Shown here: in pieces, positions 1 through 44,775 of the stretch
Layout: each line of letters opens with the position of its first letter
Numbering within the stretch: the first letter of the stretch is position 1
Source: Spirochaetales bacterium
GTDB lineage: Bacteria; Spirochaetota; Spirochaetia; DSM-27196; SLST01
Length of the DNA stretch: 44,775 bases
Assembly (NCBI GenBank): GCA_028284845.1
Contig: JANQQY010000172.1
Span: 1 to 44,775, forward strand
Reading direction: 5' to 3'
The notes under the pieces: model-generated
Database searches by the model: none
Told to the model about the DNA's origin: nothing
Seen by the model: only the letters and a program-made list of their open reading frames with translations
Position numbers and translations under genes: made by a program

Positions 1-683
1 ACGGTCACGTGGTCACAGAGTTGTGCCACAGTCCCCAGGTCGTGCGAGACGTAGAGGGCTGCCGACTGCTCCTCTTTCACCAGCGTTCGCATCAGGTCAA
101 GAATCACCGCCTGCGTTGTGACATCGAGTGCCGTAGTCGGTTCGTCGAAGACGATAAATCGAGGTCGTGTACTCAGGGCCATCGCAATCATGACTCGTTG
201 CAACATCCCGCCCGAGAGCTGGTGGGGATAGCGCCGCAGTACCTCAGCCGGGTCGGCGATGCGCACGTGCTTGAGCGCCTGCTCCGCCGCCTTGAGCGCA
301 TCTGCGCTCTCGAGTCCAAGATGGAGCTCGGTCAGCTCTGCCATCTGTCGATCGATGCGGATCGACGGGTTGAGAGAGTCCATCGGATTCTGCGGGACGA
401 GCGCAATCTGATTCCCCCAGAGCCGGCTCACCTCGCGTTGTCCAAGCGGCACGATGTCTTCGCCGTCAAAGAGTATCCGGCCTGCCGAGATCCTCGCATT
501 CCGAGCGAGGTAGCGCATGATCGCCAAGCCGAGGGTCGACTTGCCGCTGCCGCTCTCACCAACGATACCGTGGATCCGGACCGGCGCGACATCGAGATCC
601 ACATCGCGGACCGCACTCAACCACCGCTGCTCGATTCGGTAGTCTATGGTCAGTCCCCGTGCAGAAACGACGTACTCACTCAT
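1..683 (-). CDS. Peptide/nickel-type ABC transporter ATP-binding protein (DppD/OppD-like); N-terminal part only, gene runs off the left edge
   Basis: Absent from the ORF track because it has no stop in the window. The reverse complement from ATG at 683 reads MSEYVVSARGLTIDYRIEQRWLSAVRDVDLDV..IVGESGSGKSTLG (Walker A), ..YPHQLSGGMLQRVMIAMAL (signature) and FIVFDEPTTALD (Walker B). It starts 4 nt after the upstream permease stop. Confidence 0.9.
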   Translation of the reverse strand, partial: MSEYVVSARGLTIDYRIEQRWLSAVRDVDLDVAPVRIHGIVGESGSGKSTLGLAIMRYLARNARISAGRILFDGEDIVPLGQREVSRLWGNQIALVPQNPMDSLNPSIRIDRQMAELTELHLGLESADALKAAEQALKHVRIADPAEVLRRYPHQLSGGMLQRVMIAMALSTRPRFIVFDEPTTALDVTTQAVILDLMRTLVKEEQSAALYVSHDLGTVAQLCDHVT

Positions 684-686
684 CGA

Positions 687-1634
687 CTAATCCTCATCCC
701 GGAGGACACGGCGCAGGCCGTCCGACATCAGATTGACGCAGATGATCAAGAGAGCGATCGCGACAACCGGATACCAGAGCTCCCAGGGGGCATCAGCAAA
801 CTGAGTCCGGGCGTCCAACACCATGCGACCCCATTCGGGTGACGGCGGCTGCACCCCAAGACCCAGGAAGCCGAGCGAGGTGACCAGTATGATCGCGTAG
901 GAGAGCCTGAGTGCCGCTTCCACAACGAGCGCCGGCAGGACCGAGGGAAGGATCTGGCGAAACAAGATATGTCCGGTCCTCTCACCGCGCAGCTTTGCCT
1001 CTTCGATGTACCCTTTCTCGCGGATCGAGAGCGTTGCGCTGCGTACCACTCGAGCGATGATGGGAACGTAGACAATCACCACGACGAAGGTCAGGCTGAT
1101 CTCTCCCGCACCAATAGCTTCCACGAGTGCGCTCTCCATTCCCTCGAGGAGCGGCACGATCGTAGAGATCATCACCAGCGCAAGAACCATTGCCGGAATC
1201 GAGATAAGACTGTCCAGGATCCTCGAGACGATGTTGTCGAGCGCTCCACCGGCGTATCCAATCAGGAGCCCAAGGGCAGAACCAAAGACGACAGAGAGCA
1301 GGGTGGCTACCAGCGGGAGGCCGACTGTTTCACGCGCGCCCCAGAGCAGCCTGCTCAGGACATCCCGTCCTCTTTGATCCGTTCCCAATCGAAAGGTGGA
1401 TGAGGGTGGCTCGCTGGTCATTGCGCGTCGGCTCTCAAGACCGATGTCCGTGCCGCGTATGATCTGGTCAGGAGGATATGGGGCGAGTAGGGGACCAAAC
1501 AGAGTTAGAAAGGCAAAAAAAAGAACGCCCGCCGCGCCGACCACCGTCAGTGGTCGGCTGAACAGGCGCCTCATTCGTTCAAGACCGCGACCTCGGTTTC
1601 GAACCGAGGATTCCGCGGTACCGGTCACTGCCAC
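687..1634 (-). CDS. Peptide ABC transporter permease (DppC/OppC-like)
   Basis: 315-aa ORF with multiple hydrophobic helices. It has a DppC-type N-terminus (..LFGPLLAPYPPDQII..LGTDQRGRDVLSRLLWGARETV) and an EAA-like loop (YIEEAKLRGERTGHILFRQILP). GTG start lies 1 nt after the binding-protein stop; the exact start is uncertain (an internal MRRLF.. start is possible). Confidence 0.85.
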   Translation of the reverse strand: MAVTGTAESSVRNRGRGLERMRRLFSRPLTVVGAAGVLFFAFLTLFGPLLAPYPPDQIIRGTDIGLESRRAMTSEPPSSTFRLGTDQRGRDVLSRLLWGARETVGLPLVATLLSVVFGSALGLLIGYAGGALDNIVSRILDSLISIPAMVLALVMISTIVPLLEGMESALVEAIGAGEISLTFVVVIVYVPIIARVVRSATLSIREKGYIEEAKLRGERTGHILFRQILPSVLPALVVEAALRLSYAIILVTSLGFLGLGVQPPSPEWGRMVLDARTQFADAPWELWYPVVAIALLIICVNLMSDGLRRVLRDED

Positions 1635-1635
1635 C

Positions 1636-3234
1636 CTACTGGAGGCTGACTCCGGCGAAGTTCGTTCGTCCAGGGAAGGGATGCATTTCCAGACCCTGCA
1701 CGTAGTTCTTGAAAGCGCCCACGACCGGACGGAAGTATGGAATCAGGATTGGACCCTCTTCCAGGAAGATGGCGCTGATCTCATCATAGATGGCGCCACG
1801 TGCAGCAACGTCGGCGGTCTCAGAGGCCTGTGCGGCGAGCGCATCAAGTTCTGCGTTTGACCATGCGGCCTCGTTGAAGGGCGCGCCGGTCGTATATGCG
1901 ACACTCAGGTACTCCTGAGGAGTCGGGCGTGAGCCCCAGGCGGTCATGCCAAGCTGCGTGTTGATCCAGTTGTTGTCGCCTTCTGCGTAGTAGACGTTCT
2001 CCGGGACGACGTTCAGCTCAACAAAGATGTTCGACTCTTCCCACTGCTGCTGAAGGAACTCCGCCACAAGACCGTACTCGAAAGTGTTGCCAACGTAGAA
2101 CGGAACCTCAATGCGAGCTTCTCCGCCAACCTCGACCACATAGCCGTTGCCGGTTCCATCTGCAAGGACCGCGGCGATCAACTCCTTCGCTCGATCCGGG
2201 TCGAACGCCTGGTTCGCCTGCGGGTTGTAGAGTGCGCCGTAGGTCGGCCCGATGGGGTCGTTGTTCCCAACCGTCCCCGCCCCGTCAAGAACGTCAAGGT
2301 TGATGAGTTCTCGGTCGGTAGCGTACTTGAACGCCTGTCGGAGACGAACGTCCTCACCGATCGAGCCTTCGTCGGCGCGGAGTCGGATTACCGGGTGGGT
2401 GTTGGTCGCCTGATTAACGACGGTCGCATCAGCGACGCGGTTCAGCGCGCTCAAGAGGTCGTCTGGGACCTTGATGATGAAGTCGAGGTCGCCGCTCCGG
2501 AAGGCGTCGAGCTGCGACTGATCGTCGTCGAAGAAGATCAGCTCAACCTCGTCAAGCTCGGGAGTTCCGCCCCAGTAGTTCTCGTTCGCGACAAAGACGG
2601 CACGCTGATCGGCAGCATACTCGCTGAGTACAAACGGGCCTGTACCGTTGAAGTTCGCGTAGGGATCCGCGCCGGTGGCGATCTCATTCACGTCCGATGC
2701 GTCGCTCGAAAGAATGAGTGCAAACCGAGATGCGACGCCGTAGATGAAGTCGGCATTCGGCTGCTCCAGCTCAAAGACCACGGAGAGCGGTCCGGCTGCC
2801 TCTACCGTCCATGTTGGGCCGTCGTCGTCGGTGCCTAGCAGACCAACGATTGAAGAGCCGGCAGTGACCAGTCGCTCAAAGGTGAACACAACGTCCTCGG
2901 AGCCGAAGCTCGATCCGTCCTCAAAGGTAACCCCATCGCGGAGTTCCAGCGAGAACGTCAGGCCGTCTGCACTCGTCTCCCAGCTGGTTGCGAGCGACGG
3001 GGCGAGGGTGCCGTCCGGGAGGATGTCGATGAGGTAGTCGTACTGCAGACGATTGAACATGACCTCCGGGTCGTTCGCGCCAAGGGCAGGGTCGATGGTG
3101 GTGAGTTTTCGAAGCCCGACGGAAAGAACTTGCTCTCCGGAACCAGGATCTTCAGTCGTACCGGTAGCGAATGCGCCTCCGGCAAGGATGACAGCGACGA
3201 ATGCTGCCAGGATGAGTCGGCGTAGGAAATGCAT
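1636..3234 (-). CDS. ABC transporter substrate-binding protein, family 5 (peptide/nickel type)
   Basis: 532-aa ORF with an N-terminal signal peptide (MHFLRRLILAAFVAVILAGGAFATG). Size and sequence character are typical of OppA/DppA-family binding proteins, and it is first gene of the minus-strand ABC operon. Confidence 0.8.
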   Translation of the reverse strand: MHFLRRLILAAFVAVILAGGAFATGTTEDPGSGEQVLSVGLRKLTTIDPALGANDPEVMFNRLQYDYLIDILPDGTLAPSLATSWETSADGLTFSLELRDGVTFEDGSSFGSEDVVFTFERLVTAGSSIVGLLGTDDDGPTWTVEAAGPLSVVFELEQPNADFIYGVASRFALILSSDASDVNEIATGADPYANFNGTGPFVLSEYAADQRAVFVANENYWGGTPELDEVELIFFDDDQSQLDAFRSGDLDFIIKVPDDLLSALNRVADATVVNQATNTHPVIRLRADEGSIGEDVRLRQAFKYATDRELINLDVLDGAGTVGNNDPIGPTYGALYNPQANQAFDPDRAKELIAAVLADGTGNGYVVEVGGEARIEVPFYVGNTFEYGLVAEFLQQQWEESNIFVELNVVPENVYYAEGDNNWINTQLGMTAWGSRPTPQEYLSVAYTTGAPFNEAAWSNAELDALAAQASETADVAARGAIYDEISAIFLEEGPILIPYFRPVVGAFKNYVQGLEMHPFPGRTNFAGVSLQ

Positions 3235-3370
3235 GGGAACTCCTCTGAGTTGCGACGTAGTCGCCTCGGACCGGTGGTTTTCTTCGTGCCTATCACGAAG
3301 TGGCGTCCGAGCACCTCTAAGATAGTGCTATGCCGAGCACCCGTCGAATCTGCGGGAGCATCCGCCCGAA

Positions 3371-4444
3371 CTACCCGTGGACGACCTGGACCTTGATTGC
3401 GTTTCCGCGCTCAGCGGCGAGCTCGAACGCCTGTGGCGTGTCTTGGAACGGGAAGGTCGCGCTGATCAAGGGACGGACATCGACGCGTCGGGAGGAGAGC
3501 ATGCTCATCGTGAGCGGATAGATGTCGCTGTACCTGAACGAGCCTATGTAGCGAAGCTCCTTGGACATGATGAGGTTCGCAGGTAGCTCTACCGCAGAAG
3601 GGATACTTCCGATCTGGACGATCGTCCCCCCGCGTTTCGCGAGGTCAAGGTTTGCGCGCACCGCGGCCGGAGCACCGGACGCCTCAAACACAATATCGAA
3701 TCCGCCGGTCGCGGCCTGGGTCTCTGCCATCTGTTCGCCCTGGGTGGGGTCGACTGCGTAATCCGCGCCCTGTTCCAGCGCGAATGTCCGTCTAAACTCC
3801 TGAAGATCGCTCACGGTTACGGTTGATGCGCCGAGCGCTCGCGCTGCGAGAGCGACAAACTGTCCGATCGTTCCGCCGCCGGTGACAAGAACATTCGCGC
3901 CGGCGACGCTTCCCGGGCGGGTGACGGCGTGCACGGCCACCGCCAGGGGCTCAAGACATGTTCCCTCGCCCCAGGAGAGATGTTCGGGAACCACGAAACA
4001 GTTCTGGACGGGCACCGTCACATACTCGGCAAAACCGCCATTGATGTGGGGAATCGTTGCAGCGGTTCCGACAAAGCGCAGATTCGTGCAGAGGTTGTGG
4101 CGTCCTGCGCGGCAGTACTCGCAGACGCGACACGGTATTGACGGGTCGATGGCAACGCGCGAACCCACTTTCACGCCAAAGCCTCCGGTGCCGGGCTTGA
4201 TACCCGCAGCGACAGCGTCCGGAACATCGCCCACGGAGAGAACCTCCCCGGCGAGTTCGTGGCCAAGGACGAGCGGTCCCACCGGAACGAACGACCCGAT
4301 CTTCCCGTGGAGGTAGTACTCGATATCGGATCCACAGATGCCAACGGTGTTCACACGAATGAGAACCTCGCCCGGGCCCGGTGAGGGTTCCGATCCCTCG
4401 CGTTCAACAAGCTGTTTTGGACCGTCCAGATAGACTGCTTTCAT
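3371..4444 (-). CDS. Zn-dependent medium-chain alcohol/polyol dehydrogenase (sorbitol / L-idonate / threonine dehydrogenase-like)
   Basis: This is the C-terminal 357 aa of the 637-aa track ORF. ATG at 4444 is preceded by AAGGAG. Catalytic Zn motif GICGSDIEYY..GHELAG, structural Zn cluster CRVCEYCRAGRHNLC and NAD fold VLVTGGGTIG are present. The upstream 280 aa of the track ORF is antisense to the amidase gene and was discarded. Confidence 0.85.
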   Translation of the reverse strand: MKAVYLDGPKQLVEREGSEPSPGPGEVLIRVNTVGICGSDIEYYLHGKIGSFVPVGPLVLGHELAGEVLSVGDVPDAVAAGIKPGTGGFGVKVGSRVAIDPSIPCRVCEYCRAGRHNLCTNLRFVGTAATIPHINGGFAEYVTVPVQNCFVVPEHLSWGEGTCLEPLAVAVHAVTRPGSVAGANVLVTGGGTIGQFVALAARALGASTVTVSDLQEFRRTFALEQGADYAVDPTQGEQMAETQAATGGFDIVFEASGAPAAVRANLDLAKRGGTIVQIGSIPSAVELPANLIMSKELRYIGSFRYSDIYPLTMSMLSSRRVDVRPLISATFPFQDTPQAFELAAERGNAIKVQVVHG

Positions 4445-4546
4445 GTCGACTCCTTCCCCTTTGTACGACGATCTACAAGACTCTGCAATTGCGTTGTTAT
4501 TCTGACAGTGGTAGTCAGAAATAGTGCGGGTATATAGATTCTCCCG

Positions 4547-5536
4547 GTGAAGAGAAAACGAACGGGGAGAGCGGATATCCGCGTTCTTGTTGTTGTTGGA
4601 GCCGTTGCGGTTGCCGGACTTCTTTCGCTTGTGGCAGTGCGTATCGCCGAATCGCGTCGTGAAGCCGCATGGGATGCGGTTCTTCAGGAGGCCCGCGATT
4701 CCACACCGCCTATCATACCCCTGGAAGGGCCGTTTACGGTCGCCATTCAGCCCGGTCATTGGAAGATAGACGAGACGCCTGCTGAGATCCGTCGTCGGCC
4801 GCGAAGCAGCGGCGCCGAGTACGCCGGAGTTCGAGAACTCGATATCAATCTTGCCGTTGTGGATCGGCTCGTGCCTCTGCTCGAGTCCGAAGGATGGGAG
4901 GTCATTGTCATTCCTGCGACGGTGCCTCCCGGCATGCGAGTTGACGCGTTTATCTCCATCCACGCCGATTGGGGCTCGGACATTCGACGAAACGGCTGGA
5001 AGCTCTCGCCACCGTGGAGGCCGAGCGAGGCATCGAGCCTGTTGGCCGCCTCGCTTAAGCAGGCCTTTGCCTCGAGAGAAGAGCTCCGTGAGGATGTCGG
5101 CGGTATCACCGTTGGGATGCGCGCCTACTTCGGCTTCTCCTATCAACGCTATCATCACGCCTCGAGTCCCTACACGCCGGCGACCCTCGTGGAGCTGGGG
5201 TTCGTTACGAATCGAACCGAACGGATCCGAATGTCGACCAACCCGGATTACTACGCTCAGATCTTGTACGAGGGTCTCAAACACTACCGATACACGGTGG
5301 GACGTCCGCAGGCTGAAGCGCTCGTCCCGCGGATCTTCAGCACGATGTTTGTGGGTCCTGAGGGTGCACAGGTTCGGCTCACGCCGGATGCCGACGCGCC
5401 GTGGATTCGTGCGCTTGAGCCTGGAGAGCCGGTGACACCGGTGGACGCCGCCGAAGGCTGGTTCGAGGTTCGGACTCGCAATCCGAATCAGATTGGATGG
5501 GTAGCTGCCGCCGATCTACGGGGCGGCAATTCGTGA
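4547..5536 (+). CDS. N-acetylmuramoyl-L-alanine amidase (Amidase_3 type) with N-terminal membrane anchor and C-terminal SH3-like domain
   Basis: 329-aa ORF with a GTG start and a TM anchor (IRVLVVVGAVAVAGLLSLVAV). Amidase_3-like core: VAIQPGH..E..LDINLAVVDRLVPLLESEGWEVIV...DAFISIHAD. The C-terminal GWFEVRT..GWVAAADL is SH3b-like. Confidence 0.7.
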   Translation: MKRKRTGRADIRVLVVVGAVAVAGLLSLVAVRIAESRREAAWDAVLQEARDSTPPIIPLEGPFTVAIQPGHWKIDETPAEIRRRPRSSGAEYAGVRELDINLAVVDRLVPLLESEGWEVIVIPATVPPGMRVDAFISIHADWGSDIRRNGWKLSPPWRPSEASSLLAASLKQAFASREELREDVGGITVGMRAYFGFSYQRYHHASSPYTPATLVELGFVTNRTERIRMSTNPDYYAQILYEGLKHYRYTVGRPQAEALVPRIFSTMFVGPEGAQVRLTPDADAPWIRALEPGEPVTPVDAAEGWFEVRTRNPNQIGWVAAADLRGGNS

Positions 5537-5552
5537 TCGGCGATGGGCCGTA

Positions 5553-6035
5553 CTACGCACGTCTGCTGAGGATCACTCCTACCAATTGTTCAAGGCAGAT
5601 TTCCCACCCCTCGGTAAAGCCCATCTTCGCATGCGAGTCCCTCGTCTTGATGTTCGCATGCAATGCCCGCGCTCGGTAGCGGGTCCCCGACTCCGCCGGG
5701 TCGAAGGAGATCGCCCCGGTGAAGAAGCTCGAACCCGTGGGTCGGAACCCAGGACCAAGGGCGTCGGTAAAAACCACCAGTCGATTCGGTACAAGGTAGA
5801 GGTAACACCCCGGATCCTTGCTTACATCTCCGTCCGGTGACTCGATGGCGACTGTGAACTCCCCACCCGGTTCCGGTACGGCAACGCAGCTCGCCACGCG
5901 GTAGGGCTCCGGGACGAACCACTCAGCGATCCACTCGGGATCGGTCCATCCTCGATAGAGTTCTTCGGCCTCCACGGGGACGACTCGATCAAGGATCAGA
6001 TCCGTGCTTTTCCTGAACGTAATTGGCTCACTCAT
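5553..6035 (-). CDS. SRPBCC superfamily protein (Aha1/START-like domain)
   Basis: 160-aa ORF. The ..LYRGWTDPEWIAEWF.P.. pattern is typical of Aha1-domain SRPBCC proteins. Its start overlaps the upstream gene stop by 8 nt. Confidence 0.6.
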   Translation of the reverse strand: MSEPITFRKSTDLILDRVVPVEAEELYRGWTDPEWIAEWFVPEPYRVASCVAVPEPGGEFTVAIESPDGDVSKDPGCYLYLVPNRLVVFTDALGPGFRPTGSSFFTGAISFDPAESGTRYRARALHANIKTRDSHAKMGFTEGWEICLEQLVGVILSRRA

Positions 6036-7164
6036 TGGGAACCTCCAATTCGAACGGTTCGCGGAAGATCGAGGTGCCGTTCATTCTCACTTCTATGTAA
6101 TGTGTGCCGCCGTAGAAGTTCTGGTTCTTGAACGGTTTGAAGTGGTGGGTCTTCTCAAGGCGGAGGCTTCCGCCGGCCGCAATGGTCTTGTCCGGCATTC
6201 GGAAAACCTTGTCTTTGTTGGCGCCGTTCGCCTTCCGGAACGCGATGACGTAGTTGAGCGCAAGCTTCCGAGGCTCTTTCACCGCAGACTCGAAGGAGAC
6301 GGCGAACGAGAGAGATTGCCCAAGCGAAAGGGAGCGTGGCGCTATCTCCCGCTCTGTGGCGCTGATGCCGGTAGAATCGTATCCCAACAGTTTGAGCGCC
6401 CCCTGGTGATCCTGTTTTACGAGTGTCCGGAGTGCGTGACGGCTGAGCCAACCGAGCTTCTCGTCCGCTGCGTCCGGCGCATCGTGCCATCGGCGAAGGG
6501 TAGTGACGACGATCTCCGGGTTGTCCTTTGCGATGTCATTGAGATTGTTGGCGACAGATCGGCGAACCATCAGGTTCTCGTCGTCGTAGAGTCGGTCGAG
6601 GAGCGCGATCACCGGTGCTGGATCACTCTGGAACGTCGGCAGCCGGGGAGAGAGCGGAAGCCGGGGTCGCGTCCCTTCGCTCGCGAGTCGGCGTGCGAAG
6701 GGGCTTGGATCGCGCGTGAGATCGGTGAGGAAGGTGAGCGTCTTCTCCGGATAACGAATGAGGAACGGTCTGATGTCGCCCTCCGCGGTGAATCGCTTTG
6801 TCATCTCGTACAACGCGTGCAGAGCCAGATCCGGCTCATCCATTCCATAGGAGCTCACGAACATCGTCAGTGGCATGACGTAGAAGCCCTCGTAGCCCTT
6901 GATCGCGTCTTCCTCCGGTTCCGGACCAAGCGACTTCACCAGAATAGAGACGGCGTCCTCAAAGCGCTCCGGTAGGTAGGCCGCCAGTGCATCACGAATC
7001 TTCTTGGCGCGATCTCCGTAGCTCAACGAGTCGATTCCGGTGCACGACTCGGTGAGGAATCCCTCCTGGTCAAATCCCTTCCACGCCGTTGCGACCTGCG
7101 ATCCTATGAACTCAATACGCTTCCGATTGAAGATCTCTCTGAAGAGGAAGGGTTCGTCGGCCAT
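6028..7164 (-). CDS. DNA alkylation repair-type HEAT-repeat protein (AlkC-like) with C-terminal beta-rich domain
   Basis: 378-aa ORF. The motif RRSVANNLNDIAKDNPEIV and helical repeats resemble the DNA_alkylation (AlkC/AlkD) family. The last ~110 aa are beta-rich, as in Ig-like-domain AlkC proteins. Confidence 0.55.
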   Translation of the reverse strand: MADEPFLFREIFNRKRIEFIGSQVATAWKGFDQEGFLTESCTGIDSLSYGDRAKKIRDALAAYLPERFEDAVSILVKSLGPEPEEDAIKGYEGFYVMPLTMFVSSYGMDEPDLALHALYEMTKRFTAEGDIRPFLIRYPEKTLTFLTDLTRDPSPFARRLASEGTRPRLPLSPRLPTFQSDPAPVIALLDRLYDDENLMVRRSVANNLNDIAKDNPEIVVTTLRRWHDAPDAADEKLGWLSRHALRTLVKQDHQGALKLLGYDSTGISATEREIAPRSLSLGQSLSFAVSFESAVKEPRKLALNYVIAFRKANGANKDKVFRMPDKTIAAGGSLRLEKTHHFKPFKNQNFYGGTHYIEVRMNGTSIFREPFELEVPNE

Positions 7165-7233
7165 GCCGCAGCCTACGGCACCTCACCACGTGACGCAAGG
7201 TGATAATTGAGATATTGGTGGGAACAAAAAAAA

Positions 7234-7268
7234 GTGTGATATGTGTGATCAAATGGACTATAATCACA
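7234..7268 (+). promoter_or_regulatory. Candidate promoter and operator for the chaperone-usher cluster
   Basis: AT-rich island in a GC-rich genome. There is a perfect TATAAT at 7259-7264, with only a weak -35. GTGTGAT occurs twice in direct repeat (7234-7240, 7243-7249) and once inverted as ATCACA (7263-7268), overlapping the -10. Confidence 0.4.
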
Positions 7269-7300
7269 ACAAAACGTAGATCCATCGTTTGGAGGAGAGT

Positions 7301-7816
7301 ATGAAAGCAATACTCCGATATGTACTGATTCTCTCACTGCTCGCTGTTACGTCCGGCATCGCGTTCGCCGCGAATGGCGACACGCTCAACATTGGCGGGC
7401 AGGTTCCGCTGACGCTCGACCTTACCGTCACTGCGGACGCTTCGGCTGACAATCTCACGCTTGTTGGCACGACCTCAGGATTCAATCCCACGATTGCCGC
7501 GATCAGCATCACGACGAACAACAACGCCGGATGGGAACTCTGGGTGTTTTCTACCAATGCCGACGGTTCCGGAACGTCGATGAACAACGGCGACGCGACT
7601 CCAAGCGAGATCGCATACACGATCGAGTACAGTGGCACCGGTGGTGGAGCCTCCGCCGCCATTACCACTGCCGGGCTCAAGGTGGGTGAGAACACTGCGA
7701 CCGCGCCGGTTGCGACTCCCGAGACCGGTGATCTCTCGATCACCTACGATCAGTCGCAGACCTATCCGGCGGGCTACTATTCGGATCAGCTCACGATTGT
7801 TCTGAGGGCAAAGTAA
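7301..7816 (+). CDS. Secreted fibre subunit, spore-coat-protein-U (SCPU)/Csu-pilin-like
   Basis: ATG at 7301 is preceded by GGAGGAG (7291-7297). Signal peptide MKAILRYVLILSLLAVTSGIAFA. The protein is Thr/Gly/Ala-rich and beta-rich, the mature part has no cysteine, and the C-terminal strand motif is PAGYYSDQLTIVLRAK. Confidence 0.65.
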   Translation: MKAILRYVLILSLLAVTSGIAFAANGDTLNIGGQVPLTLDLTVTADASADNLTLVGTTSGFNPTIAAISITTNNNAGWELWVFSTNADGSGTSMNNGDATPSEIAYTIEYSGTGGGASAAITTAGLKVGENTATAPVATPETGDLSITYDQSQTYPAGYYSDQLTIVLRAK

Positions 7817-7823
7817 CCAACAC

Positions 7824-8573
7824 TTGCGATCCTCGACGACTCGGATTCTTACAGCCCTGGCGCTGGCACTGCTTGCGGCGCCTGGGCTCCTTGGCTTCAG
7901 TTTTGAGCCCATAACGCAGGACTTTGCGCCTTCCGGTGAGGGGGCGAATCACGTCTTCCGCGTGGTCAACACGACTGCCGATCGGATTGCCGTTCGCGTA
8001 TCGGTTCGGCCACGAAGGATCGAGCCGAACGGAGAAGAGATCCAGGGAAAAGAATCCGACGAGTTCGTTGTCTACCCGCGGCAGATGCTCCTTGACCCGG
8101 GTGAGAGGCGGAGCGTTCGTGTCGCGTGGAGAGGGACCGATTCCCCCGAGCGGGAGCTCTCGTTCCGCATCATCGCCGAGCAGCTTCCCGTCAATGTTGA
8201 CGAGGCTCCGGCGACTCAGGGCGGCGGAATCGTCCTCACCTATCGGTATGAAGGAAGCCTCTACGTCGTGCCACCGGGCGCTTCGCCGCAGATTCAACTG
8301 GAAACGGTGGAGTCCGCATTCTTCAACGGTCAACCCGCGCTGGGCATCACCGTCCGCAATGACGGGACGAGACATCGACTGCTCTCTAACGCGCGTGTCG
8401 AAATCTCCTCGCAGCCCGGCGGAGACCCGGTTGTGACGCTTGGACCGGAGGCGCTTCCCGGCATGAACGGCGAAAACATGCTGGCAGGCTCCACTCGTGA
8501 CTTCTATGTTCCGCTGCCGGCGGAGCTACCCGACGGATCGCTGTACGGAAGGATCGTACTCGACGAAGAGTAA
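7824..8573 (+). CDS. PapD-like periplasmic pilus chaperone
   Basis: Signal peptide (ILTALALALLAAPGLLG). Canonical chaperone pattern ..HVFRVVNTTADRIAVRVSV.. and FVVYPRQMLLDPGERRSVRVAWRG..PERELSFRIIAEQLPV. Only a TTG start is available at 7824, so the start is uncertain. Confidence 0.7.
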   Translation: MRSSTTRILTALALALLAAPGLLGFSFEPITQDFAPSGEGANHVFRVVNTTADRIAVRVSVRPRRIEPNGEEIQGKESDEFVVYPRQMLLDPGERRSVRVAWRGTDSPERELSFRIIAEQLPVNVDEAPATQGGGIVLTYRYEGSLYVVPPGASPQIQLETVESAFFNGQPALGITVRNDGTRHRLLSNARVEISSQPGGDPVVTLGPEALPGMNGENMLAGSTRDFYVPLPAELPDGSLYGRIVLDEE

Positions 8574-8575
8574 GT

Positions 8576-10924
8576 ATGCGGCACCGGCTCGCGCTCCTGC
8601 TTCTCGCAGCAACACTTCTTCCGCTCAGCGCCCAATCGACAGCCGATACGTTGCCAGCGCCCCTTCTCCTTGACGACGAGTATGTTGCGGATGCCTCCGT
8701 CACGATCGTGAACGATACCGATGTTGTCCTGAACCCCCTGGAGATCATCGAGCTTCTCTCGAGCGTTCTGAATGATCGCTTGCTCAGAGATGCCGACGGC
8801 CTCTTCCGGGAAGGCGAGCTGACCCAACCTGATGCTCTTGATCCGCTTGGCATCCAGATACGGTTCGACTGGGACGAGCTTGCCTTGATCGCGACCGTCC
8901 CACCGTTGGCCCGGCGGCCGGAGCGGATCTCGCTCCGTGGACGCCCGCCGGTCCCCCAGGGAACTCCGGTGAGTCCTGCGCCGTTCAGCATCATCGCCAA
9001 CCTCGATCTCTGGTCTCGCTACACCTACGAGAGCGCGCTCTTTGAGATTGCCCTGACGCCCGACCTGGCCGCCTCCATCTACGGTGCGGTCGTCGAGGTT
9101 CGAAGCGGGATTCGGACCGGCGACGCCCCCTTCTTCGTTGATCACGCTCGAGCCTCGTGGGACTTCGCCTCGATTGGCTACCGTATTCAGGGTGGTGATC
9201 TTGTCTACCGGGGCAGTCAGCTGCAGAATGCTACGCGCCTCACCGGCGTCGGCTTCTTTCAAGAGGACTCCATCGCGCTCCCGGGCAACGCCGTCTCCGA
9301 CGTTATAGAACGCTTCTACCTCGCCGAGGATGCGAGCGTCTCGGTTTTTGTGAACGAGTCGCGGGTTCATCGGCGAACTCTCGACGCGGGGAACTACGAA
9401 CTGAGCGACCTTCCGCTGGGAGACGGGATCAACACGATCCTGGTCGTGTGGGAAGACACCGAAGAGCGGCTTGTCGAGTTGGTCATTCCCTACGATAGCG
9501 AACTGCTGGATGCGGGCGAGTTTGACGCCGGCGTTGCTCTGGCAATCGCCGAGCTACAGTTCGCGCGTCCGGTCATCGTTGGATATCAGTACTACGGCCT
9601 CACGCCTCAGCTGACCATCGGATCTCGCCAGGGAATAGAGCTTCTCGACCTTCAGGTCGACGCCGGGCTCAATGCGACGCTCGCCACGCGTGCAGGATCG
9701 TTTATTCTGGAACCCAGCCTTGGATTTGGGCCGCAGTCGAGACTCGTTCTTGATATCCCGTTGCGGTACTCATTTCTCAACTCGAGTCCCTCCTCGTACC
9801 TCAGCTTCGGCCTCTCAGGCGCGTATCGCTCGGCCCGTGCACAAGATGGGGCGACGACCACCCACACCGTTTCCGCCAACGGTTACGTGAACTTCGCCCT
9901 CCCTGATGGATTCTCTGTGACGCCTCGACTCTCCTACGTCTACGGGCAGCTTGATAGTCCGCACGTCGTTGAGGGGCGAGTAGCGCTTCGTCGGTCACTT
10001 CGTGGTGGGTCGACCGTCTCCGCGGATCTGGGACTTCGATGGGATAGCGAGCCCTCGTTCTTGGCACGCGTGACGTATTCGGCCTCTTTTCCGGACGCTC
10101 AGCAGAATCTATTCTTGCAGCAGGATCTTGAGGCGCAGGAGCTGACTGCGTACTGGAGTCGGTATGCCGGTGAGTCGGCGCAAGACATCGACTACAGCGT
10201 CTCCGCCAAGGTGCCTGTTGATTTTGCTGAGGTCATGAACGTGAGCGGCAGAGTTGGATACATCAGCCCGTGGTTTCGAGGCAGCCTTTCGCACGGACTT
10301 ACCGGGATCGTCGAGGCTTCTGACCTTCGAAACAGCACCTCGGTTTCTGCGCAGACCGCGCTTGTCTATGCAGACGACACCTTTGGCGTGAGTCTTCCGG
10401 TAAACGACTCATTTGTGATCGTCGTTCCCGGCGAGACACTCGCCGATCAGCCCGTCCTCGTCTCCAGGTCAGGAGCACGCGCTGATCTCACGCTCGACGG
10501 CTCAAGCGGAGTCATGGGCGATCTGAGTTCGTACTCTCCCGTCGCGATTCGCGTCCAGCCCGAGGAGATCCTCTTAGGTCTCGAACAGAGCGAGCTCGTC
10601 TACGTCGTGGATCCGGGCTATCGCTCGGGCACGGTCATCCGTGCCGAACCGACGCGCAACATCTACGCCGGCGGAGTTCTGCTTGACGAGAACGATGAGC
10701 CGATCGTCTACGCGCTCGGTCGTTACGAATCCGACCTTGAAGACTCGGGCGAATTCTTCACCGACGAGGGCGGATACTTTGAGATCTACGGCCTTGGGCC
10801 AGGTCGGTACACGCTTTTGATCTCGAACGGCGCTGAGTATCGCTTTGCCGTCACGATCCCACCGGAGGCGAACGAGTACGTCGACCTAGGCGAAATCTCC
10901 CCGGCGGCAGGAGCGTCGCAATGA
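8576..10924 (+). CDS. Outer-membrane usher-like protein with C-terminal carboxypeptidase-regulatory-like beta-sandwich
   Basis: 782 aa with signal peptide MRHRLALLLLAATLLPLSAQS. It has the usher-like stretch VFVNESRVHRRTLDAGNYELSDLPLGDGINTILVVWEDTEERLVELVIPYD, then a long beta-rich middle with alternating aromatic/polar residues. C-terminal GGYFEIYGLGPGRYTLLISNG. It sits between the chaperone and the second subunit. Confidence 0.6.
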   Translation: MRHRLALLLLAATLLPLSAQSTADTLPAPLLLDDEYVADASVTIVNDTDVVLNPLEIIELLSSVLNDRLLRDADGLFREGELTQPDALDPLGIQIRFDWDELALIATVPPLARRPERISLRGRPPVPQGTPVSPAPFSIIANLDLWSRYTYESALFEIALTPDLAASIYGAVVEVRSGIRTGDAPFFVDHARASWDFASIGYRIQGGDLVYRGSQLQNATRLTGVGFFQEDSIALPGNAVSDVIERFYLAEDASVSVFVNESRVHRRTLDAGNYELSDLPLGDGINTILVVWEDTEERLVELVIPYDSELLDAGEFDAGVALAIAELQFARPVIVGYQYYGLTPQLTIGSRQGIELLDLQVDAGLNATLATRAGSFILEPSLGFGPQSRLVLDIPLRYSFLNSSPSSYLSFGLSGAYRSARAQDGATTTHTVSANGYVNFALPDGFSVTPRLSYVYGQLDSPHVVEGRVALRRSLRGGSTVSADLGLRWDSEPSFLARVTYSASFPDAQQNLFLQQDLEAQELTAYWSRYAGESAQDIDYSVSAKVPVDFAEVMNVSGRVGYISPWFRGSLSHGLTGIVEASDLRNSTSVSAQTALVYADDTFGVSLPVNDSFVIVVPGETLADQPVLVSRSGARADLTLDGSSGVMGDLSSYSPVAIRVQPEEILLGLEQSELVYVVDPGYRSGTVIRAEPTRNIYAGGVLLDENDEPIVYALGRYESDLEDSGEFFTDEGGYFEIYGLGPGRYTLLISNGAEYRFAVTIPPEANEYVDLGEISPAAGASQ

Positions 10925-11871
10925 GAGGGAAGGCGAGGGCAGCGGCGTTCGTATGCATGATCGTAGCATCCTCAGGACTCCACGCCGCCGACATCTTCCG
11001 GTTCTACGCGCCACCCGGAGGTGTCTATGGCAATGCGGCTTTCGAGCGCGATGAGACGATCACCGTCTCAGTGACGATCGAGCACGAAGGCGTCGCGATT
11101 TCCGATTGGTTTCTGGCAATCACCACAGGCGGCGCCGGCTCATTCGAACCTCGCGAGATGTCCCAGAGCACCGACACGCTTGAGTATCAGATCTATGGGA
11201 GCACGCCGCCGTCGGCAGATATTCTCAAGGCTCCACCGGATGTTCTCACCGCCGCCAACGTCGTAACTTCGGGAGACTTCGCCTCCGTCGCCGCCACGAC
11301 GGAACGAGTCGCGTTCACGCTCTACTTCTCCATACCGTCGGCACAGTTCGTCCCATCGGGCGAGTACACGGACACCGTCTCGCTCGAACTCTATACCGGC
11401 GAGTTTGGTTCTCCGGGGACCCACGTTCTCGTTGACACCGTGGATGTCACCGTCACCGGCCGAATGGCTCAGATCGTCGACCTCTACGCAGATCGAGAGC
11501 CCGGGATCCGCTCGCTCGACCTGACGGCGACAGCCACTAACTTCCTGATCGCGACCGTCTTTGAACGAAGCAACTCGTTCACCGGCTACACCGTGACGGT
11601 GCAGAGCGTCAATCTGGCTGCAGACCTCTCCGGCGCTACCGGCCCCTTCTTTGCGCACACCACAGCATCCGACACACTCGACTATTCCCTTACCTACGGC
11701 GGCGCACCGGTCGCCGGATGGGCCGGTGGTTCTGCGACGTTGACCGACTCAGCGGCCACCACCGCGCCGGAGTGGATCGACCGCGAACTCCGGATCTCGT
11801 ACAGCGGCTCTTCCACGCTCGCGGCGGGCGACTATGAGGACAGGCTCGTCATCACGATTACGGCGAAGTAA
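10921..11871 (+). CDS. Secreted two-domain SCPU-like subunit (candidate tip/adhesin subunit)
   Basis: ATGA overlap with the usher stop. Signal peptide (AAAFVCMIVASSGLHA). It carries an internal strand motif VPSGEYTDTVSLELY (about nt 11353-11394) and a terminal AAGDYEDRLVITITAK, both resembling the C-terminus of the 7301-7816 subunit. Confidence 0.6.
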   Translation: MRGKARAAAFVCMIVASSGLHAADIFRFYAPPGGVYGNAAFERDETITVSVTIEHEGVAISDWFLAITTGGAGSFEPREMSQSTDTLEYQIYGSTPPSADILKAPPDVLTAANVVTSGDFASVAATTERVAFTLYFSIPSAQFVPSGEYTDTVSLELYTGEFGSPGTHVLVDTVDVTVTGRMAQIVDLYADREPGIRSLDLTATATNFLIATVFERSNSFTGYTVTVQSVNLAADLSGATGPFFAHTTASDTLDYSLTYGGAPVAGWAGGSATLTDSAATTAPEWIDRELRISYSGSSTLAAGDYEDRLVITITAK

Positions 11872-11968
11872 GTGAAGCGTCACTACGCAAAGAACCGCAG
11901 AGGATCTGGATTCCGCGCGTGCGCGACGGGGTGGGCCTGTGCGTCAACGGGTTCCGGACCCGATCCCG

Positions 11969-13105
11969 CTATCGTTCCTCCATCGGGACCAGGCGGCGCT
12001 GCTCGTGGCCGACATATTGCGCCTTGGGGCGGTAGATCCGGTTGTCCACGCGCTGCTCGAGGATGTGGCTGAGCCACCCCGAGACGCGTGCCATGGCGAA
12101 GATGGGAGTGAAGAGCTTCGTTGGGATCCCCAGAACCCGATAGACGGCGCCGGAGAAGAAGTCGACGTTTGGATAGATCGGCTTCCCCTTCTCTTCCATC
12201 CGCTCGCGGAAGGTCGTCTCGACCTCCTTCAGAATCTCGTAGTACTTCCAGTCGCTCTTCTTCTCGCTCAGGTCCTTCAGGTACTCTTCCATCACGAAGC
12301 TTCGTGGGTCCTTTGCTCGGTAGACGCGGTGACCCATACCCATGACCTTCTGCTTCTTGTCGAGTGCCGTATGGACCCAATCACGCGCCGCATCTTTGCT
12401 TCCAATCGAATCGACCATCTCCATGACTTTCTCATTCGCGCCGCCGTGGAGGCTCCCGTAAAGAGATCCAACGGCAGCTGATATTGAGCAGTAGCAGGTC
12501 GACATGGTGCTCGCGACCACACGTGCGGTGAAGGTGCTCGCGTTGAAGCTGTGCTCGGCATGAAGGATGAGCGCCTTGTCCATGACTTCGCCCTCGAAGG
12601 GATCCGGTTCTTCACCCCGCAGCATATAGAGGAAGTTCGCACCATGAGAGAGGTCCTTCCGTGGCGGGAGATACTCCTTGCCCTCCTGAAATCGCTGGTA
12701 GGTTGCGACGACGGTTGCGATCTCTGCGATCTGGTGCAGCGTATCGCGGCAGTTGCAATGAGGTCCGTGGTGAATACGGTGTTCCACGTAGCTTGAGAGG
12801 TAGGAGACCACCGATTGGAGAAGCTCCATGGGATGGGCATCTTTCGGAAAGTCGCGAATCATGTGAATGACCGGTTCCGGGAGGTCGCGCGCGTTTCGCA
12901 TCTTCGCGGAGAAGACGGAGAGCTGTTCTCGCGTGGGTAGCTCTCCGTAGAGCAAGAGGTATGTCACCTCCTCAAAGGTGCAATGCTCGACCAGATCGGT
13001 GATCGTGTAGCCCATGTAGTAGAGCTGACCGGCTTCTCCATCTATTCGGCAGATCTTGCTCTCCGCCGCGACTACGCCTTCAAGTCCCTTCGCAAACTCA
13101 GCCAT
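11969..13105 (-). CDS. gltA: Citrate synthase (short, ~378-aa type)
   Basis: MAEFAKGLEGVVAAESKICRIDGEAGQLYYMGYTI.., catalytic-region motifs GPLHGGANE-like (GSLHGGANE) and MGMGHRVYR..DPR. Confidence 0.9.
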   Translation of the reverse strand: MAEFAKGLEGVVAAESKICRIDGEAGQLYYMGYTITDLVEHCTFEEVTYLLLYGELPTREQLSVFSAKMRNARDLPEPVIHMIRDFPKDAHPMELLQSVVSYLSSYVEHRIHHGPHCNCRDTLHQIAEIATVVATYQRFQEGKEYLPPRKDLSHGANFLYMLRGEEPDPFEGEVMDKALILHAEHSFNASTFTARVVASTMSTCYCSISAAVGSLYGSLHGGANEKVMEMVDSIGSKDAARDWVHTALDKKQKVMGMGHRVYRAKDPRSFVMEEYLKDLSEKKSDWKYYEILKEVETTFRERMEEKGKPIYPNVDFFSGAVYRVLGIPTKLFTPIFAMARVSGWLSHILEQRVDNRIYRPKAQYVGHEQRRLVPMEER

Positions 13106-13119
13106 CGTGTCTCCTTCGC

Positions 13120-14556
13120 TTACAGCGCGTGGATTGCGCGCTTATCTGTTGCCAGGGCGGCCTCTTTGACCGCCTCTGTGAGTGTGGGGTGTGCATGTAC
13201 GGTTCGTGCGATGTCCTCGGCGCTCCCGCCAAACTCCATCACGGCGACGATCTCGCTGATGAGGTCACTCGCCCACGGTCCAACGATCTGGGCTCCAAGT
13301 ACTTGGTCGGTCTCTGCGTCAGCGAGGATCTTTACAAAACCACCGGTCGACGCCATTGCAACCGCGCGTCCGTTGCCGCCGAAGTTGAAGCTGCCCTTCT
13401 TGTAGGCGACTCCCGCTTCCTTCAACTCCTCTTCGCTCTTCCCGACCGTCGCAGCTTCCGGCCAGGTGTAGACGACGCCTGGTATGGTGTCGTAGTTCAC
13501 GTGCCCGGCGTGTCCGGCAATGATCTCCGCAACGGCAACGCCCTCGTCTTCTGCTTTGTGCGCGAGCATCGGTCCGTGAACGAGATCGCCAATGGCAAAG
13601 ATGCCTGGGACGGAGGTCTGCAGGTGGTGATCCACCTCTATGCGGCCGCTCTTCTCGTTGAGAGTGATCCCGAGATCATCCAACCCCGCACCATCGTAGT
13701 ATGGCCTGCGGCCGACCGCAACCAAGACTCTCTCGGCCGGGATCGTGAGTTCCTTTCCATCCGGATCCTCTACCGTTACGCCCTTTTTCTTCCCCTTCGC
13801 GAGCCCGGTGACTTTGTGACCAAGCTTGAACTCAAGACCCTGCGAGCCAAGCTCGCGCTTCATCACCTTGGCGACCTGCTTGTCCCATCCTGGGAGGATT
13901 TCGCTCATGATCTCAATGACGGTGACCTTCGCTCCCAGTCTTGCCCAGACGCTTCCAAGCTCCAATCCGATTGCGCCGGCGCCCACGACAACCATCTGTT
14001 TGGGGACCGAGTCGAACTCGAGCGCCTCGGTTGAACTCACCACGTAGTCGCCATCAAAGGGGAGGAAGGGGAGCTCGATGGGGACGCTTCCGGTGGCGAG
14101 GATGATTGAGTCTGCCTCGAGGGTGGTCGCCTTGGAGTCGTCGCCCGCGCCTTCGGCCGCTACTGCTACCTTTCCTGGAGCGACCAGACGTGCGATCCCA
14201 CCGATGACGTCGACCTTTCGGCCCTTCATGAGACCGTTCAGGCCACCGGTCATCTTGTTCACGACGCCCTGCTTGCGCTCGATCATCTTGGGGATGTCGA
14301 GTTGCGGCGTGGCAACCGTGATGCCGTGATCCGCAAATTCGTGAACGGCCTTCGCGTAGAGCTCGCTCGAGTCGAGCAGTGCCTTGGACGGGATGCAGCC
14401 GACGTTCAGGCAGGTGCCTCCCAACAGGGTCTTCCCTTGCGCGTCGGATCGTTTTTCCACAATGCCGGTCTTCAGGCCGAGCTGCGCCGCGCGGAGAGCG
14501 GCGACGTAGCCGCCCGGGCCGGCGCCCAGCACGAGAACATCGTATCGGTCAGCCAA
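13120..14556 (-). CDS. lpdA: Dihydrolipoyl dehydrogenase (E3)
   Basis: 478 aa with FAD fold YDVLVLGAGPGGYVAA, redox-active disulfide GGTCLNVGCIPSK, NAD fold VVVGAGAIGLELG and C-terminal HAHPTLTEA. Confidence 0.93.
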   Translation of the reverse strand: MADRYDVLVLGAGPGGYVAALRAAQLGLKTGIVEKRSDAQGKTLLGGTCLNVGCIPSKALLDSSELYAKAVHEFADHGITVATPQLDIPKMIERKQGVVNKMTGGLNGLMKGRKVDVIGGIARLVAPGKVAVAAEGAGDDSKATTLEADSIILATGSVPIELPFLPFDGDYVVSSTEALEFDSVPKQMVVVGAGAIGLELGSVWARLGAKVTVIEIMSEILPGWDKQVAKVMKRELGSQGLEFKLGHKVTGLAKGKKKGVTVEDPDGKELTIPAERVLVAVGRRPYYDGAGLDDLGITLNEKSGRIEVDHHLQTSVPGIFAIGDLVHGPMLAHKAEDEGVAVAEIIAGHAGHVNYDTIPGVVYTWPEAATVGKSEEELKEAGVAYKKGSFNFGGNGRAVAMASTGGFVKILADAETDQVLGAQIVGPWASDLISEIVAVMEFGGSAEDIARTVHAHPTLTEAVKEAALATDKRAIHAL

Positions 14557-14569
14557 ACTGAACTCCTCT

Positions 14570-15850
14570 CTACAGACCGAGCAGGAGGCGCGTTGGATCC
14601 TCGATCTGGGCCTTGATTCGGCCCAGGAAGAGCACGGCCTCCCTGCCGTCGATCATCCGGTGGTCATAGGTCAGTGCAAGATACATCATTGGTCGGATCT
14701 GGACCTCGTCGCCAATCGCCACCGGCCGCTTCTGGATCGAGTGCATCCCCATGACCGCCGTCTGCGGGGGACTCGGAATGGGCGTGGAGAGGAGGCTGCC
14801 AAAGACGCCGCCGTTACTGATCGTGAATGTCGCGCCGACCATCTCATCGGGTTTTAGACGTCGCTTGTTGGCGCGTTCGCTGAAGTCGATGATCTGCTTC
14901 TCTACGTCGGCGAAGCTCATCATCGCTACGTCCTTGAGCACAGGGGTCAAGAGCCCCTTCTCGCTTGAGAGGGCGACACCAACGTTGACGTAGTCGTTGA
15001 AGAGAACGTCGCTCCCGTCCAAGTAGCCGTTCACCGCCGGGAACTCTTGAAGGGCGATCTGGGCCGCCTTCACAAAGAAGCTCATAAATCCGAGCCGCAC
15101 GCCGTGCTGGTCGGTGAATGTTTCTTTGTACTTCGCCCGGATCCCCATCACGGCGCTCATGTCGACTTCGTTGAAGGTCGTGACATGTGCCGAACTCTGT
15201 CGCGAGTAGACAAGGTTCTCCGCGATCCGCTTTCGAAGGTTGCTCAGGGGTTCCCGTCGTTGTCTCTCGTTCGTCGGCATCGCCGGAGCGCTTAGTGCTG
15301 CAGGCATGGAGCCGGACGAGCCGCTCCCACCGCCGGATTGCCCGCGCGCAGCTTTCTCCGCGTCTGCCTTGGTGATTCGCCCGCCGGGTCCCGTGCCTTT
15401 GATCGTGGACGCGTTGAGTCCGTGATCCTCCACGACTCGTCGTGCCGCCGGGGAGAGCTGGTCGGCGGGTGCCGGAGATTTTATACTCGCCGCTGCCGCC
15501 GGAGCGTCCGCCGGCTCGGGCTCAGGCGGCGGGCTCGCGACTGGCTCCGCAGGCTTCTTTGTGTCTGCCGTGGATTCCGGTTCGGCCGAAGGCGTGGGTG
15601 CCTTTGCAGCCGCACCATCAGAATCGATCTGTCCAACAACCTGCCCAACCTCGACTTCATCACCCTCCGCTGCGCCATGATGGAGGACGCCGCTTGATGG
15701 GCTTGGAACGCCAAGGGTTGCCTTGTCGGTCTCGAGTTCGAAGATCTCCTCACCCTCGCTTACTGATGAGCCGTCTTCCTTGAGCCACGCCGCGAGGATG
15801 CCGCTCGAAACAGACTCACCGATCTCCGGAACCGGGATGTCACTCTTCAT
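14570..15850 (-). CDS. sucB: 2-oxoglutarate dehydrogenase E2, dihydrolipoyllysine-residue succinyltransferase
   Basis: ATG at 15850 preceded by AGGTGG. Lipoyl domain ..[14 protein letters not shown].., Ala/Pro-rich linker, E3-binding [14 protein letters not shown] and catalytic DHRMIDG motif. The track ORF N-terminal extension (15851-15937) overlaps the sucA 3' end and was dropped. Confidence 0.9.
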
Positions 15851-15858
15851 GTTGCCAC

Positions 15859-18759
15859 CTATGAAAATGCCTTGGTGAGGAACCGCTCGAGTTCCTCTTG
15901 ATGTTGTCCGTGTGATCCGGTCGCGGGGCTTGGACACGCATCGCGTCCAACGTACTCGAGTCGGCGATCCGGGAGAAGCGACTCAATGCGATCCCTCACA
16001 AACGACCATCCGCCGTGATTCTGGGCTTCTTCCTGGACCCACCGGATGCTCTGTGCGCCAAGATGCGGCTCGATCGCGGCTTTGAGACGATCGGCGTCAA
16101 ATGGGTAGAACTGTTCGAGCCTGATGATCGTCGTTCGCTTGTCCTCACGCTCATTCCTTCGAGCGTCAAGGTCGTAGTAGACCTTGCCCGAACAGATCAG
16201 GAGGTTCTCCGTCTTCTCCGCCGGAGTCGGATCATTGAGGATCGTCTGATAGTACCCTGCGGCGAATTCCGTTCGATTCGAGACGCACGCCTTGTTTCGC
16301 AGGAGGCTCTTGGGAGTCATCAGCACGAGCGGCTTTCGGAAGGGTTGAACCATCTGGCGCCGGAGCACGTGAAAGTATTGGGCGGGCGTTGATGGATAGC
16401 AGACCTGCATGTTGTTGTCCGCACACAGTTGTAAGAATCGCTCGAGGTGGGCGCTTGAGTGTTCAGGGCCCTGACCCTCGTAGCCATGGGGCAGAAGCAT
16501 GACCAGTCCCGACTGCCGGAACCACTTGCTTTCACCGGCGGCGATAAACTGGTCGATCACCACCTGCGCGCCGTTTACGAAGTCACCGAACTGCGCCTCC
16601 CACAAAACGAGAATGTTCGGCTGGGCAAGCGAGTATCCATAGTCGAAGGCGAGAACGGCGTACTCAGAGAGCGGACTGTCGTAGACACTGAAGTAGCCCT
16701 GATCCACGGAGAGATCACGGAGCGGCACATGCATTCGAGGGGTCCCGCTCTTGACGTCCCACCAGACGGCGTGCCGCTGACTGAATGTGCCGCGGCCAGA
16801 GTCTTCCCCGCTCAGCCGTATGGGGTGACCATCCATCAGCAGTGAGCCGAACCCGAGACTCTCGGCGAAAGCCCAGTCGATTCGGTCCCCGGCGTTCCAG
16901 CGGTCGGCCCTGTCCTTCACGAATCGGACGAGCTTTGGATGAAGATTGAAGTCATCCGGAACGTTTGTCAGAACGTCAGCAACATGCTGGAGCCGATCGT
17001 TCGACACGCCGGTCTCCACCGGTTCAAAGGTGAAGTCGTGCCCGTATTCCTTCCACTCGCCGGTCTCGAATGCGTCGTCGATGTTCGGCTTCTGTCCGCC
17101 TCGCGCCTTTGCGAGCTCCTCCTTGAGCACATCCACATACGTCTTCTTGAATGCGGCCTGGTCTTCTGAGGAGAACGACCCCTCTTTCGCGAGGCGCTCA
17201 CCGTAGAGGGCCGTGACGCTCGGATGATTCTTGATCATCGCGTACATCATTGGATGGCTGAATGAGGGCTCATCGGCTTCGTTGTGTCCGAGTCTTCGGT
17301 AGCACTGAATGTCAACGACGGCGTCGTAGCCGAACTTCTGCCGGTAGCGGAGCGCCAGATCGATGCCTCGGACGACAGCCTCCGGATCATCCCCGTTAAC
17401 GTGGAAGATTGGGCACGGGAGAGACTTCGCGATATCGGTCGCGAAGAACGTGCTCCGTGCGTCCCGACTCGCCGTTGTGAAGCCAATCTGATTGTTGACG
17501 ATGATGTGCACCGTGCCGCCGGTTCGGTAGCCACGGAGCTGACTCAGGTTGAAGGTCTCTGCGACGACACCCTGACCGCTGAACGCCGCGTCTCCATGGA
17601 TGAGGACCGGGAGAACCTTCTTCCGGTTCTTGTCGCCGCGCCTGCGCTGAATGCCGCGTGCCTTTCCTTCCACTACACCGTCTACGGCTTCAAGGTGGCT
17701 GGGATTCGCGACAAGACTGATGTGAATCGATTTGCCGCCCGCGATCTCAAGGTCGAAGCTGTGCCCAAGGTGGTATTTGACGTCACCGCTGCCGCCGTAG
17801 GTCTGTGGCTGGTAGCTATCCTCGAACTGAGCGAAGACCTCGACGCCCGGCTTCCGCAGGGCGTTCGTGAAGACATTGAGCCGGCCGCGGTGAGCCATCC
17901 CTACCACGATCTCCTGGAGCCCGTGGTTCGCTGCGGAGTCGATGAGGTAGCGCATCGCGGGAATGAGCGACTCGCCGCCCTCGAGCGAGAACCGTTTCTG
18001 GCCTATGTAGCTCGACTGCAAAAATCGTTCGAACTCTTCCGCTTTGATGAGGTCCTTCTGAAATCGCATCTTGTGCTGAGTCGTCCAGATGCGTCGTGAT
18101 TCGGGCCGCTCAAGCTTCTCGATGAGCCAGCGGCGCATCGGTTTGTTCTGAATGTGTAGGATCTCCACGCCGAGCGTTCCGCAGTAGATCTCCTTCATCT
18201 CGGCGAGGATGTTGCGCAGGGTGTCCGGCTCCGACTTCAGGTAGCGACCGGCAGAGAACTCTCGGTCGAGATCCGACTCATCGAGTCCGAACTCCTCCAG
18301 GGAGAGTGCGTCGTATGTGCCCTCCATGGTGTAGAACATGTATCTGAGCGCAGGGGTGCTGTAGTCTTCGAGTGGATTGATATTGGCGTGGATATAGCCG
18401 ATGTCCCGGTAGGCCCAGAGGAGGCTATTGACCCGCGACTGCTTGTAGGCGTGGCTAGAGTCGCCGGTAGGCTCGCGGTGAATGCCGGGCATGTGACCGG
18501 GGAGCGATCCGTGGGGAGCAAAACCCGCTTCGTCGTCGTTCTCTGCGAGCCGTGTTGTAGAGCGGACGCCCTTGAGTTCGAGACCCATGTCGGCGACGCC
18601 GCCGTTGTCGAGTTTTGCGAAGTAGGTCTGCCACTCGGTATCGACGCTGGTTGGGTCGACCTTCCAGCTCTCATACAGTTCGTCAACGAACCGTGCATTT
18701 GTCAGATCAAGTTGATTCGCATTCACGGCTAAACCTCTGCCAGTAAGGAGTATAAGCAT
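15859..18759 (-). CDS. sucA: 2-oxoglutarate dehydrogenase E1 component
   Basis: 966-aa ORF with the N-terminal ..[27 protein letters not shown] typical of SucA and a ThDP-binding region (..[13 protein letters not shown]..). An alternative GTG start at 18726 has a better-placed purine-rich SD. Confidence 0.92.
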
Positions 18760-18775
18760 AAATGCCTTAGGTCAG

Positions 18776-18804
18776 TTGTCAAGAAACGTGCCCCCGCGTA
18801 CAGT
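18776..18804 (+). promoter_or_regulatory. Candidate sigma70-type promoter for the rhodanese gene
   Basis: TTGTCA (18776-18781), 17-nt spacer, TACAGT (18799-18804). GGAGGA SD at 18811-18816 and ATG at 18821. Confidence 0.35.
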
Positions 18805-18820
18805 GGCGCCGGAGGATGGA

Positions 18821-19228
18821 ATGCGACGACGGTTCATCATCTTTTTGCTCCTGACGCTGGCGGTAGTGCCGGCTTTTGCGGGCGGTCGGCAGGAGCCGGG
18901 CGCACTGATAGGTCCTGAAGAGGCGTTCGAAATGGTCCAAGCAGGGGACGCCGTTCTGGTAGATGTTCGATCAGAGGTGGCCTACCTTGAGACGCACCTC
19001 GCGGGTGCCATAAACGTTCCGCTTCAGCAGATGCAGGGCGCGGCAAGCCAACTCGAAAGCCGCGGACAGACTGCGATTACCTACTGCGCCTGCCCCGCTG
19101 AAGAGACGAGTCTCGCCGCGGCCTCCCAGCTGATCGCCGTTGGTTTCACCGACGTCCTTGTGCTGCAGGGCGGGATCAGGGACTGGGCGCTTCTGGGTCT
19201 TCCGCTTCGGTCCGGGGCTCGCCCGTAG
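18821..19228 (+). CDS. Secreted single-domain rhodanese-like protein
   Basis: ATG at 18821 after GGAGGA. Signal peptide MRRRFIIFLLLTLAVVPAFAGG. Rhodanese fold pattern ..VLVDVRSEVAYLETHLAGAINVP.. with the loop TYCACPAEETS. Confidence 0.7.
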   Translation: MRRRFIIFLLLTLAVVPAFAGGRQEPGALIGPEEAFEMVQAGDAVLVDVRSEVAYLETHLAGAINVPLQQMQGAASQLESRGQTAITYCACPAEETSLAAASQLIAVGFTDVLVLQGGIRDWALLGLPLRSGARP

Positions 19229-20132
19229 CAGCTCTCGTTTCGGTTCGAACGAACAGGAAGATAGAGACGAGAATTACCGTTGCGCCGGCGAGCGAGTGAA
19301 GCGTCGGGATCTCTCCAAAGACGATTGCCGCCAGAGCCGACGCCAACACTGGTTCGCCCAGGGTGCTCGTTGAGACAAAGGTAGGACGGACGAACCTGAG
19401 CGCCCAGCTGTAGAGGCTGTGTCCAAGTACCGTACAGAAGAGCGCGAGCGCAAGGAAGAGAGCGAACTCCCTGACCGGGTAGGGTCCGAGCGATGCGCCG
19501 GAGACGATCGCCCCAATCGAGAGGAGAATCGCTGAGACGGGGTAGACGATCATCGTGTACTCGTTGACGCTGAGCCGTTCTCGAACCACTCGTCCAATGA
19601 TGATGTAGCCGCCCACCGAGACCGCTCCAAGAAAGGCCAGAAGGTCGCCGATCGAGCTCGAGTTCGCCGTGCCTCTGTCGCCCGCCACGAGTAGAACGCT
19701 CCCCGCGACGGCGGTCAACATGAATGGAATGCTCCTCTTTCGAATCGGGTCACGAAGGAAGAGGGCGCTCGCAATGGCGACCACGATGGGGTGGGTGGAG
19801 ACGAGAACGGTGGAGTTCGCAACCGAAGTATACGAGAGCGAGGTGATCCACAGACCAAAGTGCAGTGCCAGGAAGGCACCGCTCACGGCGGAGAGTAGGA
19901 ATTCGCGCCTTCGTGGCCGTGTGTCTCTACGCTCAGATGCTCCGCCTGGTCGCAATCGACGTTCCCGCAGGTAGAGCGGCGTGACAAGCAGGACGGTGAA
20001 CACCAGTCGATAGGCCGCGATGACGAGGGGAGGTGCGGCGGAGAACCGAATCAGTATTGAAGAGAGAGATGTGAACGAGACTCCCACTGCGACGACGAGG
20101 CGTGGACGTTCTTGGAAGAAGGGAAACAGCAA
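19176..20132 (-). CDS. EamA/DMT-family transporter
   Basis: 318 aa with about 10 hydrophobic helices in two EamA-like halves. A TTG start directly abuts the cheY stop, so the start is uncertain. The 3' end overlaps the rhodanese 3' end by 53 nt. Confidence 0.7.
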   Translation of the reverse strand: MLFPFFQERPRLVVAVGVSFTSLSSILIRFSAAPPLVIAAYRLVFTVLLVTPLYLRERRLRPGGASERRDTRPRRREFLLSAVSGAFLALHFGLWITSLSYTSVANSTVLVSTHPIVVAIASALFLRDPIRKRSIPFMLTAVAGSVLLVAGDRGTANSSSIGDLLAFLGAVSVGGYIIIGRVVRERLSVNEYTMIVYPVSAILLSIGAIVSGASLGPYPVREFALFLALALFCTVLGHSLYSWALRFVRPTFVSTSTLGEPVLASALAAIVFGEIPTLHSLAGATVILVSIFLFVRTETRAATGEPRTEAEDPEAPSP

Positions 20133-20489
20133 TCAGGTAAAGAGGCGATCGATCGCCACCAGAACCCGGTCGGGTTCAAACGGCTTGATGATGAAGTCTT
20201 TCGCTCCCTTCGCGATGCAGTCGAAGACCATCTTCTTCTGGCCGACGGCACTCACAATGACGACGCGAGCATCCGCATCACGAGCGAGGATCTGCTCAAG
20301 CGCTTCTATTCCGTTCATCTGCGCCATGGTGATGTCGAGCGTGACAAAGTCCGGCGTGTACTTCTCGTAGAGCTCCACTGCCTCAAGCCCATTGGAGGCC
20401 TCAGCGACCACCTTGTACTTCGTCTCAAGAATGTCGCGGAGTCGTATCCGCATAACTGCCGCGTCGTCTACGATGAGCCCGGTAGTCAT
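20133..20489 (-). CDS. cheY: CheY-like single-domain response regulator
   Basis: 118 aa: LIVDDAAVMR.., phospho-acceptor region DFVTLDITMAQMNG, ..IVSAVGQ.. and AKDFIIKPF (conserved Lys). Confidence 0.9.
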   Translation of the reverse strand: MTTGLIVDDAAVMRIRLRDILETKYKVVAEASNGLEAVELYEKYTPDFVTLDITMAQMNGIEALEQILARDADARVVIVSAVGQKKMVFDCIAKGAKDFIIKPFEPDRVLVAIDRLFT

Positions 20490-20962
20490 CAGGAATCCCC
20501 ACCTTCCGTGAACGCGACATTGATCTCGATCGAACCGATCTCCGAAATGAAGCTGAGGCAGATCGTCGGGATCGACAGGAAGTCAACCGTCATGTCGGAA
20601 CCGCTGAACACAGCCGGTGGCGTGAGGTGAATGATCATGTCCTCGCCCGCCAGCTGGATGCTCGCCTGACCGGTTATCATGTTGGCTATCTCGCTGACCG
20701 CGCTGTTGGTGAGCTTCTTCAGCTCGGATGGAAGCTTGTTTGGAATCATTGCCTTCGTAACGGCGAAGGCGAAGTTCGAGTCCATACTGTAGACGACCTG
20801 ACCTCTGATTCCGCCTGTGATTCCTATGACAATCGATATGGGGAGACTCGGGACCGGTGCCGCCTTCTTGGTGAGGCTCTTTCTCGTCAGGTTGATCCCA
20901 ATCTCCTGAGTGAAGACGGTGGTGGCGCCTCGTATAAAGACGTTCGCGTACTCAGCTTTCAC
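20489..20962 (-). CDS. cheX: CheX/CheC-family CheY-P phosphatase
   Basis: 157 aa with a single CheC-type motif, SAVSEIANMITGQ...LTPP. Size and single site fit CheX. ATGA overlap with cheY and GTGA overlap with the kinase gene. Confidence 0.75.
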   Translation of the reverse strand: MKAEYANVFIRGATTVFTQEIGINLTRKSLTKKAAPVPSLPISIVIGITGGIRGQVVYSMDSNFAFAVTKAMIPNKLPSELKKLTNSAVSEIANMITGQASIQLAGEDMIIHLTPPAVFSGSDMTVDFLSIPTICLSFISEIGSIEINVAFTEGGDS

Positions 20963-22617
20963 TTCACTCTCCTCCGTCTCGCCCCGCGTGCCGGCACGGT
21001 GATGCGAAAGGTCGTCCCTCGTCCGGGCCGGCTCTCAACGGCGATCTTCCCACCCAGTCGCTGGACCGCCATCTGAACGGCATTGAGTCCCACACCACGC
21101 CCGGAGACCATTGTCACCTCGTCCGCAGTGCTGAACCCGGCGCTGAACAGGTATCCAAGGAGCTGCGACCTGGTCGGCTCCGTGCCGTTGGTGATCATAC
21201 CCAGTTCGCGTGCTTTCGCCTCTACCGCGGCGAACGATATCCCCCGGCCATCATCGGTGAAGCTCACCGTCAGATCGTCCTGCTCCTTGTCAATGTCGAT
21301 AGTTATCGTTCCCAGCTCAGACTTCCCTTTCATCTCCCGTTCCGCCGGGCTCTCAACGCCGTGATCAACCATGTTCCTGGCGATATGCGTCATTGAGTTC
21401 ACAAGGTCCTCGTAGTGCTCGGGAAGGACTCGGAACTCACCCCCTCGAATGGAAACGGGCTTCACTCGTCTTCCACGTCGTCCCGCCAGGTCGGCGACCA
21501 GCTGTGGAAACCGTGAGAAGAGAGACGCGAATGGGACGCTTCGTAGCTGCTCCATCGCGCGGACGAGCGCTCGATCTGATCCGTACTTTCCGCGGACGTA
21601 TTGCTCAACCTTCCGGACGCTCACCACCGGAATGCTGATGGTCGAAAGGTCGTTGATCCACTGGTCGCCAAGGGTCTCTGCAATCGCGTTGTACTCTTCG
21701 TAGAACTGCCGCTTGAAGACGAACACCTCGGAGGAGAGATCAATCTCACCCTGCAGGATAGGAAGTGCGATCAACTGATCCTCGAAGTCGTGTGCGACGG
21801 TCGCCGTGCGGGTGAATCCAAGGAAGTTCGCATTCCCCTTGAACGTATGAACCTGCGCAGCCAGCTTCTCCGCCGTCTCGTCCGGAATCGCGCTGGTGCG
21901 ATGGCTCGCCACGGCGTCCAAGACCTGGAAGAGCTCGTTCGCCTCTTCGACATAACTTGCGAAGTAGGTCTTGTTCGAAACCACCTTCAGGATCAGATCG
22001 CGTCGGCGGTTCTGCTCCGCGACCTCGGCCTCCAGGCGCTCCTGGTCTGTGATGTCGGTGAGGGCGAGCAGCACGGTCGCGTCGTCGATGGCTCGATAGT
22101 CAACGCTGATCACCCGCTCGCCAACCTCAACTCGTTTCTCGAGAAGGTCAAAGATCACGTCGGCCTTGGCATTCCCCTTGAAGAAGAGGTCGAGCCCTTC
22201 GACGAACTCCTGCCGTTCGGAATCCTCAATAAAGAGCAGGTCCGGCACTCGCCTCCCGCCTATTTCGCCTCCAAAGATCGTTTCGGCAGGCTTCGAGTAC
22301 TCCGGCTGGACAAGGTAGTCAGAGCCGAAGGTGAGGAAGCCATCGCCGGTCACATCCAGCATGCTCTGAATCGCTGAGGTGCGTTCCGCGACACGGCCTT
22401 CCAGATCGCCGGTGACGGTAACGAGTCGGTCTTCTCGAACACCAATGAGGTAGCCAACGCCGCCAAGGATCGGAATCGCGAGCGCGATGATGATAAGAAG
22501 AGGCCCAGTTGAAGCGTTAAAAGCAAAGACAAGAACTGAGGCCACGGCGGGGAACATGGCTCCAAACGCAGTCCCAAAAAGCGCGAATCGTCTGCTCTGC
22601 TTCCTGCCTTCGTTCAT
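20959..22617 (-). CDS. Membrane-anchored CheA-like histidine kinase (2 TM - PAS-like - HPt - HATPase; no CheW-like P5 domain evident)
   Basis: 552 aa. Two N-terminal TM helices (FALFGTAFGAMFPAVASVLVFAF; LLIIIALAIPILGGVGYLIGV) and a PAS-like segment. HPt motif QVHTFKGNANFLGF. CheA-type N box MTHIARNMVDHGVE, G1 TDDGRGI and G2 SGRGVGLNAV. It ends right after the ATPase domain. Confidence 0.75.
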   Translation of the reverse strand: MNEGRKQSRRFALFGTAFGAMFPAVASVLVFAFNASTGPLLIIIALAIPILGGVGYLIGVREDRLVTVTGDLEGRVAERTSAIQSMLDVTGDGFLTFGSDYLVQPEYSKPAETIFGGEIGGRRVPDLLFIEDSERQEFVEGLDLFFKGNAKADVIFDLLEKRVEVGERVISVDYRAIDDATVLLALTDITDQERLEAEVAEQNRRRDLILKVVSNKTYFASYVEEANELFQVLDAVASHRTSAIPDETAEKLAAQVHTFKGNANFLGFTRTATVAHDFEDQLIALPILQGEIDLSSEVFVFKRQFYEEYNAIAETLGDQWINDLSTISIPVVSVRKVEQYVRGKYGSDRALVRAMEQLRSVPFASLFSRFPQLVADLAGRRGRRVKPVSIRGGEFRVLPEHYEDLVNSMTHIARNMVDHGVESPAEREMKGKSELGTITIDIDKEQDDLTVSFTDDGRGISFAAVEAKARELGMITNGTEPTRSQLLGYLFSAGFSTADEVTMVSGRGVGLNAVQMAVQRLGGKIAVESRPGRGTTFRITVPARGARRRRVK

Positions 22618-22718
22618 GGCCCGTCTCTGACGCTAGTCTTCGACGATCGTAGTGTCAACGACTTTTTCCACCGGCTCGGGCCGCTGGCATGGGCCAAGCG
22701 CTTTGTATACGATCAGGC

Positions 22719-24074
22719 ATGCCTCGACAGCCAAACGTAATCCTGGTGAACTGCGACGATCTCGGCTGGGGAGATCTCGCCTGCTACGGTCACCCGCTTC
22801 ACAAGACGCCTCATCTCGACCGCCTCGCGGCTGAGGGAATGAGGTTTACCGACTTCTACATGGCCTCTCCGGTCTGCTCACCTTCTCGCGGCGGGATGCT
22901 TACCGGCTGTTATCCGCGCCGAATCGGTTTTGGCGACTTTGACGGCCAGTGGGTGCTCTTTCCGGGCCAGCCGATTGGACTCAACACGTCCGAGACGACC
23001 ATAGCCGGCATGCTCAAGGAGCAGGGGTACGCCACCAGGATCGTAGGGAAGTGGCATTGCGGCGATCAGCCTGAGTTCCTTCCAACACGTCACGGATTTG
23101 ATGGCTACTACGGGATTCCCTACAGCAACGATATGGGGCGCCAGCCCGATATGCCCGACTACCCGCCGCTCCCCCTCATGCGCGACGAGGAGGTGATGGA
23201 GGCACAGCCCGATCAGGCCGCGATCACGGCGCGCTACGTCGAAGACGCCCGGAGGTTCATGCGGGAGAAGAGAGATACGCCGTTCTTCCTCTACTTCGCG
23301 CACATGCACGTCCATCTGCCGCACTATGTTCAAGAGCGCTTCCTCAGGGAGAGCGAGAACGGACCCTACGGCGGAGCCGTTGCAGCAATCGATTGGGCGA
23401 TGGGCGTGCTCATGCACGAGTTGGAGCAGCTCGGGCTCCGTGAAGACACCATTGTGCTCTTCACTTCGGACAACGGCAGCCGAGCGGACTTTGGTCCGTC
23501 GAACGGTAATCTCCGCGGCACGAAGGGACAGACGTGGGAAGGCGGGCAGCGAGTTCCGTTGATCGCCTGGTCGCCGGGAACCATACCGGCAGGCGTGGTG
23601 CAAAGCGGCCTGACGAGCTCGATCGACCTGCTTCCCACCATCGCCGCGCTGACGGGGGCAGAGGCACCTTCGCGCGACGTGATAGACGGAGTCGACCTTT
23701 CGGATCTGCTTACCGGGCGGACGAGTGACTCAGCGCGCTCGGAGTTCTTCTACTATCACTACGATTCGATTGAGGCGGTTCGGGTTGGCGACTGGAAGCT
23801 CCATCTGCGCAAGCGCGACCAGGAGATGCGCGAGCTCTATCATCTTGGCAAGGATCCCGGTGAAACCAATGACGTCTACAGGGACGAGCCGGAGACTGTG
23901 GCAGCGCTGACGAAGCGAGTCGAAGAGATGAGAAAGGACCTTGGAGACGCCGCGACAGGCGATCCGGGCCGGGTCCGACCCGCAGGTCGAGTTGCCCAAG
24001 GGCGGACCCTGACGGAGTTCGATCCGAACCACCCCTACTACATGGCCGAGTACGACCTCATCGACCGAGGCTAA
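22719..24074 (+). CDS. Cys-type sulfatase (arylsulfatase A family), no signal peptide
   Basis: PNVILVNCDDLGWGDL.., formylglycine motif SPVCSPSRGGMLTG, later ..FTSDNG.. and GTKGQTWEGG. An alternative upstream ATG at 22689 adds 10 aa. Neither start gives a signal peptide. Confidence 0.85.
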   Translation: MPRQPNVILVNCDDLGWGDLACYGHPLHKTPHLDRLAAEGMRFTDFYMASPVCSPSRGGMLTGCYPRRIGFGDFDGQWVLFPGQPIGLNTSETTIAGMLKEQGYATRIVGKWHCGDQPEFLPTRHGFDGYYGIPYSNDMGRQPDMPDYPPLPLMRDEEVMEAQPDQAAITARYVEDARRFMREKRDTPFFLYFAHMHVHLPHYVQERFLRESENGPYGGAVAAIDWAMGVLMHELEQLGLREDTIVLFTSDNGSRADFGPSNGNLRGTKGQTWEGGQRVPLIAWSPGTIPAGVVQSGLTSSIDLLPTIAALTGAEAPSRDVIDGVDLSDLLTGRTSDSARSEFFYYHYDSIEAVRVGDWKLHLRKRDQEMRELYHLGKDPGETNDVYRDEPETVAALTKRVEEMRKDLGDAATGDPGRVRPAGRVAQGRTLTEFDPNHPYYMAEYDLIDRG

Positions 24075-24981
24075 CCTCAGGCTTCCGGGCGGAAATGATG
24101 GCGCTCTTGTGGGTTGCGGCGATCTCGACCGCGACCTCGTTGGAGATCCCGGACTCCCTGGCGAGACCCTCCAGGTGTTCAACCTTCGTGTAATTCGTCT
24201 CTTTCTCGACTTGAACATCCGTGAACCCGGCTTCTCGAAGGCCTTGCAGGAACGCTTCGCGGGGTAGGGCCCCGGCTATGCATCCGGTGAGCAGGGCGAC
24301 GTTGTCGCTGATATCCTCACTGAGTGTCCCGTCGACAACGACATCGCTTACCGTGAACCGCCCTCCAGGAGCGAGGACACGGAATGCTTCGCGGAAGACC
24401 TGAGGTTTGTCAGGCGAGAGGTTGATTACGCAGTTGGAGATGATCAGATCCGCCGTATTGTCCGCGATTGGTAGGTGTTCGATCTCGCCGAGCCGGAACT
24501 CGACGTTTGTCGCGTTCGCCTTTTTCGCATTCCTCCTCGCGAGTTCGATCATGTCGGATGTCATGTCGACCCCAATCACCCGGCCCGAGTCCCCAACGCG
24601 TGCCGCCGCGAGGAAGCAATCGATTCCTCCCCCGGAGCCGAGGTCGACAACTGTCTCGCCCTCGGAGATCGTTGCGATCGCAGTGGGGTTGCCGCAACCC
24701 AAGGCGAGGTCCGCGCCGTCGGGAAGCATTTTGAGTTCCTCGATCGAGTAGCCGAATTGAGTGCTGCCGCCGCGAGATCCGCAGCAGCTGCCGGCCGTTT
24801 CCTCACGCGAATCTGCAATGCTCACGACTTGGGACCCGCCGCACCACGAGCTCGCCTGCTCCATGTCCTGCTTCTCCGCGCTGCCGCCGCAGCATTCCGC
24901 AGAAGCGTCTGCGATTTCCGACTCAGCTGCGCGGGCCGCGGCACCGTATCGTGCCCGAACTTCCTCATGAACCGAACCCAT
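24058..24981 (-). CDS. arsM: Arsenite S-adenosylmethionine methyltransferase
   Basis: VRARYGAAA.. N-terminus with a Cys-rich segment (ECCGGS..WCGGS..SCCGS), conserved ..LALGCGNP.. and SAM motif VVDLGSGGGIDCF. ATG at 24981 is preceded by AAGGAG, which overlaps the upstream TAA. The track start at 24987 is GTG. Confidence 0.85.
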   Translation of the reverse strand: MGSVHEEVRARYGAAARAAESEIADASAECCGGSAEKQDMEQASSWCGGSQVVSIADSREETAGSCCGSRGGSTQFGYSIEELKMLPDGADLALGCGNPTAIATISEGETVVDLGSGGGIDCFLAAARVGDSGRVIGVDMTSDMIELARRNAKKANATNVEFRLGEIEHLPIADNTADLIISNCVINLSPDKPQVFREAFRVLAPGGRFTVSDVVVDGTLSEDISDNVALLTGCIAGALPREAFLQGLREAGFTDVQVEKETNYTKVEHLEGLARESGISNEVAVEIAATHKSAIISARKPEVSLGR

Positions 24982-24990
24982 ATTCACTCC

Positions 24991-25224
24991 TTATCTCTCT
25001 GAAGCTCTCGTTTCCGAGCGTGCGTCCACAACCTCTCGTACTCGCTCCTCCAGTGCCCCCACCGGCATCAACGTGATGCAGCAGGGAGTTCCGCCGTGGA
25101 GTTTCACGGCCACCGCGAGCTTTGAACCCGCTTCAAGGCCGAGCGCTCGTCGAGCCGCCTTTGGCAGAACGATCTGTCCGCGAGCATCGACCGATGCGAT
25201 TGCTTCAATTTCATACTGATCCAC
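24991..25224 (-). CDS. SpoVT/AbrB-domain DNA-binding protein with vicinal cysteine pair
   Basis: 77 aa. VDARGQIVLPKAARRALGLEAGSKLAV is the swapped-hairpin AbrB/MazE signature, followed by ..GGTPCCITLMP... GTG start with no SD. Confidence 0.65.
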   Translation of the reverse strand: MDQYEIEAIASVDARGQIVLPKAARRALGLEAGSKLAVAVKLHGGTPCCITLMPVGALEERVREVVDARSETRASER

Positions 25225-25230
25225 GTAGTC

Positions 25231-25259
25231 AGTATATTCAGATTATTCAGAAAAGTCAA
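25231..25259 (-). promoter_or_regulatory. Near-consensus sigma70-type promoter of the abrB-like/arsM operon
   Basis: On the minus strand: TTGACT (25259-25254), 17-nt spacer, TATACT (25236-25231). The GTG start codon lies 6 nt downstream of the -10. The spacer holds the direct repeat TCTGAATA-ATCTGAATA (plus strand TATTCAGATTATTCAGA). Confidence 0.6.
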
Positions 25260-25343
25260 AATAATTGGATGCTGCGACATCCTCCCGAGCCGTTCTGTTC
25301 ACGCCGGGAGAACGGGTAAGTGCTTTCTTTGTTGGCGTGACGA

Positions 25344-26510
25344 CTACGAGATGGTTGCCAATGCCTGGTCGACGTCGTTGATGATGTCTGCGATCTCTTC
25401 AAGGCCGACGGAGAGGCGGATCGTGCCTGGCGTGATTCCCACGAGGGCGCGCTCGTCTTCAGTCAGGCGAGAGTGAGTCGTGGTCGCCGGATGGGTCGCG
25501 ATGCTTCTCGTGTCCCCAAGGTTCGATGACCTGGTGACCATGGAGAGGGCGTTCAGAAAGGCCATTCCGCCTTCGACGCCGCCGGCAACCTCGAATGTGA
25601 CCAGACCGCCACCCATCGACATCTGTCGCTTTGCCAGCTCGTGCTGAGGATGACTCTCCAGGAAGGGGTAGCGAACCCACGTGACCCGAGAATCGCTCTG
25701 GAGGTGAGTGGCGAGTTCCATCGCATTTGAACAGTGCCGGTCGAGCCGGACCGAGAGTGTCTCAAGGCTCTTCGACAGGACCCACGCATTGAACGGGGAG
25801 AGAGCCGGACCGGTCTGGCGCGTGAAGAAGCGCAATTCATTGATCAGCGACCGATCACCAAGAATCGCACCTCCCAGCGTTCGGCCCTGGCCATCAATGA
25901 ATTTGGTGGCCGAGTGAGTGACGATGTGCGCCCCAAGCTCGATTGGTCGTTGGATGAGTGGTGTCGCAAAACAGTTGTCGACGCTCAGAATCACATCCAT
26001 CTCTCGGGCAATCTCGGCGAGCGCGGCAATGTCTATCAGTTCAAGGCCGGGATTGCTCGGCGTCTCGGCGAAGTAGAGGCGCGTCTCCGGCTTCGTCGCG
26101 GATTTCCATTCGTCGAGGTCTTTGGGGTCAACAAGCGTTGTGGTCACGCCCCATCTTGGGAGGATCGTGTTCATGATCGCGAGCGTTGATCCAAAGAGCG
26201 CCCGCGATGCCACGATGTGATCCCCGGAACGCACGAGGCCCGCGATCGAGGCGAACATCGCGGCCATCCCGGTCGCCGTGGCAAGCCCGTCTTCCGCTCC
26301 CTCGAGGGCGCAGAGCTTATCTACAAACTCGTCTGTGTTCGGGTTGCCGTAACGCGAATAGATGAGTCCTTCTTCCTGGCCGGTGAAGAGGTCGCGAGCC
26401 TGTTCGGCGGAGTCAAAGACGAAGCTCGATGTCATAAAGATCGGGACGCTGTGCTCCCGGTGAGGACCTCGTTCAGCTTGTCTGCGAATCGACTCGGAGT
26501 CGCGCTTCAT
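25344..26510 (-). CDS. PLP-dependent O-acyl-homoserine sulfhydrylase / cystathionine gamma-synthase family (MetZ/MetY-like)
   Basis: 388 aa: ..HSVPIFMTSSFVF..YSRYGNPN.., PLP-lysine motif HSATKFIDGQG, C-terminal ..LRLSVGLEE.. Confidence 0.85.
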   Translation of the reverse strand: MKRDSESIRRQAERGPHREHSVPIFMTSSFVFDSAEQARDLFTGQEEGLIYSRYGNPNTDEFVDKLCALEGAEDGLATATGMAAMFASIAGLVRSGDHIVASRALFGSTLAIMNTILPRWGVTTTLVDPKDLDEWKSATKPETRLYFAETPSNPGLELIDIAALAEIAREMDVILSVDNCFATPLIQRPIELGAHIVTHSATKFIDGQGRTLGGAILGDRSLINELRFFTRQTGPALSPFNAWVLSKSLETLSVRLDRHCSNAMELATHLQSDSRVTWVRYPFLESHPQHELAKRQMSMGGGLVTFEVAGGVEGGMAFLNALSMVTRSSNLGDTRSIATHPATTTHSRLTEDERALVGITPGTIRLSVGLEEIADIINDVDQALATIS

Positions 26511-26929
26511 GAACGCTCCGGGTTGACGGCAAAATCAAAGGTGATGTCAACGCTCTGCTTTAACATCTCGCCGACGGAGCAGTACTTGGTTACCGCGAGT
26601 TCCACCGCTCGCGCCGCCTTCCCCTCGTCGATCTCTCCAAAGAGATCGTAGTGGAGGTGGATCGCGCTGAATGGAGAGGGGACGGTATCGGGGCGTTCCC
26701 CGGTGACGGTGATCTCGAAGTGATCAAGGCGCTGCCGCTGCTTCTCCAAGATGAGCACGAGATCGGTCGATGTGCAGCTGCCAAGGGCCGCGAGAACGAG
26801 TTGCATGGGACGGAAGCCCTTGCCTTCGCCGCCGTTCTTTTCAGGCCCGTCGGTGTGAACGGTATTGCCAAGTCCGTTCTCAGCCTCCAGATGGACCGCC
26901 TTGTTGACACGCTTTAGTGTGACCTTCAT
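26507..26929 (-). CDS. OsmC/Ohr-family peroxiredoxin-like protein
   Basis: 140 aa: ..PMQLVLAALGSCTSTDLVLIL.. and ..AVELAVTKYCSVGEML.. (the two conserved Cys). ATGA overlap with the sulfhydrylase gene. Confidence 0.8.
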   Translation of the reverse strand: MKVTLKRVNKAVHLEAENGLGNTVHTDGPEKNGGEGKGFRPMQLVLAALGSCTSTDLVLILEKQRQRLDHFEITVTGERPDTVPSPFSAIHLHYDLFGEIDEGKAARAVELAVTKYCSVGEMLKQSVDITFDFAVNPERS

Positions 26930-26991
26930 CGGAACTCCTGCGAGCCATCCTCTGGGTTTGCACCCATGCGGTCAAGGCATATGTTGTACGC

Positions 26992-27894
26992 ATGAACGTG
27001 AAGACCATCGAGGAGTGCATCGGGAACAGCCCGCTTGTTCGGCTTCGATCGCTCTACACCGGGCCCAATACGGTTCTGGTGAAGCTGGAGGGCGATAACC
27101 CGGCCGGTTCGGTAAAGGATCGGCCCGCGCTCAGCATGATCAGACGAGCCGAGGAGACGGGCAGGATCAAGCGTGGCGATACGCTGATTGAGGCCACCAG
27201 CGGCAACACAGGGATCGCTCTGGCAATGGTAGCGGCCGTTCGAGGCTACAAGATGATTCTGATCATGCCGGAGCACATGAGCGCGGAGCGACGTGCGGTG
27301 ATGAAGGCGTACGGAGCCGAGGTGGTACTCACACCTCGCGACGCGAGCATGGAGGGATCGATCGATCTCGCCCGGCAGATGGAATCCGAAGGAAGGGGCG
27401 TCATCCTTGATCAGTTCGCCAATGAGGACAATCCCCGCGCCCACTACGAGACGACCGGGCCGGAGATCTGGCGGGACACCGACGGGAGCGTAACGCACTT
27501 CGTCGCCTCCACCGGAACGACCGGAACAATCATGGGAACGGGGCGCTACCTTCGCGAACAAAACCCAGAGGTTCGCATTGTTGGTGTGGTGCCGGATCGA
27601 CTGGGCGGCATCCCCGGCATCCGCGCCTGGCCGGAGGCGTATCAGCCACGCATCTTCCATCCGGAGGAGCTCTCGGAGCGGAGAGAGATCGACAGACACA
27701 GATCGGTGCAAACCATGCGCGAACTCGCCTCGCGCGAGGGGATCTTCGCCGGCATCTCCTCCGGAGGCAATGTCGCGGTTGCCCTTGATCTGGCTCACGA
27801 GCTTGACGAGGCAGGCGAGAAGAGCGCGGTAATCGTGGCCATCATCTGTGATCGAGGTGATCGATACATCTCGACCGGTGTCTACCCTTCGTAG
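26992..27894 (+). CDS. cysM: Cysteine synthase B-type (CysM-like) PLP enzyme
   Basis: 300 aa: IGNSPLVRL..VKLEGDNPAGSVKDRPALSMI.., TSGNTGIALAM, ..GTTGTIMGTGRYL.. Confidence 0.88.
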   Translation: MNVKTIEECIGNSPLVRLRSLYTGPNTVLVKLEGDNPAGSVKDRPALSMIRRAEETGRIKRGDTLIEATSGNTGIALAMVAAVRGYKMILIMPEHMSAERRAVMKAYGAEVVLTPRDASMEGSIDLARQMESEGRGVILDQFANEDNPRAHYETTGPEIWRDTDGSVTHFVASTGTTGTIMGTGRYLREQNPEVRIVGVVPDRLGGIPGIRAWPEAYQPRIFHPEELSERREIDRHRSVQTMRELASREGIFAGISSGGNVAVALDLAHELDEAGEKSAVIVAIICDRGDRYISTGVYPS

Positions 27895-27922
27895 TGCTTG
27901 ACGCTGATGGATCGTTTGGCTA

Positions 27923-27947
27923 TTTCTTGACTAATTCAATCAAGAAA
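27923..27947. promoter_or_regulatory. Perfect 8-bp inverted repeat (candidate operator or weak hairpin) upstream of the sulfonate-type ABC operon
   Basis: TTTCTTGA (27923-27930), 9-nt spacer, TCAAGAAA (27940-27947). It is flanked by two TTGACT hexamers (27927-27932 and 27949-27954) and sits in an AT-rich intergenic region. Confidence 0.4.
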
Positions 27948-27966
27948 GTTGACTTCGGAGGTTGAG

Positions 27967-29016
27967 ATGAGAGAAACAGGACGAATCGCCGTGGCGATTC
28001 TTGCCTTGCTTGTGGCCGCAGGGAGTGCCGTTGCAGGCGGTGCGGCCGATACGGATGAGGGCGCGACAGCACTCTCGGAGCCGGTGACGCTTGAGGTTGG
28101 CTACATGCCGATCCTGCCGGTTGCCCAAGTCTTTGTGATGGAGGGTGAGGGCTGGACCGATGAGGCCAACCTCGACTTCCAGCTGACACGATTCCCGAAC
28201 GGACCCGCGATGGTTCAGGCGCTCGCCAGCGGCGAACTCGACGTCATGTTCTTTGGCATTGGACCGGCCCTTGTTGCGAAGGGGCGCGGTCAGGAGATCA
28301 CGGTCGTCGCTTCGAACATCGTGGAGCAGATCGGGCTGATCGCCCGTGACAATCTCGCCGGTTACTGGGATGGTGCCGATCCTGCAGCGGTCTTTGCCGA
28401 CTTTGAGGCGGGCGAGGGGAGGAAGGCGAAGATTGCGACCTTCCCGCAGGGTTCCGTGCCCGATATCGTTCTTCGGTTCTGGCTGCAGGAGCAGCTGGGC
28501 GTGAGCTTCGACGCGCTTGAGATCATCCCGATGGGCGCCGACCAAGTGCAGCAGGCACTGCTCGCTGGAAGCGTCGATGGAGCATCGATCCTTGAGCCGA
28601 CGCTGACGATCGTCCAGGAGCGCGACCCGAGCGCCCAGGTGATCACCCGAGCATCGGAAATGTTCCCAGGACAGCCGGGTGCCGTTCTCGCGGTCCGAAA
28701 CGAGATCATCGATCAATACCCCGATGCCGTTCAGGCGCTCGTTGATCTCCATGTTCGTGCAACAGAGCTTCTGATCTCGGACATCCCGCGCGCCGCCGCA
28801 CACGCCGTCGAGTTCATTGGTGCCGGCCTCGTTGATCCGGCGACCATCGAAGCGGCGCTCGCCTCGCCGTCCACGAACTACCTGGCGGACCCTCGTGCGA
28901 TCCGCGAACCAACGCAGCGGATGCACGACTTCCAGCTCGAAACCGGGTCGCTTGCCGCCCCCGTGGACCTTGATGAACTCTTTGACACCTCATTCTACGA
29001 GAACGCGACCCGGTAA
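27967..29016 (+). CDS. ABC transporter substrate-binding protein, NMT1/SsuA/TauA-like (sulfonate/nitrate/taurine family)
   Basis: ATG at 27967 after GGAGG (27957-27961). Signal peptide (IAVAILALLVAAGSAVAGG). ..LEVGYMPILPVAQVFV.. and ..NGPAMVQALASGELDVMFFGIGPALVA.. are typical of this family. Confidence 0.75.
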   Translation: MRETGRIAVAILALLVAAGSAVAGGAADTDEGATALSEPVTLEVGYMPILPVAQVFVMEGEGWTDEANLDFQLTRFPNGPAMVQALASGELDVMFFGIGPALVAKGRGQEITVVASNIVEQIGLIARDNLAGYWDGADPAAVFADFEAGEGRKAKIATFPQGSVPDIVLRFWLQEQLGVSFDALEIIPMGADQVQQALLAGSVDGASILEPTLTIVQERDPSAQVITRASEMFPGQPGAVLAVRNEIIDQYPDAVQALVDLHVRATELLISDIPRAAAHAVEFIGAGLVDPATIEAALASPSTNYLADPRAIREPTQRMHDFQLETGSLAAPVDLDELFDTSFYENATR

Positions 29017-29782
29017 GCTCCGGGCGTCCGGAAAGCTACGGACGTGGCTCCTTGGGCTGGGAGGGCTTCTCGCCTTCCTGGCCGCCTGGGAGCTTCTCGC
29101 GCGCTCCGGGGTCGTTTCGGGCGCATTGATTCCGCGTCCTTCGGATATCCCGGGAACCCTTCTTGCAGAGATACAGCGTGGCATCTGGCAGCGCATGGTT
29201 GCCTCGAGCCTGCGCCACTACGGACTCGGTCTCGCCATTGGCACCGTGCTTGGCATGGCGCTTGGGCTCTTTGTCGCCCTCGTTCCCATTCTCGAGGACC
29301 TGCAGGCGTGGATCGTCCGTGTGCTCCGCCCAATACCACCGCTCGCCTGGATCCCATTCGCAATCATCTGGTTCGGAATCACCGAACGATCGGCGGCCTT
29401 TATCATTTCGATCGGCGTCTTCTGGATTAACTACTTCGCAACCAGTGGAGCCGTTCGATCCGTAGACAAAAGCCTCATCGAAGTCTCCCGTGTCTTTGGG
29501 CACGAGCGATTCTTCGCGAGACTAAGAAAGGTGATCCTTCCGGCAGCCGCACCAGGCATGCTCGTTGGGCTTCGAACCAGCCTTGGTCAGGGATGGATGA
29601 CGGTGGTTGCGGCAGAACTCTTTGGCATCTCCGGAATTGGTCAGCGGATGATGGAGGCGAGCGGTCTCCTCGCCATTGATGTTGTCGCGGTCTACATGGT
29701 GACGATCGCGCTTCTCTATGGCCTTACGGACCTGGTATTTGTATCCATAGAGCGGGTGACGCTCAAATGGACAACATTGTAA
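28973..29782 (+). CDS. ABC transporter permease (SsuC/TauC-like)
   Basis: There is no start codon between the binding-protein stop and the first TM helix. The nearest in-frame ATG is 28973, a 44-nt overlap. Six hydrophobic helices and the EAA loop ..LIEVSRVFGHERFFARLRKVILPAA... The start is uncertain. Confidence 0.7.
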   Translation: MNSLTPHSTRTRPGKLRASGKLRTWLLGLGGLLAFLAAWELLARSGVVSGALIPRPSDIPGTLLAEIQRGIWQRMVASSLRHYGLGLAIGTVLGMALGLFVALVPILEDLQAWIVRVLRPIPPLAWIPFAIIWFGITERSAAFIISIGVFWINYFATSGAVRSVDKSLIEVSRVFGHERFFARLRKVILPAAAPGMLVGLRTSLGQGWMTVVAAELFGISGIGQRMMEASGLLAIDVVAVYMVTIALLYGLTDLVFVSIERVTLKWTTL

Positions 29783-30525
29783 GCCTGAACGAGATCAGCG
29801 TCGGATTTGAACCATCATCTCCGCCCGTTATGGAGGGCGTCTCGCTTCATGTTGACCGTGGCGAGTTTGTCGTCGTGTGCGGTGTCTCGGGGGTAGGCAA
29901 GTCGTCGCTCCTCCGGGTCGTTTGCGGACTGCTTGAGCCTCGTGCCGGGTCGGTCGAAGTGTCGGCCGCTGCCGGAGCATCGGGCTCGCGGCCGTTCGGC
30001 TTTGTTTTCCAAGAGCCGCGCCTCTTTCCGTGGCGTCGCGTTCAGGCCAATGTCGAGCTGGGACTCGAAGAACTCGATCTGGACAAGAGCGAGCGGCATG
30101 AGCGGGCGCTCCAGGCGCTCCAGCTTGTTGGCCTTGGAGAGCTCGGCAGACGCTTTCCCGGCCAGCTCTCCGGTGGGCAACGCCAACGCGTCGGCATTGC
30201 GAGAGCTCTCGCCGTCCGCCCGTCACTTCTCCTCATGGACGAACCGTTCAGCTCGCTTGATGCTGTGACTCGCCGAACCCTTCAACACGAGCTTCTGAGC
30301 ATCTGGGCATCAACAGATGCCTCCGTCCTCTTTGTGACACACGATATCGAAGAGGCTGCCTTCCTCGCCGACCGGATCGTTCTGCTCGCGGGGACTCCTG
30401 CACACGTGGTCAAGGAGTACAGAATCACCGATCAACGTCCTCGATCGACCGAGGATGCCGGCTTCCAATCGACCGTCCGGACGGTCAGAGCCGATCTCCA
30501 TAGTTTCCAGTCCAACTCTCTTTAG
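29767..30525 (+). CDS. ABC transporter ATP-binding protein (SsuB/TauB-like)
   Basis: Walker A GVSGVGKSS, signature LSGGQRQRV and Walker B LLLMDEPF. 16-nt overlap with the permease. Confidence 0.88.
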   Translation: MDNIVSLNEISVGFEPSSPPVMEGVSLHVDRGEFVVVCGVSGVGKSSLLRVVCGLLEPRAGSVEVSAAAGASGSRPFGFVFQEPRLFPWRRVQANVELGLEELDLDKSERHERALQALQLVGLGELGRRFPGQLSGGQRQRVGIARALAVRPSLLLMDEPFSSLDAVTRRTLQHELLSIWASTDASVLFVTHDIEEAAFLADRIVLLAGTPAHVVKEYRITDQRPRSTEDAGFQSTVRTVRADLHSFQSNSL

Positions 30526-30587
30526 CAGAAGGGAATGACACCCCATGCAATCCACATTATTCTAAGGCAAACGCACAGGAGGCCATC

Positions 30588-31361
30588 ATGAGTGGGATCA
30601 GACTCGTGACCCGAGCAGACGATGCAGGAATGCACCAGATCGCCAACCGGGCAATACGCGACACCGTCCAGCAGGGCATTGTTCGGAACATCAGCCTGAT
30701 GGCACCGGCACCCGCCATCCGAAACGCATTTCAGGTGCTGGGCGAGTTGGGAACGCGAGTCGACTTTGGCTTCCACGTAACGCTGACCGCCGAGTGGCAG
30801 AACCTTCGTTGGGGACCACTGACGAAGGGCGACGCTTCCAAGAGCTTCACGCGAAAGGATGGCTCGCTCCCCTATACCGTTGATGCTCTGGCGAAGATGA
30901 ATCCTGATCTGGATGCCCTCATGCACGAGGTCGAAGCTCAGTACGAGCTCCTTATTAATCTGGGCTTCAGACTCAGCTACCTGGACGAGCACATGCTGGT
31001 TGGCCGAGTTCCCGGGCTGTCTGAGCGACTGATCGAGTTCGCTGAAGAGAAAGGCCTCGTATCTGATCGCATGCTGCGAGAGAAGGGGCGAGTTGGAAGT
31101 GTCCCCGGCTGGGACGGACCGGCGGAGCACCCCGGGACCGAGCTTGCCGACGTCCTTGCCAATGTCGAGGGTGGTACCTACCTCCTGATTGGCCACCCTG
31201 CGACCAAGGATGAAGAGATGCAGCGGTTTATCCACGAAGGACTCGCGAAGGGCGACGTTGCCATCCAGCGCAATCGCCAGAGACGCATGTTCATGGATAT
31301 TGAGATCGTCGACTACTGCGAGAACGTGGGCATCGAACTCGTTCGCTATGTAAACGTGTAG
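30588..31361 (+). CDS. YdjC/ChbG-family carbohydrate deacetylase
   Basis: RLVTRADDAGM.. (Asp-Asp metal site) and ..VDFGFHVTLTAEW.. (His). 257 aa with AGGAGG SD. Confidence 0.7.
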   Translation: MSGIRLVTRADDAGMHQIANRAIRDTVQQGIVRNISLMAPAPAIRNAFQVLGELGTRVDFGFHVTLTAEWQNLRWGPLTKGDASKSFTRKDGSLPYTVDALAKMNPDLDALMHEVEAQYELLINLGFRLSYLDEHMLVGRVPGLSERLIEFAEEKGLVSDRMLREKGRVGSVPGWDGPAEHPGTELADVLANVEGGTYLLIGHPATKDEEMQRFIHEGLAKGDVAIQRNRQRRMFMDIEIVDYCENVGIELVRYVNV

Positions 31362-31451
31362 TCACCATTCGCCACGCGTCTTCACCAATCGACATCTCGA
31401 TTGGCGACGTTGCACCTTGACAACGCAGAGCCGGCGCCACACGATCGGAGC

Positions 31452-33578
31452 ATGGCCGAAACCAAACCCTATCTCGATCCCGATCAGCCGATTGAGGCGC
31501 GCATCAACGACCTTGTCTCCCGAATGACGCGTGCGGAGAAGTGTTCGCAGCTTCTCTCGGACAGCCCTGCGATCGATCGCCTTGGGGTTCCCGCCTATCA
31601 CTGGTGGAACGAGTGTCTGCACGGGGTCGCCCGAGCGGGGCGCGCGACCGTCTTCCCGCAGGCGATTGGCCTTGCCGCTGCCTTTGACCCTGACCTGATG
31701 GAGCGAGTGGGTGAGGTGATCGCCGAGGAGGCTCGTGCGAAGTACAACGCCGCCGTCAAGGCCGGCTTGCGCGGACAGTACCGAGGCCTGACCTTCTGGA
31801 CGCCCAACGTGAACATCTTTCGTGACCCTCGCTGGGGGCGCGGGCAGGAGACCTACGGCGAGGATCCCTTCCTCTCCGGCGAACTGGGTGCCGCCTTCGT
31901 GCGAGGGCTCCAGCAAGAGGTCGACGGCTATCTGAAGGCGGCGGGATGCGCGAAGCACTTCGCTGTGCACAGCGGTCCGGAGGCCGAGCGGCATGTCTTT
32001 GATGCGGTGGTAAGTGAGAAGGATCTGCGTGAGACCTATCTGCCCGCCTTCAAGCGCCTCGCGGAAGAGGGTGTGGAGGCGTTTATGGGCGCCTACAACC
32101 GCACCAATGGCGAACCGTGTTGTGGGAGCGCCCTCCTCTTGGAAGAGATTCTTCGCGGGGAGTGGGGTTTCGAGGGGCACGTGGTCTCCGACTGTGGCGC
32201 CATTGGAGACTTCCACGACCATCACAAGGTCACCGGCTCACCCGAAGAGTCGGCCGCGCTCGCGGTGAAACGCGGCTGCGATCTCAACTGCGGCACGGTC
32301 TACGAGTCGCTCGAGTTAGCGATCGAGAAAGGCCTTCTTGAGGAGTCGGATGTCGACGCCTCCCTCAGAAGATTGCTTCGCACTCGTTTCAGGCTCGGTC
32401 AGTTCGATCCCCCGGAGCGGGATCCATTCGCCGGGATCGGCGTCGATCGGGTCCGAGCACCCGAGCACGTCGCGCTTGCGCGGGAAGCAGCCGAGAAGTC
32501 GATTGTCCTTCTGAAGAACAATGGAGTCCTTCCGTTCACGCGTGGGCCGGAGCCGGAGCGCATTTTTGTCACGGGACACAACGCCACCTCAACAGATGTT
32601 CTCCTTGGCAACTACTTTGGCGTGAGCGACCGCCTGGTCACTGTTCTTGAAGGGCTCGTTGGCGCGGCGCCCGAGCACTACAAGATTGAGTATCGAATGG
32701 GCAATCTCGTGGACCGAGAGAACGTGAATCCCATCGATTGGGGCATCCCCGGCAAGTTCGATGATTTTGGGGCGATCATTGCCGTCATGGGGCTGGTACC
32801 GATGCTCGAGGGTGAAGAGGGCGAGGCGATCCTCTCCGGGGAGCGAGGAGACAGGACCCAGATCGGTCTTCCAGCGCATCAGATCGAGCGACTGCGGAAG
32901 CTCAAAGGCACCGGGTATCCATTGGTGGTCATTCTCGCGGGCGGAAGCGCCGTCTCCATCCCTGAGATTCACGAGATCGCCGATGCCGTGCTCTACATGT
33001 GGTATCCCGGCGAGCAGGGCGGGGAAGCGCTTGCTCGAATCATCTTTGGTGATGTCTCACCCTCAGGAAAGCTTCCGGTCACATTCCCTCGCTCCGTTGA
33101 TCAGCTTCCGCCATTCGACGACTACGCGATGGCCGGCCGGACCTATCGGTACATGAGCGAGGAGCCGCTCTACCCGTTCGGCTACGGTCTCACCTACACT
33201 TCGCTCACTTATAGCGACCTCAACGCCCCCACCAGCGTCGCTTCCGGCGAGTCGCTCCCGGTCACGATCAAACTCCAGAACCACGGCAACAGAGAGACGG
33301 AGGAGGTCGTTCAGATCTACATCACCGATCGCGAGGGAAGTGCGCGGACCCCGAACGCCTCGCTCTGTGCCGTTCGTCGCGTCTCCGTCGCTGCGGGATC
33401 GAGCGTTGAGGTCGACCTCGAGGTTCCCGCGGCCGCGATGCGTCTCGTTCTCGATGACGGATCGTCTGTGGTCGAGCCCGGGGCCTTCGCATTGACGATT
33501 GGCAGCTGCTCGCCCGGCCCACGCGGAGTTGAACTCGGTGCGCCTGAGCCGCTCTTCCACGAGTTTGCGGTCACGTAG
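31452..33578 (+). CDS. Glycoside hydrolase family 3 beta-glucosidase/beta-xylosidase-like enzyme
   Basis: ATG at 31452 after GGAG. ..VNIFRDPRWGRGQETYGEDP.., KHFAVHSGPE, nucleophile region GHVVSDCGAI and a C-terminal fibronectin-III-like beta domain. Confidence 0.88.
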   Translation: MAETKPYLDPDQPIEARINDLVSRMTRAEKCSQLLSDSPAIDRLGVPAYHWWNECLHGVARAGRATVFPQAIGLAAAFDPDLMERVGEVIAEEARAKYNAAVKAGLRGQYRGLTFWTPNVNIFRDPRWGRGQETYGEDPFLSGELGAAFVRGLQQEVDGYLKAAGCAKHFAVHSGPEAERHVFDAVVSEKDLRETYLPAFKRLAEEGVEAFMGAYNRTNGEPCCGSALLLEEILRGEWGFEGHVVSDCGAIGDFHDHHKVTGSPEESAALAVKRGCDLNCGTVYESLELAIEKGLLEESDVDASLRRLLRTRFRLGQFDPPERDPFAGIGVDRVRAPEHVALAREAAEKSIVLLKNNGVLPFTRGPEPERIFVTGHNATSTDVLLGNYFGVSDRLVTVLEGLVGAAPEHYKIEYRMGNLVDRENVNPIDWGIPGKFDDFGAIIAVMGLVPMLEGEEGEAILSGERGDRTQIGLPAHQIERLRKLKGTGYPLVVILAGGSAVSIPEIHEIADAVLYMWYPGEQGGEALARIIFGDVSPSGKLPVTFPRSVDQLPPFDDYAMAGRTYRYMSEEPLYPFGYGLTYTSLTYSDLNAPTSVASGESLPVTIKLQNHGNRETEEVVQIYITDREGSARTPNASLCAVRRVSVAAGSSVEVDLEVPAAAMRLVLDDGSSVVEPGAFALTIGSCSPGPRGVELGAPEPLFHEFAVT

Positions 33579-33615
33579 GCCGCGGCGGACCATCTGAAAG
33601 AACTCAGCGACTTTT

Positions 33616-33770
33616 GGGTAGTGTCACGAAGCCTGTTGGTCCACATCGAATAGATCACGGTGCGCGGGAGAGATGCTCGCATCGACACTGCAACTCGCAG
33701 CACCATACCTCGTAGCTCGTTCTGCCCAAATGACCTGCACTCGGTCGGACCAACAGGCTTCGTGACACTT
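33616..33770 (-). repeat. MITE-like 155-nt element, copy A (perfect 23-bp terminal inverted repeats)
   Basis: AGTGTCACGAAGCCTGTTGGTCC (33620-33642) is the exact reverse complement of 33747-33769. The whole 155 nt aligns gap-free with the reverse complement of 43457-43611. The terminal 27 and 24 nt are identical and the 104-nt interior is about 79% identical (82/104 by hand count). The strand label only marks orientation relative to copy B. Confidence 0.8.
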
Positions 33771-33778
33771 TGGAACGC

Positions 33779-33842
33779 TTGACGTCTGAGGTATGCTGCG
33801 CTACACTACAGACCGTCAGTCGGTACAAACCGACGGTCGGTA
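33779..33842 (+). promoter_or_regulatory. Candidate tetR promoter plus palindromic operator
   Basis: TTGACG (33779-33784), 17 nt, TACACT (33802-33807). Immediately downstream is the palindrome GTCGGT-ACAA-ACCGAC (33819-33834), nested in GACCGTC...GACGGTC, with a third CCGTCGGTC copy at 33850-33858. Confidence 0.5.
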
Positions 33843-33881
33843 GGTGCCTTCCGTCGGTCTATCCGCTGACGAGGGAGTCAG

Positions 33882-34583
33882 ATGTACGTCGTGAAGGATT
33901 ATGACGAGCGAAAGACCGAGTTCCTCGATACTGCGATGCAGCTGTTCATGACGAACGGATATGAGCAGACCAGTGTCAACTCGATCATTGATGCAGTCGG
34001 CGTAAGCAAGGGAGCCTTCTACCACTACTTCAACACGAAAGAAGAGCTTCTGGACGAGCTCGCCGTTCGTGCATCCGCGCAGTCGGAGGCGGTCGTGGAT
34101 GAGGTCATCGCTCGAGAGGGTCTGAATGCTGTGGAGAAGCTCAACGCCGTCTTTGGTGCGACCAATGCGTTCAAGGCGCAGAATCGCGAACTCTTCACCG
34201 CCCTCGCGGAGGTCTTCTACAGCGACAGCAACATCCTGCTTCGCGAACGGATGTCACAGCGAAGCGTGGAGGCGATGACTCCGCGAATTGGTGCGATTAT
34301 CGAGCAGGGCAACCGCGAGGGGATCATGAGCGTGCGTCACCCGATTGAGACCTCTCGGTTCGTGCTCCGTGTTGGGACCGATATGGTGGCCGAGTTCGCC
34401 CGAGAACTGCCCGCGGCGGCTTCGGACGATCCGGATGCGTCACGTGCGGCCGCCGATCGAATCGTCCAGACACTTGAGGTCTATACCGAGTCGGTCGAAC
34501 GAATTCTCGGACTCGAATCAGGACAACTACGACTGGTAGACGAATCACTTCTCATTCTCATTCAAGGAGAATCTCATGATTAA
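33882..34583 (+). CDS. TetR/AcrR-family transcriptional regulator
   Basis: N-terminal HTH ..GYEQTSVNSIIDAVGVSKGAFYHYFNTKEEL... 233 aa with an 8-nt overlap with the ABC ATPase gene. Confidence 0.9.
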   Translation: MYVVKDYDERKTEFLDTAMQLFMTNGYEQTSVNSIIDAVGVSKGAFYHYFNTKEELLDELAVRASAQSEAVVDEVIAREGLNAVEKLNAVFGATNAFKAQNRELFTALAEVFYSDSNILLRERMSQRSVEAMTPRIGAIIEQGNREGIMSVRHPIETSRFVLRVGTDMVAEFARELPAAASDDPDASRAAADRIVQTLEVYTESVERILGLESGQLRLVDESLLILIQGESHD

Positions 34584-35430
34584 GGTTGAACACCTGACCC
34601 ACGACTACGACGGGCAAGGGCGGCTTGCCGTTGACGATGTCGGCTTCACCGTTGCCGACGGTGAGATCTTTGGATTCCTTGGTCCCTCGGGCGCTGGCAA
34701 GAGCACCGTGCAGAAGATCCTGACCGGACTCCTCACGCTCCAGTCGGGAACCGTGGAGTACGACGGAGTTGCCGTCAATTCGCTCAATTCAAGCTTCTTC
34801 AATCGAATTGGTGTTTCGTTTGAGCATCCCAATCTCTACGAGAAACTCACCGCATTCGAGAACCTTTCGTTCTTCGCCGGCCTCTTCGACGTGGAGGCTG
34901 ACGATCCTATTCGGCTGCTCGAACGAGTGAACCTGAAGGATGACGCCCACAAGAAGGCCGGCGCCTTCTCCAAGGGTATGAAGCAGCGCCTTGTTTTCTG
35001 CCGTGCACTGATGAACAAGCCGAAGATTCTCTTCCTTGACGAGCCGACCTCCGGCCTCGATCCGTCCACGGCTGAGATCATCAAGTCGATGATTCGCGAG
35101 AAGCGCGACGAGGGATGCACCGTCTTTCTGACGACGCACAATATGTTCACCGCCGATCAGCTCTGCGATCGCGTCGCCTTCATCAACGAGGGCAAGATCG
35201 TTGCGATGGACACGCCCAAGGAGCTCAAGCTTCAGTTCGGCGAACGATCTGTAGAGATGGAGTACGAGGACGGTGGCACGGTGAAGAGCGAGATCTTTTC
35301 CGTCGACTCGGACGCAGCGAAGGACACGTTTGCGACCGCGGTACGAGAGCGGCCTGTGAGGACGATCCATACCCGCGAGGCAACGCTCGAGCAGATCTTT
35401 ATCAAGCTGACCGGTCGAGGCCTCGAATGA
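34576..35430 (+). CDS. ABC-2-type exporter ATP-binding protein
   Basis: Walker A GPSGAGKST, signature FSKGMKQRL and Walker B ILFLDEPTSGLD. Confidence 0.9.
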   Translation: MIKVEHLTHDYDGQGRLAVDDVGFTVADGEIFGFLGPSGAGKSTVQKILTGLLTLQSGTVEYDGVAVNSLNSSFFNRIGVSFEHPNLYEKLTAFENLSFFAGLFDVEADDPIRLLERVNLKDDAHKKAGAFSKGMKQRLVFCRALMNKPKILFLDEPTSGLDPSTAEIIKSMIREKRDEGCTVFLTTHNMFTADQLCDRVAFINEGKIVAMDTPKELKLQFGERSVEMEYEDGGTVKSEIFSVDSDAAKDTFATAVRERPVRTIHTREATLEQIFIKLTGRGLE

Positions 35431-36458
35431 AGGCCCTCTGGACGCTCTTCAAACAGGACGCGCTTCTCTCATGGCGGAACGGGCTGATCTTGGTGACCGT
35501 CGTTACACTCGCGATCATCATCGGTCTCTACTGGCTTCTTCCGCTCTTTGTTGCCGATGAGCTGACACTTGGTCCATCCCAACTCTACTTTGACGACACC
35601 TCTGATCGATCTGTCTCGGAGCTGCTCGCTGGGGCCGAGTTCGCGGAGTCGCGCGAGGAGCTTGAGCTGGCGGTTGCCGATGCGGACGGTCTCGTTGGGA
35701 TCGTTGCCAGTGGCGATCGCCGCTCCGTCGAATTCGAGATCGTCTACAAGCACGTCCCGGATTCGGCACAGGTCAACATTCTGGAGGCAGCGCTACGCGA
35801 GATTGCGGCCACCCTTCGAGGGGAGGATCGCGCGGAGCGCATCGACTCTCGAAGTCTTCGGCCCGGCACGCCTGCGCTCACGGCGAACCAGGGATTGATC
35901 ACGGTGATGCTCGCCTTCGAAGTCATGATCCTTGGATTCCTCTTTGTTGCAGTCGTTGTATTTGGCGAAAAGACCGAAGGGAGCATTCGCGCCTATCGTG
36001 TGACACCTTCAGGGCTCGCGAACTACGTGATCTCAAAGGTTGCCGTCTTCACCATCCTGAGCACCCTCTACGGCCTCGTAATGGTCGTCGCGACGATCGG
36101 TCCGCGCGCACTTGGGCAGCTGCTTCCGGTCCTGCTCATCTCCACCGCACTCATGAGTGCCCTGGGGCTGGGGGTGGCTGTCTTCTTCAAGAACATATCG
36201 GAGTGGTTTGTCACCGGCGTTGTCGCGCTCTCAATCAACATGCTCGCGATCCTGCCCTACCAGATTCCAACCTTCAGCGCCCGATGGCTCACCTTTCTTC
36301 CGGGCTACGCAGTCATCTTCGGCGCTACCGAGATCCTCTTCCCAACCGGCGAGGTGGGGTTCGCCCAACCGATGTATCTCACGCTTGGCGTCTGGCTCGT
36401 GGCGGCGCTTGTGTTCGCCGCGGTCGCCGTGCGCCGCAGCATCATGAGGGAGGCGTAG
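35427..36458 (+). CDS. ABC-2-family exporter permease, subunit 1
   Basis: ATGA overlap with the ATPase stop. It starts MKALWTLFKQDALLSWRNGLILV. One N-terminal TM, a ~150-aa extracytoplasmic loop, then 5 TM helices. The track ORF upstream extension (35115-35426) is out of frame with and inside the ATPase gene. Confidence 0.8.
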   Translation: MKALWTLFKQDALLSWRNGLILVTVVTLAIIIGLYWLLPLFVADELTLGPSQLYFDDTSDRSVSELLAGAEFAESREELELAVADADGLVGIVASGDRRSVEFEIVYKHVPDSAQVNILEAALREIAATLRGEDRAERIDSRSLRPGTPALTANQGLITVMLAFEVMILGFLFVAVVVFGEKTEGSIRAYRVTPSGLANYVISKVAVFTILSTLYGLVMVVATIGPRALGQLLPVLLISTALMSALGLGVAVFFKNISEWFVTGVVALSINMLAILPYQIPTFSARWLTFLPGYAVIFGATEILFPTGEVGFAQPMYLTLGVWLVAALVFAAVAVRRSIMREA

Positions 36459-37457
36459 ATGTTTCGCAGGATAGCCAACTTTTTCAAACTCGATGCCGCG
36501 CTCTCTATCAGGGACAGCATCATGGTCTATAGTCTCATTTCGCCGCTCGTGCTCGCGCTTGTCGTCAGGCTGGTTGTGCCCACCGTACAAGGAACCACGT
36601 TCACGATGGTCGTGGACGAGTCTGTGCCGCAACGAGTAGCAACGGAGCTCGCTCGCTATGGCGACGTGGAGCGCGTAGCCAGCCTCGCAGCCCTCGAAGA
36701 GAGGGTCGAGGAGAACGACGACGTTCCCGGTCTCTATCGGGTCGACGAGCGATTCGTCTTGGTTCTTGAGGGAAATGAGGACGAGGGTGCTCTCGAAGGA
36801 TTTCGAACCATTGTGGCAGACGCCATCGATCTTGCAGATACCACGACGATCGCCATCACCGATCTCGAGGGAGAGGCACCTCCCATCCTCGAGTACGCGG
36901 CGGTCATGCTCGTCGTCCTTGCCCTCTTTGTTGGCGGCATACTCGTGGGGTTCAACATCGTCTACGAGAAGGAGAGCGCGGTGATTCGCGCCATGGCGGT
37001 CTCGCCCCTTCGTATGGTCGAGTACGTTGCGGCGCGCAGCATCCTCGCCGTCATTCTCGCCTACGGAGCCGGTTTTGGATCCGCCTACATCGTTCTTGGC
37101 GCCGCCGTTCCCCCGGCGTCGCTTGCGCTTGCAATCGCGGCTGCACTCTTTGTCGCCTTGCCGTTTGGCTTCATCATCGGCGCATTCGCAGACAACCAGA
37201 TGACGGCATTCGCTTTGATCAAATTGCTCATGGCCTTCTTCATCACGGTCCCGTTTGTATCGATCTTCGTCGCCGATCGATTCCAGTTCTTCTTCTTCGT
37301 CTTCCCCAACTACTGGATGTTCACATCGGTCAGTAATGCACTGGTCGGGAGCGGCGTGGTGGGGCAGGGGCTGGCGATGCTGCTTTCGGTCGTCACCGGA
37401 TTGATCATGGTAGTGCTGCTCTTTCCAAGACTGCGGAAAGGGCTACGACTCAGATAG
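36459..37457 (+). CDS. ABC-2-family exporter permease, subunit 2
   Basis: It starts on the nucleotide after the previous stop and has the same architecture as subunit 1 (N-terminal TM, large loop, C-terminal TM bundle). Confidence 0.8.
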   Translation: MFRRIANFFKLDAALSIRDSIMVYSLISPLVLALVVRLVVPTVQGTTFTMVVDESVPQRVATELARYGDVERVASLAALEERVEENDDVPGLYRVDERFVLVLEGNEDEGALEGFRTIVADAIDLADTTTIAITDLEGEAPPILEYAAVMLVVLALFVGGILVGFNIVYEKESAVIRAMAVSPLRMVEYVAARSILAVILAYGAGFGSAYIVLGAAVPPASLALAIAAALFVALPFGFIIGAFADNQMTAFALIKLLMAFFITVPFVSIFVADRFQFFFFVFPNYWMFTSVSNALVGSGVVGQGLAMLLSVVTGLIMVVLLFPRLRKGLRLR

Positions 37458-37480
37458 CCGACACGGTCGGAGGAGGAACA

Positions 37481-37687
37481 ATGGGTGTCTTGATAGTAGG
37501 AATCTTCTGCATGGCGTGGGCGGTCATCACCGCGATCGTCGCCTTCGCGAAGCCGAGAGGTCTCTGGGAGTCGGGCAAGCTGGCCGGTTTTGTGAAGATG
37601 CTGGGAAACACCGGCACCACGATCATGCTGCTCGTGCTCGCTGCCGGGGTTGGATTTCTCGGCGTCTGGTTGACCTTCCTGCGATAG
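37481..37687 (+). CDS. Small (68-aa) two-TM membrane protein
   Basis: Strong SD GGAGGAGG 5-6 nt before the ATG. Two hydrophobic helices (GVLIVGIFCMAWAVITAIVAFA; TIMLLVLAAGVGFLGVWLTFL). It lies directly after the exporter genes. Confidence 0.6.
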   Translation: MGVLIVGIFCMAWAVITAIVAFAKPRGLWESGKLAGFVKMLGNTGTTIMLLVLAAGVGFLGVWLTFLR

Positions 37688-37757
37688 GGAGTAACCCGTC
37701 ACCGCTCGACCCGGGTGCGTGACACTTGCGACAGGTGGCGTGTAGACTTATCTCTAC

Positions 37758-39014
37758 ATGGATGACCCAGGACTACTGGTGCAGACCGCCCTCATGGCGG
37801 TCTTGCTCCTGTTCTCCGCTTTCTTCTCTGGCTCAGAGACAGCCTTCTTCTCGCTCAATAGCCTTGAAAAGGACGCTCTTCGGACGCGAACGCGTGGCAA
37901 GCGCAGGACTGTCGTCGCGGTTCTCTTCCGTCAACCCGACGAAGTCCTGGTTACGATCCTGACGGGGAACATGTTCGTGAACATCTTCTCCACCTCAATC
38001 TCAGAGGCACTTGGTGCCCGATTCTTCGGCGAGTCGGCCGAACTCATTTCCATCGCCGCCATGACCCTCACGCTTTTGATCGTTGGCGAGATGACGCCCA
38101 AGAACTTCGCCATTCGCCACTCGCTCGGATTCTCCGTCTTTGCCGAACGCATTCTCAACCTCATCTATCCCGTGCTCCGTCCCATCGTTGTGCCCCTCGG
38201 TGCGATACGGAAGCTGGTCCTCTCGGCCTATCCGGAGAATCGCCGGGCCGATGCGGAGGCTCGAAACCTCGCTGTTCTCTCTGCGATTCGTATGGGATTT
38301 GAGAACGATACGATCGACCAATCGGAGCTCGCCCTCCTGGAGCGCTTCTTTCGGTTTCGTGAGAAGACCGCCGCCGATGTCATGATCCCGCGGATCGACC
38401 TGGTCTCGGCAGACGCCGCGAGCAGCGTCGACGAGCTCATTGAGAAGCTGCGTGACAATACGATTGGCAGTGACGTCGATCTTATTCCGCTCCACAAGTC
38501 CGATCTCGACCACATCACCGGCTACGTCAGACGGGTCGACCTCGTCTCCTATCGGGTGCGCGGCGAGACCGATGTACGCCTTGCAAAGCTCTCTCGCGAC
38601 GTCTACGCGGTTCCGGCCTCCAAGCCGCTTCGGGAACTCGCGGTTGAGATGATCAACAGCAGTGCGGACCTCTCTGTCGTCGTTGATGAGTACGGGGGCA
38701 CGCTTGGCGTCGTGAGCTACACGGCAATGGTCGACTATCTCTTCGACACCTTCCGCAGACCTGAAGATCGTGCGGTCCGGCTCTCATCGGACGGCATCTA
38801 CCGATTCGCCGGCTCGGTGGAGATCAAGGACGTGGAGGAGACACTTGGTGTCGAGTTCGGGTGTGACGCACGCACGATCGGCGGAATGATCGTCGAGCGG
38901 CTCGGAGAGCTCCCCGCTGTCGGGGACTCGGTAGAGTGCTTTGGATACACCCTCACCGTGAGCGAGTCCGACGGACGACGCGCCTCAGTGATTGAGGCGA
39001 GGCCCGGTGCATGA
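37758..39014 (+). CDS. CNNM/CorC/HlyC-family protein (DUF21 TM domain, CBS pair, CorC_HlyC domain), paralog 1
   Basis: The N-terminal ..LLFSAFFSGSETAFFSL.. is the DUF21 signature. Also ..VGEMTPKNFA.., a CBS region (..ADVMIPRIDLV..) and a C-terminal transporter-associated domain. Confidence 0.85.
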   Translation: MDDPGLLVQTALMAVLLLFSAFFSGSETAFFSLNSLEKDALRTRTRGKRRTVVAVLFRQPDEVLVTILTGNMFVNIFSTSISEALGARFFGESAELISIAAMTLTLLIVGEMTPKNFAIRHSLGFSVFAERILNLIYPVLRPIVVPLGAIRKLVLSAYPENRRADAEARNLAVLSAIRMGFENDTIDQSELALLERFFRFREKTAADVMIPRIDLVSADAASSVDELIEKLRDNTIGSDVDLIPLHKSDLDHITGYVRRVDLVSYRVRGETDVRLAKLSRDVYAVPASKPLRELAVEMINSSADLSVVVDEYGGTLGVVSYTAMVDYLFDTFRRPEDRAVRLSSDGIYRFAGSVEIKDVEETLGVEFGCDARTIGGMIVERLGELPAVGDSVECFGYTLTVSESDGRRASVIEARPGA

Positions 39015-40237
39015 TCTGGATTGCCATTGCTGGGTGTACCCTTGCCGCTTCGTTCTTCGCGGGGCTTGAGACCGGGCTCGTGAGCGCGAATCAATTCTCG
39101 CTCTACGCAAAAAAAGAGAAGGGCATCCTCTACGCACGCGCCGCCGACTTTCTGCTTCTCAAGCCGGAGCGTCTCCTATCAACCACGTTGATAGGAACCA
39201 ATATTTCGGTCGTCACCTCGGCGACGCTCCTCGCCAATTTCCTACGCCAGAGCGGCCCGGAGTGGTCGCGGTGGGTCGGGAGCATCGGGCTCGCCGTCGC
39301 GATGCTCATCTTCTCCGAAGTCGTTCCCAAGTCGTTCTTCCGACAGAATGCGGATACGGTTGCGGTCAGGCTCGCGCCGGTCCTCGTTGTCTTTTTTGTA
39401 CTCTTCTCGCCGCTCGCACTGATTCTGAATACGATTGTGAAAGGAATCCTCTGGATCACCGGACAGCTCGAGTCGAGTAACGAGGCGGTTAGTTCACGAC
39501 AGTCGCTTCGAACGCTTGTTCGCCTCAGCAGCCGGGAAGCCGGCATCCCCCTTGAGGACCAACGGATCGTTGAGGACATCTTCGACTTTCAGGATACCCT
39601 CGCACGCGAAGTGATGATTCAGATTCATCGGACGCTCTCCTGCCCCCGGTCAATGGATCATAAAGAGATTGTGATGCGAGCGACCGAGTGGAACGTTCGC
39701 TTTGTGCCGATCTACGACCAGAGAATCGACAATGTCTTGGGGTTCATCGATATTGCCGAGCTTGCCGTCTCTCCGTCGCTCGAACTCGATGAGATCATCC
39801 ATCCGCCTCGGTTCTTTCCCGACACAAAGCCAATACCCGACCTCCTTCTGGCCATGAACTCGGAGAAGCTTCGTGTCGTCTTCCTTTCGAATGAATACGG
39901 TCGCATCTCAGGAATCATCACCCCCACCGAGATCGTGGGAGAGATCATGGAGCGGCGGCCGGGTGGGACCGGACACCGGCTTGAAATTCGGCCGCTCGAG
40001 GAGGGCGGATATTCGATTCTGGGGCTTGCGGACGTAGAGGACGTGCGCCACGTTGCGGGAGTCATGATTCCTGACGGACCGTATGACACGCTTGGCGGGT
40101 ACCTCCTGACGCGCTTTGGCCGCATCCCGGAAGTGAATGAGTCGATTGCTGACGACAACGTCACCTACGTGGTAGAGGATCGTGACGATCTCCATATCAA
40201 GAGGGTGCGTGTGACGCCAACCACCGCGCCTGCATAG
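39011..40237 (+). CDS. CNNM/CorC/HlyC-family protein, paralog 2
   Basis: ATGA overlap with paralog 1. ..SFFAGLETGLVS.., ..FSEVVPKSFF.., CBS region (..REVMIQIHRT..) and a C-terminal CorC_HlyC-like domain. Confidence 0.85.
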   Translation: MIWIAIAGCTLAASFFAGLETGLVSANQFSLYAKKEKGILYARAADFLLLKPERLLSTTLIGTNISVVTSATLLANFLRQSGPEWSRWVGSIGLAVAMLIFSEVVPKSFFRQNADTVAVRLAPVLVVFFVLFSPLALILNTIVKGILWITGQLESSNEAVSSRQSLRTLVRLSSREAGIPLEDQRIVEDIFDFQDTLAREVMIQIHRTLSCPRSMDHKEIVMRATEWNVRFVPIYDQRIDNVLGFIDIAELAVSPSLELDEIIHPPRFFPDTKPIPDLLLAMNSEKLRVVFLSNEYGRISGIITPTEIVGEIMERRPGGTGHRLEIRPLEEGGYSILGLADVEDVRHVAGVMIPDGPYDTLGGYLLTRFGRIPEVNESIADDNVTYVVEDRDDLHIKRVRVTPTTAPA

Positions 40238-40249
40238 GCGCCTGCCCCA

Positions 40250-40267
40250 GACGCGGAGGGACGCGTC
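40250..40267. terminator. Weak GC hairpin between convergent genes
   Basis: GACGCG-gaggga-CGCGTC (6-bp stem, 6-nt loop) with no U-tract on either strand. Confidence 0.25.
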
Positions 40268-40275
40268 GGAACTGC

Positions 40276-41214
40276 CTACAGTTCGGCGATGAACTGCAGA
40301 ATGATCTCGCCCGTGATCTCGGGCCACTCAACATGAGGCAGATGCCCGCACTCCGGTATTGCCTGGAGTGAGCTACCCGGGATCGCCCGATTGAACCGGG
40401 CCGCCCAACTGAAGTCGAGTACTCGATCCTCTGCGCCCCAGATGATAAGCGTCGGGACATCGATCGATCGCAGTTCCTCCGGCTCAAGATGATCGGTGAC
40501 GACGTGGCGTGTGATGCTTGCGAGCGCCGGGAGTGCGTTCTCCGTGTGGAACGTTGCATTGGCAAGGTAGTTCACATAGTCGTCAGGAATACGATCGGGA
40601 TTGGCGAAGACCTGCGTGCGGATCGCCGCCCGCATGACAGTCTCGTTGTGGAGTGTCATTCCGGCGTCCACAAGCATGCCGGTATCCGCCAGGAACTCGA
40701 TGATCGCGCCCGCCTCGTCCGGTAGGCCATACGGCGCGATCAGGATCAGCGCCTCGAGCCCGGATGGGTCTCTCGATGCGAATCGCGAAGCGATCATGCC
40801 ACCCATCGAATGCCCAACAAGGACGTAGCGCTCCAGCTCAAGCGCTTCGAGGAACGCTTCAAGGAATGCGACATAGCCGTCCAGCGTGTAGACGGTGTCG
40901 CGCTTCTGCGAGTATCCGCTCCCAGGGAGGTCGGGAGCAATCAGGCGCGTCTGAGAGCCAAGGCCCTCCCGCAAGAAACGTGCCTCGAAACCGGTCCCCG
41001 AATACCCGTGCACCAGGACGATAGGCGTCCTCTGGAGTTCGGTGCCGGGATAGTCGATGTAGTGAATGCGGTCGCCGCCAATGTCGAGGAAGCCGGCGTA
41101 GTCTTCGGGGTAGCTTTCGACAACAAGAGCCTCGTTTGACGCGCACGAGAAGACCAGCGCCGACGTGATGATTGCCAATCCGGCTCGGACGAGGGCTCTA
41201 TTGTAGTTCTTCAT
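40276..41214 (-). CDS. Alpha/beta-fold hydrolase, probable lipoprotein
   Basis: ATG at 41214 gives MKNYNRALVRAGLAIITSALVFSC (lipobox-like VFSC). Nucleophile elbow GHSMGG and a C-terminal ..CGHLPHVE.. His. The track start at 41259 is GTG without an SD. Confidence 0.8.
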   Translation of the reverse strand: MKNYNRALVRAGLAIITSALVFSCASNEALVVESYPEDYAGFLDIGGDRIHYIDYPGTELQRTPIVLVHGYSGTGFEARFLREGLGSQTRLIAPDLPGSGYSQKRDTVYTLDGYVAFLEAFLEALELERYVLVGHSMGGMIASRFASRDPSGLEALILIAPYGLPDEAGAIIEFLADTGMLVDAGMTLHNETVMRAAIRTQVFANPDRIPDDYVNYLANATFHTENALPALASITRHVVTDHLEPEELRSIDVPTLIIWGAEDRVLDFSWAARFNRAIPGSSLQAIPECGHLPHVEWPEITGEIILQFIAEL

Positions 41215-41329
41215 CTGCTCAGCCGATTTGAGTCTACCATCCTGGGAGTCTTCCGCCACCTGCCGAGGGATTAGTCATCAAAATGTTACAATCGACAGAA
41301 ATCTTGGTTCATACCAGAAGGAGAGGCGA

Positions 41330-41995
41330 ATGAAAACGGAGATTCAAGGCAGTCCGTCGTTCAGTCACGTCCACATCGATCTCTCGCCCGGCGAGAGAGT
41401 CATCGTTGAGGCGGGGGCGATGCAGTCGATGTCGGCAGAGCTCGGCATGAAGGCGAAGTCGAACGGCGGATTCTTCTCGGCACTTGGCAAAAAGGTGTTT
41501 GGCGGTGAGTCGTTCTTTGTGAATCACTTCACCAATGAGTCGAGCGCTCCGCAGCGGGTGACGATTGCCCAGGACGTTCCCGGTGAAGTGATTGAGATGC
41601 AGATTCGAGAGGGACAGGACATTTCGTTGCAGCGCGGCACCTACCTTGCGAGCACGGATGGCGTACGGATTAAGACAAGCTGGGCCGGATTCGTGAGCTG
41701 GTTTTCCGGCGAGGGGCTGGTCAAGCTCAGGGCGACGGGAAGCGGCACACTCTGGTTCGGTGCCTACGGTGGCATCGTCACCCGCGAGGTGCGAGGCGAC
41801 CTCAAGGTCGACGATGGTCATCTCGTTGCCTATGACTCGAGTCTGAAGCTCAAGCTTGCGCTTGCGGGTGGACTCTTCGCGAGCATGTTTGGTGGAGAGG
41901 GTCTTGTCACACGACTCATTGGCAACGGGACGGTCTACATCCAGACTCGTAGCATCAAAGGCCTGGCCTCATGGCTCAATCCAAAGTTCCGGTAG
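41330..41995 (+). CDS. AIM24/TIGR00266-family protein, paralog 1
   Basis: ATG at 41330 after AAGGAGAGG. Family motifs ..VEAGAMQSMS.., FGGESFFVNHFT, WFSGEGLVKLRATGSGTLWF and FGGEGLVTRLIGNGTVYIQT. Confidence 0.8.
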   Translation: MKTEIQGSPSFSHVHIDLSPGERVIVEAGAMQSMSAELGMKAKSNGGFFSALGKKVFGGESFFVNHFTNESSAPQRVTIAQDVPGEVIEMQIREGQDISLQRGTYLASTDGVRIKTSWAGFVSWFSGEGLVKLRATGSGTLWFGAYGGIVTREVRGDLKVDDGHLVAYDSSLKLKLALAGGLFASMFGGEGLVTRLIGNGTVYIQTRSIKGLASWLNPKFR

Positions 41996-42004
41996 GAGGG
42001 TCGC

Positions 42005-42691
42005 ATGAACGTTGAAATCTTGACACGTCCCGCGAATGCGGCTGCGAAGGTGAGTCTCGGTTCCGGTGAGACCTGCACGACGGAGGGCGGCGCAATGATC
42101 GCGATGTCGTCCGATATGAGCGTTGATACCCGCGTCAGCAAGAAAGAGGGAGGCGGTCTCCTCAAGGGCCTTGCCCGTCGTCTTGGCGGCGAAGGCATCT
42201 TTATGAACCACTTCACTGCCGGTGGATCTGGTGGTGAGCTTTACCTGGCATCGCCGTTGCCGGGCGACATGGAGGTCATCGAGCTCGATGGGGCACACGG
42301 ACTCCAGGTGCAGAATTCCAGCTTTGTTGCGCACGAGACCGGCGTTGAGATGAACATCAGCTGGGGTGGTGCCAAGAACCTCTTCAGCGGTGAAAGCCTG
42401 ATCTGGCTCAGCATGACAGGCAGAGGGAAGGTCATCATCAACGCGTTTGGTGCCATCTATCCGGTAGAGGTCGACGGCGAATACATCGTTGATACCGGCA
42501 ACATCGCCGCCTTTGAGGACACTCTCGAGTTCAAGATCAGCAAGGGCGGACGTACCCTTGTCGGGGCCTTTGCCGGTGGTGAGGGTCTCGTCTGCCGCTT
42601 CCAGGGGATGGGCACTGTCTGGTGTCAGACACACGCCGATCGCGCCTTTGGTGCGAAGCTCACCCCGCACCTCGTCCCAAAGAAGAACTAA
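42005..42691 (+). CDS. AIM24/TIGR00266-family protein, paralog 2
   Basis: AGGAGGG SD. ..TEGGAMIAMS.., LGGEGIFMNHFT, LFSGESLIWLSMTGRGKVII and AGGEGLVCRFQGMGTVWCQT. Confidence 0.8.
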   Translation: MNVEILTRPANAAAKVSLGSGETCTTEGGAMIAMSSDMSVDTRVSKKEGGGLLKGLARRLGGEGIFMNHFTAGGSGGELYLASPLPGDMEVIELDGAHGLQVQNSSFVAHETGVEMNISWGGAKNLFSGESLIWLSMTGRGKVIINAFGAIYPVEVDGEYIVDTGNIAAFEDTLEFKISKGGRTLVGAFAGGEGLVCRFQGMGTVWCQTHADRAFGAKLTPHLVPKKN

Positions 42692-42701
42692 GGAGCATCT
42701 C

Positions 42702-43388
42702 ATGACGACAGAACGGACAGACTTTCCACATGAGATCGTTGCCGCTCCTGACTACGGTATGGTGAACGTGACGATACCGGCCGGCAAGACGCTCCAAGTC
42801 GAAGCGAGTGCCATGGCATGGATGGATTCGTCCCTCACCATGAAAACCAAGATGAAGGGCGGACTGAAGCGCCTTCTGACCGGCGAGAAGCTCTTTATCA
42901 ACAGCTTCACCGCGGAGAGTGAGCAGGCTGCGATCGGGATTGCCCCGGGTACGCCCGGAGATCTCGCCCACGTCTACCTCGAGAACGAGACCATCTTTCT
43001 GCAAAACTCCTCCTACCTCGCCTCGAGTCCTGAGCTCGAGGTGGCCGCCGAGTTCCAAGGCTTCAAGGGGTTCTTTTCCGGAGAGAAGCTCTTTATGGTC
43101 CGATGCTCCGGAACCGGCGATCTCTGGTTCAACACCTTTGGATCGATCATCGAGATCGATGTGACCGGGAACTACGTCGTTGATACCGGCCATATCGTAG
43201 GGTTCACGGAAGGACTCTCCTTCGACGTGCGCCCCGTGGCCGGGATGAAGAGCCTCTTCTTCTCCGGCGAAGGTCTCGTCTGCCGCTTCAGCGGCCAGGG
43301 AAAGGTCTGGATTCAATCGCGCAAGAATCCGGCATTCATCCGATGGGCCGATCAGTTCCGCAGGGTTGAGAAGAAGAACGACTCGTAG
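42702..43388 (+). CDS. AIM24/TIGR00266-family protein, paralog 3
   Basis: ATG at 42702 after AAGGAG. ..VEASAMAWMD.., LTGEKLFINSFT, FFSGEKLFMVRCSGTGDLWF and FSGEGLVCRFSGQGKVWIQS. Confidence 0.8.
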   Translation: MTTERTDFPHEIVAAPDYGMVNVTIPAGKTLQVEASAMAWMDSSLTMKTKMKGGLKRLLTGEKLFINSFTAESEQAAIGIAPGTPGDLAHVYLENETIFLQNSSYLASSPELEVAAEFQGFKGFFSGEKLFMVRCSGTGDLWFNTFGSIIEIDVTGNYVVDTGHIVGFTEGLSFDVRPVAGMKSLFFSGEGLVCRFSGQGKVWIQSRKNPAFIRWADQFRRVEKKNDS

Positions 43389-43456
43389 ATCCATTGGCCG
43401 GTCGCGATTCACTGTCGCGGCCGGCTACGTTCCATTGGGAAGCGGCATGTCTTGCG

Positions 43457-43611
43457 AAGTGTCACGAAGCCTGTTGGTCCGACCGAATGCAGGTCCTTTA
43501 GGCAGAGCGAGTTGCGAGGCATCGTGCTGCGAGCTGCAGAGTCGATGAGCGTATCTATCGCGCGCGTCGTAATCTAACCGAAATGGACCAACAGGCTTCG
43601 TGACACTACCC
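43457..43611 (+). repeat. MITE-like 155-nt element, copy B (inverted relative to copy A)
   Basis: GTGTCACGAAGCCTGTTGGTCC (43459-43480) is the reverse complement of 43585-43606. The full element matches the reverse complement of 33616-33770 (see copy A). Confidence 0.8.
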
Positions 43612-43711
43612 ACGTCTTGGCGGTAGGGATAGGGCCTCACTCAGAGCGTGCCACGCATTTTGTACCTTTTTACTTGACTATCTAAAGTGACTTACTGTAC
43701 TAATAGCGCAT

Positions 43712-43918
43712 ATGAAAGTCGTGGTTAATGGAACGGAGAAGGATCTCACCGACGGGCTGACGGTCATCAAGCTCCTGGAGCAGGAGAACATTGAGTCTCC
43801 CGATATGGTGAGTGTTCAGGTAAACCGCAAGATTCTTCAGCGTGAGGCCTTTGACACCACCGAGTTGCAGGACTCGGACTCCATCGAGTTTCTCTACTTC
43901 ATGGGCGGAGGCGCGTAG
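43712..43918 (+). CDS. ThiS/MoaD-family ubiquitin-like sulfur-carrier protein with C-terminus ..GGGA
   Basis: 68 aa: MKVVVNGTEKDLTDGLTVIKLLEQ...VNRKILQRE......DSDSIEFLYFMGGGA. This is the ThiS length and pattern, but with one residue after the Gly-Gly. The next gene starts on the nucleotide after its stop. Confidence 0.75.
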   Translation: MKVVVNGTEKDLTDGLTVIKLLEQENIESPDMVSVQVNRKILQREAFDTTELQDSDSIEFLYFMGGGA

Positions 43919-44775
43919 ATGCCCTTCAGTGACGATCAGGTTCAACGATACAGCAGACATATTCTGCTCAAAGGTGTTGGCGGCAAGGGGCAGCGGAAGC
44001 TTCTCCAGTCCCGCGTCCTCGTTGTTGGAACGGGCGGCCTTGGTAGCCCTATTTCGCTCTATCTCGCCGCCGCAGGCGTCGGTACCATTGGTCTCGTCGA
44101 TGCGGATACCGTCGATCTCTCAAATCTCCAGCGCCAGGTGATCCACCATACGCCCGATGTTGGCAGGCCCAAGGTTGAATCGGCGGCCGCAAAGATCGCT
44201 GAGATCAACCCCGATGTGACTGTCGAGACGCACAACTACCGGATCAATGCGGAGAACGCGATTGATCTCGTCTCACGCTACGACTTCATCATCGAGGGCA
44301 CGGACAATTTCCCCACCAAGTTTTTGGTCAATGATGCCTGCATCCTGGCAGACCGCCCCTTCAACCAGGGCGGAATCCTTCGGTTTCAAGGCCAGACGAT
44401 GACTCATGTTCCCGGCAGCGCGAGCTATCGGTGCGTCTATCCGTCGCCACCGCCGGCCGGCGCGGTTCCAACCTGTAGTGAGGCCGGCGTCCTTGGCGCC
44501 GTTGCGGGAATGCTCGGAACGATGCAGGCGACTGAGGCGCTCAAGTACCTCCTTGGCATTGGAGAGCTCCTCGTCAATCGCGTGCTCTTCTTTGACGCGC
44601 TTACGATGCAGCAGCGCATCGTGGATGTGCAGCCAACCGAGTACGGGGCCGTCGCTGCGCAGAATACGAAGATCACCGAGCTGGTCGAGTACGAACAGGG
44701 TGCCTGCGACCTCGACCTTGAGCAGCAGTACGGTGCGCCCAAAGTCGCGGTCGATTCGATCTCTGTAGGCGATTC
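43919..44775 (+). CDS. ThiF/MoeB/MoeZ-family E1-like adenylyltransferase; 3' end beyond window
   Basis: Absent from the ORF track because it has no stop in the window. It reads MPFSDDQVQRYSRHILLKGVGGKGQRKLLQSRVLVVGTGGLGSPISLYLAAAGVGTIGLVDADTVDLSNLQRQ.. and ..YRCVYPSPPPAGAVPTCSEAGVLG... It is still open after 285 codons. Confidence 0.88.
   Translation, partial: MPFSDDQVQRYSRHILLKGVGGKGQRKLLQSRVLVVGTGGLGSPISLYLAAAGVGTIGLVDADTVDLSNLQRQVIHHTPDVGRPKVESAAAKIAEINPDVTVETHNYRINAENAIDLVSRYDFIIEGTDNFPTKFLVNDACILADRPFNQGGILRFQGQTMTHVPGSASYRCVYPSPPPAGAVPTCSEAGVLGAVAGMLGTMQATEALKYLLGIGELLVNRVLFFDALTMQQRIVDVQPTEYGAVAAQNTKITELVEYEQGACDLDLEQQYGAPKVAVDSISVGD

Follow-up and report, generated by a model that had tools for sequence, protein, structure and literature searches.

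We describe a cluster of four genes, all on the forward strand, in a bacterium of the Spirochaetota. It very probably forms a single operon coding for an archaic (sigma-type) chaperone-usher pilus system that is self-sufficient. The type of machine is already known, but we found no published description of an archaic chaperone-usher machine for this phylum. A preliminary description, made from the letters of the DNA, had read the cluster as subunit, chaperone, usher and two-domain subunit of the sigma/archaic class, and this reading is sustained by matches to PapD_N, FimD/PapC, SCPU and CsuE/CfaE and by the homology of the first and last gene products.

Gene layout and conservation of the quartet

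In the ORF list of the window, i.e., the whole 44,775-nucleotide stretch of DNA analyzed, the cluster occupies positions 7301–11871 (Table 1). The reading frame of ORF1 is open from 7289, with its 171 aa counted from the ATG at 7301, which has a GGAGG Shine-Dalgarno sequence 5 nt upstream. Direct reading of the junctions bore out the close packing noted earlier: TAA, 7 nt and TTG between ORF1 and ORF2 (this TTG start being without a clear Shine-Dalgarno sequence), TAA, 2 nt and ATG between ORF2 and ORF3, and an ATGA overlap between ORF3 and ORF4. Upstream of ORF1, the divergent intergenic region is AT-rich and contains a promoter-like site, which we list only as a candidate since the number of such sites in this region equals the shuffle expectation. 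A public protein collection contains gene calls for all four products (171, 249, 782 and 316 aa), and the peptide motifs quoted in the preliminary description are all present in the translations. The signal peptides it assigned to the four products are likewise legible in the sequence, where a hydrophobic stretch comes after a basic n-region. The mature proteins are free of cysteine, as had been stated for the subunits, the only one in the quartet being C12 inside the ORF4 signal peptide.

Table 1. Coordinates of the genes, domains and candidate elements of the cluster
Feature	Size or residues	Position	Strand	Basis
Candidate promoter-like site	GTGATA, 17 nt, TATAAT	7236..7264	+	10/12 matches
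ORF1, putative major pilin, SCPU-related family without curated model	171 aa	7301..7816	+	Shine-Dalgarno and ATG; hhalign
ORF1 N-terminal extension before the pilin-domain core, proposed donor strand	24–39	7370..7417	+	
ORF2, periplasmic PapD-like chaperone, archaic type	249 aa	7824..8573	+	PapD_N; CsuC alignment
ORF3, outer-membrane usher	782 aa	8576..10924	+	AF2 model, Foldseek, phmmer/BLASTP, tblastn
Usher N-terminal periplasmic domain (boundaries approximate)	~23–120	8642..8935	+	Model DSSP; Foldseek alignment to full-length FimD
Usher beta-barrel, plug-interrupted, 6 + 18 = 24 long strands	~130–606	8963..10393	+	DSSP strand list, our count
Usher plug (middle) domain, after barrel strand 6	~244–306	9305..9493	+	Six model strands
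Usher C-terminal domain 1	~612–690	10409..10645	+	Model strands; A1 profile
Usher C-terminal domain 2, seven-strand sandwich	~696–774	10661..10897	+	Sub-threshold CarboxypepD_reg similarity
ORF4, two-domain subunit, candidate tip adhesin	316 aa	10921..11871	+	AF2, Foldseek, SCPU
ORF4 N-domain, SCPU domain	23–184	10987..11472	+	SCPU 37.3 bits vs gathering score 22.4
ORF4 C-domain, ORF1-type pilin domain without G strand	185–316	11473..11868	+	hhalign

A survey of synteny, suggested in the preliminary description, found the quartet to be collinear, as far as the contigs permit, in 14 related loci (12 genome loci together with L013 and L015; in all L001–L013 and L015). These have different flanks and protein identities of 35–83%, and the collinearity indicates that the arrangement is not due to chance. 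Every relative is a metagenome-assembled genome, and those with a taxon label all belong to Spirochaetota, in keeping with the spirochaete lineage guessed at earlier. The expectation that routine annotation would leave most of the cluster hypothetical holds for the ORF1 homologues, none of whose 68 clusters is named, but not for those of ORF4, most of which are called ‘spore coat protein U domain-containing protein’, or for two usher homologues named ‘outer membrane usher protein’ by JGI. In profile-HMM searches, also proposed at that stage, PapD_N (ORF2) and SCPU (ORF4) scored above gathering, CarboxypepD_reg remained sub-threshold in ORF3, and searches of Pfam and NCBIfam with ORF1, and of Pfam Usher and NCBIfam with ORF3, returned no match.

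The chaperone and the usher

ORF2 matches PapD_N with 32.4 bits against a Pfam gathering score of 23 and is 38% identical to an annotated Leptolyngbya fimbrial chaperone (E 8e-45), while its best sequence match in the PDB is CsuC (5d6h, E 0.019). In the alignment with the latter, P85 and R115, both invariant in 12 homologues, correspond to P59, the universal chaperone proline, and R89, a carboxylate anchor found in archaic and alternative chaperones and specific to them (PMC4654587). Thus, the earlier identification as a pilus chaperone stands, but the type is not the ‘classical’ one then named, Arg115 being a mark of the archaic type.

The assignment of ORF3 to the ushers is drawn from transitive homology and predicted structure. 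It is linked to the PF00577 usher P0011 (phmmer E 3e-23, BLASTP E 1e-27) and, by tblastn, to annotated Vibrio and Leptolyngbya ushers. Its template-free AF2 model (pLDDT 80.9) finds as best Foldseek matches PapC and FimD, the latter from end to end (3rfz_B, E 1e-31, TM 0.59, ~830 columns), and the modeled barrel, whose 24 strands agree with the earlier expectation of a beta-barrel, matches the PapC and FimD translocation pores (2vqi, 3ohn). Between barrel strands 6 and 7 the model inserts the plug, which is what the ‘usher-like stretch’ of the preliminary description more exactly represents: it matches the Caf1A middle domain (3fcg) with E 0.19 as a single sequence and, when two profiles are used, with 1.3e-3 and 8.9e-4, and the PDB matches of an usher profile built from spirochaete sequences alone are limited to this domain.

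Toward the C-terminus, positions 557–724 of profile A1, which contained an Azospirillum usher, align to FimD 617–777. The last domain resembles CarboxypepD_reg, as had been observed, albeit below threshold (PF13620, 25.3 bits, the gathering score being 32.3). The accompanying claim that this is an unusual ending for an usher did not hold: the PF00577 ushers of Vibrio and Leptolyngbya show this sub-threshold match in the same place, and the alignment of ORF3 with the Azospirillum usher extends through C-terminal domain 2. By these sequence comparisons, such a C-terminus is normal in the usher clade of ORF3.

The two subunits

Homologues of ORF4 fall into 66 clusters, with PF05229 in nearly all. 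Its AF2 model (pLDDT 94) finds with Foldseek a CfaE-CfaB fusion (3e-11), CsuE (1.5e-8), CfaE, FimH, LpfD and CsuA/B. In the N-domain of the model, another long strand (169–182) comes after the F-strand motif PSGEYTDTVSLEL (strand 147–159). The C-domain matches SCPU only weakly (14.6 bits, E 0.045) and aligns with the ORF1 families by hhalign with E 9.9e-14 and 5.6e-27. Conversely, ORF1 gives hhalign probabilities of 96–99.7% against this domain (E 3.7e-9 to 5.6e-27); hence, on profile evidence, ORF1 and the ORF4 pilin domain are homologous. A G-x-Y-x-D strand motif lies at the C-terminus of both, but in the ORF4 N-domain another strand comes after it. ORF1 ends in PAGYYSDQLTIVLRAK directly after the F-strand motif, and the ORF4 C-domain likewise ends directly after that motif, the last strand of the model (309–315) lying at the C-terminus of the protein; both thus lack a G strand. 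The connection of ORF1 to SCPU is indirect and weak, with no direct match to the SCPU model and a link via the ORF4 C-domain (E 0.045) and to CupE (8cio, E 0.033).

The hhalign pilin-domain match of ORF1 begins at residue 38–40 and is preceded by an extension (ANGDTLNIGGQVPLTL) in which N25, G26, T28, N30, I31, G32, G33, V35 and L37 are fully or almost fully conserved, and whose hydrophobic-x-hydrophobic-x-G-x-V pattern returns in the consensus of the extended family. We propose that this extension might function as a donor strand. The N-terminal strand of ORF4, DIFRFYAPPGG, is also strongly conserved, which speaks against a tip role, since such a strand would be superfluous in a subunit that acts only at the tip. 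Between the window and L013, the major pilin is the fastest-diverging product (58% identity as compared to 95% for citrate synthase), as expected because a fibre subunit would be exposed.

Related systems, alternative readings and proposed assembly

The csu genes of Acinetobacter baumannii (archaic/sigma), ordered csuA/B-A-B-C-D-E, share with the quartet SCPU-type subunits, the order of major pilin, chaperone, usher and tip subunit, and a two-domain subunit (CsuE, matched by the ORF4 model) encoded directly after the usher, in addition to the conserved proline and arginine of CsuC. The spirochaete cluster differs in having four genes rather than six, without CsuA/CsuB adaptor genes, in its host phylum, in its very low sequence identity (CsuC at E 0.019 only, CsuA/B unfound by sequence), and in an ORF1 that the Pfam SCPU model does not recognize. 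The minimal four-gene content recurs in the class 5 fimbriae CFA/I of enterotoxigenic E. coli (alternative/alpha; cfaABCE), which comprise chaperone, major pilin, usher and a two-domain tip adhesin, whose gene comes after that of the usher. In the Foldseek search, the ORF4 model matched CfaE-CfaB and CfaB-CfaB structures best; however, the first two genes of CFA/I are in reverse order, its usher clade and subunit families (not SCPU) differ, and there is no detectable sequence similarity to the quartet. The roles of the Csu subunits have been described (PMC4654587, PMC12996565). The Pseudomonas aeruginosa archaic system CupE, a biofilm-associated thin zigzag fibre (PMC12996565), provides the sole PDB match of the extended ORF1-type profile, its rod subunit (8CIO) aligning weakly (E 0.033) over the C-terminal half including the G-x-Y-x-D-T-L strand.

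The closest non-spirochaete relatives that we found are unstudied clusters on plasmids of Leptolyngbya sp. BL0902 (NZ_CP046158) and Vibrio alginolyticus (NZ_CP046807) and on Azospirillaceae replicons, which belong to the same usher clade and are related to the cyanobacterial CccS/CccP/Slr0019 system. Their chaperones are 37–38% identical and their ushers 24–26% over 88–94% of the length, with the same CarboxypepD_reg-like domain, and their small subunits, annotated ‘hypothetical’, match the ORF1-type profile at 1e-8 to 1e-12. Subunits, chaperone and usher are laid out in Vibrio and Leptolyngbya as in the quartet, and in Vibrio a ~290-aa two-part subunit follows the usher, overlapping its stop. 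Unlike the spirochaete quartet, which is chromosomal, these two are plasmid-borne, the Vibrio cluster has a second pilin and a second chaperone, and that of Leptolyngbya has no subunit gene after the usher; further, the ushers of these relatives pass PF00577, whereas ORF3 does not.

The same machinery could instead build a coat or capsule-like polymer, e.g., around resting or round-body forms, after the models of Myxococcus spore coat protein U and Yersinia Caf1, rather than discrete adhesive pili. The subunit family is indeed named for a spore-coat protein, and the plug of the Caf1A capsule usher supplies the sole PDB match of the spirochaete usher profile. The Mcu clusters of Myxococcus xanthus also combine SCPU-family subunits, a PapD-like chaperone and an usher, but their product belongs to the spore coat of a bacterium that sporulates, and spirochaetes are not known to do so. 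Moreover, the subunit after the usher has two domains, and the tip adhesins CsuE, CfaE, FimH and LpfD are matched by its model, a trait of tipped pili and not of capsule polymers. Csu and CupE, the characterized archaic systems whose structures have been solved, are both pili (PMC12996565). We accordingly regard a surface layer as improbable. It is still less probable that the system mainly serves to secrete ORF1 and ORF4, which would then modify or decorate another appendage or the matrix, as proposed in a single preprint for a Synechocystis system whose secreted products, AdhA and minor pilins, are said to remodel type IV pili (bioRxiv 10.1101/130278). Cyanobacterial clusters are among the closest relatives in the plasmid collection, but the open-ended pilin architecture of ORF1 and the ORF4 C-domain and the conserved N-terminal extension are expected of self-polymerizing subunits, and no type IV pilus genes were found among the annotated ORFs of the window. 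Although a deletion in the related locus L014 fuses the pilin to the usher C-terminus and the chromosomal context of the quartet differs among genomes, the idea that the cluster is an inactive remnant of an operon gained by horizontal transfer is very hard to reconcile with four ORFs that are intact in this cluster and in 13 further loci, with identities as low as 35%, and with invariant diagnostic residues, a GC content equal to that of the window around it, coupled junctions and an intact Shine-Dalgarno sequence.

For the favored pilus system, we propose that all four products, judging from their N-termini, are exported via Sec, and that in the periplasm the ORF2 chaperone would capture ORF1 and ORF4, whose pilin domains end at the F strand, by donating its conserved G1 strand (LTYRYEG), with Arg115 anchoring the subunit C-terminal carboxylate as in CsuC. 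The ORF3 usher, with its predicted barrel, plug, N-terminal domain and two C-terminal domains, would recruit the chaperone-subunit complexes. ORF4 probably enters first and comes to lie at the fibre tip, its pilin domain acting as strand acceptor and its N-terminal SCPU domain being self-complete; ORF1 would then polymerize by donor-strand exchange through its conserved N-terminal extension. The product would most likely be a thin Csu/CupE-like fibre, which might serve the spirochaete in attachment and in cell-to-cell or biofilm cohesion.

Gene layout, chaperone and usher

The quartet consists of a putative major pilin (ORF1), a chaperone (ORF2), an usher (ORF3) and a two-domain subunit (ORF4), and is bounded upstream by a divergent gene and downstream by a convergent citrate synthase gene. 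Its junctions read TAA-7 nt-TTG between ORF1 and ORF2, TAA-2 nt-ATG between ORF2 and ORF3, and an ATGA overlap between ORF3 and ORF4. Because a GGAGG box lies 5 nt before the ATG at 7301, we place the start of ORF1 there and not at the TTG at 7289. Gene calls of precisely 171, 249, 782 and 316 aa are found in the public protein collection. As read from the sequence, all four products begin with a basic start followed by a hydrophobic stretch. Every peptide motif quoted in the preliminary description was recovered in the translations, and its statement that the mature subunits are free of cysteine holds, the sole cysteine in the four proteins being C12 within the ORF4 signal peptide. A scan for terminators and promoters gave results no better than shuffled sequences, and an Rfam scan of the whole window returned no RNA family. 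A search for a compositional signal of horizontal transfer found none, with the GC content of the quartet (0.56–0.62) being that of the window.

Genes of the quartet and annotated neighbors in the window
Feature	Positions	Strand	Length and remarks
Divergent upstream ORF	6028–7164	−	378 aa
ORF1	7301–7816	+	171 aa
ORF2	7824–8573	+	249 aa, TTG start
ORF3	8576–10924	+	782 aa
ORF4	10921–11871	+	316 aa
Citrate synthase gene	11969–13105	−	
Oxidative TCA-cycle block	11969–18759	−	
CheA-like histidine kinase gene	20959–22617	−	
Sulfatase gene	22689–24074		

The N-terminal domain of ORF2 is recognized by the Pfam PapD_N model with 32.4 bits (gathering score 23), bearing out its earlier description as a PapD-like chaperone; no Pfam model recognizes the second domain. 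Its best sequence match among solved structures is CsuC, the archaic chaperone of the Acinetobacter Csu pilus (E 0.019). In this alignment P85 of ORF2, the putative kink proline of strand D1, coincides with Pro59 of CsuC, the sole residue invariant across the whole chaperone superfamily, and R115, inside the aligned segments SFRIIAEQLPV / SYRLIVDELPI, coincides with Arg89, a carboxylate anchor that archaic and alternative chaperones possess and classical ones lack (PMC4654587). Both residues are invariant in 12 homologues, as is the putative G1 strand, LTYRYEG; the domain-2 anchors of CsuC, Arg174 and Tyr196, are not alignable to ORF2. The two matches and their invariance identify ORF2 as an archaic-type chaperone and not as one of the "classical" pattern previously read in it.

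ORF3 shows no match to the Pfam Usher family (PF00577) at E ≤ 1 and none in NCBIfam, and the curated Usher threshold is not reached. Its relationship to ushers emerges from pairwise searches: phmmer relates it to a PF00577-positive Azospirillum usher (P0011; E 3e-23, 26% identity), to which BLASTP aligns residues 97 to 776, and tblastn recovers, across 88–94% of the query, annotated plasmid-borne ushers of Vibrio alginolyticus and Leptolyngbya, both of which pass PF00577. The template-free AlphaFold2 model (pLDDT 80.9) retrieves FimD over its full length in Foldseek (E 1e-31, TM 0.59, about 830 columns); PapC and the PapC and FimD pores on their own rank next. The DSSP strand order of the model comprises 6 long strands, a six-strand insert at residues 244–306, 18 long strands and two sandwich domains. 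The predicted structure accordingly displays the usher topology, namely a 24-strand barrel whose sixth and seventh strands are separated by a plug, with one domain on the N-terminal side and two on the C-terminal side, in keeping with the usher barrel anticipated in the preliminary description. The stretch that was there called usher-like is indeed usher sequence and can be specified as the plug, matching the middle domain of Caf1A (3fcg).

In the PDB, a profile built from spirochaete ushers alone matches nothing but the Caf1A plug. We discount the FimD sequence match of our first usher profile as independent evidence because that profile included the Azospirillum usher; the match is lost with the spirochaete-only profile. 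Matches of ORF3 to Autotransporter (E 0.047) and to PDB entries for BMC-shell proteins (E roughly 0.1–0.5) are attributed to chance, given the structural match to FimD.

The C-terminal domain of ORF3 resembles CarboxypepD_reg (PF13620) with a score of 25.3 bits, below the threshold of 32.3, and had been regarded as a non-standard usher terminus. The same sub-threshold match occurs at the same position in the Vibrio and Leptolyngbya ushers, and the Azospirillum usher alignment spans the domain. Since ushers from all three share it, sequence comparison indicates that this is the normal second C-terminal domain of the usher clade to which ORF3 belongs, and no peculiarity of ORF3. The nearest ushers to ORF3 adjoin subunits resembling the spore coat protein U family (SCPU, PF05229) in cyanobacteria, Vibrio and alphaproteobacteria, a setting that indirectly favors a putative place of ORF3 in the sigma clade of the usher phylogeny (Nuccio and Baumler classification).

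The two subunits and the wider pilin family

As a whole, ORF4 matches SCPU with 44.1 bits, consistent with the two-domain subunit proposed earlier; when it is split, the N-domain (residues 23–184) scores 37.3 bits and the C-domain (185–316) 14.6 bits, the gathering score being 22.4. Its AlphaFold2 model (pLDDT 94) has its best PDB matches by Foldseek in the CfaE–CfaB and CfaB–CfaB fusions, with further matches to the Csu tip adhesin CsuE (6fjy, E 1.5e-8), CfaE, FimH, LpfD and self-complemented CsuA/B. This resemblance to chaperone–usher pilins and adhesins supports an Ig-like subunit fold.

ORF1 has no match in Pfam, NCBIfam or PDB sequences, and all 68 clusters of its homologues are unnamed or "hypothetical". 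From residue 38–40 to its end, it is homologous to the C-domain of ORF4 in profile–profile comparison (96% probability, E 3.7e-9; further comparisons gave E 9.9e-14 and 5.6e-27). SCPU membership is thus direct for ORF4 and, for the major pilin, would be indirect, through its homology to the ORF4 C-domain. The expectation in the preliminary description that routine annotation would leave most of the system hypothetical is borne out for ORF1 homologues but not for those of ORF4, which are already labeled SCPU, nor for some of the ushers, which are named as such.

The subunits contain three copies of the motif G-x-Y-x-D-x-L/V-x-I/V: at residues 158–171 of ORF1, and at 147–160 and 303–316 in the N- and C-domains of ORF4, respectively. 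ORF1 and the ORF4 C-domain stop 3–4 residues past this F-strand motif, whereas in the ORF4 N-domain it is followed by a loop and then a long strand (169–182). Because a further strand follows the motif only in the N-domain, this domain would have an in-cis strand that both pilin domains lack, a pattern which, as read from sequence and model, is what donor-strand complementation predicts. Ahead of its core, ORF1 bears a 16-residue extension, ANGDTLNIGGQVPLTL, which is almost invariant, and its hydrophobic-x-hydrophobic-x-G-x-V pattern is seen again in the consensus of distant relatives. This extension is our candidate for the donor strand.

Like CsuE, ORF4 is a two-domain subunit encoded after the usher, its gene overlapping the ORF3 stop codon, and has its pilin domain at the C-terminus; we infer that it sits at the fibre tip. 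The mature N-terminus of ORF4, DIFRFYAPPGG (residues 24–34, window 10990–11022), varies hardly at all among 40 homologues, and the model predicts a strand there with confidence. A conserved N-terminal strand is something a tip subunit would not need, and it leaves a loose end in the tip role: if this segment acts as a donor strand, ORF4 would not strictly be a tip subunit.

An exhaustive search with the ORF1-family profile yielded 648 representatives (clusters at 50% identity) from several phyla at E ≤ 1e-3. These include some 18 near relatives with E under roughly 1e-28 and a large shell of proteins of 150–180 aa at 1e-15 to 1e-8. A scan of 41 sequences, ORF1 and 40 members of the shell, gave three weak SCPU matches and no NCBIfam family. 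The few named members of the family are a Halobacteriovorax "fimbrial protein" and one that JGI calls a "spore coat protein U-like protein". The sole PDB match of the family profile (E 0.033) is 8cio, the rod of the Pseudomonas CupE pilus (PMC12996565). The small "hypothetical" genes beside the Vibrio and Leptolyngbya ushers match the same profile at 1e-8 to 1e-12, and the spirochaete chaperone profile matches the Leptolyngbya chaperone at 9e-59, the pairwise identity with ORF2 being 38%. We do not claim a cyanobacterial origin of the quartet on this account, because alphaproteobacterial chaperones are equally close to ORF2.

Distribution, conservation and genomic setting

A genome scan recovered 12 loci, all labeled as Spirochaetales, Spirochaetaceae or Spirochaeta MAGs, and the survey of synteny suggested in the preliminary description found the order ORF1-ORF2-ORF3-ORF4 in 12 of 12 by tblastn, as far as the contigs reach. 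Named homologues of ORF1, ORF3 and ORF4 are likewise all from Spirochaetota, except one labeled just "bacterium". Judging from these relatives, the organism of the window is very probably a spirochaete. In the closest relative (L013, a 5.55-Mb metagenomic contig) the quartet at 8730–13293 lies in a neighborhood like that of the window, bordered on one side by genes for AHSA1 and an unknown protein of 380 aa, and on the other by those for citrate synthase, Lpd and 2-oxoglutarate dehydrogenase; in another locus (L015) it is flanked by unrelated genes. Between the window and L013, identity rises from 58% in ORF1 through 71% in ORF3 and 73% in ORF2 to 83% in ORF4, whereas citrate synthase reaches 95% and Lpd 86%. 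Hence, in this pair, the rod subunit ORF1 is the fastest-evolving of the four and ORF4 the slowest, with all four evolving much faster than the flanking housekeeping genes, a ranking consistent with an exposed rod and a tip under functional constraint.

One lineage (L014; JGI 3300071166, contig Ga0612021_0046, 5856–7984) has a 382-aa ORF that fuses an ORF1-like segment (25–156) to usher residues 561–776. It is followed by an intact ORF4 homologue (P0064, found on 83 contigs) with the ATGA overlap kept. The fusion looks like an internal deletion that took out the chaperone and the greater part of the usher but spared the two-domain subunit.

Upstream of the operon, the product of the divergent ORF has no Pfam match; this gene stands beside the quartet only in L013 (66% identity) and, being absent from the other loci, probably does not belong to the system. 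The block directly downstream codes for citrate synthase and dihydrolipoamide dehydrogenase; judging from synteny with L013, it also includes the genes for the E2 and E1 components of 2-oxoglutarate dehydrogenase. The spirochaete genome here carries an oxidative TCA-cycle block. Farther along, a CheA-like histidine kinase with Hpt and HATPase_c domains adjoins a sulfatase gene, and the remaining annotated ORFs of the window are ordinary transport and metabolic genes.

Proposed assembly and comparison with archaic pili

The Csu paradigm (PMC4654587, PMC12996565) serves as the model for how the quartet might operate, and by analogy with it we propose both donor-strand complementation and the order of assembly. 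All four products would be exported by Sec, and ORF2 would capture the subunits by donor-strand complementation, with Arg115 as the carboxylate anchor, and hand them to the ORF3 usher. ORF4 would enter first and thereby become the fibre tip, after which ORF1 would polymerize via donor-strand exchange. This would yield a thin fibre that serves in attachment and holds biofilms together.

In Acinetobacter and Pseudomonas, archaic chaperone–usher pili serve as biofilm fibres; the quartet works like these archaic systems (Csu, CupE) and by most tests is one of them. With respect to the comparison with the Mcu spore-coat system of Myxococcus, none of the annotated ORFs of the window is a sporulation gene, and sporulation is not known in spirochaetes. 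The known appendages of Spirochaetota are periplasmic flagella; we know of no chaperone–usher fimbriae described in this phylum, and among the papers searched none connects chaperone–usher or SCPU proteins with spirochaetes. The clusters most closely related to the quartet, as yet unstudied, belong to cyanobacteria, Vibrio and Azospirillaceae. In contrast to Csu and CupE, it is a minimal set of four genes without adaptor subunits, its usher does not reach the Pfam threshold and its major pilin lies outside the curated models. It also occurs in Spirochaetota, a phylum absent from the published list for archaic chaperone–usher pili, which names Proteobacteria, Cyanobacteria and Deinococcus-Thermus (PMC4654587). 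On balance, we lean slightly toward the view that this is the first chaperone–usher fibre lineage of Spirochaetota, with a rod built from an SCPU-related pilin family that has no curated model.

Genome surveys with Pfam and NCBIfam models will miss or under-call such systems because of the unmodeled pilin family and the sub-threshold usher. With four genes and no cysteines in its mature subunits, the quartet is a compact archaic system that could suit reconstitution. The conservation of an intact system in many uncultured Spirochaetota extends the archaic range to a further phylum. Should the fibres be produced, annotation would be capturing far too little of the diversity of archaic pili, and free-living spirochaetes would possess an adhesive or biofilm fibre on the outside of the cell, a candidate mechanism by which Spirochaetota may attach in their habitats.

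Follow-up and report, generated by a model that had tools for sequence, protein, structure and literature searches.

The window analysed here, a stretch of 44,775 nt from a 720-contig spirochaete MAG, carries two inverted copies of a short repeat on either side of a 9.7-kb gene block, which raises the question of what the repeat is and whether its two copies have anything to do with the genes between them. An initial annotation, made from the letters alone, had left three options: a non-autonomous transposon (MITE), a REP-like structured element acting as terminator or mRNA stabiliser, or inverted repeats that permitted inversion or mobilisation of the enclosed block. A repeat search of the window recovered the inverted arms (33615-33784 and 43443-43612, 84% identity over 170 nt), in which the two elements are placed as follows:

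33617..33772, forward strand: MITE copy A, 156 nt, GGT-AGTGTCAC...GTGACACT-TTG, with 23-bp terminal inverted repeats (TIRs) at 33620-33642 and 33747-33769
43455..43610, reverse strand (opposite to copy A): MITE copy B, 156 nt, with 23-bp TIRs at 43458-43480 and 43585-43607

The TIR, with the sequence AGTGTCACGAAGCCTGTTGGTCC, is a perfect 23 bp in both copies, as had been described. The inverted copies reported earlier are real, but their length is 156 nt rather than 155 nt, since the element reaches 3 nt past each TIR; this extension is taken from the register of the target-site duplications (TSDs) of sister copies and of a related insertion sequence (IS). Identical ends around an interior with 82/104 matches, also noted before, reappear in a gap-free pairwise alignment, in which copies A and B differ at 0/46 TIR positions and at 22/104 interior positions (86% identity over 156 nt). 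Among all close copies in the genome, 2/46 TIR columns are variable vs 42/104 interior columns (Fisher p=1.7e-6). Because the interiors differ by 16-28% between copies, none of them would appear to be demonstrably a recent transposition. A MITE was defined as an element of ~50-800 bp without a transposase or other conserved ORF, a description that fits the 156-nt element: none of the reading frames stays open throughout the 5 close copies, and ORFs that overlap element copies have no Pfam matches. A peptide-coding reading is out, as no frame is consistently open across copies.

Both window copies are intergenic, as the positions of the flanking genes confirm: copy A lies in the spacer from the GH3 stop (33578) to the tetR start (33882), and copy B in that from the stop of the last AIM24 gene (43388) to the start of thiS (43712). 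The gene names given earlier hold up in Pfam (GH3, TetR, ABC/ABC-2, two CNNM, an alpha/beta hydrolase, three AIM24, ThiS and ThiF), and the region between the copies indeed encodes no transposase. Next to copy A lies a further site:

33779..33807, forward strand: sigma-70-like promoter-like site of tetR, TTGACG-17-TACACT, starting 7 nt past copy A

The genome-wide copy search proposed in the initial annotation shows that the two elements belong to a larger family. The five close copies, each exactly 150 nt between TIR ends, are located on contigs C439 (two), C50, C409 and C621, and the same genome contains ~10 diverged relatives of 145-151 nt plus two short copies of 69-80 nt; close and diverged copies together are spread over at least 12 contigs. 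They occupy gaps between long ORFs, several of them between convergent gene ends. A degenerate TIR pattern occurs 55 times in the window genome and 0-8 times in each of 60 relatives, and the reversed control pattern occurs 0 times in the window genome, so the repeat is far beyond chance. The close subfamily was not found in the 60 relatives, 11 congeners among them, and is restricted to this species. Three longer TIR pairs (C302, 1.8 kb; C583, 1.8 kb; C110, 0.6 kb) were considered as autonomous elements and rejected. They enclose ordinary genes, for a beta-lactamase-like protein, a glycoside hydrolase-like protein and an OppC-like permease, and of their motifs at least one falls within conserved coding sequence; the TIR motifs are therefore best regarded as chance or solo motifs.

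If the copies were inserted by a transposase, duplicated target sequence could be expected at their borders. The flanks of the window copies read:

43446..43454, no strand assigned: left TSD of copy B, CATGTCTTG
43611..43619, no strand assigned: right TSD of copy B, CACGTCTTG, an 8/9 match to the left
33608..33616, no strand assigned: left flank of copy A at the expected TSD position, CGACTTTTG, a 5/9 match to the right flank
33773..33781, no strand assigned: right flank of copy A at the expected TSD position, GAACGCTTG, overlapping the -35 hexamer of the tetR promoter-like site

The TSD register is fixed, 3 nt outside each TIR, with scores of 9/9 (C50), 8/9 (C621), 8/9 (window copy B) and three times 7/9. 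At the same spacing, at least 8 matches arise between random 9-mers with P=0.0004 and at least 7 with P=0.0034; a score of at least 7 is seen in 6/16 elements. Two of the five close copies have no convincing TSD, namely window copy A (5/9) and one other (3/9). Because only 5/9 positions match between its flanks, the left flank of copy A is decayed or rearranged. Short direct repeats at the element ends had been pointed out before: GTCTTG at copy B turns out to be part of the real 8/9 duplication, whereas TTTGG at copy A does not belong to a clean one. In a genome from a different family of the order (G016), a sister MITE family shows clean TSDs of 9 bp (CGAGGTTCG, CGATTGTCG and CAACCAtTG/CAACCAcTG).

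A candidate source of the transposase resides in the same genome. Two contigs, C377 and C389, joined via a 99-nt exact overlap, yield a 1,226-bp IS that is flanked on both sides by a perfect 9-bp TSD, CGAGCTTTG. Its ends, GGT-AGTGTCACTCACCGTGGAGATAC on the left (IRL) and GGC-AGTGTCACGCAGCCTGGAGATAC on the right (IRR), are both of the GG(T/C)-AGTGTCAC... type, and it contains one uninterrupted ORF of 385 aa, which ends inside IRR; a single ORF is likewise present in 16 aligned homologues. Alignment of these homologues revealed four invariant cysteines (C7, C12, C42, C45) and a conserved HTH, and the AlphaFold model of the protein (pLDDT 82, pTM 0.85) has an RNase-H-like beta3-alpha-beta-alpha-beta core, for which Foldseek matched retroviral integrases and the ISCth4, Mu and Metnase transposases. 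The protein is thus a predicted DDE transposase with a zinc finger (zinc ribbon), an HTH and an RNase-H-like fold, although it reaches none of the Pfam transposase models. A second IS variant is visible at the contig ends of C409 and C410, where TGT-AGTGTCATCGAGCCTGTTGTTCT is followed by a protein beginning MPRPRHCHNRS; its TIR agrees with that of the MITE at 18/23 positions. This is the best match, as an IS with exactly the MITE TIR was not found and the interior of the variant is missing from the MAG: an exact-match scan of the metagenome for this interior found nothing, and the MAG offers no further overlap. When the metagenome was scanned for the MITE TIR, a single solo motif came up, without an IS. 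Between the interior of the MITE and the assembled 1,226-bp IS there is no similarity, so the MITE does not appear to be a simple deletion derivative of it.

Taken together, the two copies very probably are independent insertions of a small non-coding MITE, with the transposase supplied in trans by the resident 1.2-kb IS family. Of the three options, the non-autonomous transposon is hence the one well supported, by multiple copies, TIRs, 9-bp TSDs, restriction to one species and a transposase-encoding IS of the same end type and TSD length in the same genome. In the proposed mechanism, the MITE ends (23-26 bp) would be bound and cut by a DDE transposase acting in trans, and each insertion would duplicate 9 bp of the target. 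The mobilising transposase would most likely be that of the C409/C410 variant, whose TIR is identical at 18/23 positions, and the contrast between conserved ends and diverged interior would reflect the requirement for transposase recognition. A side-effect on neighbouring genes is possible, and a 23-bp hairpin would be expected in read-through RNA from either copy.

The transposase family is present in 66/99 genomes of the order; complete genomes have 12-14 copies. Its homologues lie mostly on 1.2-1.5-kb metagenome contigs, and public records list the protein as “hypothetical” or “transposase-like”. In the window genome and in G006, G014, G016 and G011, MITE families with lengths of 145-170 nt were seen, and a paired-TIR scan of genome contigs returned only three other Spirochaetales MAGs. 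A tentative suggestion, to which we give slightly less than even chances, is that the partner transposase, with its GTGTCAC-type TIRs and 9-bp TSD, stands for either an IS family not yet catalogued or a single-ORF lineage branching deeply within IS1, which is confined to one Spirochaetota order and has repeatedly spawned lineage-specific MITE families, the window element being one such burst.

A REP- or BIME-like element, whose primary role would be that of an RNA or DNA hairpin (a bidirectional terminator, an mRNA stabiliser or a protein-binding palindrome) spread by selection and not by a transposase, is improbable. The fold is very stable on either strand, at -69 to -79 kcal/mol (z about -6 to -8 vs shuffles), owing to the 23-bp stem; copies fill intergenic spacers, also between convergent gene ends; and all close copies have exactly equal length. 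However, the interior folds are unlike between copies, Rfam has no match to the element at E<=1, and no terminator-like site is present at either copy. Covariation, which the initial annotation had proposed to examine, gives no support from the long stem, where 0 pairs of the terminal helix show compensatory change and the TIR changes are uncompensated mismatches. In an internal hairpin (columns 39-47/57-65), both sides have changed in 6/8 pairs, in an alignment of only 8 related sequences with 77% of cells paired; this weak signal could hint at an additional structural constraint. Selection on the termini, which had been proposed from their identity, is borne out, and because changes in one TIR arm are uncompensated in the other, it would be directed at protein binding rather than at the stem. 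Moreover, 9-bp flank duplications are a signature of a transposase and not of a hairpin function, a transposase gene is bounded by the same ends, and no congener has the close subfamily, which is unlike a conserved regulatory element. As the primary nature of the repeat, a terminator or stabiliser is thus unsupported.

Even less credible is that the two inverted copies acted together, either as composite-transposon ends that brought in the 9.7-kb block or as recombination substrates that inverted it. The inverted orientation, the absence of conserved synteny for the bracketed block and the lack of a clean TSD at copy A would agree with such a history. The comparison with relatives, among which congeners are strongly diverged (orthologues share ~60-75% aa identity) and gave no clean empty site or presence/absence polymorphism, points the same way in part: in the congener G004, 40 kb separate the AIM24 triplet from tetR, the triplet has no thiS/thiF behind it, and no CNNM gene follows the ABC-2 genes, and orthologues of ThiF and of the AIM24 triplet occur in disjoint sets of congeners. 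Copy B, however, has its own 8/9 TSD, with one repeat inside the block and one outside; it therefore inserted alone, and its flanks were not swapped by inversion. The outer flanks of the two copies, CGACTTTTG and CACGTCTTG, match at only 5/9 positions, and 3 of these 5 are accounted for by TTG, a shared target preference. The arrangement at the left junction, with the tetR promoter and operator after GH3, is native in G004, which has the CTTGACG box upstream of tetR and no MITE (its GH3-tetR spacer holds a different small gene instead of a clean empty site); the tetR-ABC genes were therefore not brought in with the block. Neither element codes for a transposase, and 156 nt at 86% identity are a poor substrate for homologous recombination. 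A composite transposon in particular was rejected, as the flanking elements are non-coding and the TSD of copy B spans an inner and an outer flank instead of the outer ends only. Together with the synteny check suggested earlier, this leaves inversion or mobilisation unsupported; the enclosed genes do not form a unit in any relative, and the 9.7-kb block between the copies is incidental.

With the independent MITE insertions as the preferred reading, one IS/MITE system explains ~15 intergenic “palindromes” and several contig breaks in the MAG, and provides annotation for a transposase that Pfam misses. One MITE sits 7 nt upstream of the -35 hexamer of tetR, in front of an efflux operon. The other marks a boundary between genes that no congener has side by side, and the family may therefore have a part in altering regulation and gene order in these spirochaetes. 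The family seems to be undescribed, with only general MITE surveys turning up in a search of the literature on this element; the kind of element is ordinary, and knowledge of how MITEs work is unchanged by these results.

The partner IS invites comparison with IS1, for which E. coli IS1A (NC_000913 19796-20563) served as comparator. IS1 elements have the end consensus GGnnnTG and TSDs of 8-9 bp. The partner IS is similar in its 9-bp TSD, its small size (1.2 kb), an ORF ending inside IRR and the ends GGTAGTG/GGCAGTG, which fit this consensus. The N-terminal zinc finger and HTH of its transposase align to InsA, including the ..H..QRY.C..C motif (hhalign E=3.5e-4, prob 37%), and a TDxxPLY motif is common to the transposase and InsB. 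The best NCBIfam match is IS1 (NF033558), with E from 1e-4 down to 1.5e-8 and scores of 16-35 bits that stay far below the curated cut-off of 100; the match to the IS1/IS1595 Zn domain (NF050000) is below threshold as well. In contrast to IS1, where insA and insB' are fused by a programmed -1 frameshift, the partner IS has a single 385-aa ORF, its catalytic domain is much longer, and the alignment to InsB is not significant (hhalign prob 0.8%). A typical IS1 was rejected as partner, since Pfam DDE_Tnp_IS1 (PF03400) had 0 matches in the window genome and 40 relatives, with a positive E. coli control; from these profile comparisons, the partner IS appears distantly IS1-like.

REPs, which are not known to have TSDs, are associated with RAYT tyrosine transposases. 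The window element resembles REP/BIME sequences in being intergenic, repeated and hairpin-forming, but differs from them in its length of 156 nt, its 9-bp TSDs and ends that it has in common with a DDE-type IS. REPs are 20-40 nt long (PMC3733652).

Closer parallels exist among bacterial MITEs, such as the Correia elements of Neisseria and RUP of Streptococcus pneumoniae, both of which duplicate TA. Like these, the window family is ~100-160 nt long and non-coding, has TIRs of at least 20 bp and TSDs, occurs in tens of intergenic copies per genome and has ends that resemble those of a resident IS supplying the transposase. In a general census of MITEs in prokaryotes, they are reported to be enriched in genomes of Spirochaetes and to have typical TSDs of 2-10 bp (PMC11602168). 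Unlike Correia and RUP, the family described here has a different TIR sequence, duplicates 9 bp instead of TA, has an interior unrelated to its partner IS, and is paired with an uncurated IS1-like family rather than with IS630 or IS5.

Two copies of a short repeat, mutual reverse complements that align without gaps, bracket the ~9.7-kb gene block, as the initial annotation had described. Each carries a perfect 23-bp terminal inverted repeat (TIR), AGTGTCACGAAGCCTGTTGGTCC, and the copies differ at 0/46 TIR positions and 22/104 interior positions. The length of 155 nt given initially is corrected to 156 nt, because the register of the target-site duplications (TSDs) puts the ends 3 nt outside each 23-bp repeat:

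33617-33772, MITE copy A, 156 nt, 3 nt outside each 23-bp repeat
33620-33642 and 33747-33769, TIRs of copy A, 23 bp, perfect
43455-43610, MITE copy B, 156 nt, 3 nt outside each 23-bp repeat
43458-43480 and 43585-43607, TIRs of copy B, 23 bp, perfect
33779-33807, tetR promoter, sigma-70-like, TTGACG-17-TACACT

The neighboring genes named earlier are supported by Pfam (GH3, TetR, ABC ATPase, two ABC-2 permeases, two CNNM/CorC, alpha/beta hydrolase, three AIM24, ThiS, and ThiF), the 68-aa ORF among them has no Pfam match, and the block between the copies indeed lacks a transposase. Judged from sequence, the repeats are very probably a genuine MITE, one of the three possibilities proposed, with an identified partner insertion sequence (IS) family: they are multi-copy, have TIRs and 9-bp TSDs, and share their genome with an IS of the same end type.

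The genome is a MAG of 4.49 Mb (720 contigs, 90% complete; the window is contig C439), in which BLAST and nhmmer searches confirmed a multi-copy family with five close copies, each spanning exactly 150 nt from one TIR end to the other:

C439 (two), C50:2924-3073, C409:11045-11194, C621:11576-11725, close copies, 150 nt
C409, C68, C554, C445, C306, C58, C67, C382, C560, diverged relatives, 145-151 nt
C319, C327, short versions, 69-80 nt

This genome has 55 occurrences of the degenerate end motif RGTGTCAYNNNVCNNGKTG, against 0-8 per genome in 60 relatives (reversed control pattern: 0 occurrences), and the close subfamily is undetectable in those 60 relatives, all 11 congeneric species included. 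Across ~185,000 species genomes, paired ends at MITE spacing were found in just three further MAGs, each of them labelled Spirochaetales, so the end type is clade-specific. A 9-kb stretch of contig C409 (11045-11194, 19155-19304, 20102-20194) carries two MITEs from different subfamilies as well as the end of an IS copy, possibly a local hotspot of this family.

The TSD register was taken from a sister family in G016, a genome from another family within the order, where three 165-nt copies have the boundaries TGA-AGTGTCAC...GTGACAC-ATTC and lie between 9-bp direct repeats (CGAGGTTCG, CGATTGTCG, and CAACCAtTG/CAACCAcTG). Applied to the window's genome, it yields 9/9 matches on C50 (AGCTCCTCG), 8/9 for C621 and window copy B, and 7/9 for three diverged copies; 6/16 elements thus score at least 7, which random 9-mer pairs at equal spacing reach with P = 0.0034. 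Direct repeats had been noted near the ends of both window copies: those of copy B hold as a TSD, while the flanks of copy A match at only 5/9 (CGACTTTTG/GAACGCTTG). The sites of copy A and of element C409a (3/9) are old or disturbed. The GH3-tetR spacer measures 303 nt in the window (33579-33881), 156 nt of it MITE, and ~900 nt in the congener G004 (locus L050, 6504-7404), where it carries a reverse-strand ORF of ~220 aa that is missing from the window. This comparison makes a deletion beside copy A possible, which could also account for its poor TSD.

The partner IS emerged from the ends of contigs C409 and C410, which share the same 100 nt (TIR-like TGT-AGTGTCATCGAGCCTGTTGTTCT, then an ORF start, MPRPRHCHNRS), as is typical when a multi-copy element collapses in assembly. 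BLAST against the order matched this end to a gene start in the congener G011, whose product is a 385-aa protein (P0001). A search back with P0001 matched 66/99 genomes of the order; three complete genomes have 12-14 copies each, and G071, a related genome, has 10. Fragments also lie at contig ends of the window's genome:

C377, C394, N-termini of P0001
C389, residues 50-379
C345, C-terminus

C377 and C389 join via 99 identical nt into a 1,226-bp IS with IRL GGT-AGTGTCACTCACCGTGGAGATAC, IRR GGC-AGTGTCACGCAGCCTGGAGATAC, one 385-aa ORF whose stop codon lies within IRR, and the identical 9-mer CGAGCTTTG on both sides. One IS of this genome thus combines the end type, 3-nt terminal extension, and TSD length of the MITE. 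The search for an autonomous element with matching ends was thus successful for end type, but not for an identical TIR: 18/23 TIR positions agree between the MITE and the C409/C410 variant, and 14/23 between the MITE and the assembled IS, which shows no similarity to the MITE interior. G071 holds five near-identical 1.28-kb IS copies of the same architecture (ends TGA-AGTATTCACAAGC(G/C)TGTTGA). There, one 9-mer, CAAGCTGTC, adjoins both the right end of one IS (L115, contig C30) and the left end of a near-identical one (L117, contig C3), reflecting either recombination between copies or an assembler mis-join across the repeat. In G011, a 147-nt MITE-like element (L080, contig C81, 417-563; TIR ACTGTCATCCACCTTGCAGG/CCTGCAATCTCGATGACAGT) lies immediately upstream of the transposase gene, which has no clear IS ends around it; a decayed IS is one possible reading, the MITE having inserted at its end.

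The alternative of a structured terminator or mRNA stabilizer draws on the stable fold of the whole element on either strand. However, the 23-bp stem accounts for this stability, the interior folds differ between copies, and neither an Rfam match for the element nor a terminator-like site at copies A and B was found. In an alignment of eight copies, 17 pairs of the terminal helix are invariant, two have G-U changes, and two have mismatches; none shows a compensatory change, arm changes being unmatched by the opposite arm. At columns 39-47/57-65, a small hairpin in the interior shows both-side changes in 6/8 pairs, but with pairing in only 77% of cells across eight related sequences; it is unexplained and not counted as evidence of RNA function. 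The proposed selection on the termini, by contrast, is substantiated by variable columns (2/46 in the TIR vs. 42/104 in the interior, p = 1.7e-6). Since near-intact TSDs adjoin interiors that are 16-28% divergent from copy to copy, much of the divergence seems to predate insertion, i.e., to stem from several master lineages, the ends being retained because only good-ended copies transpose.

Inversion or mobilization of the enclosed block is not supported either. One repeat of copy B's own TSD lies within the block and the other beyond it, so copy B inserted alone and its flanks have undergone no net exchange by inversion; between A and B, the outer flanks agree at only 5/9, three of these being a common TTG. 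The left junction is native, as G004 keeps a GH3 orthologue (75% identity), a tetR promoter/operator region resembling the window's, tetR, and three ORFs that correspond in size and order to the ABC ATPase and the pair of ABC-2 permeases, with a small reverse-strand gene in place of the MITE. In G004, the ABC-2 genes are not followed by a CNNM gene, and the AIM24 triplet lies 40 kb away, with a different gene after it. ThiF orthologues occur in the congeners G005, G006, and G011 and the triplet in others (G002, G004, G007, G008); the rest of the block forms no unit anywhere. With these differing gene orders, copy B marks a junction unique to the species, a correlation only, the congeners being strongly diverged.

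Side-effects on neighboring genes may exist: copy A ends 7 nt before the tetR promoter and stands between it and the GH3 gene. Any read-through transcript would be expected to contain a long hairpin from either copy. Repeated GGTACAAACCGACGGTCGGTA-type palindromic boxes upstream of tetR (window 33808-33860; L050 6520-6600), conserved in G004, presumably form the TetR operator.

A second, unrelated repeat family (~145 nt, ends GCGACATAAC...GTTATGTCGC) has seven copies ~1 kb apart on a single 12-kb contig of the window's genome, outside the window (C176, 1136-11409), and also occurs at C8:2733-2879 and C252:2988-3123. Small single genes lie between copies (nitrilase-like, methyltransferase, NUDIX, APH-like kinase, Phd/Doc-like pair), and the arrangement looks like a candidate chromosomal integron cassette array with attC sites.

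MITEs are a well-known kind of element, and novelty rests in the IS family rather than in the window's two repeats. Its homologues in public records, mostly on 1.2-1.5-kb contigs, are named "hypothetical" or "transposase-like." Sixteen aligned P0001 homologues keep four cysteines (C7, C12, C42, C45), an HTH, and the acidic residues D124, D211/E212, D259, and E268. The AlphaFold model (pLDDT 82, pTM 0.85) comprises a zinc ribbon, a helical region for DNA binding, and a core ordered beta-beta-beta-alpha-beta-alpha-beta, predicted to be an RNase-H-like DDE fold; among PDB structures, Foldseek ranks retroviral integrases and the transposases of ISCth4, Mu, and Metnase highest (E from about 1e-3 to 4e-2). 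Pfam gives weak HTH matches only. Membership in IS1 is not supported: NCBIfam's best match is IS1 (NF033558), but its scores of 16-35 bits fall short of the cut-off of 100, PF03400 has zero matches in 41 genomes, and in E. coli InsB only the TDxxPLY motif aligns, not significantly. The zinc finger and HTH of InsA do align in profile comparison (E = 3.5e-4), and the partner is best described as a distantly IS1-like, uncurated family rather than as IS1 proper.

Follow-up and report, generated by a model that had tools for sequence, protein, structure and literature searches.

The window analysed here, the whole stretch of 44,775 nt from a contig of a Spirochaetales bacterium, contains three consecutive genes for proteins of the AIM24 family. 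This raises the question if the three genes are recent copies of one another or encode the parts of one assembly, and which role such an assembly could play. The sequence-only reading of the locus had described three tandem genes for proteins of 221-228 aa, separated by gaps of 9 nt (A-B) and 10 nt (B-C), each with its own Shine-Dalgarno sequence, divergent from an alpha/beta hydrolase gene and directly followed by a MITE-like copy. Coordinates and spacing bear this out, the hydrolase gene was confirmed on the opposite strand, and the inverted-repeat element after C was found together with a second copy (Table 1). Paralog C starts at the ATG of MTTERTD. The GC content of the operon is the same as that of its flanks. 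Between positions 41000 and 43800 the promoter consensus scan gave no promoter-like site, and the terminator consensus scan gave a single terminator-like site, which lies inside gene A and is fewer than expected by chance. No Rfam match was obtained at E <= 0.1 from position 41000 to 44775, the MITE-like element included. This element is not part of the AIM24 module; it may terminate the transcript of the operon.

Table 1. Features of the AIM24 locus. Positions are those of the window; the Shine-Dalgarno sites were read from the sequence.
Feature	Positions	Strand	Details
Second MITE-like copy	~33615-33775		opposite orientation, about 85-92% identical
Divergent alpha/beta hydrolase gene	40276-41259	-	
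Shine-Dalgarno of gene A, AAGGAGAGG	41318-41326	+	3 nt ahead of ATG
AIM24 paralog A, orthogroup A	41330-41995	+	221 aa; PF01987 E 8.8e-61; TIGR00266 207 bits
Shine-Dalgarno of gene B, AGGAGGG	41994-42000	+	overlaps A stop codon
AIM24 paralog B, orthogroup B	42005-42691	+	228 aa; PF01987 E 7.3e-60; TIGR00266 186 bits
Shine-Dalgarno of gene C, AAGGAG	42690-42695	+	overlaps B stop codon
AIM24 paralog C, orthogroup C	42702-43388	+	228 aa; PF01987 E 1.6e-61; TIGR00266 210 bits
MITE-like element	43443-43622	.	terminal inverted repeats 24-38 nt, directly after operon; arms 43443-43480 and 43585-43622

The assignment of the three proteins to AIM24/TIGR00266, which had been proposed from the sequence alone, was confirmed by HMM searches. 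All three match full-length and far above the curated cut-offs, with 203-208 bits against PF01987 (E 1e-60 to 1e-61, profile positions 2-205 of 205, cut-off 25.7 bits) and 186-210 bits against TIGR00266 (cut-off 96.6 bits). The Gly-Glu motifs quoted in that reading are all present and fall into invariant alignment columns. Outside of them the proteins are indeed strongly diverged, since pairwise identity among A, B and C is only 33-38% (33% for A-B and 36% for B-C). Within each AIM24 protein a TRAP-like beta-sandwich is repeated three times, as indicated by the comparison of the repeats with hhalign (R1/R2 E 1.2e-9, R2/R3 E 2e-7, R1/R3 E 1.5e-4). In A, B and C every repeat has one conserved G-E motif and a hydrophobic 'G-F/L-x-x-F-G-G-E' loop. 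Using the window proteins as references of the three orthogroups, E60, E128 and E190 (A numbering) and the flanking glycines reach 90% conservation or more in each of them (~230 sequences), and the window proteins keep every family-wide invariant residue.

For A, AF2 predicts an all-beta structure (pLDDT 82) with three tandem TRAP-like repeats as in 1YOX and 1PG6. The only significant PDB matches of this model in Foldseek are 1pg6 and 1yox (E 5e-16; TM 0.70-0.72 query-normalised, 0.73-0.80 target-normalised), and these are also the only solved complexes containing the AIM24 fold that sequence and Foldseek searches of the PDB to April 2026 revealed. By sequence A is the paralog closest to PA3696 (PDB 1yox, E 5e-33), followed by B (E 3.5e-25) and C (E 3e-21). 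No signal peptide was found in A, B or C, none of their invariant residues looks catalytic, and the orthogroups have median pI values of 5.5-6.1. The whole family comprises ~3,200 representative clusters at 50% clustering. At the N-terminus of other members zinc ribbons, GYF_2 or TPR are found; in our own interpretation these may be cytoplasmic interaction modules.

We looked for the triplet in 80 GTDB species loci, the best 80 of at least 382 matches. In ~73 of these 80 loci A-B-C is found in constant order and on one strand; the loci without this intact order are contig ends or contain broken ORFs, and apart from such cases no locus was seen that keeps only one or two of the genes. The triplet spans at least 10 named phyla or classes, including Spirochaetota, Verrucomicrobiota, Acidobacteriota, Planctomycetota, Proteobacteria and Bacteroidota, and the median gaps across the loci are 11 nt (A-B) and 10 nt (B-C). 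The window proteins are 49-87% identical to their own orthologues in other genomes, also those of other phyla, and for A such orthologues occur in 80 or more genomes. Identity within the orthogroups is 0.60-0.63 versus 0.34-0.37 between them. In a neighbour-joining phylogeny of subsampled sequences each orthogroup is monophyletic with bootstrap values of 98/100/100, B and C being recovered in 100 of 100 NJ bootstraps. N-terminal strands and C-terminal tails are conserved and specific to each orthogroup. In other phyla the C subunit has an additional N-terminal domain, either GYF_2 or a domain of ~75 aa without assignment; the N-terminal extension of the gammaproteobacterial C proteins shows a sub-threshold likeness to the C-terminal domain of ribosomal L7/L12 (E 0.059). 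This recurrence of three orthogroups across phyla is far beyond chance, and because of the cross-phylum orthologues and the monophyly A, B and C are not recent duplicates. A lack of co-conservation in relatives, which the sequence-only reading had named as the observation that would speak against its conserved stoichiometric triplet, was looked for in this survey and not found.

New in this study is a peptidase gene that lies directly upstream of A in 58 of the 80 loci (again the best 80 of at least 382), at a median gap of 3 nt and with many overlaps of 4 or 11 nt. PGAP-annotated examples of this arrangement are found in Flammeovirga and Aureibacter. AF2 models the encoded protein as a PH-like (DUF7092) domain followed by a single TM helix and then an M48 zinc peptidase domain, the latter resembling 3c37 and BepA, to which the model is matched by Foldseek. 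HExxH and the distal Glu are invariant. We use the term M48-AIM24 operon for a DUF7092/PH-like, TM and M48 gene followed by AIM24 A-B-C. The positive-inside rule (K+R of 4 versus 2 for the N-flank) holds in 83% of 226 sequences; a second strongly hydrophobic segment is present in 36% of the peptidases, which makes the topology uncertain. Prediction places the M48 domain in the periplasm and the AIM24 proteins in the cytoplasm, so that any coupling between them would have to pass via the PH-like domain or the membrane.

The same genes were also approached from the side of the peptidase. Three AIM24 genes follow the M48 orthologues in 3 of 3 cases, and a single AIM24 gene precedes more distant M48 relatives in 3 of 3. 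AIM24-M48 coupling is therefore seen in two independent gene architectures, peptidase then three AIM24 genes and one AIM24 gene then peptidase. No paper combining AIM24 with M48 and none mentioning DUF7092 was found in the literature. The idea that the PH-like domain is a disguised AIM24 repeat which could insert into an AIM24 ring was ruled out by hhalign (probability <=0.3%).

Of the M48-AIM24 operon the window contains orthogroups A, B and C in order. By tblastn no M48 homologue was found across the 44.8-kb window or in the loci L001-L011, and the called genes near the triplet of L081 include none either. A linked M48 gene is thus missing from the window and from the 12 nearest of the sampled relatives (L001-L011 and L081, among the best 80 of at least 382), and for the window locus the protease link is therefore indirect. 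It is possible that an unlinked M48 copy exists elsewhere in this genome; no Spirochaetales DUF7092-M48 copy is named among the best 120 relatives of the query from L030, a Spirochaetota-labelled MAG. With dN/dS values of 0.05-0.08 between the window and L081, the triplet is under strong purifying selection also in this M48-less clade. The window is a well-conserved, ordinary member of the triplet class that belongs to the minority form without a linked peptidase.

Within ~6 kb around the triplet of the window ABC-2 permeases, two CNNM genes, the alpha/beta hydrolase gene and a ThiS-like ORF are found. From its CNNM, exporter and lipoprotein neighbours an association with the envelope or membrane had been argued, and this argument found no support. 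Among the best 80 of at least 382 loci synteny of the CNNM pair is limited to L081, the single closest relative, where two CNNM/CorC cation-transporter genes lie immediately ahead of the triplet; the hydrolase recurs solely in L001, and the ThiS neighbour in none. No other part of the window's gene surroundings is conserved. The genes 5' of other M48-less triplets are mutually unrelated (GH3 glycosidase, ribonucleotide reductase, deacetylase, nucleotidase, GHMP kinase, DUF3108). The window neighbours were therefore rejected as functional partners. A membrane-proximal role is nevertheless plausible, because the membrane-anchored M48 gene joins the operon in those 58 of the 80 other genomes (best 80 of at least 382). 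A search for amphipathic membrane-binding segments had been suggested as a check; a C-terminal membrane-binding helix was considered and rejected, the tails being 12-20 residues long, conserved per orthogroup and not convincingly amphipathic. Possibly these tails form a contact between subunits.

How might the three proteins act together? Their fixed order and the monophyly of the orthogroups make an A:B:C hetero-oligomer the most economical reading. In a model based on 1YOX, single-gene AIM24 proteins form homotrimeric rings of nine repeats with a flat face (PMC6677890). Diverged paralogs that are co-inherited in a set order imply an asymmetric, heteromeric version of it; A, B and C would be ancient, non-interchangeable subunits of one AIM24 assembly, a 1:1:1 heterotrimeric counterpart of the homotrimeric ring. 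The missing signal peptides and the lack of catalytic-looking invariants make it most likely that this ring serves in the cytoplasm as a scaffold or adaptor without enzymatic activity. In most lineages it would be co-translated with the inner-membrane protease (cytoplasmic PH-like/DUF7092 domain, one TM, BepA/Oma1-type M48) and may dock on or regulate it from the cytoplasmic side, and the outcome would be a module for quality control of membrane or envelope proteins or for stress. For the M48-unlinked Spirochaetales clade, purifying selection despite the missing protease gene points either to a core function at the membrane that does not need the protease or to an unlinked partner. A proteomic study (PMC9694704) lists a Leptospira AIM24 protein, LIC11636, among surface-exposed proteins, and this is hard to reconcile with a location in the cytoplasm only. 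Taken as a whole, we give this explanation, a cytoplasmic A:B:C scaffold ring tied to a membrane protease and quality control, about even chances.

Alternatively, A, B and C could each be homo-oligomeric like PA3696, carry out separate related tasks and be adjacent through co-regulation only. The family members with solved structures come from single genes, 1yox consists of six identical chains, and PA3696 is sister to orthogroup A in the tree, so that A-like proteins can act alone. In addition, neither a natural A-B-C gene fusion nor direct interaction data were found. However, separate tasks do not account well for a 1:1:1 copy number, order and strand that are kept across phyla at translationally coupled spacing, for the absence of one- or two-gene loci besides contig ends and broken ORFs, or for the terminal segments particular to each orthogroup. 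Moreover, M48 pairs with either one AIM24 gene or the full set of three, which is the pattern to be expected when a homotrimer is replaced by three paralogs. We regard separate homo-oligomers as rather unlikely.

A further possibility is compatible with the A:B:C scaffold ring and not mutually exclusive with it. The ring could be a TRAP-like sensor of small molecules or ions, in which the Gly-rich loops and the invariant Glu residues close over a cation or amine and thereby control the protease or ion homeostasis. TRAP itself, which binds tryptophan and RNA, is an 11-mer of a single-domain protein. Every AIM24 repeat resembles the TRAP beta-sandwich, and both are assembled or modelled as rings of 9-11 units (PMC6677890). 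The one invariant Glu per repeat follows a low-confidence loop (pLDDT 53-54), and the 1yox chains in the structure library cover 186-209 of 250 residues, which suggests disordered loops; the hydrophobic loops could be ligand lids instead of membrane or interface elements. The CNNM/CorC genes ahead of the triplet in L081 would fit to this, and AIM24 genes beside TerD-type stress genes are mentioned in PMC5822837, which cites Anantharaman et al. 2012. On the other hand, no AIM24 protein has a known ligand, and the CNNM synteny is confined to that one relative. Ter genes are absent from the ~6 kb around the window locus, and in the 80 loci (best 80 of at least 382) the conserved neighbours include no Ter-type cluster. 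A, B and C have no Pfam match except AIM24 at E <= 0.01, hence none to the TRAP family, TRAP is not among the 50 best Foldseek PDB matches listed, and, unlike TRAP, the AIM24 triplet is without trp-operon context. A sensor of this kind seems quite improbable to us.

The MITE-like repeat that abuts the operon, and AIM24 homologues on some plasmids and in two phage records, could indicate a mobile defence or toxin module, for example of beta-rich membrane-disrupting effectors. But A, B and C find no match in PADLOC-DB at E <= 1, so a defence system is not supported, and no integrase or other defence gene is present among the scanned neighbouring gene families. The plasmid matches that bear the triplet are non-mobilizable replicons of 295-640 kb, the neighbours are of housekeeping type and unrelated between lineages, and uniform GC content and low dN/dS also argue against it. 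We consider such a module very improbable. Finally, although tandem paralogs are common in bacterial genomes, a chance recent local duplication without special meaning is refuted by the co-conservation, the identities within and between the groups (33-38% between the paralogs vs 49-87% to orthologues, other phyla included) and the monophyly, and its probability is next to nil.

Which known systems are comparable? PA3696 (1YOX) and SpyM3_0169 (1PG6) share family, fold and three TRAP-like repeats per chain with the window proteins. They stand alone and are modelled as homotrimers (PMC6677890), whereas the window has three diverged, co-inherited paralogs in fixed order, and they are single genes, whereas the triplet set is tied to an M48 peptidase gene in most lineages. 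Like the window proteins they have no known function. That bacterial members are without assigned function, as the sequence-only reading stated, agrees with a paper from 2019, in which the physiological function of bacterial AIM24 members is called entirely unknown (PMC6677890), and no report on it was found in the literature after 2019.

HflK/C-FtsH and stomatin-NfeD are bacterial scaffold-protease operon pairs, and Oma1, BepA and HtpX are stress-activated M48 proteases. By analogy, the M48-AIM24 operon may follow the logic of the first two, an oligomeric, non-catalytic, membrane-proximal assembly being encoded with a membrane-anchored protease. The AIM24 fold differs from that of SPFH proteins, the AIM24-linked peptidase has the distinctive N-terminal PH-like/DUF7092 domain, and the window locus itself is without a protease gene.

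Among eukaryotes, yeast Aim24, a stabiliser of MICOS and respiratory supercomplexes, and Arabidopsis PAWH1/PAWH2, stabilisers of the Hrd1 ERAD complex (PMC6677890), have the Pfam domain in common with the window proteins. They are non-enzymatic, membrane-associated stabilisers of membrane protein complexes (PMC3975624, PMC6677890, PMC10203443), and the yeast protein resists carbonate extraction from the inner membrane even though it has no TM helix (PMC3975624). The role of PAWH1/PAWH2 in membrane protein quality control parallels the bacterial link of AIM24 to a membrane protease. In contrast to the window proteins, which are bare domains with short tails, eukaryotic AIM24 proteins are equipped with targeting sequences or C-terminal TM helices and have other partners; MICOS and Hrd1 are not known from bacteria. 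The kinship is one at family level, with the shared domain as its established part.

More tentatively, one may go a step further. An AIM24 ring, either a homotrimer (in single-gene lineages) or A:B:C, would regulate or scaffold Oma1/BepA-like M48 membrane proteases from the cytoplasm via their PH-like DUF7092 domain and form an ancient, widespread stress or quality-control module, from which the functions of eukaryotic Aim24 and PAWH descended and of which the Spirochaetales form is a protease-unlinked derivative. We regard this combined proposal as possible, though doubtful in all its parts together.

The finding says less about the window itself than about the family. That A-B-C is kept as a fixed set across at least 10 named phyla or classes favours an asymmetric, heteromeric ring over a homotrimer, and the neighbouring M48 gene is the first functional clue for bacterial AIM24 members. 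This link suggests a theme in common with the eukaryotic homologues, which act in the stabilisation of membrane complexes and in ER-associated degradation. The A-B-C set and its coupling to M48 make the AIM24 family testable, for example in the culturable Cellvibrio, Flammeovirga, Agarilytica and Leptospira.

The sequence-only reading had described three tandem AIM24/TIGR00266 paralogs (A, B and C), and the sequence of the window agrees: the genes are spaced by 9 nt (A-B) and 10 nt (B-C), each with its own Shine-Dalgarno sequence. All three proteins match PF01987 (AIM24) over the entire profile (E 1e-60 to 1e-61) and TIGR00266 far beyond the trusted cut-off, which confirms the family assignment, and the Gly-Glu motifs quoted in that reading fall in invariant alignment columns. 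With 33-38% pairwise identity they retain every family-wide invariant residue, and they are unremarkable representatives of a known family; annotated genomes already give such proteins as 'TIGR00266 family protein'.

Features of the AIM24 operon and its surroundings in the window
Feature	Position	Strand	Remarks
MITE-like element, first copy	33615-33775		about 160 nt; opposite in orientation to the second copy
CNNM/CorC-type transporter genes, tandem pair	37758-39014, 39011-40237		CNNM, CBS and CorC_HlyC domains; 4-nt overlap
Alpha/beta hydrolase	40276-41259	-	lipoprotein-like N-terminus ...ITSALVFSC; between CNNM pair and triplet
Shine-Dalgarno of A	41318-41326	+	AAGGAGAGG
AIM24 paralog A	41330-41995	+	ORF, 221 aa
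Shine-Dalgarno of B	41994-42000	+	AGGAGGG; overlaps stop codon of A
AIM24 paralog B	42005-42691	+	ORF, 228 aa
Shine-Dalgarno of C	42690-42695	+	AAGGAG; overlaps stop codon of B
AIM24 paralog C	42702-43388	+	ORF, 228 aa; start is the ATG of MTTERTD
MITE-like element, second copy	43453-43613		about 160 nt
ThiS-family ORF	43712-43918		68 aa; downstream of MITE-like element

Profile-profile comparison of the thirds of the alignment (R1/R2 E 1.2e-9, R2/R3 E 2e-7, R1/R3 E 1.5e-4) shows, at the level of sequence, that A, B and C are each an internal triplication, in line with a published account that sees three TRAP-like beta-sandwich repeats in the AIM24 crystal structures (PMC6677890). Early in each repeat there is one polar residue (E27, Q101, D161), and a short Gly- and Phe-rich helix or loop closes the repeat, with an invariant Glu (E60, E128, E190) after it. 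The AF2 model of A is all-beta (pLDDT 82), and the loops before the second and the third Glu are precisely where its confidence falls to 53-54. Foldseek searches with this model returned only 1pg6 and 1yox, so that there is no solved complex with the AIM24 fold (PDB up to April 2026). Conservation reaches 90% or more, with one identical residue in the orthogroups A, B and C, in 23 columns; this residue is mostly Gly, and none of the columns looks catalytic. Neither a signal peptide nor a hydrophobic helix was found in A, B or C. Each orthogroup keeps its own N-terminal strand and its own C-terminal tail of 12-20 residues, different from those of the other two, which may be the signature of specific subunit contacts.

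The closest homologues of A belong to Spirochaetota (Spirochaetales MAGs, Oceanispirochaeta, Alkalispirochaeta), which identifies the window as spirochaete DNA. Sampling one genome per GTDB species, we compared the best 80 loci of at least 382 hits, which come among others from Spirochaetales, Leptospirales, Verrucomicrobiota, Lentisphaerota, Planctomycetota, Acidobacteriota, Gamma- and Betaproteobacteria, Bacteroidota, Sumerlaeota and Fibrobacterota. A-like, B-like and C-like genes follow in this order on one strand in about 73 of these 80 loci (ORFs and BLAST), with median gaps of 11 nt (A-B) and 10 nt (B-C); at the exceptions (L015, L071, L072, L075 and a few with a truncated C gene) a contig ends or an ORF is broken. 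Identity inside the orthogroups is 0.60-0.63 on average (minimum 0.44) and between them 0.34-0.37 (maximum 0.44). In the neighbour-joining tree A is monophyletic in 98 and B and C each in 100 of 100 bootstraps, and the stand-alone protein PA3696 (1yox) is sister to orthogroup A. Judged from these comparisons, the triplet is an ancient unit and not a set of recent duplicates. They clearly contradict the outcome that the sequence-only reading had named as refuting, a triplet not kept together in related genomes. In the Bryobacterales locus L072 the C gene seems to be broken into two parts (9388-9735 and 10920-11237) about 1.2 kb apart, possibly due to an insertion.

ORF clustering of the 80 loci revealed one dominant flanking family, a same-strand gene coding for about 380-400 aa which ends right before A and is present in 58 of them (tblastn). 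It is separated from A by a median of 3 nt, and overlaps of 4 or 11 nt are frequent, which indicates translational coupling. The encoded protein is a Peptidase_M48 with invariant HExxH motif and distal Glu. Its AF2 model (pLDDT 87) comprises a seven-stranded PH-like domain (residues 8-83), a long TM helix (91-127) and the M48 domain, the last of these with matches to 3c37 and E. coli BepA. Matches of the N-terminal domain to PH domains are weak; Pfam names this domain DUF7092 in more distant M48 relatives. In 83% of 226 M48 sequences the TM helix is flanked by four K+R on the N side versus two on the C side, which would put the PH-like domain on the cytoplasmic side of the membrane and the peptidase domain outside; this topology is in some doubt, as 36% of the sequences contain a second hydrophobic segment.

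The PGAP annotation of two cultured Cytophagales (Flammeovirga kamogawensis, Aureibacter tunicatorum) has three 'TIGR00266 family protein' genes after an 'M48 family metallopeptidase'. Looked up from the peptidase side, all three orthologues (Agarilytica, Corallincola and a Lentisphaeria MAG) have three AIM24 genes after them, and all three more distant relatives (30-33% identity) have a single AIM24 gene before them, about equidistant from A, B and C. The AIM24-M48 link thus exists in two independent arrangements, as expected if three paralogs replace a homotrimer. In metagenomic bacteria (L088-L090, about 4151-6149) one AIM24 gene of 227 aa precedes a DUF7092-type M48 gene, often near DUF3332, DUF3015 and Lnb_N-domain genes. 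In two Flavobacteriales loci a same-strand ORF of 382 aa takes the usual M48 position upstream of A: by Pfam the ORF of L077 (6727-7875) has PAS plus SpoIIE/PP2C-phosphatase domains, and that of L080 (6734-7882) resembles it in size and position.

No M48 gene was found beside the triplet in the window or its 12 closest sampled relatives (L001-L011 and L081, A 60-85% identical), nor anywhere else in the 44.8-kb window. A linked M48 gene is also missing in Lentisphaerota, some Bacteroidota and one member each of Leptospirales, Planctomycetota and Gammaproteobacteria, and among the flanking genes of the M48-less loci no substitute conserved neighbour was found. dN/dS between the window and L081 is 0.075, 0.060 and 0.046 for the three proteins, at a dS of about 1.2, which is near saturation; by this measure A, B and C of the window are clearly functional without a linked protease.

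The divergent hydrolase and the MITE-like copy after C are present as had been claimed. The hydrolase is also divergent and upstream of the triplet in L001 (49% identity) and is absent from the closest relative L081, where the CNNM pair directly precedes the triplet; its position looks like a local insertion or rearrangement. The CNNM link was not seen beyond L081, nor the hydrolase link beyond the window and L001. The two MITE-like copies, one directly after the operon and the other inverted about 10 kb upstream, have perfect terminal inverted repeats of 24-28 nt (AGTGTCACGAAGCCTGTTGGTCC...) and are about 85-92% identical throughout; the copy at 43453-43613 has no Rfam match. The ThiS ORF is not conserved beside the triplet in any other locus.

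An N-terminal GYF_2 domain is part of subunit C in Verrucomicrobiota and Planctomycetota. In Gamma- and Betaproteobacteria (L035:9370-10305, L053:9505-10524, L049:9371-10324 and similar loci) its place in C is taken by a domain of about 75 aa without significant Pfam match (sub-threshold similarity to the L7/L12 C-terminal domain, E 0.059). Zinc ribbons, GYF_2 or TPR are joined to AIM24 domains in other parts of the family; in our reading these would be cytoplasmic protein-interaction modules and would fit an adaptor or scaffold in the cytoplasm. Yeast Aim24 is carbonate-resistant at the inner membrane without a TM helix and stabilises MICOS (PMC3975624), and Arabidopsis PAWH1/2, for which a model of a flat homotrimeric ring exists, act as stabilisers of the Hrd1 ERAD complex (PMC6677890). 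TerD genes adjoining AIM24 genes are on record (PMC5822837). A surface-proteome study counts LIC11636, an AIM24-domain protein of L. interrogans, as one of ten 'core surface proteins', and the protein is part of a diagnostic chimera (PMC9694704). This listing conflicts with a cytoplasmic location and is odd for a family without signal peptide. Surface-protein lists often contain abundant cytoplasmic proteins.

In the best-supported model A, B and C would assemble 1:1:1 into a heterotrimeric ring of nine repeats, a cytoplasmic, membrane-proximal and non-enzymatic scaffold. In most lineages the ring would work with the DUF7092-TM-M48 protease, possibly contacting its PH-like domain, and would probably serve protein quality control in the membrane or envelope, or the sensing of stress; in the spirochaete clade of the window it would work without a linked protease. 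A role of the ring as ligand sensor was considered and is compatible with this model. Separate homo-oligomers of A, B and C were considered as well. A mobile defence or toxin module is disfavoured by the lack of any PADLOC match to A, B or C (E <= 1), the even GC content across the operon region and the low dN/dS. Chance duplication is refuted by the co-conservation of the triplet in relatives.

In the searchable literature no description was found of the division into A/B/C orthogroups, of how widely it spans the phyla, or of the recurrent DUF7092-M48 coupling. The mechanism is inferred, and the window has the form without the informative M48 partner. Together, the coupling and the A/B/C set provide a first functional handle on the widespread AIM24 family of unknown function.
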